Virus record (IMG/VR): IMGVR_UViG_3300046167_000328
Span: 1-58,776 of that record
DNA: 58,776 nt
Origin: a virus
Taxonomy: Duplodnaviria > Caudoviricetes
Reading direction: 5' to 3' (one strand)
Shown here: piece after piece, positions 1-58,776 of the stretch
Layout of the letters: each line of letters starts with the position of its first letter
How positions within the stretch are numbered: position 1 is the first letter of the stretch
The notes under the pieces: generated by a model
The model's database searches: none
The model's input: the letters and a program-made list of their open reading frames with translations, nothing else
What the model was told of the DNA's origin: nothing
Position numbers and translations under genes: made by a program

Positions 1-361
1 TTCTACACAGTAGATCTTCATAATGCCTTGTAATAGCATCTTCAACGAAGTCATAGTTGTCACAGTATATATTACTGTAGTCGGCTATAGCATCATAAAC
101 AACATCTGTTAGTTCGTTTTCATAGTAGTACACGTCTTCGTTGACATTTATACTTTTGTCATCATCTGTAGCTATCCATACAGAATAGCCGTCGGCAGTT
201 GACTCTTCGTATACACTGAAGTCGGGGTTTCGCCAGTTGTCTGTTATCTCGCATTCATAGTATGCAAGTACTTGGTTTTTAGCATGCTCGTCGTCGCATC
301 CTTCGATCCAACCTTTGTCAGCCATTCTTTGAGTTATTAACGCATCAGTTATAAGTTTCAT
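1..361 (-). CDS. Acidic hypothetical early protein, 5' part (continues across the circular junction into 58776-58475; 220 aa total)
   Basis: ATG at 361 (MKLITDALITQRMADKGWIEG...) is open to base 1 and continues in frame as IEEEIIDELLNEGYNHKVVNPINALQY from 58776; 663 nt in total. Confidence 0.85.
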   Translation of the reverse strand, partial: MKLITDALITQRMADKGWIEGCDDEHAKNQVLAYYECEITDNWRNPDFSVYEESTADGYSVWIATDDDKSINVNEDVYYYENELTDVVYDAIADYSNIYCDNYDFVEDAITRHYEDLLCR

Positions 362-566
362 CTGTTTCTATTAATTTAGTTATATATTCCCATACTTTTA
401 GTTCTATCTTGTTACATTTTAGAACTATTTCCATCTCATCAAGCGTAACGCCACCGTAATTTTTAGTACGTATATCTTGTTTGTTTTGCTCTATAGTAAT
501 AAGTAGCATAGACATTTTAGCGAAAGCTTTGTCGCTAGCACGTCGTTGTAGTTCTTGTTTAATCAT
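345..566 (-). CDS. Hypothetical early protein
   Basis: 73-aa ORF overlapping its neighbours in a tightly packed minus-strand operon. Confidence 0.7.
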   Translation of the reverse strand: MIKQELQRRASDKAFAKMSMLLITIEQNKQDIRTKNYGGVTLDEMEIVLKCNKIELKVWEYITKLIETDETYN

Positions 567-789
567 CTTCTGTTAGAATATTGTCGCCGAACCTGTAATC
601 CCATGCTGATACTCTAAGTGCATTTATACCACACATATCATATATGTCTCGTATTTCACTTATAGTTAGCTCGCCATAAAATCTTGAGCTTTCTAGTTTA
701 GCTATTATTCTTGATGAAGAATAAGTGTACTGACTGTCTTCGATACTTTTTCTGTATCTTGGTTTGATTTTTTCTAGTAATGTTGCCAT
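559..789 (-). CDS. Hypothetical early protein
   Basis: 76-aa ORF starting 20 nt downstream of the promoter-like motif at 810-843. Confidence 0.75.
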   Translation of the reverse strand: MATLLEKIKPRYRKSIEDSQYTYSSSRIIAKLESSRFYGELTISEIRDIYDMCGINALRVSAWDYRFGDNILTEDD

Positions 790-809
790 ATTGTTTTTGT
801 TTTTACATT

Positions 810-843
810 TATATTATCAATTAGTAATCGTATTTTTTTTGTA
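810..843 (-). promoter_or_regulatory. Early promoter-like motif, copy 1 (TACA-N5-AATACGA-N9-GATAATATA)
   Basis: One of 10 copies with identical spacing, each just upstream of a minus-strand ATG. Confidence 0.8.
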
Positions 844-1018
844 ATTTATAATAATTCCCATATATAGTCAGGCTCTAGTCTATACTCATTATGCAGTATT
901 ACCTCTGGGTTTTCATATTTTTTCCAAACTCTGTATCTAATGTTTTTTATTTCGTACTCAGCTTGTTCGCCTGTCATACCGTCACGTTCCATTAATACTT
1001 GTTTAAGTGAATAGCTCA

Positions 1019-1222
1019 TTAGTCTTGGTATTTTTTAAGTGTCATACTATTTACTTTGTCAATGATCTCATTACCCACCATAGTGAAATAACCCGGTGCG
1101 TATATTACATTTTTACCGTTAGACTTAGCGGCTAACACATCTACTTCTGCTTGTTCGATAGCGGCTTTTAACGCTGTTTGGATGAAATACTTTTCAAATC
1201 CGTTAAATTTTGTTTTACTCAT
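1019..1222 (-). CDS. Hypothetical early protein
   Basis: 67-aa ORF in the operon. Confidence 0.7.
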   Translation of the reverse strand: MSKTKFNGFEKYFIQTALKAAIEQAEVDVLAAKSNGKNVIYAPGYFTMVGNEIIDKVNSMTLKKYQD

Positions 1223-1227
1223 AATGT

Positions 1228-1524
1228 TTAATTTTTAAAGTTAAATTTTTTACTATATAATTTATGATCTACTACTTTTACTACACCGCCGTTAACTGCT
1301 TTGATTACGCTTCTTAGCAAGTGATGAGGAGTTTTGTAGTCGTATATACAGTCAGGTAGATCTGGTCCACGCCATCCGGTTTGCATATTACTTACAGCGA
1401 AACTTATACCTTGCTTATTAGTGTATGAGTAACTTACCATACCTGATTGTGTTTCATAGACATATAACGTTTTAGGGTTTGGGTGATAGCTTTGCTCTGT
1501 GTTTACTTTTCCTATTATTTTCAT
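1228..1524 (-). CDS. Hypothetical early protein
   Basis: 98-aa ORF directly downstream of motif copy 2. Confidence 0.75.
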   Translation of the reverse strand: MKIIGKVNTEQSYHPNPKTLYVYETQSGMVSYSYTNKQGISFAVSNMQTGWRGPDLPDCIYDYKTPHHLLRSVIKAVNGGVVKVVDHKLYSKKFNFKN

Positions 1525-1541
1525 GGTTTTATTTAGTTTAT

Positions 1542-1575
1542 TATATTATCTTACTTTGTTCGTATTATTTTTGTA
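1542..1575 (-). promoter_or_regulatory. Early promoter-like motif, copy 2
   Basis: + strand tatattatc-N9-tcgtatt-N5-tgta. Confidence 0.8.
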
Positions 1576-1911
1576 ACTAGTGAGGATTCGAACCTCATAA
1601 CCGTCGTTAGCCATAGTCATTATAGGCTCGTAAAAACGTTTACCTATTTCAGTACTAAACCTGACCTAGTTTCCAGCTATTGTGTGATCGTTAATCGTAT
1701 CTTTCGCTATCGGTTTTCATATTTAGATAGAGCTATATACCGTAAAACTCTACTGTTCGCCAGACATTTCCTAATCGCGGTGCACCACTGCCGCTAAGCC
1801 GGTGCGCGTATTTGTTATTTATTCGCTGGATCTATAAACACATTAGAGGATCTTCGTTAGCTTAACCACTTAAAATACCGTAGCCGTACTAAGCCCTCCA
1901 CCGTGTTTATA
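1575..1911 (-). ncRNA. Putative structured non-coding RNA with three abutting domains and a tRNA-like 3' domain
   Basis: ORF-free; closing stems TATAAACAC/GTGTTTATA (1911-1833), TCCAGC/GCTGGA (1830-1672) and AACTAG/CTAGTT (1671-1575); T-arm GAGG-TTCGAAT-CCTC. Confidence 0.65.
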
Positions 1912-2100
1912 TTACTTACGTCGCCAAGATTTATGCACTAATGCACTAAGCTCTTGACTGACTATCTGTATAGTGTTACCGGTTTTGTGCTCTATTATTG
2001 GTATGTAGCTATAATCTTGCACGGTGCTACACGGTGTACACGTCTTGTAACCATAACCTATCCTAATAGGATGTACTTTTTCTCCACATTTACAATACAT
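1912..2100 (-). CDS. Small C4 zinc-finger protein (DksA/TraR-like spacing)
   Basis: CKCGEKVHPIR...KTCTPCS. Confidence 0.55.
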   Translation of the reverse strand: MYCKCGEKVHPIRIGYGYKTCTPCSTVQDYSYIPIIEHKTGNTIQIVSQELSALVHKSWRRK

Positions 2101-2102
2101 AA

Positions 2103-2288
2103 TTACTCGTTTACTTGTTTATACATTTTACCTATAGCTCTTTGAATAACTAATGCGTGTATAGCATAATACTCATCGCCATCTGCCTCGTAATCAGCTA
2201 GTTGCCAATCGACGCTGTCTTTCATAAGCTCTAAGGTTACATCTGCAACACCTTGAGCGATATCATCTATTTGTTTCATTTTACTCAT
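2103..2288 (-). CDS. Hypothetical early protein
   Basis: 61-aa ORF downstream of motif copy 3. Confidence 0.7.
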   Translation of the reverse strand: MSKMKQIDDIAQGVADVTLELMKDSVDWQLADYEADGDEYYAIHALVIQRAIGKMYKQVNE

Positions 2289-2313
2289 AGTAGTATATTT
2301 TTATTGTTACATT

Positions 2314-2347
2314 TATATTATCAACAAGTGATCGTATTATTATTGTT
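2314..2347 (-). promoter_or_regulatory. Early promoter-like motif, copy 3
   Basis: + strand tatattatc-N9-tcgtatt-N5-tgtt. Confidence 0.8.
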
Positions 2348-2600
2348 ATTGCTTATTTAATATAGTCACTTCAACCCAACCTTTTTCTGAATGGTTGGCT
2401 TCACATTTAACACCGCCTTTAGTTAATTCATCTTCTAGTTTTATCGCTGCATCCCATAAACTCGGTTCTGGTATCTCATCATGGTCATCATCGTAGAACA
2501 CGTCACCTCTACACTGAAAAAATCTATCGTCGTAGTCATTTTCTACGTACTCAAAATCCCATCCATTAATTCTTGTATCTCGTTTCATCCACTCTTTCAT
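2346..2600 (-). CDS. Hypothetical early protein
   Basis: 84-aa acidic ORF. Confidence 0.7.
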   Translation of the reverse strand: MKEWMKRDTRINGWDFEYVENDYDDRFFQCRGDVFYDDDHDEIPEPSLWDAAIKLEDELTKGGVKCEANHSEKGWVEVTILNKQ

Positions 2601-2727
2601 ATCTATAATTGATTTATTAGTTCTTGTACTTCATTAAACAGCATTTCATCTATTTGTTCTCTTGAATAGTGGTCTTTATACGCTTCGTATACTAAATCCC
2701 ACGGGTTTTTAACTGGTTCTTCGTTCA

Positions 2728-2919
2728 TTATAAAAATTCTTTAATTTTTTCTTTGATTAATAGTACATCTTTATCTGTTATTTGTATAGCTTTTTCATAG
2801 TCTACAGTGCTCTGCACTATATCACTAAAACTTTCCCACATCTTAAGATCCATTTGCGTAGCAATAAAATCTATATTCTCGTCTGACAAACTTTGCTCGT
2901 CCTCTTTTATATCTATCAT
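2728..2919 (-). CDS. Hypothetical early protein
   Basis: 63-aa ORF overlapping the upstream gene's stop. Confidence 0.65.
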   Translation of the reverse strand: MIDIKEDEQSLSDENIDFIATQMDLKMWESFSDIVQSTVDYEKAIQITDKDVLLIKEKIKEFL

Positions 2920-3344
2920 ATTCTTTTGTATTTAAATCCATCTACCTCAATAACTTCTTGCACTGGCTTCATGTTATAGTTTTTGATTAAGTAGTTTTTT
3001 AGGTACAATAGCCTGTTAACACCTTTGTGTATAAGTACTCGCTGACTGTAGGGATAGCTCTGTATTTCCATATTAGAGCCCATCCAATACCTTATACTTG
3101 TTCTAGTAGGGTTTAGTTGATAGCAAGATAGCTCGTTAAATCTACTTCTTATTATCTTACGTACCATACCTGATTCGTATGTAGCAAACCTATGTCCACT
3201 AAATACTCCACTGGTTAACTCAAACATCCTAGTGTTATTCTTACGTTGGCGATCAGTGGTTACATCTTTTAGAGGAAACTTGTTGGTTAACTCGTTGATG
3301 TACAGTTGTTCTTCTTGTCTAATTCTTTCTAAGTATATACTCAT
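2916..3344 (-). CDS. Hypothetical early protein
   Basis: 142-aa ORF with an A-rich leader. Confidence 0.75.
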   Translation of the reverse strand: MSIYLERIRQEEQLYINELTNKFPLKDVTTDRQRKNNTRMFELTSGVFSGHRFATYESGMVRKIIRSRFNELSCYQLNPTRTSIRYWMGSNMEIQSYPYSQRVLIHKGVNRLLYLKNYLIKNYNMKPVQEVIEVDGFKYKRI

Positions 3345-3354
3345 ATTTATTTAT

Positions 3355-3597
3355 TTAAAGTGTTTCTATTTTTACGTCGTAGTATTTCCATAAACCATTG
3401 TGACTATATTTTTTAGCCTTTGCACCATAGCTTGTTTTCATACCTGTTTTAACTTGTTTATATTCCTTATCGCTGAATGGTTTACATAAACCTTCATGTT
3501 GGTGTTTGATACGGTGAGCTTTAGCTCGATCTAGTTGTATTTGCTTTGAAACTGCTAACAACTCTTTCATTGTTCTTGGATTATATGTTACGCCCAT
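3355..3597 (-). CDS. Hypothetical early protein
   Basis: 80-aa basic ORF. Confidence 0.7.
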   Translation of the reverse strand: MGVTYNPRTMKELLAVSKQIQLDRAKAHRIKHQHEGLCKPFSDKEYKQVKTGMKTSYGAKAKKYSHNGLWKYYDVKIETL

Positions 3598-3782
3598 GGG
3601 TTATCTGATTTTTCTATGTAAGTTAAACCTTTGTAGTTGAACCAGTTAGTTACACCTTCCTTGTCGTCGCTCTCGTCATAGATGAAGGCAAACTTTTTAG
3701 GTAGATTACCTACAGTATAGCCTTTATAGTCTACGCCGTTGAGTTTTAAAGATGTTTTTGAAGTAAATTTTATAGTATTCAT
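3588..3782 (-). CDS. Hypothetical early protein
   Basis: 64-aa ORF downstream of motif copy 4. Confidence 0.75.
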   Translation of the reverse strand: MNTIKFTSKTSLKLNGVDYKGYTVGNLPKKFAFIYDESDDKEGVTNWFNYKGLTYIEKSDNPWA

Positions 3783-3806
3783 AAGTTATTGGTTTTTAAA
3801 TTCATA

Positions 3807-3840
3807 TATATTATCCGAAGTGGATCGTATTTTATTTGTA
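3807..3840 (-). promoter_or_regulatory. Early promoter-like motif, copy 4
   Basis: + strand tatattatc-N9-tcgtatt-N5-tgta. Confidence 0.8.
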
Positions 3841-4027
3841 TATCTCGAACATTAGATCCGCTATTAGCTCTTCCTCTGTTTCTCCTTCTTCAGGTGTACA
3901 ATCACACTCGACAAAGCTTGTCACTGCCTCTAGTACTTCTTCTGCTCCTGTGTACTTACTTTGAAACTTAAAGTGTTGTAAAGTTTCTTCATTCCATTTT
4001 ATTTTACTCATGCTATTTATTTATTAG

Positions 4028-4288
4028 TTAATCGCCTTTGTATTCGCCCATCGATGAATAGAATTCTTGTGCCGCTTGCATAGTTAGCTCACGTATATCT
4101 TTTTGATTATGAGAATTTTCTATGTAGTAGTCGATCTTCTCGTGTAGTTGATCAAGAGTTTTCGCTCCGAACTGTACTACTTCATACTCTTGTAGTAGTT
4201 GTTTATCTCTACAGTAAAACGCACTAGCTTTTCTACCGTCGTAAGTTTTCCACTCTTCGTACTCGTACTTTACACCTCTGTATATCAT
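4028..4288 (-). CDS. Hypothetical early protein
   Basis: 86-aa ORF. Confidence 0.7.
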   Translation of the reverse strand: MIYRGVKYEYEEWKTYDGRKASAFYCRDKQLLQEYEVVQFGAKTLDQLHEKIDYYIENSHNQKDIRELTMQAAQEFYSSMGEYKGD

Positions 4289-4536
4289 AGTTAGTTTCTT
4301 ATAGCGTAAGCAGCAGCGCTACCTAGTTCTGTTAATACTTTGTTTACTCTCTTTAGTACGAATAGTACTTTGTGCTTGAATTTTCTCATAATTTAGTTAT
4401 TAGTAGATTTGTAGAATTGTATTCTTGTTTCAATATCTTGTTTGGTGATCTCACCATTCATTTGTTTTAGTATGTCACTCGACATATCTATTTGTTTACC
4501 GTTAGGTAGATTTAGTATAAATCGCATAGTAATATT

Positions 4537-4689
4537 TTAAATAGATTCCCAATATAGTTCTTTTTGTTCGTCGCTTAAACCGTAGAGGTTATCTTGACCA
4601 AACATCTCTTGACAGATTTTAGTTCTTCTTTTGTTTTCATTGAAGGATTTTGTTACCTCATCCCACGCTTGTTGATTAGTTAAATACAT
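4537..4689 (-). CDS. Hypothetical early protein (start revised to ATG 4689, MYLTNQQ)
   Basis: The track's upstream start at 4728 lies inside the tRNA-like hairpin; ATG 4689 has the usual A-rich leader. Confidence 0.65.
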   Translation of the reverse strand: MYLTNQQAWDEVTKSFNENKRRTKICQEMFGQDNLYGLSDEQKELYWESI

Positions 4690-4701
4690 AGTTATTAAAT
4701 T

Positions 4702-4745
4702 TAGTAGTCGTTGGTGGAATCGAACCACCTCTAACCTTTACGACT
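4702..4745 (-). ncRNA. tRNA-like minihelix (acceptor stem plus T-arm only)
   Basis: Minus strand AGTCGT-AAAGGTTAGA-GGTGG-TTCGATT-CCACC-A-ACGACT-ACTA. Confidence 0.6.
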
Positions 4746-4761
4746 TAGATACTCGATAGTA

Positions 4762-4989
4762 CTATTGTTCTAGTACTTCTCGAGCGATCACTGGTACACT
4801 TGTACTTGAAGTGTAAGATTTGTACTTGACGAAACACGCCATATTTTCTAATTTATCCTTCATTACTTCCCACACTTTGTCGTGGTTGTAGGTAACTGTT
4901 TTACCATTTTTGAAGTTGACAGTGATTAGTTGGTTTTTACCAATTAGTGATTTTCTGATTACAAATCTTTTTGAAATTAAAGTTGACAT
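4762..4989 (-). CDS. Small early protein, paralog A
   Basis: Shares SKRF..RKSLI, FKNGKT..YNHD and KYKSYTSSTS with 5510-5740. Confidence 0.85.
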   Translation of the reverse strand: MSTLISKRFVIRKSLIGKNQLITVNFKNGKTVTYNHDKVWEVMKDKLENMACFVKYKSYTSSTSVPVIAREVLEQ

Positions 4990-5024
4990 AGTTATTATAT
5001 TTAAAGTTATTAATTATTTACATA

Positions 5025-5058
5025 GTTATTATCAATAGAGTACTGTATTTTGTTTGAA
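5025..5058 (-). promoter_or_regulatory. Early promoter-like motif, copy 5 (variant)
   Basis: + strand gttattatc-N9-ctgtatt-N5-tgaa. Confidence 0.7.
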
Positions 5059-5264
5059 TACGAGTGTACTTTTGTTTATTAGTTAAAAAGTAGTAGAGAG
5101 TTTTACTCTAAGTCTCAGTACTTATAACTTATCTATTAACTCAGAAAGCGTTATCTGGAGCGAAGTTTTAGTTACGTTACCATTTTCAGTACTGATTTAG
5201 CTCGTCTATTACTGCTAAAATATCTGCTTTAGTTACTTGCATAGTTATTAGTTTTTGTTACATA

Positions 5265-5298
5265 GATATTATCAACGAGCGTTCGTATTTTTTTTGTA
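5265..5298 (-). promoter_or_regulatory. Early promoter-like motif, copy 6
   Basis: + strand gatattatc-N9-tcgtatt-N5-tgta. Confidence 0.8.
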
Positions 5299-5368
5299 TA
5301 AAATATATAATATATAAGAGCGATAAGCGCCTAACTAGTATTATCAGCGAAGCGCCGTATTAAGTTCG

Positions 5369-5412
5369 AGTGCTATACACAAAGTGCTATACACTTTTAG
5401 GGGGGGGGGGGG
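5369..5412. repeat. Direct repeat AGTGCTATACAC x2 followed by a G13 tract
   Basis: Seen directly; G run at 5400-5412. Confidence 0.8.
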
Positions 5413-5509
5413 TTATACTTAAGTGTCGCGTAGGACGGAGTCTACTCTTCCGATCATATTTCAAGATCAGGCCAATGCTGTTATCTAGATTATCTTACTA
5501 GCGTAGTAG

Positions 5510-5740
5510 TTAGTCTGTAATTAATACAGATCTAACTATTACTGGAATACTAGTACTACTTGTGTAACTCTTGTACTTTTCCCAACAGTTCATAGCATTT
5601 AGCTTTTCTTTCATAGCTTCATACGCATCGTCATGATTGTACTTCGCAGTCTTTCCATTTTTGAATGTTACTTCAATAATAGTGTTAGTGTTGATTAAAG
5701 ATTTTCTTACTAAGAAGCGTTTTGATTGTAAAGTTTTCAT
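5510..5740 (-). CDS. Small early protein, paralog B (first gene of the minus arm)
   Basis: Clear paralog of 4762-4989. Confidence 0.85.
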   Translation of the reverse strand: MKTLQSKRFLVRKSLINTNTIIEVTFKNGKTAKYNHDDAYEAMKEKLNAMNCWEKYKSYTSSTSIPVIVRSVLITD

Positions 5741-5784
5741 AATGTTTAGAATTTATTTAGTTAATATTATATTTAAATTACATA

Positions 5785-5818
5785 GATATTATCAAGTCGA
5801 CGCCGTATTTTCTTCGAA
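5785..5818 (-). promoter_or_regulatory. Early promoter-like motif, copy 7 (variant)
   Basis: + strand gatattatc-N9-ccgtatt-N5-cgaa. Confidence 0.75.
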
Positions 5819-5972
5819 AAAAAAAAAAAAAATAGTATAGAAAATTTAGTAGAAAAAACATAAAATGTAAAACGTAAATGCCTGAAAATCAGGTATATAT
5901 ATGCGAAAAACGTAAAAAACAAGGGGGGCCCATAAACGTAAAACGCAAAAGGTAAAACGCTGAAAACCAGGG
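5817..5972. repeat. A16 tract and recurring AAAACG(T/C) A-tract units at the divergence point
   Basis: aaaacgtaaa, aaaacgcaaa and aaaacgctg recur about 5 times; also cctgaaaatcagg / ctgaaaaccagg. Confidence 0.65.
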
Positions 5973-6022
5973 AGTTAGGGGCCAACACTGTGCTCCTCTA
6001 TACGTAACGTGTTTTTAAATAC

Positions 6023-6069
6023 TGTGACATAAGCCTATTAAGGTTATATAGTAAGGGGCTATTGTCACA
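6023..6069. promoter_or_regulatory. Palindromic operator/origin-like element, copy 1
   Basis: TGTGACATAAGCCTATTA...AGGGGCTATTGTCACA; near-identical arms at 55961-56006. Confidence 0.75.
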
Positions 6070-6158
6070 CTTTTGATATTTCCCCAGTTATAGTGTGTAT
6101 ACAAGTAAAAACCTACCTTTTTATGTAAGTATATAATGTATAAACTAATATTAATCAT

Positions 6159-6428
6159 ATGCCACAAAAATTATCACCAAAAGCTTCAGCAGCTAAAAAA
6201 AAAAGAGACTTAGAAGCAGCTAATTCACCAGACAGGAAGAAGAAAAGAGCTGATAGTCAGAAAAAGCGTAGAGAAGCTATCAAGAAACACGGTGCAAATT
6301 GGTTGGTAGGTAAAGATTACGACCATAATACAGGAAGATTCACATCGTCATCCCATAATAGAGGCGGAACGCAGGCGAAGCACAAAAAAGATGGTACAAA
6401 AGCGGAAAAAAAACAATCAAAAAAATAA
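6159..6428 (+). CDS. Small basic HNH-like protein (possibly packaging-associated)
   Basis: GKDYDH...SSSHNRG resembles a minimal HNH motif; first gene of the late arm. Confidence 0.55.
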   Translation: MPQKLSPKASAAKKKRDLEAANSPDRKKKRADSQKKRREAIKKHGANWLVGKDYDHNTGRFTSSSHNRGGTQAKHKKDGTKAEKKQSKK

Positions 6429-6431
6429 AAC

Positions 6432-8381
6432 ATGGCAATAATATATTCATATCCAGTAGCATCAGCCGTTGAAGCTGGAGATCTAGTGATAGGTACTGAT
6501 ATAACTGGTAAACAAACAAAAAACTTTACGTTACAATCGATAGCTGACTTGGTAGGTTTGCAAGGGTTACAGTCAGTTTTAGACACTGGAACAACTTGGA
6601 CAAGTGCTGATGGTTTTGGAACTTTTACAATTGACCCAGGTAATGGTGATGGGTACATATCTTACAAGAATACTGATGATGATTGGGGGTACACACTTAG
6701 TGCAGAGGAAGGGTTTTATTTTACAGACGCAAATGGAAATGAGCAAGGTTATTCTGCAATTCCAGGTTTTGGGGGGATTATAGTAGGGAATACAACTCAT
6801 TCAACAGCAATTACTTCAGACAACATAACTGCAAATAGAAATTTATATTTACCCGATGCAAGTGGTACAATAGCTTTAACAAGTGATATAACTAGTCAAG
6901 TAACAGGAACCGGTACAACTCAAACTTTGCCAGTATGGTCAGATGGTCCAAACGGAGCTTTAGGTGATTCTTGGATTTATCAGAACCTTAGCCCATACTT
7001 ACCCTCTGGGAAACAGGTATATGTTGCAGCAGATCTTTACGTATCGGGTGAAGTGCGGCTCCAAGGCCCTTTAATAGCTCCTGAATCTACATTTTGGGAG
7101 ACAACTTTTCAAAATATTGTAAAAGATAAGTTCGACTCGCCGGGGTATGATGGCCAAGTATTAACTTCAACCGGAGACGGTGTGCGATGGAAAGATGTTG
7201 TAGACGGTACCGTTACAACCCAAACCTTGCCAATATGGTCAGATGGTCCAAATGGGGTGTTAGGTGACTCTGCTATTAAACAACATAATGGTAACAATAT
7301 TACTATAGGGTCAAACCCTAGCGCTGCTTCACAAGGTAACTATACTTTATCTGTGGGTAACGACAATGACTTTGCTAGTGGCACAGCAAGAGTTTTAGCT
7401 GTAGGAGCTAGTAATATAGGAACATTGACAGATGTTGTGGACTCAGCTGTTATAGGTATAAATAATGAAATTGCCGGTAGTTATTCATTAACTGTTGGGC
7501 AAAGGAACCAAACAAATAGCGGAACTAGCTTTGTGGCTGGTGTTGATAATGTTACTTCTTCAGGCGTTCCAAGACAATTTGTAATTGGTAGAGATAACAC
7601 CGTAGATTCTATTGACACTATTGTTTTAGGTGATAGAAATATAGTTGCGGAAACAGGTGATGGTTTTGGGTCTATACTGGTATTTGGGCACTTAAACGAT
7701 GTAAAAGGTGATCGTATACTTTGTTTAGGTACGTCTAATATTGTAAACAGCGACAATCAAGGGGCTTATATTATTGGTGCTGGTAGTAGTTCTACTGCTG
7801 ATAGAACATATTCAGTTGGCCAACAAAATGTAATTACTCGCAATGAGTCATATGCTTTTGGAAAGTCTAATACAATTGAAGCTTCTGCATCTGTGGCCGT
7901 TGGTACTAATAATAGCATAAATACCGACTTGATTAGCATCACCAATATTGAAAAAGCATATGCATTTGGGTTTGGAAATAGTAATATTAATTTTAAATCA
8001 TTTGCAATAGGGGATAATAACGATGTTTCATACAAACAAAGAACTTATTTAATTGGTAGAGAAAATAAACCCGCTACGGACAATACTATTATTCTAGGGC
8101 AATTTTCTGATCCTACTGTCCTTAGAACAAGTAACATAAACGGCAGGTCAACCGTAGCTTTCGGGGTTGGGGTAAACAATGAAACAAGACGAACAGCTTG
8201 GGAGTTCAGGGGCAAACCAACATCCGCGGGCGATACAAGTGCGGGTGACTCTATGCAGATTATGGCGTGGGCTTTGCTCTATAGCTCTTCTTATACGGAT
8301 GACACGGCAGCAGCGGCAGGCGGAGTTGAAGTAGGACAATTATATAGAACTGGAAGTACAGTTAAAATAAGAATGACATAA
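6432..8381 (+). CDS. Fibre/adhesin-like protein with YadA-head-like beta-roll repeats
   Basis: About 14-aa repeats of the type (S/A)xAxGxxN; internal repeat TQTLP(V/I)WSDGPNG(A/V)LGDS; C-terminal DDTAAAAGGVEVGQLYRTGSTVKIR. Confidence 0.75.
   Translation: MAIIYSYPVASAVEAGDLVIGTDITGKQTKNFTLQSIADLVGLQGLQSVLDTGTTWTSADGFGTFTIDPGNGDGYISYKNTDDDWGYTLSAEEGFYFTDANGNEQGYSAIPGFGGIIVGNTTHSTAITSDNITANRNLYLPDASGTIALTSDITSQVTGTGTTQTLPVWSDGPNGALGDSWIYQNLSPYLPSGKQVYVAADLYVSGEVRLQGPLIAPESTFWETTFQNIVKDKFDSPGYDGQVLTSTGDGVRWKDVVDGTVTTQTLPIWSDGPNGVLGDSAIKQHNGNNITIGSNPSAASQGNYTLSVGNDNDFASGTARVLAVGASNIGTLTDVVDSAVIGINNEIAGSYSLTVGQRNQTNSGTSFVAGVDNVTSSGVPRQFVIGRDNTVDSIDTIVLGDRNIVAETGDGFGSILVFGHLNDVKGDRILCLGTSNIVNSDNQGAYIIGAGSSSTADRTYSVGQQNVITRNESYAFGKSNTIEASASVAVGTNNSINTDLISITNIEKAYAFGFGNSNINFKSFAIGDNNDVSYKQRTYLIGRENKPATDNTIILGQFSDPTVLRTSNINGRSTVAFGVGVNNETRRTAWEFRGKPTSAGDTSAGDSMQIMAWALLYSSSYTDDTAAAAGGVEVGQLYRTGSTVKIRMT
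6906..7271 (+). repeat. Intragenic 66-bp direct repeat (6906-6971 and 7206-7271)
   Basis: Copies exactly 300 nt apart, differing mostly at synonymous positions. Confidence 0.85.
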
Positions 8382-8391
8382 AATAAAACAA

Positions 8392-8706
8392 ATGGCAAAT
8401 TGGAAAGTATTAGAAATGAATCACCAAGTATCAGATGGGTATGTAGTGGAAGTTACTACGGTGTGCGAGAAAAAAGACGGTCCTGGTTATGCTCGTAAAG
8501 TGTTTATTAGTGAATACGAAGGTGTACCGGGGACTGGCTATATTCCCTACGAAGATCTTACTGAAGAAGTGGTATTGAGCTGGGTTAAAGATGATTTAGG
8601 GGCTGGGGTTGTTTTACAAACAGAAACAAATATAGACGCGGCAGCTTTAGCTAACAAGGAAGCTATTGTGAATCCCCCGCTTAAGAGTGGGGTACCATGG
8701 GTATAA
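8392..8706 (+). CDS. Fibre-associated small protein
   Basis: YIPYEDLTEEVVLSWV...GVPW motif, of the kind seen beside phage fibre genes. Confidence 0.6.
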   Translation: MANWKVLEMNHQVSDGYVVEVTTVCEKKDGPGYARKVFISEYEGVPGTGYIPYEDLTEEVVLSWVKDDLGAGVVLQTETNIDAAALANKEAIVNPPLKSGVPWV

Positions 8707-8774
8707 AAAATAAACAACTTAATAACAACTACCAGTGTAACGCTTGAGATAAAATAGTAAAAAACCGTTATTTC

Positions 8775-8787
8775 AAGTGATGATATA
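8775..8787 (+). promoter_or_regulatory. Putative late promoter AAGTGATGATATA
   Basis: Similar ANGTRAT(A/G)ATA at 13525, 23039 and 30907, each upstream of late genes. Confidence 0.45.
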
Positions 8788-8820
8788 AATATATCAAATC
8801 AAATCAAATTTAATTAAATT

Positions 8821-10377
8821 ATGTCAGACAAAATAGTCAAAAACCTAAATTTCGGGGAAGACGCCAAGAATACGGTGTTTAAAGGAATAGAAAAACTAAC
8901 AAAAGCTGTAAGTTCTACTTTAGGAGCTAGTGGTAAGTGTGTAATACTAGAAGATGGTGGTGGTAGGCCTGTTATAACAAAAGACGGTGTAACAGTAGCT
9001 GATTCAATAGTGTTGTTGGACCCTGTAGAAAATATGGGTGCTACACTTTTAAAAGAAGCTGCTAGAAAAACAGTTAAAGAAGCTGGTGACGGTACAACAA
9101 CCGCAACTGTCTTAGCACACTCCATACTTAAGCATGCTTATAAGTTAGATAAAAACTATAACGATAGAGATTTAAAGAACGGCATAAATAACGCTGTTGC
9201 TAAAGTTGTAAAATACTTAGAAAAAAACTCTATACAAGTGACAGGTGATATGATCGACTCTGTAGCTACAATTTCAACAAATAATGATCCTAATCTAGGT
9301 AAGGTTATAGGAGATGCTTTTAGAGCAGTTGGAGAAACTGGAGTTGTTATGATGGAAAAAACTAGTGACTCTGAAACCTATGTAGATATTGTTGACGGTG
9401 TACAATACGATAAAGGAATAACAAACTCTAATTTTGTAACTAATAAATCAACAAAAGAAGCTATACTTGATAATCCATTAGTATTACTAGTAGATTCACC
9501 AATTGATAGCATTAGGCAAATACAATCAGTACTAGAATATGTTATTAAAAACAATAAATCATTATTAATTGTAGCTGACATAGACCAACCAGTTCTATCC
9601 GCTTTAGCGATGAACAAGGTAAAAGGTAATATAAAAGTAAACGTTATTAATGCACCTACTTTTGGTATTAACAAGAAAGACACTTTAATTGACTTATCAA
9701 TGTTAACTGGAGCTACTATTATAAATGAAGACCTTGGAGATGATTTAGATTTAATATCAGTTGATAAACTAGGTGAATGTGTTAAGAGTGTAACAGGAGA
9801 ACAAGACACTATAATACAAATAAAAGAAACACCTGAAGAAGTAAATGAGCTTATTATCAAAATTAAAGAACAGCTTGAAACTGAAAAATCTCCTGCAAAC
9901 GTTATACGACTTGAAACTAGACTTGCACGTTTATCTGCTAAGGTTGCAATTGTTAAGGTTGGAGCGAATTCAGACATTGAACTTAAAGAAAAGACAGATA
10001 GAGTCGAAGACGCAATCTGTGCTACAAAAGCCGCAATTAAAGAAGGTATAATTCCAGGAGGAGGTATTGCACTACTCAACGCGTCTACATATATAAAGGC
10101 TAAAAATAAAGGTGAAGAAGTTTTGCTAGAAGCTATAAAAGCTCCTTATGAAACTATTCTATCAAACGCTGGTTTAGAATTGGTTTATCCTGATAAGAAA
10201 AATAGAGGGTTAAACGTGGTTACAGGTAAAGACGTAAATATGGTACGAGCTGGTATTATAGATCCATTACTGGTTACTAAAAGCGCTTTAAGAAACGCGG
10301 CTTCAGTAGCAACTACTATATTATCTACAGATTGTGTAATTAATAACTTAAGAGTTGGAGATGAAAGCAATAGGTAG
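8821..10377 (+). CDS. groEL: Group I chaperonin GroEL
   Basis: ITKDGVTVA, GDGTTTATVLA, RVEDAICATKAA, PGGG, GIIDP; no GGM tail. Confidence 0.97.
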   Translation: MSDKIVKNLNFGEDAKNTVFKGIEKLTKAVSSTLGASGKCVILEDGGGRPVITKDGVTVADSIVLLDPVENMGATLLKEAARKTVKEAGDGTTTATVLAHSILKHAYKLDKNYNDRDLKNGINNAVAKVVKYLEKNSIQVTGDMIDSVATISTNNDPNLGKVIGDAFRAVGETGVVMMEKTSDSETYVDIVDGVQYDKGITNSNFVTNKSTKEAILDNPLVLLVDSPIDSIRQIQSVLEYVIKNNKSLLIVADIDQPVLSALAMNKVKGNIKVNVINAPTFGINKKDTLIDLSMLTGATIINEDLGDDLDLISVDKLGECVKSVTGEQDTIIQIKETPEEVNELIIKIKEQLETEKSPANVIRLETRLARLSAKVAIVKVGANSDIELKEKTDRVEDAICATKAAIKEGIIPGGGIALLNASTYIKAKNKGEEVLLEAIKAPYETILSNAGLELVYPDKKNRGLNVVTGKDVNMVRAGIIDPLLVTKSALRNAASVATTILSTDCVINNLRVGDESNR

Positions 10378-10621
10378 AAATTTAATTATAAAGAAAACAA
10401 AAGAAGGTACCACTAAAACAAAAGGTGGTTTGCTTCTTGCAGAATCTCATAGAGAAGATGTTAGATATATAGAAGCTAGTATAATTTCTATTGGAAGTGA
10501 TGTAGTTGGCGTAAGCAAAGGTGATATTATCTTCTTTGACAGACACGCCGGTCACAGAATAGAAATAGATAAAGATTTTTATCACGTTATCAAACTAGAG
10601 GATGTAGTTGTTGTTTTATGA
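10361..10621 (+). CDS. groES: Co-chaperonin GroES
   Basis: TKTKGGLLL mobile loop, VSKGDIIFF, IKLEDVVVVL; overlaps the groEL stop. Confidence 0.9.
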   Translation: MKAIGRNLIIKKTKEGTTKTKGGLLLAESHREDVRYIEASIISIGSDVVGVSKGDIIFFDRHAGHRIEIDKDFYHVIKLEDVVVVL

Positions 10622-11064
10622 AAAGACTAGACGCAAGAGATGTTAAAGACATGAACTTGTTAAAACATTATCGTATAATACGTAAATGGGCCTGTAAAAA
10701 CAACAACTTAAATGATGCTGATTTAGAGCTTCTAATATATCTTGACTGTATGGATCATTTCTCTAAACAAGACTTTAAAACTGGTTCTTATTCATATAGC
10801 TGGGACAATAGGCGATGGAATAAGCTTTTAAAAGCTGGCTGGATAAAAGTATGGAGACCTAGAAATAGAACTACACAGCTCTATAACATATATCAAGTTT
10901 CTTTTCAATGTAAGCAACTTATAAATAGAATATATAGAATAATGCTAGGTGAAGATGATATACCAACTAGCTCAAGAAGAAATAAAATAATTAAAGGTAA
11001 TAGTTACACGGATAAAGTTTTAACTACAGCCATATATAATGTTAATAACGATAAACAAAGATAA
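10618..11064 (+). CDS. Putative winged-helix DNA-binding protein
   Basis: LNDADLELLIYL...WNKLLKAGWIKV is MarR-like. Confidence 0.5.
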   Translation: MKRLDARDVKDMNLLKHYRIIRKWACKNNNLNDADLELLIYLDCMDHFSKQDFKTGSYSYSWDNRRWNKLLKAGWIKVWRPRNRTTQLYNIYQVSFQCKQLINRIYRIMLGEDDIPTSSRRNKIIKGNSYTDKVLTTAIYNVNNDKQR

Positions 11065-11066
11065 CT

Positions 11067-11648
11067 ATGTATAAAAAATCACCAAACAAATTCATCGGTG
11101 CGGCTGCTATTAGCGCGGCTACAGCTGGTAGAATGTCTTCACAGTTAAACGTGAGTGATCAACTACAACAAGGAGTAGATACTTTTGGAGAAAGTGGACT
11201 GATTGCTAATAGTATTAGAATTGCACAAGCTGCAAAAGCAAAGCAAGCGGCTCAATCAATGGGTGTGAATGATCAAGTAAACATTGATAATTCATCTATG
11301 ATAAAACAAAACCCAGTTATGCCTGGCGGGCCAACTGATAATTCAAATCCTTTTGGAGGACAAAAATTTCAGATAACACCAGTACAGATGACTTATGAAA
11401 CTCCATCTCCAGCAAACATGCAAGGTAACGCTATTCCGCTTTTTAATGAGTCTGTAACTAACGCTGGAAACATGATGTTTGGAGATGTTGGTCAAAGACA
11501 AAGATCTTTAACTAATCAAGCTGGAGATATTCAAGCTACACCATATGTTAAAGATCCATCAGCTCTTCAAGGTAATGCATTTGGCTTAGCTATGGAGCAA
11601 GCCGGTGGTGATTATGATAAAGCAAAAGAAATTATAAAAAACAAATAA
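11067..11648 (+). CDS. Hypothetical low-complexity late protein
   Basis: 193-aa Q/N/A/G-rich ORF. Confidence 0.75.
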   Translation: MYKKSPNKFIGAAAISAATAGRMSSQLNVSDQLQQGVDTFGESGLIANSIRIAQAAKAKQAAQSMGVNDQVNIDNSSMIKQNPVMPGGPTDNSNPFGGQKFQITPVQMTYETPSPANMQGNAIPLFNESVTNAGNMMFGDVGQRQRSLTNQAGDIQATPYVKDPSALQGNAFGLAMEQAGGDYDKAKEIIKNK

Positions 11649-11650
11649 TT

Positions 11651-11851
11651 ATGGCAGAAAAAGCAATAAAAGCTAACGTAAACGCTGGGGGCGTTGTTGG
11701 TGAAAACACTATATGGGACGGGCCGCTAAGTCAAGTAGGTAGACCACACGGTAAAGGATCTAGTAGTGGATCTAGAGGTATGAAGTTAAAATTGGCTGAT
11801 TGCGGTTGTGATTCGTTAAAAGGACCAATCACTCAAAGAGCTAAAAGATAA
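11651..11851 (+). CDS. Hypothetical late protein
   Basis: 66-aa ORF, tightly packed. Confidence 0.7.
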   Translation: MAEKAIKANVNAGGVVGENTIWDGPLSQVGRPHGKGSSSGSRGMKLKLADCGCDSLKGPITQRAKR

Positions 11852-11852
11852 A

Positions 11853-12005
11853 ATGGGATCACTAGGAGATATAAAATTGTATATGATAAATGCTAGTGCT
11901 TTAGCCGTGTCTATGTCTAATATAGATGTAGTACTTAAATTAACTCTTTTAGCAGTGTCTATTGGTTACACTATTCAAAAATGGTATAACTTAAACAAAA
12001 AATAA
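11853..12005 (+). CDS. Small membrane protein, holin-like (not in ORF track)
   Basis: MGSLGDIKLYMINASALAVSMSNIDVVLKLTLLAVSIGYTIQKWYNLNKK fills the gap exactly. Confidence 0.65.
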   Translation: MGSLGDIKLYMINASALAVSMSNIDVVLKLTLLAVSIGYTIQKWYNLNKK

Positions 12006-12006
12006 A

Positions 12007-12279
12007 ATGGCAAAGTTAGATAAATCTAAAATGGCTTGCAATAAGCCTAAGAAAACCCCAAGTCACCCTACTAAATCCCACGTGGTTAAAGCTTGTTCAG
12101 GAGGTAAGGAAAAAATAATTAGATTTGGACAACAAGGAGTTAGCACTGCTGGTAAACCTAAAGAAGGTGAGTCAGCTAAGCAAAAAGCTAGACGTGCTAG
12201 TTTCAAAGCTAGACATGCTAAAAATATAAAGAAAGGTAAAATGTCTGCTGCTTGGTGGGCTGATAAGGTTAAATGGTAA
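12007..12279 (+). CDS. Basic phage protein of a recurrent family
   Basis: IIRFGQQG...RRASFKARH...SAAWWADKVKW. Confidence 0.75.
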   Translation: MAKLDKSKMACNKPKKTPSHPTKSHVVKACSGGKEKIIRFGQQGVSTAGKPKEGESAKQKARRASFKARHAKNIKKGKMSAAWWADKVKW

Positions 12280-12291
12280 AAATAAACAATC

Positions 12292-12525
12292 ATGGGAAAA
12301 GGTAAAAAATACGATCAAAAAGAAGCATACAATAAGAACTTAAGCGCAAGCGCTAGATTACATTACTTAGAAAACGCTAGACACGATACTGACTCTGCAG
12401 CTAAAATGGCTTACGGAGATTCACCAGCTAAGATGCAGGGATCTTTTATTTCTAAACATTGTCAATCAGGTTTTCAAAAAGCAAAACCAGACACTCCTGC
12501 TAAAAAGAAAAGCTGTAAGTACTAA
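12292..12525 (+). CDS. Hypothetical basic late protein
   Basis: 77 aa with SAAKM/SPAKM/TPAK repeats. Confidence 0.7.
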   Translation: MGKGKKYDQKEAYNKNLSASARLHYLENARHDTDSAAKMAYGDSPAKMQGSFISKHCQSGFQKAKPDTPAKKKSCKY

Positions 12526-12526
12526 T

Positions 12527-12832
12527 ATGGCATTTAAACTTAAACCACCGTATGAAGTAGACAATACTCCTATATATCAAGTTGATATGGAGGAAGGTGT
12601 TTTAGGTATGGCTAACAATAATGGCACAATACTTATAAACAAGTATTTAAACCCGAGTCAATGTAAGAAAGTAATTGACCACGAGATGATTCATATTGAT
12701 CAAATAAAACGTGGTGATTTAGATTACGACGATGATAATGTATACTGGAAAGGTAAAAAATATTCAAGAGCTCAAATGAAAGAAGGAGCTAAAAACTTAC
12801 CTTGGGAAGCTGAGGCTTATAAAAATTCATAA
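12527..12832 (+). CDS. Minimal zincin metallopeptidase
   Basis: VIDHEMIH (HExxH) and downstream PWEAEAY. Confidence 0.8.
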   Translation: MAFKLKPPYEVDNTPIYQVDMEEGVLGMANNNGTILINKYLNPSQCKKVIDHEMIHIDQIKRGDLDYDDDNVYWKGKKYSRAQMKEGAKNLPWEAEAYKNS

Positions 12833-12852
12833 ATAAATAAATAAATAAAAAA

Positions 12853-13113
12853 ATGGCAAAATTACAAAACGCATCAAAACCACCTTTTTACAAAACTGGA
12901 GCTTTATATCTTCACGCTGAAGGTCACGCTGCTCCTGATCCATCTACAAAAAAAGATGCTAAAGAAAAATTTGATAAAGATCCTACAAAACATTTTAAAT
13001 CTTTTGGAACTAAAAAAGAACAGATGAACGCAAAAAATCCCTACCCAAGAAAAAGCGAAAGATCTAAAAAGTTTAACCAACTTCAGAAAAGATTAAAAGA
13101 TTCAAGCATGTAG
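12853..13113 (+). CDS. Hypothetical basic late protein
   Basis: 86-aa ORF with an A-rich leader. Confidence 0.7.
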   Translation: MAKLQNASKPPFYKTGALYLHAEGHAAPDPSTKKDAKEKFDKDPTKHFKSFGTKKEQMNAKNPYPRKSERSKKFNQLQKRLKDSSM

Positions 13114-13141
13114 TGTTTCTACATAAAACTATACGGCAAAA

Positions 13142-13546
13142 ATGAAGAAATTATTTCAATGGCTTACTGGCGGTGTAATAAAAGAAGTTGGGAACGTTAT
13201 TGATAAACTTACCACAACTAAAGAAGAGAAACTAGAGGCTCAAAGACTAATACAGGAAATATTAGAAAAAGCTGATAGCGAGGCTCAGGTACAGGTTACT
13301 GATCGCTGGAAAGCTGATATGACTAGTGATAGTTGGTTATCTAAAAACATAAGACCTATGGTTTTAATATATTTAACATTTGTATTTAGTGTTTTATCTT
13401 TTGCAGATGGTAACATAGGAGACTTTAAAGTAGACGAATCTTACACACCTATATTCCAATCGTTGCTAATAACAGTATACGGTGCTTACTTTGTTGGTCG
13501 TACTTGGGAAAAAAATAAAAAATCAAGTGATAATAAAAATAAGTAA
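13142..13546 (+). CDS. Holin (3TM, GTA-type)
   Basis: RWKADMTSDSWLSKNIRP, hydrophobic helices, YFVGRTWEK. Confidence 0.8.
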   Translation: MKKLFQWLTGGVIKEVGNVIDKLTTTKEEKLEAQRLIQEILEKADSEAQVQVTDRWKADMTSDSWLSKNIRPMVLIYLTFVFSVLSFADGNIGDFKVDESYTPIFQSLLITVYGAYFVGRTWEKNKKSSDNKNK

Positions 13547-13573
13547 AAACATATTAAATTAAATCAAATCAAA

Positions 13574-13840
13574 ATGTCAAAAATCAAAAAAGAACAATTA
13601 GAAAAAATTCAAGGTCAGCAAAGTAAACTTCAAGCTATATTAACTGATATAGGTGTTTTAGAAGTAAGAAAGCACGAAGCCTTACACGCTCAAGCTGCTG
13701 TGTCTCAAGAAATACAAGAGACTAAAAAAGAACTTGAAGATGAGTATGGCGCTATAAATATCGATATGAAAGACGGTAGTTATACTGTAATTGAACAAGA
13801 AAAAGAATCTGATTTATCAGTTGTTAAATCAATCAATTAA
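13574..13840 (+). CDS. Coiled-coil hypothetical protein
   Basis: Heptad pattern; LEDEYGAINIDMKDGSY. Confidence 0.7.
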   Translation: MSKIKKEQLEKIQGQQSKLQAILTDIGVLEVRKHEALHAQAAVSQEIQETKKELEDEYGAINIDMKDGSYTVIEQEKESDLSVVKSIN

Positions 13841-14067
13841 TGAGCTCTGTAGTTAGAAAAATAAGTATAGGTTCTGATTACAAAAATGATGCAATGCATT
13901 ATGCTGTAGGTCAAAAAGTTTACGGAGGTCATATTATATCAGCTATACTATACGCCGAAGACGATAACTCTTACAGTATCTATATCAAAAAGAAAGATGA
14001 GGTAATGCCATGGAAGAAGTTTAATTCTAACATGGCTATATCTGTTGAATATGATTTAGAGTACTAA
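13840..14067 (+). CDS. Hypothetical late protein
   Basis: 75-aa ORF, stop/start coupled on both sides. Confidence 0.75.
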   Translation: MSSVVRKISIGSDYKNDAMHYAVGQKVYGGHIISAILYAEDDNSYSIYIKKKDEVMPWKKFNSNMAISVEYDLEY

Positions 14068-14672
14068 TGAAGAGTTTATTTGACTTTATTGTAAGACCAA
14101 CAAATAAAAGATACGACAACGAAGTTAAGGTAGGTGACAAAAGCCTTATAACTAACTCCAATACTGAAGATTTTAAAGCTGTCAGCAATAGAGCTGTGGT
14201 AGTTTCTACTCCATCAGCATATTCTACGTTAATTAAAAAAGGTGATATAGTCATTATACATCATAATGTTTTTAGAAGCTTTTTTGATATTAGAGGTAAA
14301 AGAAAAGACAGTAGATCTAAGTTTATAGATGATCTATACTTTTGCTCACCTGATCAAATATACCTATATAACAATGGTGATGATTGGAAGTCTTTTAGAG
14401 ATAGGTGTTTCGTAAAACCACTGTTAGATAATAATGATCTAACGCTGGATAAAGAAAGAAAGCTTATAGGAATACTAAGATATGGTAATAGTTCCTTAGA
14501 AGCCGTTAAAATCGTTCCTGGTGACCTAGTAGGTTATACTCCATATGGTGAGTTTGAATTTATAATTGACGGAGAGCGTTTATACTGTATGAAATCAAAT
14601 GATATTGTAATTAAATATGAATACAAAGGAGACGAAGAAGAATATAATCCAAGCTGGGCAAATAGCAGTTGA
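14067..14672 (+). CDS. Tandem GroES-like (two Cpn10-like domains) protein
   Basis: Two units: FIVRP...AVVVSTP...IKKGDIVII and FVKP...IVPGDLVGY...IIDGERLYCMKSNDIV. Confidence 0.6.
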   Translation: MKSLFDFIVRPTNKRYDNEVKVGDKSLITNSNTEDFKAVSNRAVVVSTPSAYSTLIKKGDIVIIHHNVFRSFFDIRGKRKDSRSKFIDDLYFCSPDQIYLYNNGDDWKSFRDRCFVKPLLDNNDLTLDKERKLIGILRYGNSSLEAVKIVPGDLVGYTPYGEFEFIIDGERLYCMKSNDIVIKYEYKGDEEEYNPSWANSS

Positions 14673-14889
14673 GGAATTAATTAAGGTTGCTAAAGAGCCT
14701 ATTGTTGATTCTGACGAGGATATATCTGCTGATAGATTAAAAAATGCAGCAGCTACAAAGAAGCTAGCTATATTTGATGCGTTCGAGATACTTACTCGTA
14801 TACAAGAAGAAGAGGATAGAATAAATGAAAAACCTACAGAGACTAAAGAAAAAAGTTTCAGAGGTTTTGCTGAAGGAAGATCTAAGTAA
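14617..14889 (+). CDS. Probable terminase small subunit
   Basis: Helical 90-aa ORF immediately upstream of, and coupled to, terL. Confidence 0.55.
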   Translation: MNTKETKKNIIQAGQIAVEELIKVAKEPIVDSDEDISADRLKNAAATKKLAIFDAFEILTRIQEEEDRINEKPTETKEKSFRGFAEGRSK

Positions 14890-17099
14890 TGTACGAGCAG
14901 TCACTATATAAAATATTACCTGATCACGTTAAGTCTAAGGTTATAAATAAGAAAAATAGATACAACAAGTGGGAGTACGGTTATAACAAGGAATTTGATA
15001 TGATTGTTATCAGTAAAACTGGTAAAATAGGTGATATATACGAAATACAAAATATTAAAATAGCTTTACCAAAAGAAGATGAAGTTATTACGTTTGAAGG
15101 AGAGAAATGGAGGCACACTGAATACCCTAAAGAACTTTCAAAGATAAAATCAGTGTTTGATTGGGATGAGCACCCTTCACAATTTAAAGAAAAATGGTAT
15201 GACTACATTGATAAAGAGTTTAAAAGACGTGAAGAAGGTTTTTGGTTTTATAACAAAGACGCTCCTTGCTATATTACTGGTACTCACTACATGTACTTGC
15301 AGTGGTCCAAAATTGATGTTGGGCAACCAGACTTTAGGCAATCAAACAGATTATTCTTTATATTCTGGGAAGCTTGCAAAGCAGATGTACGTTGTTACGG
15401 AATGTGCTATCTTAAGAACAGACGGTCAGGGTTTTCTTTCATGGCCTCAGGCGAAACGGTTAATCAAGCTACAATATCCACAGACTCCAGATTCGGAATT
15501 TTATCAAAGTCTGGTCCAGATGCGAAAAAGATGTTTACTGATAAAGTGGTACCCATCTCGGTTAATTATCCCTTCTTCTTCAAACCAATCCAGGACGGTA
15601 TGGACAGGCCAAAAACGGAGCTTGCGTACAGAGTTCCCGCGTCCAAGTTTACTAGAAAAAAACTTGACACCAATGAAAAGCTACAAGAGATCACCGGGCT
15701 CGACACGACGATCGACTGGAAGAACACTGGGGACAACTCGTACGATGGTGAAAAATTAAAACTATTAGTCCACGATGAAAGTGGTAAATGGGAAAGACCT
15801 ACAAACATATTAAACAACTGGAGAGTTACAAAAACTTGTTTACGTTTAGGTTCTAGGGTTATAGGTAAGTGTATGATGGGAAGCACATCAAACGCTTTAG
15901 ATAAAGGTGGTGAGAATTTTAAAAAATTATACTATGATTCCGACGCAACAAAAAGAAACCGCAACGGTCAGACTAGCTCGGGACTATATAGTTTGTTCAT
16001 TCCTATGGAGTGGAACTACGAAGGATTCATTGATTCTTATGGATTACCTGTATTCGATACACCGGATAAGGAAGTTTTAGATCCTTTAGGTGATATTATA
16101 AACCAAGGAGTAATAGAGCATTGGCAAAATGAGGTTGATGGATTAAAAGATGATCAAGATGGTTTAAATGAATACTATAGACAGTTTCCACGTACAGAAG
16201 AACATGCTTTTAGAGATGAGGCAAAAGAGTCTTTGTTTAATCTAACTAAGATATACGAACAAATAGATTACAATGCTGATTTACAAAACACCTCAACAAT
16301 AACAACGGGTAGTTTTATGTGGGAGAATGGCGTAAAAGATAGTAGAGTATTGTTCTACCCAAACAAAGATGGTAGATTTAGAATATCTTGGGTACCACAG
16401 ATTGAACTACAAAATAAAATAGTAATAAAAAATGGTATTAAATACCCTGGTAATGAGCACTGCGGAGCTTTTGGTTGTGATAGCTATGATATATCAGGTA
16501 CTGTTGACAATAGAGGTTCTAATGGATCGTTACATGGTTTAACAAAGTTCTCTATGGAAAACGTACCACCTAATATATTTTTCTTAGAGTATATAGCTAG
16601 ACCACAAACTGCTGAGATATTTTTTGAAGACGTATTGATGGCTTGTGTATTTTACGGAATGCCAATACTAGCAGAGAATAATAAACCTAGATTATTGTAC
16701 CATTTCAAAAGAAGAGGTTACAGAGGTTTCTCAATGAACAGGCCAGACAAGATATATAATAAGTTATCTGTTACGGAGAGAGAGATAGGTGGAGTACCTA
16801 ATTCAAGTGAAGACATGAAACAGGCTCACGCAGCAGCTATAGAAACATATATAGAAGAAAATGTAGGTAACACACCTAACGGTTATGGAAGTATGTATTT
16901 TCAAAGGACACTGGAAGACTGGGCTAAATTTAATATAAACAATAGAACAAAACACGATGCCTCTATAAGTTCGGGGTTAGCTATAATGGCTTGTAATAAG
17001 AATAGGTATACGCCTGTAGCTAAAAGAGAGCATAAAAAAATAGATTTAGGTATAAAACGATACAACAACAAGGGAACGTCGTCAAAAATTATAAGATAA
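14889..17099 (+). CDS. terL: Terminase large subunit
   Basis: Walker A-like LKNRRSGFS, Walker B LLVHDESGKW, nuclease FGCDSYD. Confidence 0.92.
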   Translation: MYEQSLYKILPDHVKSKVINKKNRYNKWEYGYNKEFDMIVISKTGKIGDIYEIQNIKIALPKEDEVITFEGEKWRHTEYPKELSKIKSVFDWDEHPSQFKEKWYDYIDKEFKRREEGFWFYNKDAPCYITGTHYMYLQWSKIDVGQPDFRQSNRLFFIFWEACKADVRCYGMCYLKNRRSGFSFMASGETVNQATISTDSRFGILSKSGPDAKKMFTDKVVPISVNYPFFFKPIQDGMDRPKTELAYRVPASKFTRKKLDTNEKLQEITGLDTTIDWKNTGDNSYDGEKLKLLVHDESGKWERPTNILNNWRVTKTCLRLGSRVIGKCMMGSTSNALDKGGENFKKLYYDSDATKRNRNGQTSSGLYSLFIPMEWNYEGFIDSYGLPVFDTPDKEVLDPLGDIINQGVIEHWQNEVDGLKDDQDGLNEYYRQFPRTEEHAFRDEAKESLFNLTKIYEQIDYNADLQNTSTITTGSFMWENGVKDSRVLFYPNKDGRFRISWVPQIELQNKIVIKNGIKYPGNEHCGAFGCDSYDISGTVDNRGSNGSLHGLTKFSMENVPPNIFFLEYIARPQTAEIFFEDVLMACVFYGMPILAENNKPRLLYHFKRRGYRGFSMNRPDKIYNKLSVTEREIGGVPNSSEDMKQAHAAAIETYIEENVGNTPNGYGSMYFQRTLEDWAKFNINNRTKHDASISSGLAIMACNKNRYTPVAKREHKKIDLGIKRYNNKGTSSKIIR

Positions 17100-19490
17100 A
17101 TGAAAGTATACACCAATGGTAATAGCTCTTTTCCTAGCCAAGTAGTTAGTGACGAAGTTAAGGCAAGCTTAGATTATGGTATTCAAGTAGCTAGAGCTAT
17201 TGAAGGAGAGTGGTTTCAAGAAGGTCGTTCCGGTAATAGATATGCTCAAAGTTATAGCAATTACCATCAACTTAGATTATATTCTAGAGGCGAGCAGTCA
17301 ATAGCTAAATACAAAGATGAATTATCTATAAACGGTGATTTATCTTATTTAAATTTAGATTGGAAACCAGTACCAGTTATACCTAAGTTCGTAGATATTG
17401 TAGTTAATGGTATGTCTAACAAAGAGTATGATATAGTTGCTTACGCGCAAGACCCTGAAAGTCAAAAGAAAAGAACCGATCACGCTAACGAAATAGCGGC
17501 AGATATGGTTGCTCAAGATTTAATACAGCAGGCTAAGGAAAATACTGGAAAAGATTTTTCAAGATCAAACTTAAAACAAGAAGAGTTACCATCTACTCTT
17601 GAAGAGTTAGAACTACATATGCAACTATCTTACAAGCAAGGTGTTGAAGTAGCTGAAGAAGAAGTAATAAATAATACTTTAGCAAGAAATAAGTATAACT
17701 TAATTAGACGTAGATTAAATCACGATTTAACAGTACTAGGTATTGCTGCAGTAAAAACAGGCTTCAACCCATCAAATGGGGTAACTATTGACTATGTTGA
17801 TCCAGCTTATATGGTTTACTCATATACTGAAGATCCTAACTTTGGTGATATATATTATGTTGGTGAAGTAAAGTCTATAACCATATCTGAATTAAAAAAA
17901 CAGTTTCCACATATATCTGAAGATGAATTAGAGGCTATACAAAAAATGCCAGGTAATTCTCAGTATATAACAGGTTGGGGTAATTATGATTCAAACACTG
18001 TTCAAGTTATGTATTTCGAATACAAGACTTATATGAACCAAGTGTTCAAAATAAAAACAACAGACAACGGTTTAGAAAAAGCTATAGAAAAAACAGACAG
18101 TTTCGATCCACCTTCTAATGACAACTTTGAAAGAGTAAGTAGAAGTATAGAGGTCTTGTATACTGGAGCTAAGGTTCTAGGTAACAACCATATGCTTGAG
18201 TGGAAATTAGCAGAGAATATGTCTAGACCTTTTGCTGACACAACGAAAGTAGAAATGAATTACTCTATATGCGCACCTAGAATTTACAAAGGTAGAATAG
18301 AGTCTATAGTAAGTAGAATAACAGGTTTTGCTGATATGATTCAGTTAACTCACTTAAAGCTACAGCAAGTAATGTCTAGAATAGTACCAGATGGTGTGTT
18401 CTTAGATATGGATGGTTTAGCCGAAGTCGACTTAGGTAATGGTACAAGTTACAATCCTGCGGAAGCTCTTAATATGTATTTCCAAACAGGTAGTGTTGTA
18501 GGTAGATCACTTACGCAAGACGGAGGTATGAACGCTGGTAAAGTTCCTATTCAAGAACTATCTTCATCATCTGGTCAAGCTAAAATACAGAGTTTAATAG
18601 GTACTTATCAGTACTATTTACAGATGATAAGAGATGTAACTGGTCTAAATGAAGCTAGAGACGGTTCTACGCCAGATAAAGATTCTTTATTAGGTTTACA
18701 AAAAATGGCAGTTAATGCGTCTAATACGGCGACAAGGCATTTAATGCAGGCTCAGTTGTTTTTAACTTTAAGAGTATGTGAGAATATTTCTTTAAAAATA
18801 GCAGATTCTTTATCATACCCATTAACAGCAAACTCGTTAAAGCAAAGTATATCTAATTACAACTTTCAAACACTTAGTGAAATTGAAAACTTAAACTTAC
18901 ATGATTTTGGTATATACTTAGAATTAGAGCCTGACGAAGAAGAAAAAGCTAAGCTAGAGCAAAACTTACAAGTAGCGTTGCAAACAGGAAGTGTAGACCT
19001 TGATGATATTATAGATATAAGACAGGTTAGAAATTTAAAAATGGCTAACCAGTTATTAAAGCTTAAGAAAAAGAAACGTCATCAACAAAAGATGGCTGAT
19101 CAACAAGCTAACATAGATGCTCAAGCGCAAGCAAACGCTCAGTCTGCTGAAAAAGCTGCAATGGCTGAGGTTCAAAAACAACAAGCTCTTACTCAAGAAA
19201 AAGTAAGTATAGAACAAGCTAAGTCACAGTTTGAAATACAAAGAATGCAGACTGAAGCTCAAATAAAAAGAGAGCTAATGGCTGAAGAGTTCAACTATCA
19301 ATTTCAATTAGCAAAAATAAAAGCTGATGCTGAAAAGAGCAGGGAAGTTGAACTAGAAGATCGTAAAGACGAAAGAACAAGAATACAAGCTACACAGCAA
19401 TCAAAAATGATAGCTCAAAGACAAAATGATGAGTTACCTAAAGACTTTGAATCATCTGCTTTTGATGATTTGAGTGGTTTTGGGCTGTAG
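17100..19490 (+). CDS. Portal protein
   Basis: 796 aa directly after terL; IPKFVDIVVNG, IRDVTGLNEARDG, Q-rich C-terminal coiled coil. Confidence 0.88.
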   Translation: MKVYTNGNSSFPSQVVSDEVKASLDYGIQVARAIEGEWFQEGRSGNRYAQSYSNYHQLRLYSRGEQSIAKYKDELSINGDLSYLNLDWKPVPVIPKFVDIVVNGMSNKEYDIVAYAQDPESQKKRTDHANEIAADMVAQDLIQQAKENTGKDFSRSNLKQEELPSTLEELELHMQLSYKQGVEVAEEEVINNTLARNKYNLIRRRLNHDLTVLGIAAVKTGFNPSNGVTIDYVDPAYMVYSYTEDPNFGDIYYVGEVKSITISELKKQFPHISEDELEAIQKMPGNSQYITGWGNYDSNTVQVMYFEYKTYMNQVFKIKTTDNGLEKAIEKTDSFDPPSNDNFERVSRSIEVLYTGAKVLGNNHMLEWKLAENMSRPFADTTKVEMNYSICAPRIYKGRIESIVSRITGFADMIQLTHLKLQQVMSRIVPDGVFLDMDGLAEVDLGNGTSYNPAEALNMYFQTGSVVGRSLTQDGGMNAGKVPIQELSSSSGQAKIQSLIGTYQYYLQMIRDVTGLNEARDGSTPDKDSLLGLQKMAVNASNTATRHLMQAQLFLTLRVCENISLKIADSLSYPLTANSLKQSISNYNFQTLSEIENLNLHDFGIYLELEPDEEEKAKLEQNLQVALQTGSVDLDDIIDIRQVRNLKMANQLLKLKKKKRHQQKMADQQANIDAQAQANAQSAEKAAMAEVQKQQALTQEKVSIEQAKSQFEIQRMQTEAQIKRELMAEEFNYQFQLAKIKADAEKSREVELEDRKDERTRIQATQQSKMIAQRQNDELPKDFESSAFDDLSGFGL

Positions 19491-19541
19491 TAGTTTAGCT
19501 TTAAATAAAAGCAAATATTAACTATTTAATTATATTATATC

Positions 19542-20681
19542 ATGTCAGAAGAAAAACAAGAGGGAGAATTTTCTCTAAAAGGTAAAAAGACTAAACCTAA
19601 AAATTTAGGTAAACAACAAGATGGACCTATAAAAGTAGATCTATCTAAAAGCAATGAAGAGCAGGAAGTTACTAAAGTTGTAATTGAAACTGAAGAGGAT
19701 CAGGCGGAACAAACCACTAAAGAAGAGGTTATTGAAAACACAGAAGTTACTCAAGATAATACACCTATTATACAAGAGGTAACTGAAGAAGATTATCAAG
19801 ATGAAGTTGAAATTATAGAAGAGCAATTAGAACAAGCTATTGTAGAAAATAGTGTTGGAATTAATTTACCAGAAAATATAGAAAAGTTAGTTTCTTTCAT
19901 GGAAGACACTGGTGGAACAATAAACGATTACGTTAGATTAAATGCTGACTACTCTAATATTGACAACGACACATTACTTAGAGAATATTATAAAAAAACA
20001 AAACCTTACTTAGACAGTGAGGATTTAAATCTCATGCTTGAGGATTTTTCATATGATGAAGATTTAGACGAGGAAAGAGATATACGCAAGAAGAAACTTG
20101 CATTTAAAGAAGAAGTTGCAAAAGCCAAAAGCTTTTTAGAGGAAACAAAGAGTAAATACTACGACGAGATCAAGTTGAGACCGGGCGTAACTCAAGAACA
20201 ACAAAAAGCTGTGGACTTTTTCAATAGATATAACGAAGAGCAAGGCAAAGCCGAGCAACAACACGAGTTATTCAAAAACCAGACTAAAAAATTATTCTCA
20301 CAAGATTTCAAAGGTTTTGATTTCAATTTGGGAGAAAAGAAATTCAGGTATGGTGTAAAAGATCCTAGTAAAGTTGCAGAAACCCAGTCAAACATTAGTA
20401 ACATCGTAGGGAAGTTCCTTAACAAAGATGGTAGTGTTAAAGACCCAGCGGGTTATCACAAGGCAATGTACGCCGCTGCTAATGTCGATACTATTGCTAA
20501 TCATTTTTATGAACAAGGAAAAGCTGACGCTGTCAAACAAGTTATAGACAGTTCAAAAAATCCAAGTCAAGCTCTAAGGCAATCGCCTCAAACAGGGTTT
20601 AAAGATGGTATCAAGGTAAAGGTGTTAAATGAAGGTGCTCTAAGTTCGTCAAAATTAAAAATAAAAAAAATAAAAATTTAA
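19542..20681 (+). CDS. Capsid scaffolding protein
   Basis: Highly acidic and helical; lies between portal and capsid. Confidence 0.75.
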   Translation: MSEEKQEGEFSLKGKKTKPKNLGKQQDGPIKVDLSKSNEEQEVTKVVIETEEDQAEQTTKEEVIENTEVTQDNTPIIQEVTEEDYQDEVEIIEEQLEQAIVENSVGINLPENIEKLVSFMEDTGGTINDYVRLNADYSNIDNDTLLREYYKKTKPYLDSEDLNLMLEDFSYDEDLDEERDIRKKKLAFKEEVAKAKSFLEETKSKYYDEIKLRPGVTQEQQKAVDFFNRYNEEQGKAEQQHELFKNQTKKLFSQDFKGFDFNLGEKKFRYGVKDPSKVAETQSNISNIVGKFLNKDGSVKDPAGYHKAMYAAANVDTIANHFYEQGKADAVKQVIDSSKNPSQALRQSPQTGFKDGIKVKVLNEGALSSSKLKIKKIKI

Positions 20682-20700
20682 CATTTAAAATCATTTAAAA

Positions 20701-22131
20701 ATGGCATTAAACAACGCATTCGGTTCAATTAAACCGAGTCAAAAACAACAATTACTGTCTGACAACTATTTAAGTTTTACAGATGGATCAGGAAACGATT
20801 TTGCACAACAATATCTACCTGAAATTTATGAACAAGAAGTAGAGCGTTACGGAAACAGAACGTTATCTGGATTCTTACGTATGGTAGGTGCTGAAATGCC
20901 TATGACTTCTGACCAAGTAGTATGGTCTGAGCAAAATAGATTACACATCGCTTATGATGCAGTAACTGCTGCTACAGCAACTACTTTAACATTTGTAACT
21001 GGTGGAACATCTCAAGTAAACAATGTTATCTCTAAAAACGATACTATCGTGGTTTTAGATCCTGCAAATGGACAAGAAGTAACTGCGTTAGTTATAGATA
21101 GCGTAAACAACGGAGCTGGTACTTTAGCTACTCTTACAGTTGCTACTTATACCGGAGCTGATCTTGCTGCTACTTTCACCGTGGGAGATACAGATTTAAA
21201 AATCTTTGTATACGGTTCTGAGTTTCAAAAAGGAACAGGAGATTCTGATATAAAGTCAATTACTCCTTCTTTTACTCAATTCTCTAACTCACCTATTATC
21301 ATTAAAGACAAATACGCTATCTCTGGATCTGACGCTGCTCAGATTGGATGGGTTGAAGTTGCTACTGAAGATGGAACTGGAGGATATTTATGGTATTTAA
21401 AAGCTGAGTCTGAAACTAGACTACGTTTTGAAGATTACTTAGAGATGTCTGTAGTTGAAGGAACTAAAGCTGCTGCCGGGTCTGGTGTTGCTGCTATCGC
21501 TGGAGATGTTAAGTACAAAGGAACTGAAGGTTTATTTGCTGCTGTAAAATCAAGAGGTAATATTTATTCTGGATTTGCACCTGCTGCTGGAGATTTAACT
21601 GACTTTGACGAGATTCTTAAAAACTTAGATACTCAAGGAGCAATTGAAGAAAACATGTTATTTGTTAATCGTCAACTTTCTTTAACTATTGACAACATGT
21701 TAGGTGGAGTATCTGCTGGACCAAACGGTGGTGTTGCTTATGGGTTATTTGAAAACTCAGAGGATATGGCATTAAATTTAGGTTTCTCAGGATTTAGAAG
21801 AGGTTCTTACGACTTCTATAAAACTGACTGGAAATACTTAAACGATGCATCTACAAGAGGAGCTGTTGCTGACGCGGGTATCGAAGGTATCTTAGTACCA
21901 GCTGGAACTTCTACAGTTTATGATCAAATTTTAGGAACTAATATCAGAAGACCATTCTTACACGTACGTTATAGAGCATCTCAAAGTGATGACAGACGTA
22001 TGAAGTCTTGGTTAACTGGATCTGTTGGTGGAGCTTACACTTCTGATCTTGACGCAATGGAAGTACACTTCTTATCTGAAAGATGTTTATGTGTACAAGC
22101 AGCAAACAACTTCGTATTGTTTACTGACTAA
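20701..22131 (+). CDS. Major capsid protein
   Basis: 476 aa after the scaffold, strongly biased codon usage, followed by a terminator. Confidence 0.88.
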   Translation: MALNNAFGSIKPSQKQQLLSDNYLSFTDGSGNDFAQQYLPEIYEQEVERYGNRTLSGFLRMVGAEMPMTSDQVVWSEQNRLHIAYDAVTAATATTLTFVTGGTSQVNNVISKNDTIVVLDPANGQEVTALVIDSVNNGAGTLATLTVATYTGADLAATFTVGDTDLKIFVYGSEFQKGTGDSDIKSITPSFTQFSNSPIIIKDKYAISGSDAAQIGWVEVATEDGTGGYLWYLKAESETRLRFEDYLEMSVVEGTKAAAGSGVAAIAGDVKYKGTEGLFAAVKSRGNIYSGFAPAAGDLTDFDEILKNLDTQGAIEENMLFVNRQLSLTIDNMLGGVSAGPNGGVAYGLFENSEDMALNLGFSGFRRGSYDFYKTDWKYLNDASTRGAVADAGIEGILVPAGTSTVYDQILGTNIRRPFLHVRYRASQSDDRRMKSWLTGSVGGAYTSDLDAMEVHFLSERCLCVQAANNFVLFTD

Positions 22132-22148
22132 TACAAGAGTAAATTACT

Positions 22149-22193
22149 GTAATTCTTACCCTCGTTGTATTGACGGGGGTAATTATTACTTTT
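22149..22193 (+). terminator. Rho-independent terminator after the capsid gene
   Basis: TTACCCTCGT/ACGGGGGTAA stem followed by a T-rich tail. Confidence 0.8.
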
Positions 22194-22218
22194 ATTAACA
22201 TTTTTATTTTATTATATT

Positions 22219-23037
22219 ATGGCAAATCAAGCTAAAAAAGCAGTAGTAAAAGCAGAGGTTGCACCTCAGCCTATAAAAACAAAACAAGCACCCGCTGAAC
22301 CAAAATGGGAGATTAAAGATAGAACTTATATTTTAAAAGGTTCATACACTCCATTAACAGCTACTCTACCATCAAGACATTCTGGTAGATTTCCTTTGTT
22401 GTGGTTCGATGAAAAAACCGGGGAGCAAAAAGAATTAAGATACGCAACCAATCAAAATTCACCACTTGTAGAAAAACAAAAAGGTGAATCAACACTTGGT
22501 CATGTAATATTTAAAAATGGTACTTTATTTGTACCTAAACAAAAACAAAATTTACAGAAACTATTATCTATTTATCACCCTTCTCTAAACGTTAAGTATT
22601 ATGAGTTTAGTAAAGTAGAAAAAGCAACTGACGATCTAGTGTATTTGGAAATGGAGATTGAAGCTTTAAACGCTGCTAAATCCATGGATATTGATCAAGC
22701 AGAAGCTATATTAAGAGTAGAAGTAGGTTCTGAAGTATCTAAGATGACTAGTAGAGAAATAAAAAGAGATCTTCTTATGTTCGCTAAGAATAATCCATAT
22801 TTATTTATCGATCTAGCTAATGATGAAAATGTTCAATTAAGAAACTTCGCCATCAAAGCAACTGAAGCAGGTATAATAAAACTATCAGCGGATCAAAGAA
22901 CTTTCGTCTGGGCTTCTAATGGTAAAAAACTTATGACTGTTCCTTTTGACGAACACCCATACTCGGCTATGGCTGCTTTCTTTAAAACTGATGAAGGATT
23001 AGAAGTTTTCAAATCTATAGAGAAAAAGTTTATATAA
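22219..23037 (+). CDS. Hypothetical morphogenesis-module protein
   Basis: 272-aa ORF between capsid and tail ring genes. Confidence 0.75.
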   Translation: MANQAKKAVVKAEVAPQPIKTKQAPAEPKWEIKDRTYILKGSYTPLTATLPSRHSGRFPLLWFDEKTGEQKELRYATNQNSPLVEKQKGESTLGHVIFKNGTLFVPKQKQNLQKLLSIYHPSLNVKYYEFSKVEKATDDLVYLEMEIEALNAAKSMDIDQAEAILRVEVGSEVSKMTSREIKRDLLMFAKNNPYLFIDLANDENVQLRNFAIKATEAGIIKLSADQRTFVWASNGKKLMTVPFDEHPYSAMAAFFKTDEGLEVFKSIEKKFI

Positions 23038-23060
23038 CATGTAATAATAAATATATATAT

Positions 23061-23083
23061 GCCGGTCAATAAATATGGCCGGC
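23061..23083 (+). other. Intergenic GC hairpin just after a putative late promoter
   Basis: GCCGGTCA-ATAAATA-TGGCCGGC. Confidence 0.55.
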
Positions 23084-23116
23084 TATATTCTAACAAGTAA
23101 CCTAAAATAAAAGAAA

Positions 23117-23836
23117 ATGGCTATAGACATAAACAAAGTTTATAAAGCTGTTCTAGTTGTACTGGAACAAGAAAAAAGAGGAGTGTTGACGCCTAATGAG
23201 TTCAACAAGATTGCTACTCAAGCGCAGCAAGAAATTTTTACTCAGTACTTTGATGATTTAAATCAACTACTTGGAATGCCTCAAACCTCATTAGCATACG
23301 CTGATAGAATGGCTTTGTTAGATGAAAAAATATCTATATTTAAAACAACTGAAAACGTTGATTTAACTAACAACGTAGCTATACCTACACAATCTGTTCA
23401 AGAATTAGGCTCTGTTATATACAACAGCCCTACTATAGGAGTGCCAGGTAGAGAGGCTCAAAGAATACAACAATATGAGTTATTTACAACTAATCAATCT
23501 CCTTTAACAGCTCCTACATCTTTCTACCCAGTATACATATACGAAGGAAATAAGATAACATTGTACCCAGAATCTATACCAGATGGTACTGGTGTTGTTC
23601 AATTAAATTACTTGTACTTTCCAGCAGATCCTAAATGGGGATTTGATGTAGATACTGAACTAGGTCATTACGTATATAATGAGTTAGACTCTCAAGACTT
23701 TCAAATACATAAATCAGATCAACCATTGTTGATAGATAAAATACTTGGTTACGCAGGTGTAATGACTAAAGATCAATTTGTAATGTCTTTAGCTAACGGT
23801 AAAGAACAACAAATAAACGCTAACGATCAAAAATAA
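23117..23836 (+). CDS. Tail adaptor/ring protein, type A copy 1
   Basis: Paralog of 24484-25242 (KVYK.VL..L..E.RG..TP.EFNK.ATQ.Q..IF.QYFDDLNQ). Confidence 0.75.
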   Translation: MAIDINKVYKAVLVVLEQEKRGVLTPNEFNKIATQAQQEIFTQYFDDLNQLLGMPQTSLAYADRMALLDEKISIFKTTENVDLTNNVAIPTQSVQELGSVIYNSPTIGVPGREAQRIQQYELFTTNQSPLTAPTSFYPVYIYEGNKITLYPESIPDGTGVVQLNYLYFPADPKWGFDVDTELGHYVYNELDSQDFQIHKSDQPLLIDKILGYAGVMTKDQFVMSLANGKEQQINANDQK

Positions 23837-23841
23837 TAAAC

Positions 23842-24473
23842 ATGGCAGCAACAGATACAAAAACAACAACAGCTTTTATAACGCTGAATGATATAATAAA
23901 TAACTTTATAATATCATACACTGGGCCTGGTAAACTTATTCCAGATTCAAAAAGAACAGAAGTAATATTCCACGCTAGACGTTGTTTACAAGAATTTGCT
24001 TATGAAACATTGAAAAGTAAGTTTACAATAGACGAATTAGCAATGCCGTCAGGAAATGAACTTAACTTACCCAAAGATTTTGTGACTACAATCGAGGTTG
24101 GAGCTGCACCTATCGGTAATGTACCTATAACAGTTTTTACTCAAGTAGCATATACTGGTACTAGGAGGCTTATGTTGACCCAGGGCTTAATAATTTTTCA
24201 ATAGATTATAGTACTAGGACTATGTTTTTTAGTGTTTCTAACACAAGTTATGTTAATTTTAAGTTGACTTACTTATCAAATGCTCTTACAACAGATGAAT
24301 CTGCTGCTATTCCAAAACTAGCAGAAGAAGCTTTATACGCCTGTATGGTTTACGCTATACTAGCAAATAGAGAAAAGACAAACCCAAACTTACTACAAAG
24401 ATTATTAATAGAAAAAATAGACAAATTAGAAAGATCAAAATCTAGATTAATTTTTACTAACTTTTCTGAATAA
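23842..24473 (+). CDS. Tail ring protein, type B copy 1, interrupted by an apparent frameshift near 24163-24170
   Basis: The two halves align to the N- and C-terminal parts of 25246-26388 (DIINNF...KRT...F.A.R..QEF.Y.TLKS; PK.AEEA.YA). Confidence 0.7.
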
Positions 24474-24483
24474 ATAAAACAAA

Positions 24484-25242
24484 ATGGCTATAAACGTAGA
24501 CAAAGTATATAAGACCGTTTTGTTGATATTGAATAAAGAACAACGTGGTTATATGACTCCTGATGAGTTTAATAAAACAGCTACACAAGTTCAGCTTGAT
24601 ATATTTGAACAATATTTCGACGACTTAAATCAGCAGCTACGTGTACCACAAGCAGATTTTGACTATAGTAATAGGCAGACTGATATAGATGACAAAATAT
24701 CAACATTTAAATGTTTAGGCCCCTGTGCTACTGTTGGACCAAACGTGCCACCTTTTAATCTACCTATTGTAGATAATTTAACAGGTACAGCTATAGTTTA
24801 CGATGATACTCCTAATGCTAGTGAGTTTGCTTTTTATAGACTAGGTACTGTCACTTATGATGATATAGAAGTTCAAAGACTTCAAAGAGTTGAGTTTTAT
24901 AATATAGATAAATCAGATTTAACTCTTCCTAGCGAAAACTTTCCAGTATATCTTTATGAAAGCGGTAAGCTGAATATAAAACCTCCAACAATACAAACCG
25001 ATGTAGAAGCAACTTTTCTTAGAAAACCTAAAAATGTTATTTGGAATTTTCAAATACCTACTGGTGAAAACTATTATGAATACGTAGCCGCTGGTTCACA
25101 AGATTTCGAATTACATTCTTCAGAGCAAGTGGATGTTATAACAAGAATACTACTATACGCTGGTGTGGTTGTTAAGGATTACCAAATAGTTCAATTAGCC
25201 TCTAAAGAAATACAACAAAATGAAATAAATCAAAAAAGCTAA
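24484..25242 (+). CDS. Tail adaptor/ring protein, type A copy 2
   Basis: Paralog of 23117-23836. Confidence 0.75.
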   Translation: MAINVDKVYKTVLLILNKEQRGYMTPDEFNKTATQVQLDIFEQYFDDLNQQLRVPQADFDYSNRQTDIDDKISTFKCLGPCATVGPNVPPFNLPIVDNLTGTAIVYDDTPNASEFAFYRLGTVTYDDIEVQRLQRVEFYNIDKSDLTLPSENFPVYLYESGKLNIKPPTIQTDVEATFLRKPKNVIWNFQIPTGENYYEYVAAGSQDFELHSSEQVDVITRILLYAGVVVKDYQIVQLASKEIQQNEINQKS

Positions 25243-25245
25243 CAA

Positions 25246-26388
25246 ATGGGTTTAATTACAGAAAATAATGCACACTACTACTCCGGTCAACAAGCTTATG
25301 TCTCAGACTCAAACGCTTCAAACGTTAGTATAAAGTGGGTTGGAGACACTGAGTTAAAGCCGACTATACAGGGTGCTCAAAATTCTAACTATCAGGTATT
25401 TATAAACAATCAACTCAAAACAGAGTTTACAGACTATAACTTAGTTAATGGATCTGTTGTTATTACTTCTTTGTTAGCAGGGGATGTAGTTATTATACAG
25501 CTTGTGGAATCTGCTAGGCAGGAAAATTATGGCTCATACGCATATACTAAATTAGACGATATTATAAATAACTTTTTAGTAGCTTACGTTGGTGATGGTA
25601 AAATGATATTATCTGCAAAAAGAACAGATATTGTATTTTTTGCTAAAAGAGCTATGCAAGAGTTTAGCTATGATACATTGAAGAGCGTAAGATCACAAGA
25701 ATTAAGTGTGCCTCCAAATTTAAGTATACCTATACCTCAAGACTACGTTAATTATGTAAACATATCTTGGATAGATCAGTCAGGTATTAAGCATATTATA
25801 TATCCAACCACTTTAACTAGTAACCCAACAGCTATACCTCTGCAAGATGACAAAGGTATACCTATGCAAGATAGTTTCGGAGATAACATAGAAGGAAGCT
25901 CTATAACAGAGGAAAGATGGAATACTAACGGCATTGGTGTTATAAATAATCAATTAGAAGATGGATCACCTGTGTGGGCTGATGTTTACGGTGGAGGTTT
26001 TGGTCAAGGTTTTGCTTGGCAAAGTGGTTTTTATGGACTACAACCTGAAGTTAGCCAAATAAATGGCTGGTTTACAATTAATGAAAGAACCAATAGTTTT
26101 TGTTTCTCAAATGACTTAGTTGGCCGTACGATCATTTTAGAGTACATCTCTGATGGTTTAGCTTATGACTTAGATACTAGAGTCCCTAAGATGGCTGAAG
26201 AAGCTATGTACGCATATATCTTGCATGCTATAGTTTCTACTAGAATTAATCAACCTGAGTATTTGGTTCAAAGATTACGTCAAGAAAAAAGTGCTAAATT
26301 AAGAAATGCTAAAATAAGATTATCTAACATAAAACTAAGCGAATTTGTTCAAGTTATGCGAGGTAAATCCAAGTGGATAAAATCATAA
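25246..26388 (+). CDS. Tail ring protein, type B copy 2
   Basis: Paralog of 23842-24473 with an N-terminal extension. Confidence 0.75.
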   Translation: MGLITENNAHYYSGQQAYVSDSNASNVSIKWVGDTELKPTIQGAQNSNYQVFINNQLKTEFTDYNLVNGSVVITSLLAGDVVIIQLVESARQENYGSYAYTKLDDIINNFLVAYVGDGKMILSAKRTDIVFFAKRAMQEFSYDTLKSVRSQELSVPPNLSIPIPQDYVNYVNISWIDQSGIKHIIYPTTLTSNPTAIPLQDDKGIPMQDSFGDNIEGSSITEERWNTNGIGVINNQLEDGSPVWADVYGGGFGQGFAWQSGFYGLQPEVSQINGWFTINERTNSFCFSNDLVGRTIILEYISDGLAYDLDTRVPKMAEEAMYAYILHAIVSTRINQPEYLVQRLRQEKSAKLRNAKIRLSNIKLSEFVQVMRGKSKWIKS

Positions 26389-26393
26389 ATTAA

Positions 26394-29300
26394 ATGGCTG
26401 AGATTAAAAATACTTTTCTAAAATCCAAAATGAATAAAGATTTGGATGATAGGCTTATACCTAATGGAGAATATCGTGATGCGCAAAACATTTCCGTTGG
26501 TAAATCAGAAGATGCTGACGTAGGTGCGTTAGAAAACATCATAGGTAACTCCACTATAACTGAAGAACTACCTATAGGATATGCTAACTTTGGTGAGATT
26601 ATAGGGTATTTTTCGGACAGTACAAACAATAGGATAATAACTTTTGTAACAAACTATAAAGACCCAAATCCCTCTAGCCCAACTTATTTATCAATTGCTA
26701 ACACTTATAGCCCATCAGGTGATTTTCCTTTGGCTGGAAATTACAAGTCTCACATATGTGTATACGATCAAGACAACCCAGGGTATGTTATAGTAGTTTC
26801 TGGAGATTTTTTAAATTTTTCTACTACGAACAAAGTTTTAGGCGTTAGCTTGATAGAGGACTTACTGTTCTTTACAGATAATAGAAATCAACCTAGAAAG
26901 ATAAACATAAATTTAGCATTAAGTAATTCCAATTACTACACTACCGAAGACACAATATCCGTAGCTAAATACAGTCCTTATGAAGCTATAAGTTTATTAA
27001 AAAAGGTGACTAAAAAAACAACATCTGCCGCTGTTGGTAGCTCTACTATTAATGTTGAAGATACTGACGGAATAGAAGACGGAATGTTTGTTGTCGCTAA
27101 AAACGTAGATAATGTAAATGCTATAGAAGGTTCTGATTTTGTAACTGTAGACAGTACAACTGCCACAACCGTTAATTTAGTTACTCAAGAAGGAGCTACT
27201 ACAGTGCCTGTAGCTTACAATGCTGATATAAGTGACAATGGAATTGTTACTTTTTTAAAATCAACCATGACTAAGGAAGATCCTGCAACTGGTTGGCCAG
27301 GTGACCCTGATCTACTAGAAAGCAGGTACGTAAGATTTTCATATAGATTTAAGTTTGATGACGGAGAAAATTCTATAATGGCTCCTTTCACTCAAATAGC
27401 TTACGTTCCTAAGAAAAAAGGTTATTTTAGAGATGGTGATGAAGATGCTTCTTATAGATCTACCATATTGGAGTTTATGGAAAACGAGATGAACAACATG
27501 GAATTGTTGATACCTCTACCATCTAAAGGAGTTAATCTAGAACAAGAATATAAAATAACAAACCTAGAGATTTTATACAAAGAGTCAGACGCTCTAACTG
27601 TTAAGGTTTTAGAGACGTTACCCATAAGTAGTATACCTTCTTCTGAACTACAAACAAACATATATTCTTACCAGTACCAATCAAGAAAACCTTACAAAAC
27701 TCTGCCTGAATTTGAGACTACTAGAGTTTACGATAAAGTACCTGTTAGAGCCCTATCTCAAGAGACTTCTGGTAATAGAGTTATGTATGGTAATTTCTAT
27801 GATAGATACTCTTCACCCAATTCAATTGACTATTATGTTGGTGCTTTTTCTAAAGAAACTGTCAACTTTGATTCATGGGTAGAATATCCAAATCACACAG
27901 TAAAGCAAAACAGAAATTATCAAGTTGGTTTTATTCTTGCTGATAAGTTTGGTAGACAAACTCCAGTAATACTCTCACCTGTAGATCTAACCTCTCTAGA
28001 CACTGGTAGTAGTGATTTTGTAGGTGGTTCAACTATCTACAATCAATACTATGATGGAAGCACCCAGCCGGTAATTAGAAATTGGTTTGGCGACGCTATA
28101 AAAGTTGTTGTTCAAAACAAAATATCAAATGGTGTAAACGACACAAATAACTTAACACAAGCAGGTCTTTATGCTATTCAGTATCAAGATAGTGCAGCTA
28201 GCGGTATAGGTTTTTCTATATCTTCATCTTCATTGAATAGTTCACAAGATCAATTAACGTTTAACTTAGATTCAAATAACCCAGATAACACCAGTATACC
28301 TAGGGTAGGTGATTATTTAAGAGGTGAATATAGAGATTACGTTAAAGTTACTTCTGTGACAGGAACAATTTCATACACTGCAACAGCTGATGGATCTATA
28401 AGTAAAAGCTATTTACATAAAGATAATCTAACCAATGATATAAAATTTGCTTATATAATAAACCAAGTTGGTTGGTACTCTTACAAAGTTGTTGTAAAGC
28501 AAACTGAACAAGATTATTACAATTGTTATCTACCTGGAATACTTGATGGGTACCCTGACCACACTGGTACTAGTCCTTACCCTAGTAACGAAGATGGTAA
28601 AACTGCTCATGTAGTTTTATTAAATGACAATATAAATAAGATACCTAGAGATTTATCTGAAGTTGGTCCAGATCAAAAACAATATAGAAGTTCTGTGCAG
28701 CTATTTGGTAGAGTTGAAAATAACTCTGGAACATCTAATACGCAGTATTTTCCAGGATCTTCAACAGATACAGCCTCTACAATAGCCACAGCTAATGACT
28801 TAAACATGAGCTTTACCGAGGTAGCTAGTGTTGATAATTTCTATCAATTAGATACAAATCCTCTAATAGCTAGAATATCTACACTGCAACAATCTATAGG
28901 TGTTACAGAAGCTGATATGCTTCCTTTTTTAGCAGTTTATGAAACAGAACCAGTAAACTCTTTATTAGATATATTTTGGGAAACAACTACAACTGGTTTA
29001 ATCTCTGATCTAAACGAAGATATATTAACTGGTTCGGATGCCCCAGTTGGTTTAACAGCTATAAATTTTGAGTTCAATGAGAACCAAAACCCTAATGGTC
29101 TTGGAAACACTACAGGTGCAGCTGACTCTCCATGGATAACTGATTATTTCTATCCACTTTCACCGGAAGGAGCTCAATTAATAGACACTGGACAACCCAA
29201 TCTAACGGTTACAGATAATACCCCTAATACTTTAGACTTTTTTGATATATACCAAGAACAAACTACAGGTGACCCAAACTTCGGTGCTTATAGAGTTAAA

Positions 29301-30887
29301 ATAAATAATAACTATTTAACTTATTTCTCTAACTCGTTCAATATAACCGATACCTATAATTTCTCTTTATCTATAGTTGATAGTGATAGCAATGCTATTA
29401 CTTTTGATTTTACAGGTTCTTTAACTAACATTCAACCTTTTCTTTCGTCTACAACTCCACCAACTTTAACGCCGTCACCACAGGTATTGCCGTTGTTAAC
29501 TACACCGTTTTACGAAGCTCTTGATCCTAACGCTAGCTTCTCAATTGGTAACGTTGGGTTGCCGGCTAATGGATCGTTGAGTCTTAGTAACTTTGGTACA
29601 CAAACAGCTGCGTTTTTAGAATCTGTACCTCCTCCTTACACATTTTTTGGAATGCCTTATTCTACTATTTTGATAAACTCACAAAATGGAAATATCTCAT
29701 GGGGAGGTTTAAAACTCGAAGGCTATTATGAATCTCAAGTAAAAGTAAAAGATGCTTTAACGAGTTATCAAACTACTGGAGGAATATCTTCTCAAGGTGT
29801 TGAGTCAGCTGGAACGTTGACAAGTATAATATATGATCAACCAATAAGAGTTGTACCTGCTGCTTGTAATTTATCTACTAGCTGCCAAGTAAGCGATATT
29901 ATTGGTGGACAAAGAAGTCAAGTGTTTAATCAAGGAAACAACAATGAGTCTTCATTTGGTTGGAGATTTGGCTCACCTCTAGGTGGACTGCCTCCTGGGT
30001 TTGTAGCTACTCAAAGTAATGTTCAAAGTGTATCTTTTGACGGTTTACAATCTGGTACGGTATTGTTTGATTTGATGGTTCAAGCTAGCAAAACTAGTGG
30101 CCTTAATTGTAAAGCTTTATTTAGATGGAGAATATGGAAGAGAGCTAACAGTGGTAGCACTTGGACTACTATGGGCGTTGTAAGTACTAATAGTGTTGAT
30201 TTAAACTCAGACAATGGTAATGTCGGTCTTGGCGCAGGATGGATAGCACCTGCTCAAAGTACTAGATTTACATGTACTAACATTAACCTTGGTACTAATT
30301 CTCAAATACACATACCTATAGCTTTAACACAAAAAGCAGAATACTTTATAGAGTGTAGAGGTTATAGAATAGGTACAGGTGTTGCAGAGTGCTGGATAAA
30401 TGCTGGTGATGCTAATTACCCTACATGTGTTCCAGTCAAAGGCATTAATTTGATAAGTGGTACTGGTAGAGACGCTGATTATTTTCAGTACACAGCAGCG
30501 CTTTTTTCTTCTACTACAGCTCCAAATTCCTGTGCTGCGGCTTTATCTGAAACTGTTTACACTAGAACTCCATACACGCACGTTGTAGAACAATTTTTCT
30601 CAGACACGGCATTAACTACTGGTCAACTAATTGGTTCTTCGCAAACTGATTACACCGCTTATGGTTACGCACCTGATGCTTCAACTACAAACGGTAGCGA
30701 TATAGCTAGTATATATAATGCAAAAGTTATAAGTGTTGTAGATGATCCAAATGATGGTAGAACTAGAAGAGGTTTTATTGAACCTTTTAGTGGTTCAGGT
30801 ATTGGTTCAACTAAAAGACAACCTTGCCTCACTAGCGGTACTTATCAAGACCTTAGATACAGGGTATACTACAATGAAGACTATTAA
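26394..30887 (+). CDS. Tail nozzle/stabilisation protein with S/T/G-rich C-terminal extension
   Basis: MNKDLDDRLIPNGEYRDAQNISV...GALENIIGN and LLFFTDNRNQPRKIN, as in podovirus nozzle proteins. Confidence 0.75.
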   Translation: MAEIKNTFLKSKMNKDLDDRLIPNGEYRDAQNISVGKSEDADVGALENIIGNSTITEELPIGYANFGEIIGYFSDSTNNRIITFVTNYKDPNPSSPTYLSIANTYSPSGDFPLAGNYKSHICVYDQDNPGYVIVVSGDFLNFSTTNKVLGVSLIEDLLFFTDNRNQPRKININLALSNSNYYTTEDTISVAKYSPYEAISLLKKVTKKTTSAAVGSSTINVEDTDGIEDGMFVVAKNVDNVNAIEGSDFVTVDSTTATTVNLVTQEGATTVPVAYNADISDNGIVTFLKSTMTKEDPATGWPGDPDLLESRYVRFSYRFKFDDGENSIMAPFTQIAYVPKKKGYFRDGDEDASYRSTILEFMENEMNNMELLIPLPSKGVNLEQEYKITNLEILYKESDALTVKVLETLPISSIPSSELQTNIYSYQYQSRKPYKTLPEFETTRVYDKVPVRALSQETSGNRVMYGNFYDRYSSPNSIDYYVGAFSKETVNFDSWVEYPNHTVKQNRNYQVGFILADKFGRQTPVILSPVDLTSLDTGSSDFVGGSTIYNQYYDGSTQPVIRNWFGDAIKVVVQNKISNGVNDTNNLTQAGLYAIQYQDSAASGIGFSISSSSLNSSQDQLTFNLDSNNPDNTSIPRVGDYLRGEYRDYVKVTSVTGTISYTATADGSISKSYLHKDNLTNDIKFAYIINQVGWYSYKVVVKQTEQDYYNCYLPGILDGYPDHTGTSPYPSNEDGKTAHVVLLNDNINKIPRDLSEVGPDQKQYRSSVQLFGRVENNSGTSNTQYFPGSSTDTASTIATANDLNMSFTEVASVDNFYQLDTNPLIARISTLQQSIGVTEADMLPFLAVYETEPVNSLLDIFWETTTTGLISDLNEDILTGSDAPVGLTAINFEFNENQNPNGLGNTTGAADSPWITDYFYPLSPEGAQLIDTGQPNLTVTDNTPNTLDFFDIYQEQTTGDPNFGAYRVKINNNYLTYFSNSFNITDTYNFSLSIVDSDSNAITFDFTGSLTNIQPFLSSTTPPTLTPSPQVLPLLTTPFYEALDPNASFSIGNVGLPANGSLSLSNFGTQTAAFLESVPPPYTFFGMPYSTILINSQNGNISWGGLKLEGYYESQVKVKDALTSYQTTGGISSQGVESAGTLTSIIYDQPIRVVPAACNLSTSCQVSDIIGGQRSQVFNQGNNNESSFGWRFGSPLGGLPPGFVATQSNVQSVSFDGLQSGTVLFDLMVQASKTSGLNCKALFRWRIWKRANSGSTWTTMGVVSTNSVDLNSDNGNVGLGAGWIAPAQSTRFTCTNINLGTNSQIHIPIALTQKAEYFIECRGYRIGTGVAECWINAGDANYPTCVPVKGINLISGTGRDADYFQYTAALFSSTTAPNSCAAALSETVYTRTPYTHVVEQFFSDTALTTGQLIGSSQTDYTAYGYAPDASTTNGSDIASIYNAKVISVVDDPNDGRTRRGFIEPFSGSGIGSTKRQPCLTSGTYQDLRYRVYYNEDY

Positions 30888-30922
30888 TGTAATATATTAA
30901 TAAAATAAGTGATAATAAAGAT

Positions 30923-32266
30923 ATGTCAGCAACTTTAGAAGTAAAATATTTCAACTCTTTTTGGATAAAGAAGATAAAGTCAATAGTTGATGCTGCGGAT
31001 AATGTCGTAGAAGACTTAATTCCAGGTGCTTACGCTTCTAGTGATGACAACGATTGGTATATCGAAGAAGCTAGGATAAGAGGCGGTTATAATAATACTT
31101 CTGTAGATTTTGGAGTAAAAGCTTATTTAGTTGAAGAAAATAACCAACAACAACATAGATTTAACTCTATAATATACTCTGGTGTATTTAACTCTAGAAC
31201 TGGTATAAATAGAACTAACGTTTTTTCAGTAGGCGAAGATATAACTAAATCTGCGGATCCTGCTAACGGATCTATACAGAAGCTTTATGCTGAAGACACT
31301 AATTTAATAGTTTTACAAGAAGATAAAGTTAGTAGAGCTTTAATAGATAAAGACGCTATATACTCCGCTGAAGGAAATAGAGCTATAACATCTTCTACAC
31401 AGGTGATAGGAGAAATAGTACCTTATGGTGGTAAGTATGGTATAAGTGATAACCCAGAGTCTTTTGCTGTTTACGGTTATAGAAAGTACTTTACTGATAG
31501 AAAAAGAAATGCTGTTTTAAGGCTGTCTATGGACGGTATAACTGAAATATCATCTTATGGTATGCAAGACTTTTTTAGAGACAATCTAGGTAACTTAAAT
31601 TCATCAGATAATATAATCGGTGCTTGGGACATACATAATAAAAACTATGTAGTATCTATACAAAGAAATAGCGGAGGTGGTAACGGTTACCAAACATTGA
31701 ATTTTGATGAAAGTGTAAACGGTTGGACTAGCTTCTTAAGCTTTGAGCCTGGGTTTATGTTTAGCTTGAATACAGCTTTTTATTCTACTCACCAAGGTAA
31801 GATTTGGCAACATTATACTTTTGATAATCAACTTAGGAGAGCAATTTTTTATGGCGTGATATATCCGTCTTCTGTTGATTTTGTTTTTAACTCTAATCAA
31901 TCATTAGTTAAGAACTTTAAAACAATAAACTACGAAGGTAGTATAGACTGGCAAATGGATTCAATGCAAACTTCATCTGATAGTGCTCTACCTATATCTA
32001 AATCTATAAACATACTTACACAAGCATCGAATTTACAAGATCTAGAAAATCAACTACTACGTAACAACTTTAAAGCAAAAGAAGGTAAATACTTTGCAAA
32101 TATTATAAACAACAGTGTATCTAGAGCTGGTGAGGTTACATGGGGCCAGTCTAGCTCAGGTATTAAAGGTTTCTTCGCTACAGTTTCAATGAGTGTTGAT
32201 AATAATTTACCTGGTAAAAAAGAATTATTCGCCGTTTCTACTGAATACGTAGAGTCGTCATATTAA
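30923..32266 (+). CDS. Second tail stabilisation/nozzle protein
   Basis: GSIQKLYAEDT, YGISDNPESFA, YFTDRKRNAVLRLS, GWTSF beta-propeller-like motifs. Confidence 0.75.
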   Translation: MSATLEVKYFNSFWIKKIKSIVDAADNVVEDLIPGAYASSDDNDWYIEEARIRGGYNNTSVDFGVKAYLVEENNQQQHRFNSIIYSGVFNSRTGINRTNVFSVGEDITKSADPANGSIQKLYAEDTNLIVLQEDKVSRALIDKDAIYSAEGNRAITSSTQVIGEIVPYGGKYGISDNPESFAVYGYRKYFTDRKRNAVLRLSMDGITEISSYGMQDFFRDNLGNLNSSDNIIGAWDIHNKNYVVSIQRNSGGGNGYQTLNFDESVNGWTSFLSFEPGFMFSLNTAFYSTHQGKIWQHYTFDNQLRRAIFYGVIYPSSVDFVFNSNQSLVKNFKTINYEGSIDWQMDSMQTSSDSALPISKSINILTQASNLQDLENQLLRNNFKAKEGKYFANIINNSVSRAGEVTWGQSSSGIKGFFATVSMSVDNNLPGKKELFAVSTEYVESSY

Positions 32267-32276
32267 ATTAAATTAA

Positions 32277-32684
32277 ATGAAATTAAATGTACGTAAACTT
32301 ACTAATAACGATTGGGAAACTCTTTGTTACTGGTGGGAACAATGGCCTAAGTGGCAAAATCCACCTAAAAGCTTTCTACCAGATAACGGCACGGGTGGCT
32401 TAATGGTTGAAAAAGATAATCAACCTATTGTTGCTGGTTTTCTTTACTTCACAAATTCCGATGCTGTATTACTAGAATGGATAGTTTCAAATCCAGATTA
32501 CAGAGATAAAGATCGTAAAAGAGCTATAGAGCTTTTGATAGCTACAGCAGAAAACGTTTGTAAAGATTCTGGTAAAAAATATATGTTTAGTATAGGTAGA
32601 AACAAGCATTTGATAGAAACACATAAAAAACTAGGTTGGGTTGTAGATAAAACCCCATCACACGAACTAATAAAAAATATATAA
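32277..32684 (+). CDS. GNAT-fold assembly protein
   Basis: IVAGFLY...LEWIVSNPDYR...HKKLGW; sits before the ejection genes as T7 gp13 and P22 gp14 do. Confidence 0.65.
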   Translation: MKLNVRKLTNNDWETLCYWWEQWPKWQNPPKSFLPDNGTGGLMVEKDNQPIVAGFLYFTNSDAVLLEWIVSNPDYRDKDRKRAIELLIATAENVCKDSGKKYMFSIGRNKHLIETHKKLGWVVDKTPSHELIKNI

Positions 32685-32687
32685 ATT

Positions 32688-33419
32688 ATGGGATTAGTAA
32701 CCGCAGCTGTAGTAGGCGCAGTAGGATCAGCTGTAGGTGCTGCTGTTGGAGCTAGTAAAGCTAAAAAAGCAGCAGGTAGAGCTAGAGACGCAAAAGCAGC
32801 AGCTGAAGCAGAGCTAAACACTTTAAAAGCTGGTAGACAAACAGTTATAAATCCATATGAGTCAACAACTGACTTATCTGGTTTAGCATCTGATCTATCT
32901 AGCTCACTATCAAACCCTTTTGCGAGCCTTGGTGTTGCAACTCAAGCTGCTGAGATACAAATAGAACAAGCTGATATAGCTTTAGCTAATACGTTAGACA
33001 CGATAAGAGCTACAGGATCAAGTGCCGGTGGAGCAACTGCGTTAGCGCAAGCGGCTTTAGCTAGTAAGAAAGGAGTGGCAGCAAACATAGAACAACAAGA
33101 AGCTCAAAACGAAAAACTAAAAGCTCAAGGAGAGCAGCAACTTCAAGCTCAAAAAATGTCCGAGCAACAACGTTTACAAAGTATTGCTATATCTGAAGGC
33201 CAAAGAGTTCAAGCTGCTGATGCTGCTGGTAAGCAATTTAAGTTTCAAGCTCAAGAAAACAGAACTAATGCTGATATGGATAGAGCAGCTGGTGCAATAT
33301 CGCAAGCCCAAGCTCAAGAGGCACAAGCTAACCAAGCTCAAGCGAGCGCTATAGCTGGAGGTATTTCAGCTATTGGAGGTATAGCTTCTAGTGCTATAGG
33401 AGCATTTGGAAAAAAGTAG
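32688..33419 (+). CDS. Small ejection (internal virion) protein; a -1 frame extends it to 33511
   Basis: A/G/Q-rich with hydrophobic G/A termini; ends GGA AAA AAG TAG. Confidence 0.75.
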   Translation: MGLVTAAVVGAVGSAVGAAVGASKAKKAAGRARDAKAAAEAELNTLKAGRQTVINPYESTTDLSGLASDLSSSLSNPFASLGVATQAAEIQIEQADIALANTLDTIRATGSSAGGATALAQAALASKKGVAANIEQQEAQNEKLKAQGEQQLQAQKMSEQQRLQSIAISEGQRVQAADAAGKQFKFQAQENRTNADMDRAAGAISQAQAQEAQANQAQASAIAGGISAIGGIASSAIGAFGKK

Positions 33420-33523
33420 AGGCTCCGGCAACAGGTAAGCCCTCATTTAAAATGATAGACGTAACACAAGACTTTGGGCTTGATGATAATTATGGAACAA
33501 GAGTTAGTTAAAAATAAAAAAAT

Positions 33524-35243
33524 ATGAGTTATAGAAATCCACCTATAATCGTAGATAGATCTACAGACGTTTGGGGAAAAGCAATAGCTGGTTTTGGGCA
33601 ACAAGTTGCTCAAGGAATCTTAAGTGTTAGCGAAGCTAGGAAGAAAAGCGGAAGCAGCTCAAGCAGCTCAAGCTAGAAAAGAAGCTCTTGCTCAACAAAA
33701 GCTAACAACAGCTACTAGAGCATCTTATATGGATGCGGCTAGGGATAAGTACATTCAAATCAAAAAAAATGGTGGGTTAAGCTTAGCTCAGCAATTTATG
33801 AAGCAAGTTGAAATTGATTTAAATGGTGCTGATGGAAAACCAGGGGCTATAGATGCTTCTGTTCAATTAGCTTTAAATACTAGTTTAGGTACAGACCAAA
33901 GAAAAGAGTATAATAAAATAGTAGATGGCGCTAAAATGTATCAAGCTGAAGCTGTTAGTGGTTTTGCAAACGTTATGTCTGGATTAGATTATGCAAAAGA
34001 AAAAGGTGATGATATGCAAACAAAACCTGGAGGTTGGACTTATAAAGGAGGTAATAAGAAGGAAAGATTTTCTAATCAATTATTACACTATGCACTTGAT
34101 ACAGATGTGATGATCAATGATGATGTTATAGAGGACAGAAAGACGTATAAAGGTAAAGAAGGAGAAATATTTGTAGAGGGTATAACATTAGTTCCTGTAG
34201 AACAGTTTAATGAAGGTGGTACTTTTGCGGAAACATTAGATGAAGGTGAATTGAAAGATGTAGAAAAAGTCACTAAAGGAGATAAGGTTTATTATAAATT
34301 TTCTAGCAAAAAAGACGTAAGACAGTGGGATGGTGAGCTTGTAACAGATATTCCAGCTTTACCAGACTATTCTAAGGTTTACCAAGAGGTTAATGTAGAA
34401 AATGATAAGGGTTCTGTAAATACAAACCTAGTAAGTGAAATTGAAAGAACAGAAGGTGGTTACGATGTTAAAGAGAAAATATTAGACATTGGCACTATAA
34501 GAAATAACTTAGAGTCAGTTATGAGCGGTCAAGCTAGTAGAATAATGGCGGGTTCAGATCAAGAAATTCAAGCTTTCCTTACTTTTGGATTAGAAAAAGG
34601 TGGTATGACTATCAAGAAATTCAATGAAACTGAGCAAGATCCTAGTAAAAGAGTAGAATATATAAAAGATGCATTGATAAATGACTCTATTAATAAAAAA
34701 TTCTCAAGTGAATTTGGTAGCACTAGATTAGCTACCGTTGAAGATGTTGAAAGGATAAAAGCAGCTAACCCTAGCTCTACAATAAAAGTAGGTCAAGAAA
34801 TTAGATTTAGCATAGATAAACAAAGTAAGGTTGAACCAGAAGAAACAAGTGAACCAACACAGTTTGAAATAAAAGTAGAAGATGCAATTAAAATAGCTCC
34901 AGAAACACTTGAAAATATGACATCGCCTAAATCTGTAGGTGCTTACTATACAAACAAAAAAATTGGAGGAAAAACTATTATTAACGCAAGAATAAAAACA
35001 TCGACTTCAGAAGTTAAATCACAAGGTAAAACTCCAAAAACACTAGAGTTAGATTTTGTATCAGGATCTACCACTGCCGGAGGTGAAAGAACTGAATTTA
35101 CAGACACTATGAAGTTTGATTTAAATAATCCAACTAGAGTAAAGACGTTGATAGATCTACTTCCTGATAGCGATATCTTAAAGAAACAGTTAAAAGATTT
35201 ATTAAACAAAAAATCAAAGAACGTTAACCAAGATTTTAACTAA
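33524..35243 (+). CDS. Medium ejection protein; likely true start at 33524 with a +1 frameshift at A4 33644-33647
   Basis: MSYRNPPIIVDRSTDVWGKAIAGFGQQVAQG...ARKK joins AEAAQAAQARKE if one A is removed. Confidence 0.7.
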
Positions 35244-35259
35244 TAAAATTAAATAAAAT

Positions 35260-38200
35260 ATGCCAGTAAAAAGATATGAAGTTGACGGTAATCCTTATGA
35301 TGTATCTGATGCCAAAGAACAAGAATTTTTAAGTAAATTTAGTAATGCTGTTTTTATAAATGTTTTAGATGAAGACACTAACGAGTTAGAAGAAACTGTT
35401 GAAACAGTGGAAAAGTTAGACGGTGCTGCAAAAAAGGATGCGGATGTAGTACCAGTAGCAACTCCAAGCAGAGCATCTATAATTGCGGGTGTTCAACCAG
35501 AAGTTACGGAATCACTATCGGTAGATACTTCTTCGGAGTTAGAAGATCCTGAACCTAAAAAATCACAAGAAAGCGGTGAGGTAACTTTAGAGCAGTATAA
35601 AATAATGACTGCTGATCAGAAGAGGAAGTTAAGTTACCGTGACAGGCAAAGGTTACCTAGAGAACTAGCAAAGCAAAAGAAAAAGCTAGAGAACCAAGAT
35701 AGATTAAAAGCCGAGGCAATTGTAGCTGGCAATGTAATAGAAGACAGAATAAAAAATATACCAAAAGAAGACATAGTAGCTGTACAAGCTAATGAGTATT
35801 TTGGACCTATAAAAACCAGAAGCGACAGAACGACTGTAAGTAGAACTATGGTTGGCCAAATGGGTCCAACTGTATCTTTTGAACCCACTTTTGATTCAGA
35901 CGAAAGCTATACTAAATACCTAAAACAAACTTTAGGTGATAAGTATGATCAATACTTAGAATACAATAAAACAAAAGAAATAACACCTCTAAACGATCAA
36001 AACGAGTCTCAATTGAGAGCTATATATGATGAAGCTGAGACAAAGGTCAAAGACAAAGTATACAACAACAGTTTATTCAATGTTTCAGAAGATGTACAAG
36101 AGTACATGGTGGCTAGTCCAAAATTCGCTAGTGGAGCAGAAAGCATAGAAGCTCAAAAGTTTTTAGTTAAAGATCAAGAAGAAACTTTAATAAAAAACAT
36201 TGAAAGTTACAAAACTGCTAAAAAAGAATGGGAGTCTCAAGCTTTGCCGCTTAATAAAGAAATTAAAGATCTTAAGACTCAAATAGATAGATTTACTTTT
36301 TACGCTGAAGGCGCAAGCCAAGAGCAGGCTGATCAATACAATGAACTGATACAAACCTATAACTCTAAAATACAACAATGGGAGGAGAAAGGTTTTAATG
36401 AATTACCGGCTTTTGTAAACTCCCAATACAAACTAGTAAATTCACAGCAAAAGGATTATTCTAAAATGCGTGAAGACTCTAGGAGAGCTTTAATAGACTC
36501 TGATTTATTTGAAAAAAATCTAAAACAAGATTATAGTGCAAGCGCTAGGGTTGGTAGGGTTTTTGATGAGTTTTTTGTACAGTCTACTAGAAACTTTTTA
36601 GACTTAACAGCTGAGTTAGGATTGAAAGGTGCTAAAGCAGCAGGTATAGGCGGATTCACTCCTCTCTCCTTCTTATCAAGCCCAGAAAATTCTGCAAAAG
36701 TAGACTCTGTAATAGAGACAATACAAAAAAATAATAAGAACTACAACTTAAGTATGGCCTCTGAAAGAGAGAACATACCAACATCTCCGTCAATAGATGA
36801 TATAGGTAAAAATGGTTTATCCGTATGGGACTGGACGTCTATAACATTTCAAGATAATTCAGCCACTATAGCTACTACACTTGCGCCAGCACTAGCATCT
36901 TTGAAAGGAGCTTCTGGAGTTAAAGCTGCTTTTAAAACTGCAAGCTATGCTGCTAGGAAAAAAGCTTTGCAAAATCAAAAAAAGCTTTGGTTAGCTGGTA
37001 AAAGAACTGTTCAAGGAACTTTCTTTGTAGCTGAAACAGGTGGTAAATATGGAGAAATGCAAACGGACGAAGCGTCTAGAGAACAAGAAATAAAGTTTTT
37101 ATACTCAAAACTAGATAACACTGAAGACATAGATCAGAAAACTGAAATATATAACAGAATTACTGAACTAGAAGAGGTAGAAGACTACACTCTACTTCAA
37201 AAAGCTTTTACATCTTTTGGAGCTGGAACTACAGCTACGCTTTTTGAGAGTTTAGGTACTTTAAAAATGTTAGAACCAGCTAAAGGTTTAGCTAAGCAAA
37301 TAGGTGTTAAAGCTGCTAAAAAAGAATTATACAAGCAACCAGTTAGATTCGCAGCTAACTTAACAGGCGCAACATTGGCAGGTTTAAAATCTATGCCAAA
37401 GAATATTAGTGGTGAAATAGCAGAAGAAGTACTTACAGAAGTATCTCACAATGGTTTAGATATATTAGTTTTAGATGAAAACAAGTCTATGTTTGAGGGA
37501 ATAAACAAAGATTTTTTAGCAAGTACTGGTTTAAGCACTATTGGTATAATGGGGCCTAAATCAGCTGGTAACGTATTTAACATCATTAAAAGTGAATTTA
37601 GAAGTAAAAGCGAAATATTCAATAACCAGAAATTAGCTAGAGAACTTATAGATCTTAATGAGTCAACAACTCCAGATAATTCAAAACAACTTAGAGGTAG
37701 AAAAAGACAAATATTAAAACAACTAGCGCTTAGCGATGCTATTAGCTTGCATAAGTTAAGGTATATGACAGCAGATCAAATAGAAGAAGTTGCTGACATT
37801 AATAGACAAATGAGGCAAGTTAATGGTAAGTTTAGGCAATTAGGTAATTTAGGTGACTTGGGTGAAGCTGAGAACAAACGAGTTAAAAAACAACTAGAGG
37901 ATGAGTACTCTAGCTTAGCTACCGCTAGGCAAGAACTTCTAGACGCTAAACAAAGATCAAACACTAAGAAGGCTGCAAGCATGAACAAGGCTTTAGGTGA
38001 TGCTGCTCAAAACTCTAACGCTGCTTTTTTATATGGTGTTAATGATTTCTTTAATGAACTCACTATGACTCAAATGGGTGATGGTGATTTTATTTCTATA
38101 GAAAGTGAAATACAAGAAGGTGGTAATATAAAGTACAAAAACCTAGATAAGCAGCTTGCTAAGTATAAAGGCAAAATAGTTAAAGCTATCAACGATGAAA

Positions 38201-41200
38201 CTGGAAAAGAAGTAGATGTTGATGCTTTTGAGTATTTAAAAGAAAACATAGAGAATAACAAGTTTAATGCTACTCAATTATTCGGGGATATTATAGTAAA
38301 CCAAACTGTTATAGATAAAACAATAGCAAGTAAACCAACTGGTACAGATGCTCAGTATGCTGCTATCGCGCCGCTAGAAGAGCTGTTCCATTTAAGTGTA
38401 GCTCAGAAGGGTATAAAGTTTGATACTACAGCTAAAAACGCTGTTCTAGAAGCCGAAAATATACTAAAAGAAAAGAGAGATCTTGGAGTTATTTCTGAAA
38501 AAGACTATAATGGTCTAAAGAAAAGATTTGATCAATATAGAAGTGAAGATAGTAAAGATTTTGACGCTGAAGAATTTATAGCTCAAATGAATAACGCTAT
38601 ATCTTTAGGTGCTATAAACAGATCTGATATAGAATCAGCACCATCATTTAAAAAGTTTTTAAACAACACTATTAGATCCACATTTGGTGATATGTCTTGG
38701 ATGTTGAAGTTAGAAAACTCTGACGATGTTTTTAATCTTGTTAAAAATTTCCAATCAGACGTTTCTAAAGGTGTTACTTTTCAAGCACCTGAAAGAGAAA
38801 AGCTTAAAACATCTCTATCTGAAGATATTCAAAACGAAATAGAAGCACTAGAAGATAGTTATTTTGATGGAGAAATAGATGAGTATCAGTTCGAGCAAAA
38901 GCGCGATAATTTAGATATAAAGCTTAGGCAAGCAGAAGAATCTGAAAAAGCTGAAAAAGCCGCTGCTGTTGAGCAAGTTGAAACTGAAGTAGTAGAAGAT
39001 GTAGACATCAAATCAACAGAGCAAATTAAAAAAATAGATAATATAGTTAAAAAAGCTACTGCGCAAAAACTTGAAGCGCCAAGTATATCTGATAAGAATA
39101 AAAAAATAGCTTCAATTAATGAAGACATTGTAAAAGAAATGACAGCTCTAGGAGCTAATAGAATTTCAGAAATAGAAGATAAAGACATTAGGCAGTCTAT
39201 AGTAGATAGATTAGGTAGAAATAATGTAGGTGCTGTCACAGAGTTAGCAAAAAAAGCAGCTTTTAAAGGTAAAAACTTAGTATTAGATGAAAAACTAAAA
39301 GTAGGTTACGATGAATTTAAAGGAGGTTTTAGCTCGGAGCTATCTTCACTTATAAATTCTTATAAAGCAAATGTTGACGGTAAAGAAGTTCCTTTTGGTG
39401 CTTATATGAACCAAAACCTTCCTCTTAGATACCCTGCAATACTTAGAAGATCTTTAGAAGGTAAACTAAAAAATTCTGAAAGTTTATCTAGTGACAAGAA
39501 TATAAAGAAGGAAGTAGCAAATATCGAAGATGACACTAATCAGTTTGAACTAGGTGGACAAAATGATTCTAGTGAAGTGTTAGAAGTTGATCAGATCGAT
39601 GTAAGAAAGTTTGGACCAGCTAGAGATAAAGTTGATGAAATAGATAAGATAGTACAAGTTGAAGAAGGAGAAAGACCTACGTATAAACAATTAACAAATA
39701 AGTATTTAGACGAAGTATCAATGGAGCTGTTTAATGTTCCAGGTAAGAAAATTAAAGGTGGAGCTACTTTAAAAGATAGTGAAGCTAAATCATTACAAGC
39801 ATTATTTATAAATCCTAATAATGTTAGAAAACTTTTCAAAACAATGCCTCCTTATAATGTTGCTGGTAGTCAAACTACTATAGGTGAGCAGGGTGAGATT
39901 ATTGATGTATCTAAAGATATGAAAGGTGTATCTATAGGATTGTCTAATAAATTTATGAAAAAATTCTATCAGCCAGTTACTAGAGCAATACCCGGTATCT
40001 CTAGTCCAAAAGGTAGAAGTTTAGGTGCTAGTAGTCAAGGACAAGTATATGAATTAAAACCAGAATTTAGAGGTAGAATAACAAACGACGCTATAAAAGA
40101 TATTCAAAGAAGTGTTGGTGTAACTGAAAAAGGTGTTCCGTCTGAAAAAATATCTGATGCTAATAGAAGTAAATATGGTACTACATTAACTGGTTTTGCA
40201 AAAACCTATGTAGCTAACGTTATAAACATTGCGGGTAGATCTAAACAAACCGACAAGCAAGAACAAGCAGATACTGGTGCTGGTAAAGCTAGTATAATGC
40301 TTAGTAAAGCTGATTCAAGTTTCCTTGCTATAACCGGTAAAAATGCTAAAATAGATTTTAATGATAAGAAAATAGTTGAAAAGCTAAAAAAAGATGTGTT
40401 CTCTATACTAGGAAACAAAGAGTTCGATGGCTTTAGTGAAGAAGATTTTGTTAGATATCTACTGCCTTTGGCTACTAAAGGGTATGACTATGGGTTTAAA
40501 ACAGTGGATGGTAAAAAAGTTTTAGTTGAAGACTCTAAAAATACTAGAAACGTAATATTTCAAGGTAGAAAAGACTTCTTTAAGTCTTATAACGAATATA
40601 GAAAAAGCAAAGGTTTAAAAAAGATAACATGGAAACCTAGATTTAGATCTATTACTTTTACAGACTCTTCGGGTAAAAAGAAAACAATAAAGCTAGCTAC
40701 GTTAAAAAATCAATCAGCTGTAGGATTAAACTCAGGTAAATTTATTCAAACACTAGATGATAGAGTTTTAACAGCTCAAGATCAAAGAAATGGTTTAAAG
40801 AGAATTTCAGTAGCTTTAAAGAAGTTTGTTGATGAAAATCCAAATGATGTAACTACTGTACCAATGTTTTTAACTATGTTAAATAGCAACACAGATGGTT
40901 TGGTCAGAACAGCAGCTATACCTAAGTGGATAATGTACAAGGAAGGCTTAAAAGACTCAGACTACGTATATGAACATACTCAAACAGCTTCTGACACTAT
41001 AGTAGAGTTAATGAGGGCTATATACAAAAGTAAAAACAACGCTGAGCTATTGACAGAGTTTGATAATATAATGAAGAACTTTGATGTTGCTATTATTCCT
41101 AAAGAAAACGATATAAAGCTTAATAATAGGTTTAGATATAATGGGCCTAGAGAAGGTGATGTATCAAAAGGAGACTATAAAGTTAAAATTAAATATCCTG

Positions 41201-43377
41201 GAGAAAATGGATTTCCTGTTAGGTATGAAGCAGCTAATAGACTAGATAACGCTGGTATAAAGCTACAATTGCTGTCTGATTTTGCAAATAAAGATACTCA
41301 ATCTAAAGGCACAATAAAACAATCTAAAGCATCTGATCTTAAGTTAAGTAAAGATTTTAACAAGATATTAGAAAACAAATCAGGTATACCTAGTAAAAAG
41401 AAATATGGTATTGTTGAAGCTATAACAAAAGGTGAAAATAAAGGTAGATTTAATTTCTTTATACCTCCTTCAGCAGAAGATTTTGTTGGTTTGTTATATC
41501 CTACTCTTGGTAAAGGTAAAGTTGGTGATGATCAATTAGCTTGGTATAAAGCTAATTTAATAGACCCATTTGCTGAAGCTGTTAACAAGCTTAGTAAAGC
41601 TCGTGTGTATTTAACAAACACTTATAATCAACTTAAAAAGCAATTAGACGTTGTACCTAAGGATTTAGCTAAAAAAATAAAAGGAACAGATTACACTAAA
41701 GAGCAAGCTGTTAGAGTATATATATGGAATAAGCAAAAAATGGATATTCCTGGTATTAGTAAAAGAGATCTTAGTAAGTTAAGTAAGTTTATAGCAGATG
41801 ACGCTAAACTAAAGGCGTTTGCTGATCAACTAATAAACATGCAACTAGGTGATGGTTATGCAAAACCAAAAGAAGGTTGGCCTGCTGGAACTATAACAAC
41901 AGATATACTTGAAGGATTGAACACCGCTAAAAGAGCCAAGTATTTAAAAAATTGGCAATCAAATGTAGACGCTATATTCAGTGATGACAATTTAAATAAG
42001 CTTCAAGCTATATACGGTTTAAATTATAGAAAAGCATTGACTAATATATTAGAAAGGATGAAGACTGGTAGAAATAGAAATTTCCCAGGAGACACTTTAA
42101 CAGGTAGATTTACTGACTGGTTAACTGGTAGTGTTGGTGCAATAATGTTCTTTAATACTAGATCAGCGGTGCTGCAAACAATATCAGCTATAAACTTTAT
42201 AAATTTTAAAGATAATAACATATTCGCAGCCGCTAAAGCATTTGCTAATCAAAAACAATACTGGGCAGACTTTATGACGTTAATGAACTCTGACTTCTTA
42301 AAAGAAAGACGTGGAGGTTTACGTATGAATGTAAACGAAGCAGATATTGCTGACATGGCTAAAAAAGGTGGTGTTAGAGGAGTTATAAGTAAGTTACTAG
42401 AGCTAGGTTTTCTACCTACGCAAATCGCTGATAGTTTTGCAATTGCTTCCGGTGGATCTACTTTCTATAGAAATAGAATTAACACGTACTTAAAACAAAA
42501 GGATGCTAACGGTAATAATTTATATAGTAAAAAATTAGCGGAGAAAAAAGCATTTGAAGATTTTAGAGAAACAGCTGAAGAGTCACAACAGTCGTCTAGA
42601 CCTGATAGAATATCTATGCAACAAGCAAGTTCATTAGGACGTACTGTATTGGCTTTTGCTAACACGCCAGCTCAATATGCTAGAATAATAAAAAAAGCCG
42701 CTAGTGATCTTAAGAATGGCCGAGGGGATCGTAAAGAAAACATATCTAAGATAATTTATTACGGAGTAGCTCAAAACCTTATATTTAACGCTTTACAGCA
42801 AGCTTTATTTGCTCTTGCTTTTAGCGACGAAGAACCTGAAGATGAGAAGAAAGAAGAGAAGTACTTGAACATAGCTAACGGCATGTTAGATTCAATACTT
42901 AGAGGTACTGGAGTTGGTGGTGCTATTGTAACTGTTGGTAAAAACACACTTATCAAAATGGCTAAAGAACTTAAAAAAGACAGGCCTCAACTTAAGAACA
43001 TAGCTCTTGAAGCAGCTAAAATATCTCCTCCTTTAGCGGCAAAATTATCTAGGTTACAACAAGCAGGTAGATCTTATGATTGGAACAAAGAAGAGATGAG
43101 GACAAGAGGTTTAAGTTTAGATAACCCTGCTTTTTTAGCTGGCGCTAATGTTGTTACAGCTTTAACAAATATACCTCTTGACAGAGCTATTAAAAAAGCT
43201 AACAATGTTGTTTCCGCTACTTCACAAGACCTTGAAACCTGGGAACGTATAGGTTTACTTGGAGGTTGGCAAGACTGGGAGTTAGGTATTGACAAAAAAG
43301 ATAAAAAAGAAAAGAAAAAACCAAGTAAAATTACAAGAAAAAAAGGAGTAATTAGAAAAAGAGTAACAAGAAAGTAG
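35260..43377 (+). CDS. Giant multidomain ejection/internal virion protein (2705 aa)
   Basis: Size, position after two ejection genes, helical C-terminal region; internal zincin-like, sigma-2-like and HNH-like segments. Confidence 0.8.
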   Translation: MPVKRYEVDGNPYDVSDAKEQEFLSKFSNAVFINVLDEDTNELEETVETVEKLDGAAKKDADVVPVATPSRASIIAGVQPEVTESLSVDTSSELEDPEPKKSQESGEVTLEQYKIMTADQKRKLSYRDRQRLPRELAKQKKKLENQDRLKAEAIVAGNVIEDRIKNIPKEDIVAVQANEYFGPIKTRSDRTTVSRTMVGQMGPTVSFEPTFDSDESYTKYLKQTLGDKYDQYLEYNKTKEITPLNDQNESQLRAIYDEAETKVKDKVYNNSLFNVSEDVQEYMVASPKFASGAESIEAQKFLVKDQEETLIKNIESYKTAKKEWESQALPLNKEIKDLKTQIDRFTFYAEGASQEQADQYNELIQTYNSKIQQWEEKGFNELPAFVNSQYKLVNSQQKDYSKMREDSRRALIDSDLFEKNLKQDYSASARVGRVFDEFFVQSTRNFLDLTAELGLKGAKAAGIGGFTPLSFLSSPENSAKVDSVIETIQKNNKNYNLSMASERENIPTSPSIDDIGKNGLSVWDWTSITFQDNSATIATTLAPALASLKGASGVKAAFKTASYAARKKALQNQKKLWLAGKRTVQGTFFVAETGGKYGEMQTDEASREQEIKFLYSKLDNTEDIDQKTEIYNRITELEEVEDYTLLQKAFTSFGAGTTATLFESLGTLKMLEPAKGLAKQIGVKAAKKELYKQPVRFAANLTGATLAGLKSMPKNISGEIAEEVLTEVSHNGLDILVLDENKSMFEGINKDFLASTGLSTIGIMGPKSAGNVFNIIKSEFRSKSEIFNNQKLARELIDLNESTTPDNSKQLRGRKRQILKQLALSDAISLHKLRYMTADQIEEVADINRQMRQVNGKFRQLGNLGDLGEAENKRVKKQLEDEYSSLATARQELLDAKQRSNTKKAASMNKALGDAAQNSNAAFLYGVNDFFNELTMTQMGDGDFISIESEIQEGGNIKYKNLDKQLAKYKGKIVKAINDETGKEVDVDAFEYLKENIENNKFNATQLFGDIIVNQTVIDKTIASKPTGTDAQYAAIAPLEELFHLSVAQKGIKFDTTAKNAVLEAENILKEKRDLGVISEKDYNGLKKRFDQYRSEDSKDFDAEEFIAQMNNAISLGAINRSDIESAPSFKKFLNNTIRSTFGDMSWMLKLENSDDVFNLVKNFQSDVSKGVTFQAPEREKLKTSLSEDIQNEIEALEDSYFDGEIDEYQFEQKRDNLDIKLRQAEESEKAEKAAAVEQVETEVVEDVDIKSTEQIKKIDNIVKKATAQKLEAPSISDKNKKIASINEDIVKEMTALGANRISEIEDKDIRQSIVDRLGRNNVGAVTELAKKAAFKGKNLVLDEKLKVGYDEFKGGFSSELSSLINSYKANVDGKEVPFGAYMNQNLPLRYPAILRRSLEGKLKNSESLSSDKNIKKEVANIEDDTNQFELGGQNDSSEVLEVDQIDVRKFGPARDKVDEIDKIVQVEEGERPTYKQLTNKYLDEVSMELFNVPGKKIKGGATLKDSEAKSLQALFINPNNVRKLFKTMPPYNVAGSQTTIGEQGEIIDVSKDMKGVSIGLSNKFMKKFYQPVTRAIPGISSPKGRSLGASSQGQVYELKPEFRGRITNDAIKDIQRSVGVTEKGVPSEKISDANRSKYGTTLTGFAKTYVANVINIAGRSKQTDKQEQADTGAGKASIMLSKADSSFLAITGKNAKIDFNDKKIVEKLKKDVFSILGNKEFDGFSEEDFVRYLLPLATKGYDYGFKTVDGKKVLVEDSKNTRNVIFQGRKDFFKSYNEYRKSKGLKKITWKPRFRSITFTDSSGKKKTIKLATLKNQSAVGLNSGKFIQTLDDRVLTAQDQRNGLKRISVALKKFVDENPNDVTTVPMFLTMLNSNTDGLVRTAAIPKWIMYKEGLKDSDYVYEHTQTASDTIVELMRAIYKSKNNAELLTEFDNIMKNFDVAIIPKENDIKLNNRFRYNGPREGDVSKGDYKVKIKYPGENGFPVRYEAANRLDNAGIKLQLLSDFANKDTQSKGTIKQSKASDLKLSKDFNKILENKSGIPSKKKYGIVEAITKGENKGRFNFFIPPSAEDFVGLLYPTLGKGKVGDDQLAWYKANLIDPFAEAVNKLSKARVYLTNTYNQLKKQLDVVPKDLAKKIKGTDYTKEQAVRVYIWNKQKMDIPGISKRDLSKLSKFIADDAKLKAFADQLINMQLGDGYAKPKEGWPAGTITTDILEGLNTAKRAKYLKNWQSNVDAIFSDDNLNKLQAIYGLNYRKALTNILERMKTGRNRNFPGDTLTGRFTDWLTGSVGAIMFFNTRSAVLQTISAINFINFKDNNIFAAAKAFANQKQYWADFMTLMNSDFLKERRGGLRMNVNEADIADMAKKGGVRGVISKLLELGFLPTQIADSFAIASGGSTFYRNRINTYLKQKDANGNNLYSKKLAEKKAFEDFRETAEESQQSSRPDRISMQQASSLGRTVLAFANTPAQYARIIKKAASDLKNGRGDRKENISKIIYYGVAQNLIFNALQQALFALAFSDEEPEDEKKEEKYLNIANGMLDSILRGTGVGGAIVTVGKNTLIKMAKELKKDRPQLKNIALEAAKISPPLAAKLSRLQQAGRSYDWNKEEMRTRGLSLDNPAFLAGANVVTALTNIPLDRAIKKANNVVSATSQDLETWERIGLLGGWQDWELGIDKKDKKEKKKPSKITRKKGVIRKRVTRK

Positions 43378-43839
43378 ATGGATAAAATAAGCGATCATAT
43401 AACGCTGTATGAAGGTATAAATTCTTATACAGCTAAAAGGATGGGTATTAAAAATACACCTGACGAATATCAGATCACGAACATGTATATATTAGCTCAT
43501 AAGGTGTTTGAGCCTTTACGTAAGTGGGTTGGTGGTCCTATAAAGATAAACTCTTTTTTTAGATCAATAGAGTTAAACGAAGCTATAGGAGGTAGTTCTA
43601 CATCACAGCATTGCGAAGGTAGGGCCATGGACATAGATGACACTTATGGTTATAAAACAAATTCTGAGATGTTTAATTACATTAAAGACAAGTTGGATTT
43701 TGATCAATTAATATGGGAGTTTGGAGACGACGAAGAACCAGACTGGATCCACGTAAGCTACTGTTCTACAGATGAAAATAGAAAAAGATGTTTAAAAGCA
43801 TATAAAGAAAACGGAAAAACTAAATATAAAATAATATGA
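43378..43839 (+). CDS. Endolysin, peptidase M15A
   Basis: INSFFRS..LNEAIGGSSTSQHCEGRAMD, FDQLIWEF, WIHVS. Confidence 0.9.
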   Translation: MDKISDHITLYEGINSYTAKRMGIKNTPDEYQITNMYILAHKVFEPLRKWVGGPIKINSFFRSIELNEAIGGSSTSQHCEGRAMDIDDTYGYKTNSEMFNYIKDKLDFDQLIWEFGDDEEPDWIHVSYCSTDENRKRCLKAYKENGKTKYKII

Positions 43840-43988
43840 CACCATTGTACGCAAAGATTAGTGGAGCTTGTAAAGCAGCCGCAAAAAAGAAGTTTAAAGT
43901 TTGGCCTAGCGCTTATGCGTCTGGCTGGGGAGTAAGATGTACCAAAGCCGGAGGACCAGGTAAATTTGGTAACAAGAAAAAGAAGTAA
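43836..43988 (+). CDS. Small basic protein with PSAYASG motif (not in ORF track)
   Basis: MTPLYAKISGACKAAAKKKFKVWPSAYASGWGVRCTKAGG; ATGA overlap with the endolysin. Confidence 0.75.
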   Translation: MTPLYAKISGACKAAAKKKFKVWPSAYASGWGVRCTKAGGPGKFGNKKKK

Positions 43989-44164
43989 TGGCTAAAGCGT
44001 ATAGAGGAGTTTTAAAAGCTCGTATAAATAAACTATATGGAGGTAATGTTACTTGTAGTAAAGTTAAGAAACTAAAAACCAGGCGTGAAGCTACCAACAG
44101 AGATAAGCAGCTAGCTAATTGGTTTATAAATATGCAAGATTGTAATGGCAAAAGAAAAGCTTAA
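43988..44164 (+). CDS. Small basic protein (not in ORF track)
   Basis: MAKAYRGVLKARINKLYGGNVTCSKV...LANWFINMQ; TAATG coupling. Confidence 0.7.
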   Translation: MAKAYRGVLKARINKLYGGNVTCSKVKKLKTRREATNRDKQLANWFINMQDCNGKRKA

Positions 44165-44381
44165 GTGGAAAGACTCTGACGCGCCAGATGCTAACGGTAA
44201 GTTTAAAGATTTAAATTGTGGTGACTTAGCTAGCTGGTTAATTAAAAGTCGTAAAGGAAATAAAAAGAAAATTGTTGGTAGTTTAAATCAGCAAATAGCT
44301 TTTAATAAAAAGAAAAATCCTAGCTACGCTAAAAAAATGGCATGTGCTAGAAACAAAGCAATGAAAAAACTAAATAAATGA
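44145..44381 (+). CDS. Small basic protein
   Basis: 78-aa Lys-rich ORF. Confidence 0.7.
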   Translation: MAKEKLKWKDSDAPDANGKFKDLNCGDLASWLIKSRKGNKKKIVGSLNQQIAFNKKKNPSYAKKMACARNKAMKKLNK

Positions 44382-44785
44382 AAAAGTTAAATAAAAGTCC
44401 TTTAGCGCATTGCTACGCTAGTGTGTTACACAGCCCAGAGACTAATAAGATGAGACAAAGAGTTTCAGCTTATGGCATTGGTACTGGTAACGACAAAGCT
44501 CTAGCTGATGCAGCTAAACTAAGATCACCATTAAATAAAAAATCTAAAGTAAAAGGTGGAGGTACTAAGAAGGTTTGCTTGCCTGCTGCTAAAGTTAAGT
44601 CCATGAGTAAGGCTGAGAAAGAAAAAGTTATTAGAGCTAAGCAAACAGCTGCTAAATCAGGTAAATACAAAAGATCTAGTAAATCAAATGTAAAAGGTGC
44701 TCGTAAGAAAGGAGCTACATTACGTGACTGGTTTGAAAAAGAAAACTGGGTAAATGTAAGAACAGGTGAACCCTGTGGAAAATAA
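44378..44785 (+). CDS. Basic protein with WFxxExWVNV.TGxPCG motif (DUF5872-like)
   Basis: KKVCLPAAKVKSMSKAEK and LRDWFEKENWVNVRTGEPCG. Confidence 0.65.
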   Translation: MKKLNKSPLAHCYASVLHSPETNKMRQRVSAYGIGTGNDKALADAAKLRSPLNKKSKVKGGGTKKVCLPAAKVKSMSKAEKEKVIRAKQTAAKSGKYKRSSKSNVKGARKKGATLRDWFEKENWVNVRTGEPCGK

Positions 44786-44836
44786 AAGGAACAAAAATAA
44801 ATAGGCGTACCATACCTAAAAGTTCCTGTAACCAAG

Positions 44837-44866
44837 AAAGGGCCCTCATAACGAGAGCCCTTTTTT
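44837..44866. terminator. Probable bidirectional terminator at the convergence of the two arms
   Basis: AAAGGGC-CCTC-ATAAC-GAG-AGCCC-TTTTTT. Confidence 0.8.
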
Positions 44867-44896
44867 AATTACTTATACATAAATGTGTATAGCATA

Positions 44897-46615
44897 CTAG
44901 CCATCACAAGCTAGACAATCTTCATTCATAGCTTGCTGAGCTATATCACCGCGTAAAACAGATTCAGTTCTAGTATAATACAAGGTTTTAACGCCTTTTT
45001 TCCAAGCATCAAAATGAACTTTGTTTAACCACTTAGGCGTAGCCTCGGATGGAAAAGCTAGATTCAAACTAACTGACTGATCTATATACTGTTGTCTCAG
45101 ACCCGCTTGATTAACTAACTCTAATTGATTAATTTCTTTAAAAGTTTTAAAAACCTCCTTAGCAGGTATGTCATGTAGTAAAGTAACATTATCGAGAGCA
45201 TCGATACCCTGTACACTACCTCCGTCAGCCAATATTTTATCCCATGTTTCATTGTTGTTTATTTTAAGCTTTCTTAACAATTTAACTAGCGTCGGGTTTT
45301 TCCTAATGAAAGTCCCCTTCGCACTCTGCTCTGTAAAAACATTCGCGGCCCAAGGCTCAATACCTGGACTAACATTACCGCTAAGCTTGCTATTACTGAC
45401 AGTAGGAGCGATAGCCCTAAGATGAGTGTTACGCATACCCGTACCAACACACCAAAGAGGTTCACCATAAATTTCAGCAAGATCCCTAGAGGCTCTTTCA
45501 CTTTCGATCTTAATCTGGCTAAATATTTTCCTTGTTTCAAACTGAGCAAGTAAACCTTCAAAAGGAATGCTCTTTTCTTGGAGATATGTGTGCCATCCGA
45601 GTACACCCAAACCGAGTGCTCGTCCTTTTTGAGCAGAACGAATGGCATTTTCAAAACCTCTAAGTCCTTTTGCTCTTTGAATAAACTCCTCCATAACGCC
45701 GTCAAGAAACCACGTGGCGTCGTATATAAGGTTAGTGTCTTTCCATTCTTCATATTTTGCTAAATTTAATGATGACAAACAGCAAACAAAACTGTGATTC
45801 TCATCTGTTGTTAATGTTATTTCAGAACATATATTAGTCATATGCACCTTTAATCCGTTGTCTTTATATGCTTCTGGATTTGCTTTGTTAACATTTCCTT
45901 TAAACATAATATACGGTTCTCCAGTTGCTTTTCGTTTTCTAAGTAGTTTACTCCATCTAGATCTTGCGTCCTTATCTCCTTGTTCAAGCTTACGCATAAA
46001 CTTGTCACCAATAACTGCGCACTGATGAAGATTAAGCGATTGTCTGTTAACATCCCCTTTAGGTTCCCTGATTTCAAGCCACTCCTCGAAGTCATCATGT
46101 TCAATGTTGATATTAACTGAGGCAGCTCCACGACGGACACTCCCTTGATTAGTTGCAAGAATTGTTGAGTCATATATCTTGCAGAAAGGTACGACTCCGT
46201 CTGATGTTCCATTACCTGTAATTCTAGCGCCGGCGGGTCTGATTTGATTTATACCGATACCTACTCCACCGCCATGCTTAGCGAGTAGCATCATCTCTAG
46301 ATTTTTTTGTCCTATGTCTTGTATAGAGTCAGCAACGTCGATACCAAAGCAACTAATAGGAAGACCGCGATCTGTACCAGTATTGGAAAGGACAGGAGAA
46401 GCAAGACAAAGCCAACCATTCCAAATATAATTAAAAAAGGTTTCAGCCATCTCCGGCTTATAAAGTCTACGAGCAACTGTTTTAGCGACTCTTTGGTATG
46501 CCTCTCTAGGCGTTTCTCCGTCAAGTAAATATCCCCCGGATATTGTCTTCTTGTATACGTCCGTATTACCCCACGTAGGGTAATCTTCTCCTTTGATCCA
46601 TTCATTGTTCCACAT
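44897..46615 (-). CDS. nrdA: Ribonucleotide reductase class Ia alpha subunit (compact, no ATP cone evident)
   Basis: PISCF, TNICSEI, APTVSNS, YIDQSVSLN, KTLYY, C-terminal CLAC. Confidence 0.95.
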   Translation of the reverse strand: MWNNEWIKGEDYPTWGNTDVYKKTISGGYLLDGETPREAYQRVAKTVARRLYKPEMAETFFNYIWNGWLCLASPVLSNTGTDRGLPISCFGIDVADSIQDIGQKNLEMMLLAKHGGGVGIGINQIRPAGARITGNGTSDGVVPFCKIYDSTILATNQGSVRRGAASVNINIEHDDFEEWLEIREPKGDVNRQSLNLHQCAVIGDKFMRKLEQGDKDARSRWSKLLRKRKATGEPYIMFKGNVNKANPEAYKDNGLKVHMTNICSEITLTTDENHSFVCCLSSLNLAKYEEWKDTNLIYDATWFLDGVMEEFIQRAKGLRGFENAIRSAQKGRALGLGVLGWHTYLQEKSIPFEGLLAQFETRKIFSQIKIESERASRDLAEIYGEPLWCVGTGMRNTHLRAIAPTVSNSKLSGNVSPGIEPWAANVFTEQSAKGTFIRKNPTLVKLLRKLKINNNETWDKILADGGSVQGIDALDNVTLLHDIPAKEVFKTFKEINQLELVNQAGLRQQYIDQSVSLNLAFPSEATPKWLNKVHFDAWKKGVKTLYYTRTESVLRGDIAQQAMNEDCLACDG

Positions 46616-46893
46616 TATGTTAAATATAATATTATGTAAGCTATTGCTACGTTTAAATTAACTGCAACTAAATTCCACTGCTTAGCTACAAATACTTGTG
46701 GTATTGATATTACACCTGCTATTACATATGTAATCATACCTACTTTATCGGGTAGTAAATGAGGACTCATCATCATAAATGAAGTCCCCATATATCCTAG
46801 TCTACTCGAAAGTCTTTCCACTGGTGTCAGCTTCTTCTGTCTCACCAGATTCTGCAGCCACTTTTTCTTTAAGCTTTTCGATAGCTTGTTCAT
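46615..46893 (-). CDS. Small 3-TM membrane protein (start uncertain)
   Basis: Hydrophobic helices with SIPQV. Confidence 0.55.
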   Translation of the reverse strand: MNKLSKSLKKKWLQNLVRQKKLTPVERLSSRLGYMGTSFMMMSPHLLPDKVGMITYVIAGVISIPQVFVAKQWNLVAVNLNVAIAYIILYLT

Positions 46894-47041
46894 AACCTTC
46901 CATATTTTTAATTGTTTCTAATGTACCTATTGATAGATCTTTTAAATGAGATAATTCATTTATAACTTGCTGAATAACATTAGTTGCAGCAGCCATACGT
47001 TTCTCTAAGTTATCTAGCCTACTCTGTTTTTGTCCGTTCAT
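46802..47041 (-). CDS. Hypothetical coiled-coil protein
   Basis: 79-aa ORF after nrdB. Confidence 0.65.
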   Translation of the reverse strand: MNGQKQSRLDNLEKRMAAATNVIQQVINELSHLKDLSIGTLETIKNMEGYEQAIEKLKEKVAAESGETEEADTSGKTFE

Positions 47042-47079
47042 ATAATTGTTTTTCTATTTCTTTTTGTGTTATATCTAAA

Positions 47080-48048
47080 TTACCATATGTCTTCAAAGTC
47101 TTCTCCTTCGTTAGCTTTTGAATAATCCGTTGGCCTAATAGCGAAAAAATCAGTATGAGTGACGCCCCCGGTAAGATGATAAAACCAATCAAGATTACTC
47201 GCCGCCTTACTGTCATATGCGAAGTAGTTACCCAAATCGACGTAACCAAGTTCAACAAGTTTTTCATTTGCTCTCTTTTTTATAAAATGCTTTAAATCAT
47301 TCGCTGCAATGCCTTCAATGTCACCCATCTCAAACATCTTATTAATATACTTCGTCTCTAAAGATACCATCGTTTCAGCAGCTTTTATAACGTCTTCTCT
47401 ACATAAATGTAACAGTTGATCGTCTTCTTCACACATATGTCTGAACAATCTACAACCCATTTTACTATGCAAAGATTCATCTCTTACTGACCACTTCATC
47501 TGTTGCCCAATACCTTTAAGCAGGTTTCTAAGCTGAAAAGAATAAAGTACCGCAAAAGCAGAATATAAAGAAACTCCTTCGGCAAATGCAGAAAATACAG
47601 CAAGAGACTTAGCAATACCAGTTCTACTGTTGCCAGTATAAGATACAAGATTATCAAATCTATCTGCTGTAGCAGGCTCGTGTAAAAACGCTTCATAGTC
47701 TTCTAGTTTTAAAGTCTCATTCAAATAGCTATAAGCAACCGCATGTATTGTCTCTTGCGAGCCAAACATCATTGCCATTTGCTGGATCTCGTGTTTCGGA
47801 AACCATCCAACAACTTTCTGAGTCCAATAGTCGGACACTGCGCATTCTGTCTGAGCAAACCCAAGTAGAATGTTTCCGACGAGGTGTTTTTCTTTTTCTG
47901 TAAGTTTTTCATTCCAATCTTTTATATCGCTTTGCATTGAGATCTCTGTATGTAACCAAAATGCTTGTGCTTGTTTTAACCAACCCTCAGTATAATACTC
48001 AGGATATTCAAACGGCTTATACGCTATGCGCTCATCAAATAATCCCAT
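47080..48048 (-). CDS. nrdB: Ribonucleotide reductase class Ia beta subunit
   Basis: FWLHTEI, QETIHAVAYS, AEGVSLYSAF, VRDESLH, TDFF. Confidence 0.95.
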   Translation of the reverse strand: MGLFDERIAYKPFEYPEYYTEGWLKQAQAFWLHTEISMQSDIKDWNEKLTEKEKHLVGNILLGFAQTECAVSDYWTQKVVGWFPKHEIQQMAMMFGSQETIHAVAYSYLNETLKLEDYEAFLHEPATADRFDNLVSYTGNSRTGIAKSLAVFSAFAEGVSLYSAFAVLYSFQLRNLLKGIGQQMKWSVRDESLHSKMGCRLFRHMCEEDDQLLHLCREDVIKAAETMVSLETKYINKMFEMGDIEGIAANDLKHFIKKRANEKLVELGYVDLGNYFAYDSKAASNLDWFYHLTGGVTHTDFFAIRPTDYSKANEGEDFEDIW

Positions 48049-48200
48049 TATTTAAATACTTTTAATGATACATCAAAAAACGGTATATAAAGTACGTGTA
48101 TTGAGAAATCCTCTTCTACATAAGATCTAAATCCTAGTAGTACCCCTGGATAAAAGCCAAATTCCATTATCCAAGCCGTTTCGTTTTCGTTTTCTTTCAT
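48048..48200 (-). CDS. Small hypothetical protein (not in ORF track)
   Basis: MKENENETAWIMEFGFYPGVLLGFRSY...; coupled to the nrdB start. Confidence 0.65.
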   Translation of the reverse strand: MKENENETAWIMEFGFYPGVLLGFRSYVEEDFSIHVLYIPFFDVSLKVFK

Positions 48201-48367
48201 GTGCATATAATATTATATCTTTTATGTAATTGTTCTATATCTATTGATCTTACTCTGCCTCTTACTTCCCAGCTCCATTTAACCCATTTGTCAATTTGTC
48301 GCTCGGCATACTTTTGTTTAGCTATCCTTTTTGCTTCGAAAGGATTAACCTTACTGTCTCGTCGCAT
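48197..48367 (-). CDS. Small hypothetical protein (not in ORF track)
   Basis: MRRDSKVNPFEAKRIAKQKYAERQIDKWVKWSW...; ATGA overlap downstream. Confidence 0.55.
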   Translation of the reverse strand: MRRDSKVNPFEAKRIAKQKYAERQIDKWVKWSWEVRGRVRSIDIEQLHKRYNIICT

Positions 48368-48780
48368 TCTTTTTGATTTTGAGGTTTATATAATGTATGT
48401 CCAGGAAACTGTTTAGACACTAATAATTTAAACATTTTCCAACGCATCGGAAATGATTCATTGGCTCTACCTTTAGTTTCAATTATAAAATCATCGCCTA
48501 TGAAATCTGGCGTGTACTTAATAGGTAGTATTCTTTTACAACCCCTATTTTTATAATCACCTTTGCCATTGGCTTGCCTTTCATAAACTTCATTTTCAAA
48601 ATGAAAACCGCTTAGTAAAACAAATGTTTCTCCTTCGTACTTTGTTTTTATTCTAGCTTTACGTAAAGCAATATACATATACTTTTCAAGCCCGGAAGCA
48701 AAGTCGATACCATCATATGATATCTTCTTTGCTCTTACTGGACCACGTTTACCGCTTTTTCGTTTATAAGTTTTCTTCAT
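48322..48780 (-). CDS. PD-(D/E)xK endonuclease, T7 endonuclease I-like resolvase
   Basis: FASGLE...YE...YTPDF...IIETKG. Confidence 0.8.
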   Translation of the reverse strand: MKKTYKRKSGKRGPVRAKKISYDGIDFASGLEKYMYIALRKARIKTKYEGETFVLLSGFHFENEVYERQANGKGDYKNRGCKRILPIKYTPDFIGDDFIIETKGRANESFPMRWKMFKLLVSKQFPGHTLYKPQNQKECDETVRLILSKQKG

Positions 48781-49057
48781 AATGTTTACCAGTGTTACCG
48801 TTTTGACCTATAATATCCATGCGGTTAATCATAACCTCTTCTATTTCATCAGTCAAACAACGTCTCGCAGCTTCAATATATAATAAAGCATCCATTAACT
48901 CTTCTTGAACATCAACTAAAAACCTGTCAAGATCTTTTTCCTGACCCTCTATCTCTTGCATCATTGTAGCGCCATACTTTTTTTGACCTACCAAACTACG
49001 CTGATCCATTTTAGCTAGTACTTTTTGAACTATCTTGTCTTCTGTTTTTATTCTCAT
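48764..49057 (-). CDS. All-alpha NTP pyrophosphohydrolase-like protein
   Basis: RSLVGQKKYG...VQEELMDALLYIE. Confidence 0.6.
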   Translation of the reverse strand: MRIKTEDKIVQKVLAKMDQRSLVGQKKYGATMMQEIEGQEKDLDRFLVDVQEELMDALLYIEAARRCLTDEIEEVMINRMDIIGQNGNTGKHYEENL

Positions 49058-49846
49058 TACAGTGTCTGTTTTACAAATGTTCCATTAACCATTTTACCTT
49101 GCCTAGATTTTATAACATCATAAGCGCTGCTTATGCAGTCTTCTATATTGTGACCTCTTAGCTTAGCTAGATTAGTTAAAACAACAACCATATCACCAAT
49201 AGCGTCAATTACTTCAGGCTCGTCGTTTTTTAATATAGCCTGAGCAAGTTCACCAGCTTCTTCCATAAGTTTTACAAACTGAGTTCTAGCATCACCCGAC
49301 TTGTATATTCCTTTGTCAGTAGCCCACTCTCTTATTAGCTCAAACTGGTCTTGATAAGAGTACAATTTCTCTGGATATGTAGAGTTAGGTTGTATCTTTT
49401 GGACTAAAAAAGGCTTCATAAAAAGCCTTGTTGTAAATATAGCTTCGATTGTCGTTGTACATCGAGGTAATTGCATTTTTAGTTATCCAAGGTATATTAT
49501 CTTTCGTTATTTCAAAATCATAACCTTGTGGTGTTTTCCATTTTAACCCTATGTTATCCATAAGATGTCCTTTTAATTTATTAACTGGAACTGGAAATGT
49601 ACTTGTTTGTTCTGTTGGATTAATTTTCATATTTAATTTGAATAGATTTTTATAAAGTGTTCTATCTTTCTTATAGCCATAAGACTGTTGAAGCTCTATT
49701 TCGCGGTTAGATACATAATCTATATCTTCTGACTGCTCAAGAACTTCATACTCACCCTCCTTATAGCCTTGCATAAGGGTAACTCTTTTATTAAGATTAC
49801 GTGTAACCCCTATCTTTTTACCTGGTATGTGGTATAAATAATACAT
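49057..49846 (-). CDS. GIY-YIG-like N-terminus (49846-49385) plus MazG-like pyrophosphatase (to 49057), probably one gene with a +1 frameshift
   Basis: MYYLYHIPGKKIGVTRNLNKRV; KLMEEAGELAQA...DAIGDMVVVL; frames join at TTTTTT or AAAA near 49397-49412. Confidence 0.6.
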
Positions 49847-49850
49847 ATTT

Positions 49851-50492
49851 TTATAGTTTATTGTTATACAGGTGCATGTTATGAGCGTGGTGGTAATACC
49901 AACCCGTCTCGATATGTAACATATCTGCAACCATTTCCTGCAATGATGCAAATTGATACTGATCATTACAGAAACCGTACCAGACGTCATTAGAACGCAT
50001 ATAGACAGACATACAAAGCTTATCGTTTATTATACTGAACTGTACCGCGTAGGTACAAGGAGTATCTTTGTCATATCTATCATGTTCTTTTGCGTCGTAT
50101 ATACTTATAGCAGCGTGCCTAGTATCTGGATTATCTCTTAGCTTATTAACTACATGACCCAATTGGTTATTTCTTTGCCATTGATAACCATAGTTAGAAT
50201 TAACTTGACCATATTTATCAGCCATACGTTCCCATATTGGTGGTACTTTACCATATAGCTCAGCTAGTTTATCAACACTAGGATCACCAGATAAATACCA
50301 AGCCCATTCAGCTGCGGCATACTTTTTATTCCACTTACGCTCAGCATTTGTTATTACCTTGTCTGAAGGATTGTCTATATAAAAACCACAATTGAATATA
50401 GCCTTTGTATCACCAAAGTCAATACCTTTTTGTAGTATTTCATCTATAATACCTTCATATGCTTCATTAGCGTTATTAAATCTTTTTTTCAT
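49851..50492 (-). CDS. Thymidylate synthase-fold enzyme with dCMP hydroxymethylase-type signature
   Basis: PPIW...VNSNYG, PCT, MRSNDVWYGFCND. Confidence 0.85.
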   Translation of the reverse strand: MKKRFNNANEAYEGIIDEILQKGIDFGDTKAIFNCGFYIDNPSDKVITNAERKWNKKYAAAEWAWYLSGDPSVDKLAELYGKVPPIWERMADKYGQVNSNYGYQWQRNNQLGHVVNKLRDNPDTRHAAISIYDAKEHDRYDKDTPCTYAVQFSIINDKLCMSVYMRSNDVWYGFCNDQYQFASLQEMVADMLHIETGWYYHHAHNMHLYNNKL

Positions 50493-50730
50493 ACTTGTCT
50501 TTATAATATTTATAGTATTCGTATATCTTCACCCATATATCTACTTTCTTATATTCTTTAGGATCTGTGTTTGATACACCGTTATTTAACACCTCTATAG
50601 TCCATTTAGCTTCTCTTATAGCTACAGGTGAAATATATATTTTATTTTTTATACACCATCTCATAGCTTCAGTATCTTCTTTAGTGGGAGTATATTCACC
50701 CATGTCCCATGGAGACTTTCTTTTAGCCAT
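50476..50730 (-). CDS. Hypothetical protein
   Basis: 84-aa ORF directly after the primase-helicase. Confidence 0.7.
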   Translation of the reverse strand: MAKRKSPWDMGEYTPTKEDTEAMRWCIKNKIYISPVAIREAKWTIEVLNNGVSNTDPKEYKKVDIWVKIYEYYKYYKDKYEKKI

Positions 50731-52452
50731 TTATTCCCAAGGCATTTTTTCAGTTGATACATCTAAAGGTTCATGAGGAAGGAAACAACCTGATCTTGGC
50801 TCCCATTTAAAATGTGCTTCAGCTCCGTTCTCACCGAGGTTTTGAAACTTTATTTTAAGTACCTTAGCTTTAACTGTTTTGTTCTCATAATCCCTATGTA
50901 CTAACAAACCGTGATAAGAAGCATCGTACCATTCACCACCACCTTTAATGTTATACATTGTAGGCTCTTCAATCTTACCATCTTTGTCTTTATACATCTT
51001 TGTTGGATGCGCTACAATAAATACAAGTACGTCAAACTTTTTAGCAAATGTTTCTATCTTAGTTAGATATTCCATTGTGTAACGGTTAACATCTTCAGTC
51101 TTACAGTCTACGTCTCTAACTTTATTAAATGGATCTATAACTAGGCATTTAATACCTTTACGTTTAACTAGCTCAGCAGCTTTTTTAAGCACTGACTCTA
51201 AGGTATAACGTTCCATGTCAATGTGAAAGTAATTACTATTACAATGATCTGCTATTTGATTCCATTTATCTCCACCGATATCTTCTTTAGTTGGCATACC
51301 TTGCCAAGTCTTACGCATTAGTTTATGAGCGTGTAGATATGTCGGTACATTCTCTGGAGATGCGAAAGCTGTTTTCCAACCGTAGTTTGCGTTATAACCA
51401 ACAACCATTTGATCCACGAAATCCGACTTACCTGAAGAAGGTATTCCAGTGACAGTAATAAATTGACCAGTATACGTAGAAAATATATCATCAAAGTTCT
51501 GTAAACCAATTTGAAAGCCAGGCTTAAAACCATTACGAACAAAGTCAGTGACTTCATCCTCGATATCTCTGAACGTAGTAACGTTTTCAAGAGGTACAGG
51601 CCTTGCGCCAGTGATTCTTTCTGTAAGTTTTTCTGCTCCATATTTCTGCAAGTATTCATTTGCATCTTTACAATCTTCAAATGTTGATAGAAAACAAACT
51701 TCTGATCCTAGCCTTCTAACTAACTCTGTCTGTAATGCCTGTCCAGCTTCGTCTGAATCTACGGCTAAAATAATCTTTTCTTTGTCTTCGAAATAATCTA
51801 TGCAATTGTCTAAGTAATCTAAATTGTTAGTATTAAGTGTTGCTCCATTAGGAACTGATATAGCGTTTGTAATACCTGCTTCATGTAAAGCTAACACATC
51901 CATTTCGCCTTCAACTATAACACAATATTCATAGCCTACTATACTGTCTATATTATAGAATACTTTCTCAGCACCCTTATATAATTTAAAGTTCTTTCTT
52001 CCATCTCGGTATTTAATATTAGTTAATTCACCGCCCATAAAATAATTGAACTTTATTACATTCTCGGTCTTACCGGTCTGTGGCATCCACTCAGGACCCT
52101 CACTGATTTCTAAATCAATAAGAGTCTGAGCTGATATACCTCTTGTTTTAAACCATTCAATAACCTTATCACTAACAAACTCAGGTTTATCTTTATCTGT
52201 TTTGACTTCAGGTTTTACATATACTTTCTCAGCAGAACCTTTACGCTGATAAGTATGTAGTTGAAATGATTTGTTACAGTTGTGACAAGTACCGAGACCC
52301 CGTTCCCAATCATAAGAAGCGCATTTTGCTTTTTGATTCTTGGGTTTCCTATTGTGAGAGCACAAAGGGCATATACCCTGTTTTTTACCCTCTTCTAGGC
52401 CATGCTGATTGAACGTGTCAATCGCAAATCCATTGATCTCTGTTGTCTGCAT
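50731..52452 (-). CDS. T7 gp4/Twinkle-like primase-helicase
   Basis: Zn finger CPLC...CHNC, TOPRIM IVEGEMD and DSDEAG, KDANE, Walker A GIPSSGKS, VIDP, VAHP. Confidence 0.95.
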   Translation of the reverse strand: MQTTEINGFAIDTFNQHGLEEGKKQGICPLCSHNRKPKNQKAKCASYDWERGLGTCHNCNKSFQLHTYQRKGSAEKVYVKPEVKTDKDKPEFVSDKVIEWFKTRGISAQTLIDLEISEGPEWMPQTGKTENVIKFNYFMGGELTNIKYRDGRKNFKLYKGAEKVFYNIDSIVGYEYCVIVEGEMDVLALHEAGITNAISVPNGATLNTNNLDYLDNCIDYFEDKEKIILAVDSDEAGQALQTELVRRLGSEVCFLSTFEDCKDANEYLQKYGAEKLTERITGARPVPLENVTTFRDIEDEVTDFVRNGFKPGFQIGLQNFDDIFSTYTGQFITVTGIPSSGKSDFVDQMVVGYNANYGWKTAFASPENVPTYLHAHKLMRKTWQGMPTKEDIGGDKWNQIADHCNSNYFHIDMERYTLESVLKKAAELVKRKGIKCLVIDPFNKVRDVDCKTEDVNRYTMEYLTKIETFAKKFDVLVFIVAHPTKMYKDKDGKIEEPTMYNIKGGGEWYDASYHGLLVHRDYENKTVKAKVLKIKFQNLGENGAEAHFKWEPRSGCFLPHEPLDVSTEKMPWE

Positions 52453-52469
52453 TTAATTTAATTTAATTA

Positions 52470-52583
52470 TTACCACTTTTCTTCGTCCCTGCAGTCAGGG
52501 CATATATCACAGAAAGCATATTCACTTTCTGACATACTAGCATGACACATTTGACACGCTATCTCTCCGTTATTCCTATACAT
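52470..52583 (-). CDS. 37-aa Cys-rich zinc-finger peptide (not in ORF track)
   Basis: CQMC...CDICPDC; coupled to the upstream stop. Confidence 0.6.
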   Translation of the reverse strand: MYRNNGEIACQMCHASMSESEYAFCDICPDCRDEEKW

Positions 52584-52894
52584 TAGAACGGAAGGTCATC
52601 TGCTTGAGGTGTTAGTGATTGAGCAGCTTGCTGAGGTTGATCGTCTCTAGGTGCTGTAGCTACATTATCTCCATTAGTCCATACTACTTGTACATTACCT
52701 AAGTAAGTCTTAGCTGTTTTAGCTTCTCTCTCTTCTTTTGATTGAGCTACTACTATAGGTCCTTGGTTACCGAACTGATCAGGTTCATCGTTTAATGTAA
52801 TGGTAATCGGTAAGTATTTACCTTTTTTACCTTCAATGATCTTTGTCTTATCAATGTTATTAAGATTGATACTTGCTTTAATAATACTAGCCAT
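52583..52894 (-). CDS. Single-stranded DNA-binding protein-like
   Basis: Beta-rich N-terminus, Q-rich linker, acidic DDLPF tail. Confidence 0.7.
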   Translation of the reverse strand: MASIIKASINLNNIDKTKIIEGKKGKYLPITITLNDEPDQFGNQGPIVVAQSKEEREAKTAKTYLGNVQVVWTNGDNVATAPRDDQPQQAAQSLTPQADDLPF

Positions 52895-52896
52895 AA

Positions 52897-53064
52897 TTAG
52901 TACGCTGTTAATTGGTTAAACATTCTTGTTAATTGTTGTTTAGTTGCTCCTGTAGTTCTTCTTAAGTTGTCTACAGCTTTCACGTGTGTTTGCTTTGAAT
53001 AAAAGTTTTCAGGACTTGTTTTTAATCCTGTTACAGTACACGTTTTTTTAACTGATCTTCTCAT
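52897..53064 (-). CDS. Small hypothetical protein (not in ORF track)
   Basis: MRRSVKKTCTVTG...; directly downstream of motif copy 8. Confidence 0.65.
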   Translation of the reverse strand: MRRSVKKTCTVTGLKTSPENFYSKQTHVKAVDNLRRTTGATKQQLTRMFNQLTAY

Positions 53065-53089
53065 AATTTAAATTGATTTAATTGTTATT

Positions 53090-53123
53090 AATATAATCCG
53101 TAGTTAATCGTATTTTTTTTGTA
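53090..53123 (-). promoter_or_regulatory. Early promoter-like motif, copy 8
   Basis: + strand aatataatc-N9-tcgtatt-N5-tgta. Confidence 0.75.
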
Positions 53124-53126
53124 AAA

Positions 53127-53867
53127 CTACAGAGTTTTTGTTATACAGTATTGAGCTGGGTTAAAATCTTCATTTTTATAAAATAACCTATATTGCTCTA
53201 TAGCTTGCTCAACTTTATCTTTACCTCTTTGTAAGAACTGAGGAGAGCAATCGAATATACCTATTTGACCATTTGTTTTGTCAATAGCTATAAATACCAT
53301 ATCCATGTTAAAATAGCTAGAGTATATGTAAGCTTGGCTATCGTAATTGTATTCTTTTGCTGAATAAGAAAACTTTTCTAAATTAGATGTAGTTTTTAAA
53401 TCTACTACTAACTGTTGAGTGTTATTTACAATATCTGCTTTCAACTTCCACCATTCACCACCTAGTTCTAATACTCCAGGTATTTCATATTCAACATCGA
53501 TATCTTGTATTAATTCTCTACACATATCATTTGCCATTAACTTATCTCTTAGTACTTGAAGCTCATCAGCTTCTTTCTGTAACAGACACATTTCACCTCC
53601 AGACAAGTCTTTGTATATCTTAGAGTTTCTACTAGCAGCTTCTATTATTTTATACTGTTCTAGTTTATCTGGCTCGAGAACTAACGTATGAAAGTAACCT
53701 CCTTTTATTAAATTTGGATTACCTACAATAGGTTTTTTAAAACTCATTGGATCTCTAATTAAAGATCGTATATCTGAGTTGCTTAAATATTGTTTACCAA
53801 AGTCTCCATAATAATGCTCGTCATTGTCTAACTTTTTTAAGATCTCATTTTTTTCTTTATCTGTCAT
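53127..53867 (-). CDS. RecE/exonuclease VIII-like PD-(D/E)xK nuclease
   Basis: YLSNSDI, FHTLVLEP, KADI, VDLKTT, YDSQAYIY. Confidence 0.85.
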   Translation of the reverse strand: MTDKEKNEILKKLDNDEHYYGDFGKQYLSNSDIRSLIRDPMSFKKPIVGNPNLIKGGYFHTLVLEPDKLEQYKIIEAASRNSKIYKDLSGGEMCLLQKEADELQVLRDKLMANDMCRELIQDIDVEYEIPGVLELGGEWWKLKADIVNNTQQLVVDLKTTSNLEKFSYSAKEYNYDSQAYIYSSYFNMDMVFIAIDKTNGQIGIFDCSPQFLQRGKDKVEQAIEQYRLFYKNEDFNPAQYCITKTL

Positions 53868-54388
53868 AAGGTTTTTAAGGTTGCAGCAGGTATTTCGTAT
53901 TTACTTTTAATAGCGTCTAAACTTCCTCCTGCCTTTAAGAAAGCTTTAGCTTTTTCTAATGCTTGACCTTGTAATTTAGGTTTAGCTTTAGGTGTTTTAC
54001 CGTGACTATTTACGGCATCACTGTCTTGAGTATCATCAATTAGAAATAAATTTCCAAGAGCATACTTTTTTCCATAACTGGAGGCACTACCAAACTTCTG
54101 TGGCATTTGCATACCTTTCTGATCAAGATCAATACCGACAACAGCAGTCGCGTGTATAGCATCTTTGCCATCAGTCACAGTTGCTTTAGACTCTAATATA
54201 GGAAATGGATCCGTAGATATTAATGTCTCGCTAATTGTAACTGATACTCCTAACTCTAATAGATAAGGTTTTGTTGCTTCAAGGATGTCTTCGGCTGATC
54301 TGAAGTTGTATTTACCGAAGGAGTTAAATCTAGATTTTTTAGATTTAAACTTTGTTTGGATAGTAGCTAATTTTTCGTTTAGTATCAT
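53864..54388 (-). CDS. erf: ERF-family ssDNA annealing protein
   Basis: FNSFGKYNFRSAEDILEA.KP and Q.FGSASSYGKKYALGNLFLIDDTQDSD. Confidence 0.9.
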   Translation of the reverse strand: MILNEKLATIQTKFKSKKSRFNSFGKYNFRSAEDILEATKPYLLELGVSVTISETLISTDPFPILESKATVTDGKDAIHATAVVGIDLDQKGMQMPQKFGSASSYGKKYALGNLFLIDDTQDSDAVNSHGKTPKAKPKLQGQALEKAKAFLKAGGSLDAIKSKYEIPAATLKTL

Positions 54389-54462
54389 TCGTTTGTTTTT
54401 AAATTGCTTATTATTATAATTACATGTTTAGATTAAGTTTTACGTACTGTTTTGCACTTAAC

Positions 54463-55224
54463 TTAAAGATAGTCAAGCACTTGCGAGTGGTCTACGCTAT
54501 CAATTAATTTTTCTACAGCAGACTTTTTTAGCTCAGAAACTCTTACATAAGAGCTTGTACCTTTTATCTCTAGTATTTCTGCTATTTTTTTTGCAGGTAA
54601 TTTATCACAGTCTAAACCATAAGATAATCTTAATACTTCGTACTCTAAATTGTTTAAGTGTTTTTGCATTAAACCTTTTAGATACAAATTAAGTAGCTGT
54701 ATATTATACGGCTCTGATTTGTCTGGTATTTGGTACATAGTATTTTCTTCATCATCATTAAGTTGCTGAGAGTCTATTGATAAAAATATAGAGTTAAAAA
54801 ACATAGAAACCATTTTCTTGTCTTTAGGATTTTTACGTATCTCATTTAGTTTATGTTCTGGTATACGTATATCTCCTCTGTTGATGTCTATACGTCTTCT
54901 AATGGCTCCTTTTATACGTTTAGACAGAAAGCTTTTTAATGTTTTTTCCGTGTCGTTAGATTCCATAAGTCTAGACATTTCTAATTTATCAACAGCTCTT
55001 GTCAATGCTTCATTACCTATTTGAATTAGATCATTTATAGATAAAACACCTGAAGCTTGTTGTGATGTAGAAAACTTACGTGCTAAATTTTCAACTAAAG
55101 GTAAAAACTTAACTATCAACTCATCTCTAGTATATTCGTCCCAAAACTTACCTTCGATATTCATTATAGATGTTTTAACATCTTCTTTATATCTTATGTA
55201 GTTCTGTATATTATATTTCTTCAT
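54463..55224 (-). CDS. Sigma-70 family RNA polymerase sigma factor
   Basis: Region 2 LPLVENLARKF...DLIQIGNEALTRAVDK...RIKGAI; IRIP; region 4 EVLRLSYGL...KIAEIL...RVSELKKSAVEKL. Confidence 0.9.
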   Translation of the reverse strand: MKKYNIQNYIRYKEDVKTSIMNIEGKFWDEYTRDELIVKFLPLVENLARKFSTSQQASGVLSINDLIQIGNEALTRAVDKLEMSRLMESNDTEKTLKSFLSKRIKGAIRRRIDINRGDIRIPEHKLNEIRKNPKDKKMVSMFFNSIFLSIDSQQLNDDEENTMYQIPDKSEPYNIQLLNLYLKGLMQKHLNNLEYEVLRLSYGLDCDKLPAKKIAEILEIKGTSSYVRVSELKKSAVEKLIDSVDHSQVLDYL

Positions 55225-55351
55225 AATTAACTGGCATGTTATTAATAATATCTTGCTCTAATTTTTCTACTTTATTTATTAAGTATATGTTATCTGGTTG
55301 TACTATTTTTAATATAGATTTTATTTCTTTTATTTTATCTGAAGTAGTCAT
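55211..55351 (-). CDS. Small hypothetical protein (not in ORF track)
   Basis: MTTSDKIKEIKSILKIVQPDN...; fills the gap between genes. Confidence 0.55.
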   Translation of the reverse strand: MTTSDKIKEIKSILKIVQPDNIYLINKVEKLEQDIINNMPVNYEEI

Positions 55352-55968
55352 AATTGCTGATTTAAAAGTTCTTTTTCTTTCTTAAGTTCGTAACTCATAT
55401 TTCTATGTATAGTTCTTGAAGAACAGTCTAATAGACCTGCTAGTCTAGTTATTGTTATTTTTTTACTATCATCATGAAGATCTAGCATACACTGGTATAT
55501 AGACTCTTCATCTACTCTAGACGATCTCCCTATTAACTTACCTACTATAACCATTTTTTCTCTTGTAGATAAACCACTACCATCTCTAAATATTATTTTT
55601 CTTAATTTATTTTTTGGTGGTTGCTCTAAATCTAACATGCTGACTTCATAAATTATATTATTTAAGCTTTGCTTATTAATAGTAAATGTCACAAAGCCAG
55701 AGATCTTGTTACATATGTGCTCAGCTAAATCATTAAAGCTGTCAGGATCTAGTTGTGGGTTTAAGTACCATAACACTAATAGATGCCATTTTAAACTACG
55801 ATATGTAGTTATCTTAGCCTTGCTTCTGAACAACTCGTAACACTGATAAGTTCCATCGACGTAGTAACTACCCCAAGAATAAACCTCAGTAGGTTGATCT
55901 GTTATAGGACTACGTCTATAGACTATTTTTCTTCGATGCAAGTATTCTAAATTTCTAATATGTGACAT
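55348..55968 (-). CDS. C-terminal HTH DNA-binding protein, possibly a replication initiator
   Basis: KKITITRLAGLLDCSSRTIHRNM HTH; start codon lies inside palindrome copy 2. Confidence 0.7.
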   Translation of the reverse strand: MSHIRNLEYLHRRKIVYRRSPITDQPTEVYSWGSYYVDGTYQCYELFRSKAKITTYRSLKWHLLVLWYLNPQLDPDSFNDLAEHICNKISGFVTFTINKQSLNNIIYEVSMLDLEQPPKNKLRKIIFRDGSGLSTREKMVIVGKLIGRSSRVDEESIYQCMLDLHDDSKKITITRLAGLLDCSSRTIHRNMSYELKKEKELLNQQL

Positions 55969-56006
55969 TAGCCTATTACTATTTAATATTAGGGGCTGTT
56001 GTCACA
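55961..56006. promoter_or_regulatory. Palindromic operator/origin-like element, copy 2
   Basis: TGTGACATTAGCCTATTA...AGGGGCTGTTGTCACA. Confidence 0.75.
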
Positions 56007-56116
56007 GTTCCTTTTTGTTTTAACTTATATGAAAAATCATTTTCTTTTAAGAAAATTGTTTCAACTTGTAATTCTTTCTGTCTTAAATCTTCGAATAACT
56101 GTTTTGTTCTACCCAT
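55979..56116 (-). CDS. Small hypothetical protein (not in ORF track)
   Basis: MGRTKQLFEDLRQKE...GTVTTAPNIK. Confidence 0.6.
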   Translation of the reverse strand: MGRTKQLFEDLRQKELQVETIFLKENDFSYKLKQKGTVTTAPNIK

Positions 56117-56117
56117 T

Positions 56118-56339
56118 TTAAAGTTTTACTAGTTTTAATCTTCTGTTGTATTTGCTTAACAGTTTAGCTTTTACCTCTATATTACCACGAGTAATAGTTA
56201 TATTCTTATTTAAACTATATTCGCTTTTAAAAGATGCTTTAACTATTTCGTTATGCAGGTAGGTTATTCTGTTGCTTAGGAACCTTACGTGCTTTGCTTT
56301 TCTTTGTTTGTGTCTGTATCTTCGTATTAATCTTCGCAT
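56118..56339 (-). CDS. Basic hypothetical protein
   Basis: 73-aa R/K-rich ORF. Confidence 0.6.
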   Translation of the reverse strand: MRRLIRRYRHKQRKAKHVRFLSNRITYLHNEIVKASFKSEYSLNKNITITRGNIEVKAKLLSKYNRRLKLVKL

Positions 56340-56821
56340 AATTCGTTGATGTTAGATGGACGTATAATCTTCTGCTCATTTTTGTTTCTTATGTTTTGTT
56401 TTTCTTGTTCGTAATAATTCCAGTAAGCTAACAGGCTATTGTCACTAACCTTATATTCTTCTGGCATACATTGTGGTGGTTCTGTAAAGCCTCTATCAGG
56501 CATACCAACTGGCGGCTGAGCCAATGCTTCACGGCACTTTTCAATACTCATATGATACTTATTGTATCTAGCTGTGTATTCTTTACCGATCGCAAGCATG
56601 TGCTCGTATAGCCAATTGTAATGATGTATACTTTCTCGAACCCAAATTGTAGATGGATGGTTTAAGTGTGCTTTTTTGTATGGCACATTATGTCCGTTAT
56701 CATACGCATGGTGCGCTGTACAAAGCATCTGAGCACATTCTAATATCATTTTAACTTTATGCTTGTCATAGAAGTAGCTAGCGGCTTTTACAGGGTTTGG
56801 ATGTAGATAAAATATATTCAT
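56327..56821 (-). CDS. Pyrimidine-dimer DNA glycosylase (DenV)-like protein
   Basis: MNIFYL...DKHKVKMILECAQMLCTAH...HLNHPSTIWVR...PPQCMPEEYK. Confidence 0.75.
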   Translation of the reverse strand: MNIFYLHPNPVKAASYFYDKHKVKMILECAQMLCTAHHAYDNGHNVPYKKAHLNHPSTIWVRESIHHYNWLYEHMLAIGKEYTARYNKYHMSIEKCREALAQPPVGMPDRGFTEPPQCMPEEYKVSDNSLLAYWNYYEQEKQNIRNKNEQKIIRPSNINELCED

Positions 56822-57046
56822 TTATATCTTTTTGAAGTTACAGTTTTTAAATATATACTCGTGAAATGCAGATCCAATAGAGTTAGATCTTCTTATTTTC
56901 TTAATGGTACTAGGTTTTACATCACTGTACTCATAAGCTGATCCGCTTTTATACAATACTATTAATTTCCTAGACGCGTAAGTATAACGCAGAGATGATA
57001 CAAAACTTGATTCAACTCCTAGGTACTCTGTTTTAATTTTACTCAT
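56822..57046 (-). CDS. KTSC domain protein
   Basis: VESSFVSSLRY...L.V.YKSGSAYEYSDV...SIGSAFHEYI. Confidence 0.85.
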   Translation of the reverse strand: MSKIKTEYLGVESSFVSSLRYTYASRKLIVLYKSGSAYEYSDVKPSTIKKIRRSNSIGSAFHEYIFKNCNFKKI

Positions 57047-57333
57047 AATCTTTCTAATTTATCTATTAATTTATTTATTTTACTATGTACTTTAGCGGCT
57101 TCTTTGTAATCTTCTTTTTCTTCGTGCTGTGACAATAGCTTGCTAAGTCTTTCTATTTCCATTTGCAGTACTTCTTTTTCGTCTAAACCAAACACTTCAT
57201 CATTGTAATTTATCTCTAGACTACCTCCAGATTCTTTTACTTGTTTAATAAACTGTTTGTCGAACTCTGCCTGTCTTGTTAATAACTTTTGGAAAATAAT
57301 TTCCGCAAATTTTTCCATTTGTTCGTCTGTCAT
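57043..57333 (-). CDS. Protein with C-terminal UVR-type coiled coil
   Basis: EEKEDYKEAAKVHSKINKL. Confidence 0.65.
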   Translation of the reverse strand: MTDEQMEKFAEIIFQKLLTRQAEFDKQFIKQVKESGGSLEINYNDEVFGLDEKEVLQMEIERLSKLLSQHEEKEDYKEAAKVHSKINKLIDKLERL

Positions 57334-57353
57334 TTAATATGGTTTTTTATACT

Positions 57354-57387
57354 TATATTATCCTATGATGATCGTATTTTGTTTGTA
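57354..57387 (-). promoter_or_regulatory. Early promoter-like motif, copy 9
   Basis: + strand tatattatc-N9-tcgtatt-N5-tgta. Confidence 0.8.
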
Positions 57388-57392
57388 AATTA

Positions 57393-57557
57393 TTACTCAT
57401 AGAATTCTTTTATTGTTTTATGGTGGTAGCCCATAGCTTTAACTATTTCTAGCCATAACTCATGGAGTTCTTCAAGAGTTAAATCTGAATGATCTACTTG
57501 TGTAGAGATTTCTTTATTATAAAACCCTAATGTAATTTTTAACGGTTCTTTGCTCAT
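57393..57557 (-). CDS. Small hypothetical protein (not in ORF track)
   Basis: MSKEPLKITLGFYNKEISTQVDHSDLTLEELHELW... Confidence 0.65.
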   Translation of the reverse strand: MSKEPLKITLGFYNKEISTQVDHSDLTLEELHELWLEIVKAMGYHHKTIKEFYE

Positions 57558-57568
57558 AATTTATTATT

Positions 57569-58174
57569 TTAGTGAAATACTAATCCTACTTTTACAGTGT
57601 TGTTAAACCATCTTGTAGCATGTAGGTCAATAGAAGACGCATCAGTATAGCCAGCGCTATTAAGGTCATCGTTACTTTTAAATATTTTGGTATGCCTGTG
57701 TTTTCTTTCATCTATTAAATGTTTTTGTTTCCCTGAGTCAGAGAAGATTATATCATAATTATCTGGTAATGAGGTTTTTAAGATCATATCGATCATATTG
57801 GTATAACTGTAAAACCGCACTTTAGGATTGTGTATAGCAACTTCGATCCACTTTTTTAGATATGCACGAGAGTAATAATCGCCGCTATCATGGACTCTGA
57901 CATAATCAGGTTTCTTCTTACGTATTTCAGCGTTCATAGCATCAACAAATTTGTCAGTTTTACTTAGTTGATAACGCTTTTCAAATGCTGGTTGTACGTT
58001 TGACCATATGTACGCGCCTTTTTTAGCATAACAAAACTTTACACATGCATCAGCCATTGGACAAGTAAGTTTACCTGACGCTGATTTATAAGCCGGTATA
58101 CCAAAATTGAATACACGTAAGCCTAGCTCTTTAGATGTTTTTTTAAGTTTAGAGTTCTGTGTTAATAAGTTCAT
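57569..58174 (-). CDS. Gp88-family, radical-SAM-like Fe-S protein
   Basis: NSKLKKT, TCPMADACVKFCYAKKG, VRVHDSGDYY, FYSYT. Confidence 0.7.
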   Translation of the reverse strand: MNLLTQNSKLKKTSKELGLRVFNFGIPAYKSASGKLTCPMADACVKFCYAKKGAYIWSNVQPAFEKRYQLSKTDKFVDAMNAEIRKKKPDYVRVHDSGDYYSRAYLKKWIEVAIHNPKVRFYSYTNMIDMILKTSLPDNYDIIFSDSGKQKHLIDERKHRHTKIFKSNDDLNSAGYTDASSIDLHATRWFNNTVKVGLVFH

Positions 58175-58187
58175 AGTTTTTGTTTAT

Positions 58188-58221
58188 TATATTATCAATT
58201 AGCGATCGTATTTAGTCTGTA
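58188..58221 (-). promoter_or_regulatory. Early promoter-like motif, copy 10
   Basis: + strand tatattatc-N9-tcgtatt-N5-tgta. Confidence 0.8.
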
Positions 58222-58485
58222 TTAATCTAATAGTACAAAATAAGCCTCTGTATTATTCTTACGAAACCAGTTTAACGCTTTTTGAAACTCGCTTACTTGT
58301 TTAGGTGTAACGGTTTTTGGAGCCATTTCAAATACATACTGCGATCCCATTATAAAGTCGTACATAGATAACTCTAAGCCATTAAGCTCGTAGCTCTCTT
58401 TACTAAAAGGATTTGTTACTAACTCACCTTTGTCGTAGATCACGCCTTTAAACCATTTAGGTATTACTTGTTCTTTAGTCTTCAT
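58222..58485 (-). CDS. Hypothetical early protein
   Basis: 87-aa ORF. Confidence 0.75.
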   Translation of the reverse strand: MKTKEQVIPKWFKGVIYDKGELVTNPFSKESYELNGLELSMYDFIMGSQYVFEMAPKTVTPKQVSEFQKALNWFRKNNTEAYFVLLD

Positions 58486-58776
58486 CTTTTAATTCATTAA
58501 ATATTAATTCACCTTTCACTGCTGTAGCAATAGTTAAACCATAGTGATTAGCTACAATTTCATATCTACTTTTGTCTTTAATTACTTGAGTTGCATAGTT
58601 TAACCACTTGTAATCTTCATCAACGGTAATGTTTATAAATCCGCAGTAATGTTCATTGTCTTTATTAAATTGATAGTCTTGAGAGATCATCTCTATATAT
58701 TGTAATGCGTTTATAGGGTTAACCACTTTGTGGTTGTAACCTTCGTTTAGTAGCTCATCTATAATTTCTTCTTCGA
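58475..58776 (-). CDS. 3' part of the junction-spanning ORF that starts at 361
   Basis: Open to the window edge and in frame with 361-1. Confidence 0.85.
   Translation of the reverse strand, partial: EEEIIDELLNEGYNHKVVNPINALQYIEMISQDYQFNKDNEHYCGFINITVDEDYKWLNYATQVIKDKSRYEIVANHYGLTIATAVKGELIFNELKDED

Follow-up and report, generated by a model that had tools for sequence, protein, structure and literature searches.

Predicted modular structured RNAs, including a tRNA-shaped element, in an ORF-free gap of a marine phage genome

Introduction

In phages, tRNA genes are commonly interpreted in one of two ways, as aids to codon usage or as substitutes for tRNAs that host defences have cleaved. What, then, is encoded in a phage gap that holds no predicted tRNA gene and whose position is occupied by tRNA genes in relatives? 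The gap analysed here lies in the IMG/VR virus record IMGVR_UViG_3300046167_000328 (58,776 bp; completeness estimate, 91%), the whole of which is called the window. The window encodes GroEL/GroES, terminase, portal, ribonucleotide reductase, primase-helicase, and a 2705-aa protein without a family match. Its terminase shares 44–63% identity with those of Flavobacterium, Cellulophaga, Tenacibaculum, and Maribacter phages, which places the phage near them. An initial annotation had proposed that the gap contains a single 337-nt RNA made of three helically closed domains on the minus strand (1575–1911), an early phage RNA acting as a protein sponge, decoy, or processing scaffold.

Results

Gene context of the gap and its relatives

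Small ORFs follow one another on this part of the minus strand, and the gap separates one of 62 aa with four cysteines (1912–2100) from one of 98 aa (1228–1524). The gap is ORF-free, as first described: no minus-strand ORF of at least 30 aa was present between the zinc-finger stop codon (1912) and the next start codon (1524), and the gap contains just two short plus-strand ORFs of 33 and 37 aa. The features of the region are as follows.

1912–2100, minus strand: zinc-finger ORF, 62 aa, CxC...CxxC; stop codon at 1912, with the array directly after it
1833–1911, minus strand: M1, stacked hairpin with four helices; 13 distinct homologs (alignment A3)
1760–1829, minus strand: M2; 88 distinct sequences among the matches listed (alignment A5)
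1711–1752, minus strand: M3; 25 distinct homologs, core almost invariant
1674–1709, minus strand: linker hairpin, directly 5′ of M4
1573–1672, minus strand: M4, four-way junction; 39 distinct sequences (alignment A1)
1570–1572, minus strand: short 3′ trailer of M4, AAA after C1573; conserved, consensus ACAAA/ACUAA

The zinc-finger ORF had 158 confirmed relatives in IMG/VR with 73–90% identity, always immediately upstream of the RNA island, and 80 of the 158 loci were kept. The 62-aa protein had no Pfam match. Searches of 50,697 GenBank phage records with the ORF (tblastn) and with the array region (blastn) gave zero matches each, and no cultured relative carrying the island was found there. 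A T-loop motif was present within 1 kb downstream of the zinc-finger gene in 74 of the 77 loci with enough downstream DNA, and true tRNA-Met or tRNA-Gln genes occupied the island position in many loci (42 ARAGORN calls in 106 loci). Because of this T-loop motif and these tRNA genes, the gap is regarded as the local version of a conserved tRNA/RNA island. The array may be part of a hypervariable "RNA island" downstream of a conserved zinc-finger gene in marine Flavobacteriia-type phages, a placement that shares the evenly balanced likelihood of the overall explanation to which it belongs.

No RNA-binding or RNA-processing protein was recognised among the 57 window ORFs scanned by Pfam and the 13 scanned by PHROGs. 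In the structural region, the 2705-aa ORF (35260–43377) and a 539-aa ORF (33624–35243) had no PHROGs or Pfam match.

Search for known RNA families

The absence of a known RNA family, claimed in the initial annotation, held in a search against the 4227 families of Rfam, which gave no match in the region. The whole window had 0 matches at the gathering threshold, and the search over 1400–2100 at E values up to 10 returned three chance-level matches only, all with E of at least 3. Individual families were absent as well: tRNA (RF00005) at the gathering threshold and at E up to 10 in 1400–2100, and tmRNA (RF00023) in the window, even at E up to 10 in 1400–2100. Rfam gave no match to M1–M4 in 20 related loci. 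ARAGORN with default settings found 0 genes in the window; its relaxed, intron, tmRNA, and mitochondrial modes gave implausible calls only, which were rejected. A full-text literature search found no description of the M1–M4 RNAs, and as far as these searches reach, M1, M2, M3, and M4 appear to have neither an Rfam family nor a published description.

Strand, folding, and repeated words

The region had been described as a structured non-coding RNA on the minus strand, and the strand was borne out: the z score of the minimum free energy (MFE) fold was −1.61 on the minus strand versus +0.05 on the plus strand, and G-U pairs were strand-specific. Many of the conserved G-U pairs in the M1 and M4 alignments would become A-C on the opposite strand. 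The folding energy of the whole 337 nt (−86.8 kcal/mol, z −1.61 on the minus strand) was not clearly above chance, with 5 of 100 shuffles equal or better.

All helices and words named in the initial annotation were present in the sequence on direct reading, including the 9-bp stem of domain I (UAUAAACAC/GUGUUUAUA, 1911–1903 / 1841–1833), GGAGG/CCUCU, the CGCG-CACC hairpin, and the UAGAGU/GCUCUA hairpin. The 8-mer UACGGUAU, reported as shared between the loops of two domains, does occur at 1882–1875 and 1744–1737, but its repetition is at chance level: at least one repeated 8-mer arose in 55% of mononucleotide shuffles and in 69% of first-order Markov simulations. The repeated 8-mers in the 337 nt were TACGGTAT and GCTAACGA. 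The copy of UACGGUAU in the M1 loop was missing from 4 of the 13 M1 homologs.

Modular arrangement of the gap

Relatives were searched in IMG/VR and marine metagenome contigs, and four modules were defined by iterated nhmmer. When the 337 nt were compared by blastn with 106 related loci, an end-to-end alignment was obtained on one contig alone (L081/L087, 81% identity). The other matches were isolated pieces (query positions 1–72, 83–152, 161–203, and 294–337) whose orders differed. Of the 80 zinc-finger-adjacent loci, 7 carried M1, 8 M2, 7 M3, and 23 M4, with the order varying. The orders found were M1-M2-M3-M4 (the window), M1-M3-M4, M3-M1, M4-M2-miniature tmRNA, and M1-M4-M3-M4. These comparisons indicate that the gap is a set of several independently folding small RNAs, arranged as mosaic cassettes, rather than one long RNA.

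The original proposal, a single 337-nt RNA whose three helically closed domains work as a whole, is very improbable. The MFE fold yields three closed domains, nearly the whole stretch is kept in L081/L087, and one RNA-library contig spans 1647–1897, across the M1–M4 boundaries, all of which would suit a single molecule. Against it, the modules stand alone or reordered in most relatives, and the 8-mer shared by the loops is no more than chance would give. Domain I, corresponding to M1, holds up as a helically closed unit with covariation. Domain II, by contrast, dissolved into M2, M3, and the linker hairpin, and its closure (UCCAGC/GCUGGA) was not conserved: it is missing where M3 directly abuts M4 (L002 and L082), and a covarying local M2 stem takes its place.

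Among the matches listed, the downstream context of M2 contained a tRNA-like 5′ end within 16 nt in 73 of 106 distinct contexts; the element was of the miniature tmRNA type in 47, M4 in 19, and of another type in 7. Likewise among the matches listed, M3 followed M2 in 11 of the 106 contexts, as in the window, and the 3′ end of M4 was within 12 nt upstream of M2 in 35. In relatives, a spacing of 3–5 nt also separated M4 from a true tRNA-Met gene or a miniature tmRNA downstream, and the next tRNA, tRNA-like element, or M2 began 0–5 nt past the M4 trailer.

Hairpins were exchanged between modules. The hairpin CGCGCACCGG...GGUGCACCGCG is inside M2 in the window and inside the M4 D-loop in L033/L036. 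The hairpin AUAGGAACUCAG..GAGAUACGUG forms the M1 tip in L063, L130, and L146 and occurs in another frame in L007, L009, and L013, and AGGAACUCAG...GAGAUAC is common to the M1 tip and another frame. The M4 apical motif GUAAACGUUUUCACGAGC is carried on four different covarying stems.

CTAG-rich junction words recur at module borders, such as UAGCUAGACGAGUAGCUUAAUUAG ... ACAUAAGUGAAUAGCUAGCGG (L006–L009, L033, L041, and others, at about 3185–3300), and the window carries the junction word AAUAGCUGG (1684–1673). AAUAGC is present on both flanks where M3 and the linker are inserted. The CTAG-rich words may provide microhomology for cassette shuffling, or they may belong to a further RNA frame.

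Structures of M1 and M2

Covariation was judged by pair counts versus 500 shuffles and by sliding partner columns by 1–3. Compensatory changes, the check that had been suggested for this RNA, were found for M1, M2, and M4, and sliding the partners in these three alignments cut pairing to 15–48%. The helices of M1 and the closing stem of M2 are given below.

1911–1903 / 1841–1833, minus strand: M1 P1
1899–1895 / 1849–1845, minus strand: M1 P2, GGAGG/CCUCU
1892–1889 / 1860–1857, minus strand: M1 P3, UUAG/CUAA
1884–1880 / 1869–1865, minus strand: M1 P4, GCUAC/GUGGU
1829–1826 / 1763–1760, minus strand: M2 closing stem P1, CCAG/CUGG

In the 13 M1 homologs, 94% of cells were paired, double changes occurred in 9 of 22 pairs, and the covariation score was reached by 0 of 500 shuffles. 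The joining strands GC, UACG, UAAG, and CGAAGAU were invariant. The tip varied from 4 to about 31 nt, with UACGGUAU located there in part of the family only. The outer stem was broken in some relatives (L076-type), and pair cells were unpaired in up to 5 of the 13 homologs. The previously named GCUUAG/UUAAGC pairing was in the wrong register; covariation favoured UUAG/CUAA, with U-A replaced by C-G in 4 of 13.

In M2, an asymmetric internal loop (CGAAUAAAUAACAAA // UUAGGAAAUG) lies within P1, together with an inner hairpin (CGCG-CACC...GGUG-CAC-CGCG) that is exchangeable and of which at least three unrelated types were found. Among the matches listed, which comprised 88 distinct sequences, double changes in P1 occurred in 5 of 7 pairs, and 0 of 500 shuffles reached the score; a smaller M2 set gave the same covariation result for P1. 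Forms of the closing stem included CCCAG/CUGGG, GUGCAG/CUGCAC, AUCCAG/CUGGAU, CUUAG/CUAAG, and AUCGUAG/CUACGAU. The strong covariation of this local CCAG/CUGG pairing stands in place of the proposed domain II closure, and the CUG-GCGAA-CAG hairpin assigned to domain II clashes with it. A scan with the two invariant loop strands found M2 in at least 119 marine metagenome contigs; these strands were invariant or nearly so, but they belonged to the search pattern.

By eye, the internal loops of M1 and M2 fitted none of the K-turn, loop-E, and tetraloop-receptor motifs. The 5′ loop strand of M2 (1825–1811, minus strand, in all M2 copies) reads GCG AAU AAA UAA, i.e., Ala-Asn-Lys-stop, and M2 was most often immediately upstream of a miniature tmRNA (47 of 106 contexts among the matches listed). 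A tmRNA-like tag frame was rejected, because M2 is 5′ of the acceptor, where the decoding site is out of reach.

M3 and the linker hairpin

The hairpin of M3 and the linker consist of the following parts.

1752–1747 / 1733–1728, minus strand: M3 hairpin UAGAGU/GCUCUA, with the 13-nt loop UUUACGGUAUAUA
to 1711, minus strand: conserved M3 tail AAAUAUGAAAACCG
1709–1706 / 1677–1674, minus strand: linker hairpin stem UAGC/GCUG

Just two changes were found in the M3 stem, with pairing kept in both (U-G to C-G in L017 and A-U to G-U in L205). The M3 hairpin does not have covariation support, because its sequence is nearly invariant; it is plausible as a predicted structure. In addition, a loop-tail pseudoknot (CGGU/ACCG or GUUUU/AAAAC) is possible. 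The loop of the linker hairpin begins with GAAA, followed by a 24-nt insert. Direct reading of six relatives gave UGGC/GCCG as the linker stem, amounting to one compensatory change (A-U to G-C), and in L145 the hairpin was shrunk to GGC-GAAA-GCC.

M4, an anticodon-less tRNA-like cloverleaf

The tRNA-like character ascribed to domain III was upheld by the T-arm UGAGG-UUCGAAU-CCUCA at 1597–1581, and the domain corresponds to M4, whose parts are listed here.

1671–1666 / 1580–1575, minus strand: acceptor AACUAG/CUAGUU; A1672 is mismatched to A1574, followed by C1573
1665–1663 / 1612–1610, minus strand: D-like stem GUC/GGC, 3 bp, with GG next (1661–1660)
1659–1613, minus strand: long inserted hairpin, apical motif GUAAACGUUUUUACGAGC at 1643–1626
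1609–1598, minus strand: mini-hairpin UAAC-GACG-GUUA
1597–1581, minus strand: T-arm, loop UUCGAAU

In the 39 sequences, 99.4% of cells were paired and double changes occurred in 8 of 17 pairs, a result matched by 0 of 500 shuffles. The U-U-C-G-A of the T-loop was invariant, and four of the five pairs of the 5-bp T-stem covaried. The GG after the D-like stem was at least 90% conserved, and all 39 sequences had a 4-bp stem with a GACG tetraloop at the position of the anticodon arm. The D-like stem was GUC/GGC, GUC/GAC, GUA/UAC, GUG/UAC, or GUU/GAC, and the mini-hairpin varied as CC/GG, CU/AG, AC/GU, or GC/GC. The hairpin inserted between GG and the 3′ strand of the D-like stem was highly variable in length and sequence (about 50 nt in the window); in L007 and L012 the insert was 0 nt, so that the whole element was 57–59 nt. 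The covariance model R1 found 29 copies in 85 sources.

The acceptor did not vary in the main subfamily, so the case for its helix comes from G-U variation (3 of 38) and from the covarying acceptors of three divergent copies, AACCAA/UUGGUU, AACUAA/UUAGUU, and GAUUAA/UUAAUC. Position 1 was mismatched to A72 in most copies, and no CCA was encoded. A 24-mer from the 3′ end of M4 had one match across the genomes of 185,579 species, on a 716-bp MAG contig, which indicates that M4 is a phage RNA and not a host RNA at that stringency.

M4 shares the acceptor/T-arm stack, the T-loop UUCRA, and the D-loop GG with tRNA, and differs from it in having no anticodon arm with a 7-nt loop. Its acceptor does not contain the G3-U70 pair of tmRNA, and a D-like stem and an extra GACG hairpin are present. 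Judged from these sequence features, M4 is tRNA-shaped, with a 7-position acceptor, a D-like arm with GG, and a canonical T-arm, but is neither tRNA nor tmRNA.

Could the region instead consist of decayed tRNA genes, or of a recombination or protein-binding region acting at the DNA level, with no RNA function? The position is held by tRNA genes in relatives, ARAGORN finds no tRNA in the window, and CTAG-rich sequences recur at module borders. Such an origin is nonetheless extremely improbable, given that compensatory changes preserve four helices of M4, four helices of M1, and the M2 stem across many lineages, that the conserved G-U pairs are strand-specific, and that contigs of the region are present in RNA libraries.

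A second, smaller tRNA-like element was observed in the window at 4700–4745 on the minus strand, between the ORF at 4762–4989 and the ATG at 4689. It has a 6-bp acceptor-like stem (AGUCGU/ACGACU), a AAAGGUUAGA strand, a canonical T-arm (GGUGG-UUCGAUU-CCACC), and an ACUAAA trailer. The element is kept in relatives, where its acceptor covaries (GUCAC/GUGAC and GACGU/ACGUC) and an insert is sometimes present (L076).

Miniature tmRNAs in the same island

Miniature tmRNAs that scored 53–65 bits with the Rfam tmRNA model, versus a gathering score of 47, were found in the island of 7 of the 20 related loci. They are 81–83 nt long and consist of the tRNA-like domain alone; none was found in the window. 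By reading, their acceptor is GGGGGUG/CACCUCC, with a G3-U70 pair. Their positions are as follows.

L006: 3481–3561
L007: 3437–3519
L012: 3540–3620
L041: 3494–3575
L043: 3545–3625
L063: 3543–3625
L071: 3491–3572

Transcription context and RNA libraries

No sigma-70-like promoter or intrinsic terminator was found between the upstream ORF and M4. A TATAAT-containing motif, GATAATATAATAAAC, is located at 1550–1536 (minus strand), 12–25 nt upstream of the ATG of the ORF at 1228–1524, and may be a promoter; the same motif precedes the first post-island ORF in L006, L007, and L063. The window encodes a sigma-70 region-2-like protein (54463–55224).

Among 24 listed sequencing runs, most of the stretch was present as DNA in 14, and a small share was present in six RNA runs. 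Metatranscriptome contigs covered 1541–1914 in three of the four runs examined, the four runs coming from four studies and these three from three; being assembled contigs, they indicate presence in RNA libraries but not the termini, strand, or abundance of any RNA, and they may contain DNA and combine several relatives. Depth was zero over 1940–2050, in the neighbouring ORF, in all four RNA runs. The downstream ORF was also covered in one RNA run, and run X20 covered 1200–1346 only. The contig ends at 1671 and 1906 were rejected as RNA ends, since contigs have loose ends and break where relatives diverge. Joints in metatranscriptome contigs (1750–1835 and 1707–1840, within 1200–2300) fit relatives with reordered modules and were not taken as evidence for splicing.

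The modules could also be cis-acting parts of mRNA, either stabilisers of the 3′ end of the zinc-finger operon or regulatory leaders, with no function as free RNAs. The array directly follows the upstream stop codon without a promoter or terminator, and the conserved TATAAT-containing motif (1550–1536) between the array and the next ORF suggests that a transcription unit ends with the array. We consider this reading quite improbable; a 3′ stabiliser would not need internal loops that do not vary, hairpins that are exchanged, modules that are multiplied and shuffled, or a canonical T-loop/GG elbow.

Discussion

The explanation that we prefer, and to which we give an even chance, is that the gap encodes a co-transcribed precursor of independently folding RNAs, which is punctuated by tRNA-like elements, cut by host RNase P and RNase Z, and yields scaffolds with exchangeable hairpins. 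The gap (1573–1911, minus strand) would be transcribed as one precursor containing M1, M2, M3, the linker hairpin, and M4. RNase P recognises a T-loop, a GG elbow, and an acceptor/T stack of 12 positions, and RNase P and RNase Z process tRNA-like structures in non-tRNA transcripts, thereby defining neighbouring RNA ends, according to PMC4919922. In M4, host RNase P would cut the 5′ end, and RNase Z or exonucleases would trim the 3′ end; the processing route of MALAT1/mascRNA and of tRNA clusters is taken as the model. Because such cuts would fall at the tRNA-like elements, the precursor would be punctuated by them, and helix-closed, nuclease-resistant small RNAs would be released. The "processing scaffold" idea of the initial annotation would fit the tRNA-like punctuation in relatives. 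Several observations weigh against the preferred explanation: the 1:72 mismatch of M4 and its missing CCA, the marginal folding of the region as a whole, the invariance of M3, the outer M1 stem that is broken in some relatives, and the failure to recognise an RNA-binding or RNA-processing protein in the ORFs scanned.

The scaffolds would be M1, M2, and M4, each with covarying stems, invariant internal loops, and a position for swapped hairpins. In the least certain step, they would bind and titrate a host or phage protein as a decoy or sponge. A pattern of invariant loops and exchangeable hairpins suits protein-binding decoys and an arms race, as far as the alignments suggest.

M4 and its kin might, alternatively, serve mainly as tRNA mimics that are matured, CCA-added, and perhaps aminoacylated, and that occupy or titrate a tRNA-binding factor, such as an aminoacyl-tRNA synthetase, EF-Tu, the CCA-adding enzyme, a modification enzyme, or a defence toxin targeting the acceptor end. 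Sequence-specific reading of M4 is suggested by its acceptor and ACAAA trailer, which do not vary although the other stems covary. In addition, tRNA-like-domain-only tmRNA elements occur in the same island in 7 of 20 loci. A phage "TLD only" tmRNA, that of mycobacteriophage DS6A, has been proposed to titrate SmpB (PMC4131195); this tmRNA tRNA-like domain is, like M4, a phage-encoded tRNA mimic without an anticodon arm. M4 itself has no G3-U70 pair, its 1:72 position is mismatched in most copies, and no partner protein was found among the scanned ORFs. A role mainly as a tRNA mimic is unlikely, and it is compatible with the punctuated precursor that we prefer.

A more speculative extension of the precursor reading, tentative and on the doubtful side, is a natural "RNA display": a recombining island in which scaffolds M1 and M2 and anticodon-less tRNA-like bodies, released by host tRNA-processing enzymes, would present hairpins that neutralise host factors, and in which the miniature tmRNAs would block ribosome rescue. 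The targets would be a host RNA-binding defence or translation factor, and the hairpins would be swapped between scaffolds as an arms-race repertoire.

A widespread marine phage group keeps non-decoding tRNA-shaped RNAs together with at least two further conserved structured motifs that are absent from Rfam. Pull-downs and structural studies could be aimed directly at the invariant internal loop of M2 and at the GACG mini-hairpin. Should processing and decoy activity both prove true, these RNAs would found a new class of host-takeover or anti-defence factors based on RNA.

Comparison with known systems

Bacterial Y RNA (YrlA) has an RNA module that mimics the T-arm, D-arm, and acceptor, as PMC4201824 describes. 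In M4, the RNA termini are in the acceptor, not in a Ro-binding stem; Rfam gave no Y RNA match at E up to 10, and no Ro/TROVE domain was found in the 57 ORFs scanned by Pfam.

In the tRNA cluster of phage T4, the stable RNAs called species 1 and 2 lie among the tRNA genes and are co-transcribed and processed alongside them, with unknown function. The window, in contrast, has no canonical tRNA, and the likeness is one of description alone.

The nearest Rfam model to M4 was mascRNA-menRNA (RF01684), to which the minimal 57-nt form from L007 aligned over its full length with 22.9 bits (E 0.0045), short of the gathering score of 42.5; the window copy gave no match. The mascRNA and menRNA elements, from the 3′ ends of MALAT1 and MEN-beta, are, like M4, small cloverleaves with a 3-bp D arm, a shortened arm replacing the anticodon arm, and a T-arm. 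They are eukaryotic and nuclear, whereas M4 adds a large exchangeable D-loop hairpin, and its processing is conjectured from its shape. Because the family is eukaryotic and nuclear and the score was sub-threshold, the likeness is regarded as analogy and not homology.

In the engineered "tRNA scaffold", a tRNA body folds, is processed, and stabilises an inserted hairpin that replaces the anticodon arm. The natural inserts here occupy the D-loop in M4, the hairpin tip in M1, and the inner helix in M2. Provided that the RNAs are processed and act as decoys as modelled, the array would be the bacterial-virus counterpart of the MALAT1/mascRNA mechanism and a naturally occurring equivalent of the laboratory tRNA scaffold.

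Follow-up and report, generated by a model that had tools for sequence, protein, structure and literature searches.

Residues ~1278-1405 of a 2705-residue phage protein appear, from profile comparison and structure prediction, to form a real, though very divergent, sigma2-like module (B1) embedded in a modular giant protein. The protein is encoded in a window of 58,776 nucleotides, the whole stretch of viral DNA analysed here. The features of its gene are as follows.

35260..43377, + strand: giant ORF, 2705 aa (P0002)
38377..38391, + strand: EELFH (residues 1040-1044, module A), aligned with the HExxH column of relatives
38971..39090, + strand: charged low-confidence linker before B1 (residues 1238-1277; pLDDT <50, positions 58-97 of a 540-aa model)
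39091..39474, + strand: sigma2-like domain B1 (residues 1278-1405), from AF2, VIA-align, hhalign and a complex model
39190..39460, + strand: conserved core of B1 (residues 1311-1400), translating to RQSIVDRLGRNNVGAVTELAKKAAFKGKNLVLDEKLKVGYDEFKGGFSSELSSLINSYKANVDGKEVPFGAYMNQNLPLRYPAILRRSLE
39475..39594, + strand: low-confidence linker after B1 (residues 1406-1445; pLDDT <50, positions 210-264 of the 540-aa model)
39595..40320, + strand: B2 domain (residues 1446-1687), conserved alpha/beta, pLDDT 80-90 in the 540-aa model
41272..43329, + strand: module D (residues 2005-2690), C-terminal, conserved universally (BLASTP)

The translation of 39190-39460 reproduces the residues that the preliminary description had quoted for this region. 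Five helices were assigned to B1: residues 1278-1296 resemble region 1.2, 1308-1321 and 1323-1338 region 2.1, 1350-1367 region 2.2, and 1379-1405 regions 2.3/2.4. The linker that follows (residues 1406-1445) had a pLDDT of about 58 or lower in a 161-aa model. B1 was present in 57 of the 235 relatives compared, with identity down to about 30%. The positions conserved in the superfamily are L1318, N1322, L1329, A1333, D1343, L1361, L1364, Y1368, F1379, Y1382, L1387, R1390 and I1394; among the region 2.3 aromatics, F1379 is conserved at 0.70 and Y1382 at 0.93 as Y/F/W. When region 2.3 is mapped to the E. coli numbering, it lacks the tryptophan pair, with Q1385 and N1386 at the aligned positions. 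At the same place, relatives carry more canonical region 2.3 strings, RYDPSESKFSTYV and SYKPGDSKFSTWVYNNI among them; the sigma2-like variants include FGAYM, KFSTW/KFSTY and LYGWIN types.

For B1, neither Pfam nor PHROGs nor sequence comparison with the PDB returned anything, so standard annotation overlooks sigma-like modules of this kind. The window's own copy gave no Sigma70_r2 match at a Pfam threshold of E<=10, and neither it nor its relatives reached the gathering cut-off of 24 bits for PF04542. At the same threshold, Sigma70_r2 was matched by 4 of the 27 members of the domain alignment (best E 0.0021), and no other Pfam family by more than two of them. The relatives P0211 (E 0.027, 14.7 bits) and P0224 (E 0.26) both matched Sigma70_r2 in register. 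BLASTP against the separate sigma factor of the phage gave no match. An hhalign comparison with an alignment of that sigma factor found the right register at E 0.15 and was set aside; the alignment contained 11 sequences that were 79-93% mutually identical, and because this profile was too narrow it was replaced by a reference set of 30 bona fide sigma ORFs from three Bacteroidota MAGs.

Against these 30 sigma factors, hhalign aligned the B1 family alone over 74 columns (P 0.011) in the register first proposed. The 113-sequence superfamily reached a score of 30.4 (P 1.6e-4, prob 50.5), recovering over 72 columns the motif register that had originally been proposed by eye. The controls stayed lower: 100 column shuffles peaked at 12.4, reversed sigma gave 11.7 and B2 17.7. 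We consider the profile similarity of the B1 superfamily to sigma moderate; as judged from these alignments and the models below, the likeness of residues 1311-1400 to sigma region 2 exceeds chance. An HMM built from the 30 sigma ORFs did not place B1-type domains among its best 35 rows; it matched other domain variants upstream of B2, through which the superfamily was recognised.

A template-free AF2 model of residues 1265-1425 had a mean pLDDT of 86.5 and a pTM of 0.77, and contained the sigma2 fold, in which helices 2.1-2.4 pack against the helix of region 1.2. When this model was compared with 48,161 PDB chains using VIA-align, the kind of fold search that the preliminary description had called for, sigma factors filled ranks 1-19. 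An earlier 540-aa AF2 model, built from a shallow alignment, was poor in the sigma-like part (pLDDT about 40-65); its Foldseek and VIA matches were dominated by the N-terminal helical hairpin, with none for B2.

We also modelled B1 together with a β' clamp-helix fragment from a Flavobacteriaceae MAG, as had likewise been suggested. The predicted complex scored 0.77 against 0.01 for the best of three controls. Of 80 solved complexes, 58 attained that mark, as did 2 of 110 mismatched pairs. At least 92% of contacts were common to the runs, the pLDDT of the partner was at least 77, and the modelled interface comprised residues 1312-1323 and 1351-1366, that is, the 2.1/2.2-like helices. B1 is thus predicted to dock on flavobacterial β' clamp helices through these helices, although the model may reflect likeness only, because sigma-β' complexes have already been solved. 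All of this was computed in silico, from the domain and its fold to the profile likeness to sigma and the β' contact in the model; predicted fold, profile-profile comparison and complex model together bear out the sigma region-2-like domain first noticed in the 2705-aa protein.

Module limits were drawn from BLASTP with 120 homologues, those among the matches listed, and divide the protein into module A (residues 1-1200), B1 (~1278-1405), B2 (1446-1687), a variable module C (~1700-2000) and the universal module D (2005-2690). Module D was present in all 120 of these matches, while the region of residues 1200-1450 was covered in about 32-39 of them. B2 was found in 146 of the 235 relatives compared. 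A sigma2-like domain lies directly upstream of it in 92 of 118 judgeable proteins, comprising 37 of B1 type and 55 of 81 upstream windows recruited by an iterated HMM. B2 had no usable match in the ESM Atlas. Module A appears as long helices with weak SMC-type matches in a PDB profile search. Its EELFH is possibly a degenerate zincin-like motif, judging by the HExxH found at the same column in 15 of 83 relatives, and a D.EE motif is conserved at residues 1102-1105. Hydrophobicity along the protein peaks at residues 2503-2521, within module D; a scan of genome contigs with this module gave no match. An ESM Atlas search with residues 1690-2705 returned viral hypothetical clusters only, plus a lead to LPD39 at 0.88. 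BLASTP further indicated that modules are shuffled among relatives, some of which contain Zeta_toxin/AAA_33 domains. For the entire protein, Pfam and PHROGs gave nothing relevant, a comparison with 50,697 phage records by blastn and tblastn gave zero matches, and phmmer against the PDB, with the whole protein and with residues 1181-1720, gave nothing real.

Three further features of the window bear on the role of the giant protein.

4686..5791, + strand: six clustered ACATAGWTATTA motifs, putative promoters or regulatory sites
26394..32266, + strand: two ORFs of one crAss-type muzzle/virion protein family, both with phrog_14478 matches
54463..55224, - strand: separate ordinary sigma factor, 253 aa, scoring 23.8 bits for Sigma70_r2, which nothing else in the record matches at E<=10

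The giant gene lies downstream of the crAss-type muzzle genes, the second of which carries crAss_MUZ_C (PF25729, E 7.7e-11). In PhiCrAss001, mass spectrometry detected in virions the cargo and RNAP-associated proteins whose genes come after the muzzle (PMC10172136). The giant gene thus sits where the virion cargo and virion RNA polymerase of crassviruses are encoded. The phage is of a marine, flavobacterial type; its nearest cultured phages infect Flavobacteriia, and one of these relatives, elemoA, has a syntenic 3694-aa protein labelled 'structural protein'. An HMM comparison of the elemo phage giant protein with all modules of the 2705-aa protein found no similarity. The gene order after the muzzle genes and the syntenic elemoA protein are our grounds for inferring packaging and ejection of the giant protein.

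The separately encoded sigma factor that the preliminary description had mentioned was located at 54463-55224 on the minus strand; it scored 24.1 bits in Pfam against the cut-off of 24, and some relatives carry PF04542 or PF04545. The ACATAGWTATTA motif occurs 9 times in the window, where 2.42 occurrences would be expected, and none of 100 shuffles gave as many as 9; a cluster of this type was also seen in the relative G004.

A very divergent copy of the part of sigma that grips RNA polymerase appears to lie within a phage giant protein, and the phage may therefore deliver a polymerase-redirecting module at infection. The explanation that we tentatively prefer is that the sigma2 module, ejected with the giant protein, acts as a minimal sigma on the host core polymerase, in the manner of T4 gp55, which has sigma2 only. 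Carried in the particle, the giant protein would be ejected along with the DNA; its sigma2-like module, set between flexible linkers and working either by itself or jointly with the adjoining B2, would bind the β' clamp helices of the flavobacterial host via its 2.1/2.2-like helices; so docked, it would start immediate-early phage transcription, with the separately encoded 253-aa sigma coming into play afterwards. The sigma activity of B1, its promoter specificity and its timing are, like packaging and ejection, presumed here. The injected-sigma reading first put forward for this protein is plausible. A wider version is more doubtful: that in a large and abundant lineage of marine Flavobacteriia-type podoviruses the ejected sigma2 module makes the host core polymerase phage-specific at DNA entry, with B2 replacing sigma4, as a third immediate-early strategy besides the host holoenzyme and an injected complete virion polymerase.

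A sigma mimic without promoter specificity would have an identical fold and an identical modelled β' contact. It would bind the clamp helices only, either displacing host sigma factors (host shut-off) or tethering host polymerase to the ejection complex and the entering DNA, for example to aid genome pull-in. Such a mimic is in keeping with the failure to find a sigma4, with regions 2.3/2.4 that are less sigma-like than 2.1/2.2 and devoid of the tryptophan pair, and with a phage that already encodes its own complete sigma; we regard it as possible but rather unlikely. It is unlikely that the helical domain, though sigma2-shaped, has nothing to do with RNA polymerase and serves, for instance, a structural or DNA-binding purpose in an ejection or internal protein, its likeness to sigma being very old or convergent: sigma factors alone fill the first 19 ranks of the fold search, the motifs are in register throughout regions 2.1-2.4, and the modelled interface falls on the helices that bind β' in real sigma factors.

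The location of the gene at the crassvirus virion-polymerase position, together with modules A, C and D having no assigned fold, would also suit an unrecognised polymerase in the same giant protein, that is, a virion RNA polymerase with B1 as its built-in promoter-recognition part. We set this reading aside, as very improbable, because a conserved DxDxD is lacking: the only near match is DFDAE at residue 1100, whose first D is found in 25 of 83 relatives. Sequence and profile searches of the PDB likewise show no likeness to solved polymerases, and the long helices and weak SMC-type matches of module A also speak against it. Finally, a chance resemblance within a non-domain linker, as might be suspected from the weak by-eye similarity and the blank single-sequence searches, is already disfavoured and can scarcely be credited, given a domain conserved at down to about 30% identity in the 57 relatives, a confident AF2 fold and shuffle controls far below the score obtained.

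The sigma factors known so far are separate subunits produced inside the cell, and a full-text literature search found no description of a sigma domain within a giant protein at a virion-cargo position. If the giant protein enters with the DNA, phages would have a hitherto undescribed means of seizing transcription; if true, a delivered sigma2 module would explain how these crAss-related phages manage with no virion polymerase of their own. The 2705-aa protein belongs to a large family, with 1638 relatives at E<=1e-3 among 7999 scored candidates. B1 and B2 form a compact fragment of about 130-420 residues that is testable with flavobacterial core polymerase.

Compared with sigma2 of sigma-70 factors (regions 1.2 and 2.1-2.4; PF04542), B1 has the same helix order and packing in the model. 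Both have in common the register N..V..LAkk, then D/E-F..G...L..L...Y.P, then F-G/S-A/T-Y. B1 differs in having about 10 additional residues between helices 2.1 and 2.2. Unlike sigma-70 factors, it falls below the Pfam cut-off, lacks the tryptophan pair and has neither sigma3 nor sigma4; no Sigma70_r4 or any HTH family was matched in the giant protein at a Pfam E<=10, and the next domain, B2, is alpha/beta. Furthermore, B1 is buried at residue ~1300 of a 2705-aa protein, whereas sigma factors are free subunits of 20-70 kDa. T4 gp55, a small free protein, is synthesised in the course of infection to transcribe late genes and depends on gp33 and the sliding clamp; B1, on the other hand, belongs to a giant protein encoded among the structural genes and would act at the start of infection rather than at its end.

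The polyvalent proteins of phages and conjugative elements offer another parallel, since delivered proteins are said there to 'jump-start transcription'; the main text of that paper contains the word 'sigma' 0 times (Iyer et al. 2017, PMC5512222). The 2705-aa protein resembles them in being a giant multidomain protein whose modules are shuffled between relatives, with Zeta_toxin/AAA_33 in some and an HExxH-type motif in 15 of 83 (EELFH in the protein itself). None of the LPD families of Pfam was matched in it, the ESM Atlas lead to LPD39 being the only one.

A further parallel is with the virion RNA polymerases of crAss-like phages (phi14:2 gp66; PhiCrAss001 gp47/49/50) and of N4. There too, a giant gene comes after those for tail and muzzle, and the logic is presumed to be alike, in that the means of early transcription are carried inside the particle. 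The giant protein, in contrast, has no DxDxD and no detectable likeness to solved polymerases, and B1 would borrow the host core enzyme instead of replacing it.

Computational analysis places a sigma2-like domain (sigma2 denoting regions 1.2-2.4 of sigma-70 factors) between flexible linkers in the modular giant protein of the structural block, coupled to a second conserved domain, B2. The preliminary description had located the sigma-like stretch at nucleotides 39190-39460, and their translation gave residues 1311-1400 of the giant protein, identical to those it quoted. The record, from IMG/VR, is 58,776 bp long and has an estimated completeness of 91%. A homologue search with the giant protein found 1638 of 7999 scored candidates at E<=1e-3, and module boundaries were taken from BLASTP of the 120 listed relatives.

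35260..43377, + strand: giant ORF, 2705 aa
Residues 1-1200: module A
Residues 1187-1687: module B, which splits into B1 and B2
Residues 1187-1445: B1, containing the stretch 1311-1400
Residues 1446-1687 (window 39595-40320): B2
Residues ~1700-2000: module C, a variable region
Residues 2005-2690: module D, found in 120 of 120 listed relatives

Zeta_toxin (PF06414) and AAA_33 (PF13671) domains lie between conserved modules in some homologous giant proteins (P0080, P0082, P0083, P0088, P0099, P0108, P0111 and P0113), which fits exchangeable effector modules carried as cargo. Module A contains EELFH at residues 1040-1044 (window 38377-38391), a position at which HELFH (HExxH) occurs in 15 of 83 relatives, and a conserved D.EE at residues 1102-1105, ~62 residues downstream. 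These motifs may mark module A as a zincin-like peptidase, perhaps one with Glu in place of the first His; such an enzyme could act in processing of the giant protein.

Pfam detected no sigma family at E<=10, either in the whole giant protein or in residues 1201-1700. The protein had no match in PHROGs or, by blastn and tblastn, in 50,697 phage records, and phmmer against PDB chains returned nothing real. An exhaustive HMMER search with residues 1181-1720 retrieved 122 representatives at E<=1e-3, some matching B1 alone and many B2 alone. B1 is a real domain, present in 57 of 235 stored relatives at identities down to ~30%. Its consensus runs L..NN.g.V..LAkKAA, ~10-17 residues, (D/E)(E/D)F.sG(F/Y)..eL..L..tYkP, a short loop and pFGAYMn..LPlRYg.IL. 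When the 27 members of the domain alignment were scanned individually, Sigma70_r2 was the most-matched Pfam family (four members at E<=10, best 0.0021; every other family at most two), the window's own member having no Pfam match at E<=10. The relatives P0224 (E 0.26) and P0211 (E 0.027, 14.7 bits) also matched Sigma70_r2, and the register was as expected. When PDB sequences were searched with a profile, 12 weak matches came up, three of them to sigma-70/RpoD (E 0.58, 1.7 and 3.9) and nine unrelated.

Three Bacteroidota MAGs supplied 30 sigma ORFs as a reference set. By hhalign, the 57-sequence B1 family aligned with this set over 74 columns that span regions 2.1-2.4 (P 0.011, probability 4%). 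When the 235 stored proteins were scanned with a sigma HMM, B1 was not among the best 35 rows; the HMM gave weak matches directly upstream of B2 in proteins lacking B1, where strings nearer canonical region 2.3 were found (RYDPSESKFSTYVTNT, SYKPGDSKFSTWVYNNI and RFDPKRNNSLYGWINSQ). By iterating HMM searches we linked 55 of 81 upstream-of-B2 windows to the B1 family, yielding a superfamily of 113 sequences; such profiles can drift, and on inspection the motif columns of the core alignment were consistent. Against the sigma alignment, this superfamily scored 30.4 (P 1.6e-4, probability 50.5%, 72 columns). Among the controls, B2 against sigma reached 17.7 and reversed sigma 11.7, and none of 100 column shuffles exceeded 12.4.

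B2 itself occurs in 146 of the 235 stored relatives, with a sigma2-like domain directly upstream in 92 of 118 judgeable proteins. It is well conserved, many of its G, P, K and R residues being invariant, and was modelled as an alpha/beta domain (pLDDT 80-90 in the 540-aa model) for which structure-model and ESM Atlas searches gave no fold or family match.

The first AF2 model, covering residues 1181-1720 from a shallow alignment, was poor for B1 and good for B2, with low-confidence linkers at residues 1238-1277 and 1390-1444. Residues 1265-1425 were modelled again from a checked 34-row alignment, giving a mean pLDDT of 86.5, a pTM of 0.77 and helices at model positions 14-32, 44-57, 59-74, 86-103 and 115-141. 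With Foldseek against the PDB, no match reached E<=1e-3; the three highest listed probabilities all belonged to sigma entries, 9a4r_A (0.66; its UniProt mnemonic RPSH we take to mean sigma-H), 6n60_F (0.38) and 8r6r_F (0.28). In BFVD, phage sigma factors made up four of the five named rows with probability >=0.75, and no row reached E<=1e-3. VIA-align against 48,161 representative chains ranked sigma factors or sigma-bearing complexes at all positions from 1 to 19, the sigma chain of a complex being judged by length and letter without a chain-level name. Rank 20 was an engineered scaffold, presumably derived from sigma, whose residues are numbered as in a sigma domain-2 entry. The 540-aa model, in contrast, retrieved a mixture of unrelated helical hairpins.

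Leading VIA-align rows for the second model (chain, identity, values as listed; a dash marks a value not given)
8hkc_E, sigma32: 9.1; 3.6; 100
8x6g_H, SigB: 9.1; 2.8; 91
5h6x_B, RpoS region 1.2 and region 2: 8.8; -; 95 of 96
8b3z_A, SigE N-terminal domain: 8.7; -; 80 of 80
4x8k_A, SigA domain 2: 8.5; -; -

The giant gene neighbours terminase, portal, capsid-type and ring-type virion protein genes. Muzzle-type ORFs are followed by three small ORFs, the giant gene and an M15 peptidase endolysin; replication genes and a sigma gene form a minus-strand block. ORFs 26394-30887 and 30923-32266 both hit phrog_14478, a crAss-type virion protein family, and the second ORF carries the crAss muzzle C-terminal domain. 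The two adjacent ORFs cover different profile positions (1-184 and 921-1265), and a muzzle-type protein may have been split or rearranged here. In PhiCrAss001, passages of PMC10172136 describe the genes after the muzzle as encoding cargo and RNA-polymerase-associated proteins, all found in virions by mass spectrometry. Gene order suggests that the giant protein is likewise packaged in the virion, from which it would be ejected.

By portal tblastn (87 records, all <60% identity; listed Flavobacterium elemo phages 42%), the nearest cultured phages infect Flavobacterium, Cellulophaga, Tenacibaculum and Maribacter. Flavobacterium phage elemoA encodes a syntenic 3694-aa 'structural protein' (L008, MT497017.1 50563-61647) without HMM similarity to any giant-protein module; the slot is thus conserved, but its content is not. 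The window also encodes GroEL (8821-10377), with close relatives (47-72% identity; L009-L020) in MAGs assigned to Flavobacteriaceae, Sphingobacteriales, Dehalococcoidia and archaea. Contigs in such different taxa are probably mis-binned phage contigs; one relative (L010) lies on a 117-kb Flavobacteriaceae contig.

We modelled the domain alignment together with a 170-aa beta' clamp-helix fragment from a Flavobacteriaceae MAG, a stand-in for the phage's host. For the proposed contact with host core polymerase, the runs scored 0.80, 0.77 and 0.75 (median 0.77 against 0.01 for the best control); of 80 solved complexes 58 attained that mark, as did 2 of 110 mismatched pairs. Since sigma-beta' complexes are already solved, such a score may indicate resemblance to sigma and not binding. 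Contacts common to the runs were >=92% and partner pLDDT was at least 77. The interface joined fragment residues 58-105, the clamp helices, to residues 1312-1323, 1351-1366 and 1397-1410 of the domain, in its 2.1/2.2-like helices. Real sigma factors bind through the same surface.

Once ejected, the sigma2-like domain would engage the beta' clamp helices of the host core polymerase and might then serve as a minimal sigma, of the T4 gp55 kind, for immediate-early transcription. This role is favoured by the conserved string equivalent to FSTY (F1379, Y1382). About equally open is that the domain mimics sigma and blocks or tethers the polymerase, as favoured by the absence of a tryptophan pair in the domain and of sigma4 (region 4) in the giant protein, and by the phage's own complete sigma. 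The latter, anticipated by the preliminary description, is indeed encoded separately (54463..55224, - strand, 253 aa; 24.1 bits against a Pfam cut-off of 24), and, at E<=10, screening all six frames of the record for Sigma70_r2 gave a match solely within it (54889-55119, - strand). The family of this sigma is very abundant: every one of 8000 scored candidates passed E<=1e-3, and the listed matches are at least 79% identical.

A virion RNA polymerase was also considered and is unlikely, given that the giant protein has no DxDxD and that a profile of the entire sequence matched no PDB polymerase, its hits being weak ones to SMC-type coiled coils in module A. A DFDAE string at residue 1100 is not conserved, its first D occurring in 25 of 83 relatives.

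A hypothetical candidate target of the sigma2-like domain is a repeat cluster ahead of the plus-strand gene block.

4686-5791, + strand: ACATAGWTATTA cluster, six copies (five exact, one with 1 mismatch)

It sits in a 1.9-kb stretch without ORFs >=80 aa, between the minus- and plus-strand blocks. The motif is often extended to TTACATAGWTATTATCAA, with CGTATTT ~10 nt later. It has 9 matches in the window against 2.42 expected, a count reached in 0 of 100 shuffles, and a relative, G004, carries four copies clustered at 415-1058.

A full-text literature search, thin for subscription journals, turned up no sigma domain described as virion-packaged or as embedded in a giant protein, and the word 'sigma' is absent from the main text of the polyvalent-protein paper (PMC5512222). 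The sigma2 domain itself is known; what appears new is the architecture that holds it and the proposed mode of its delivery.
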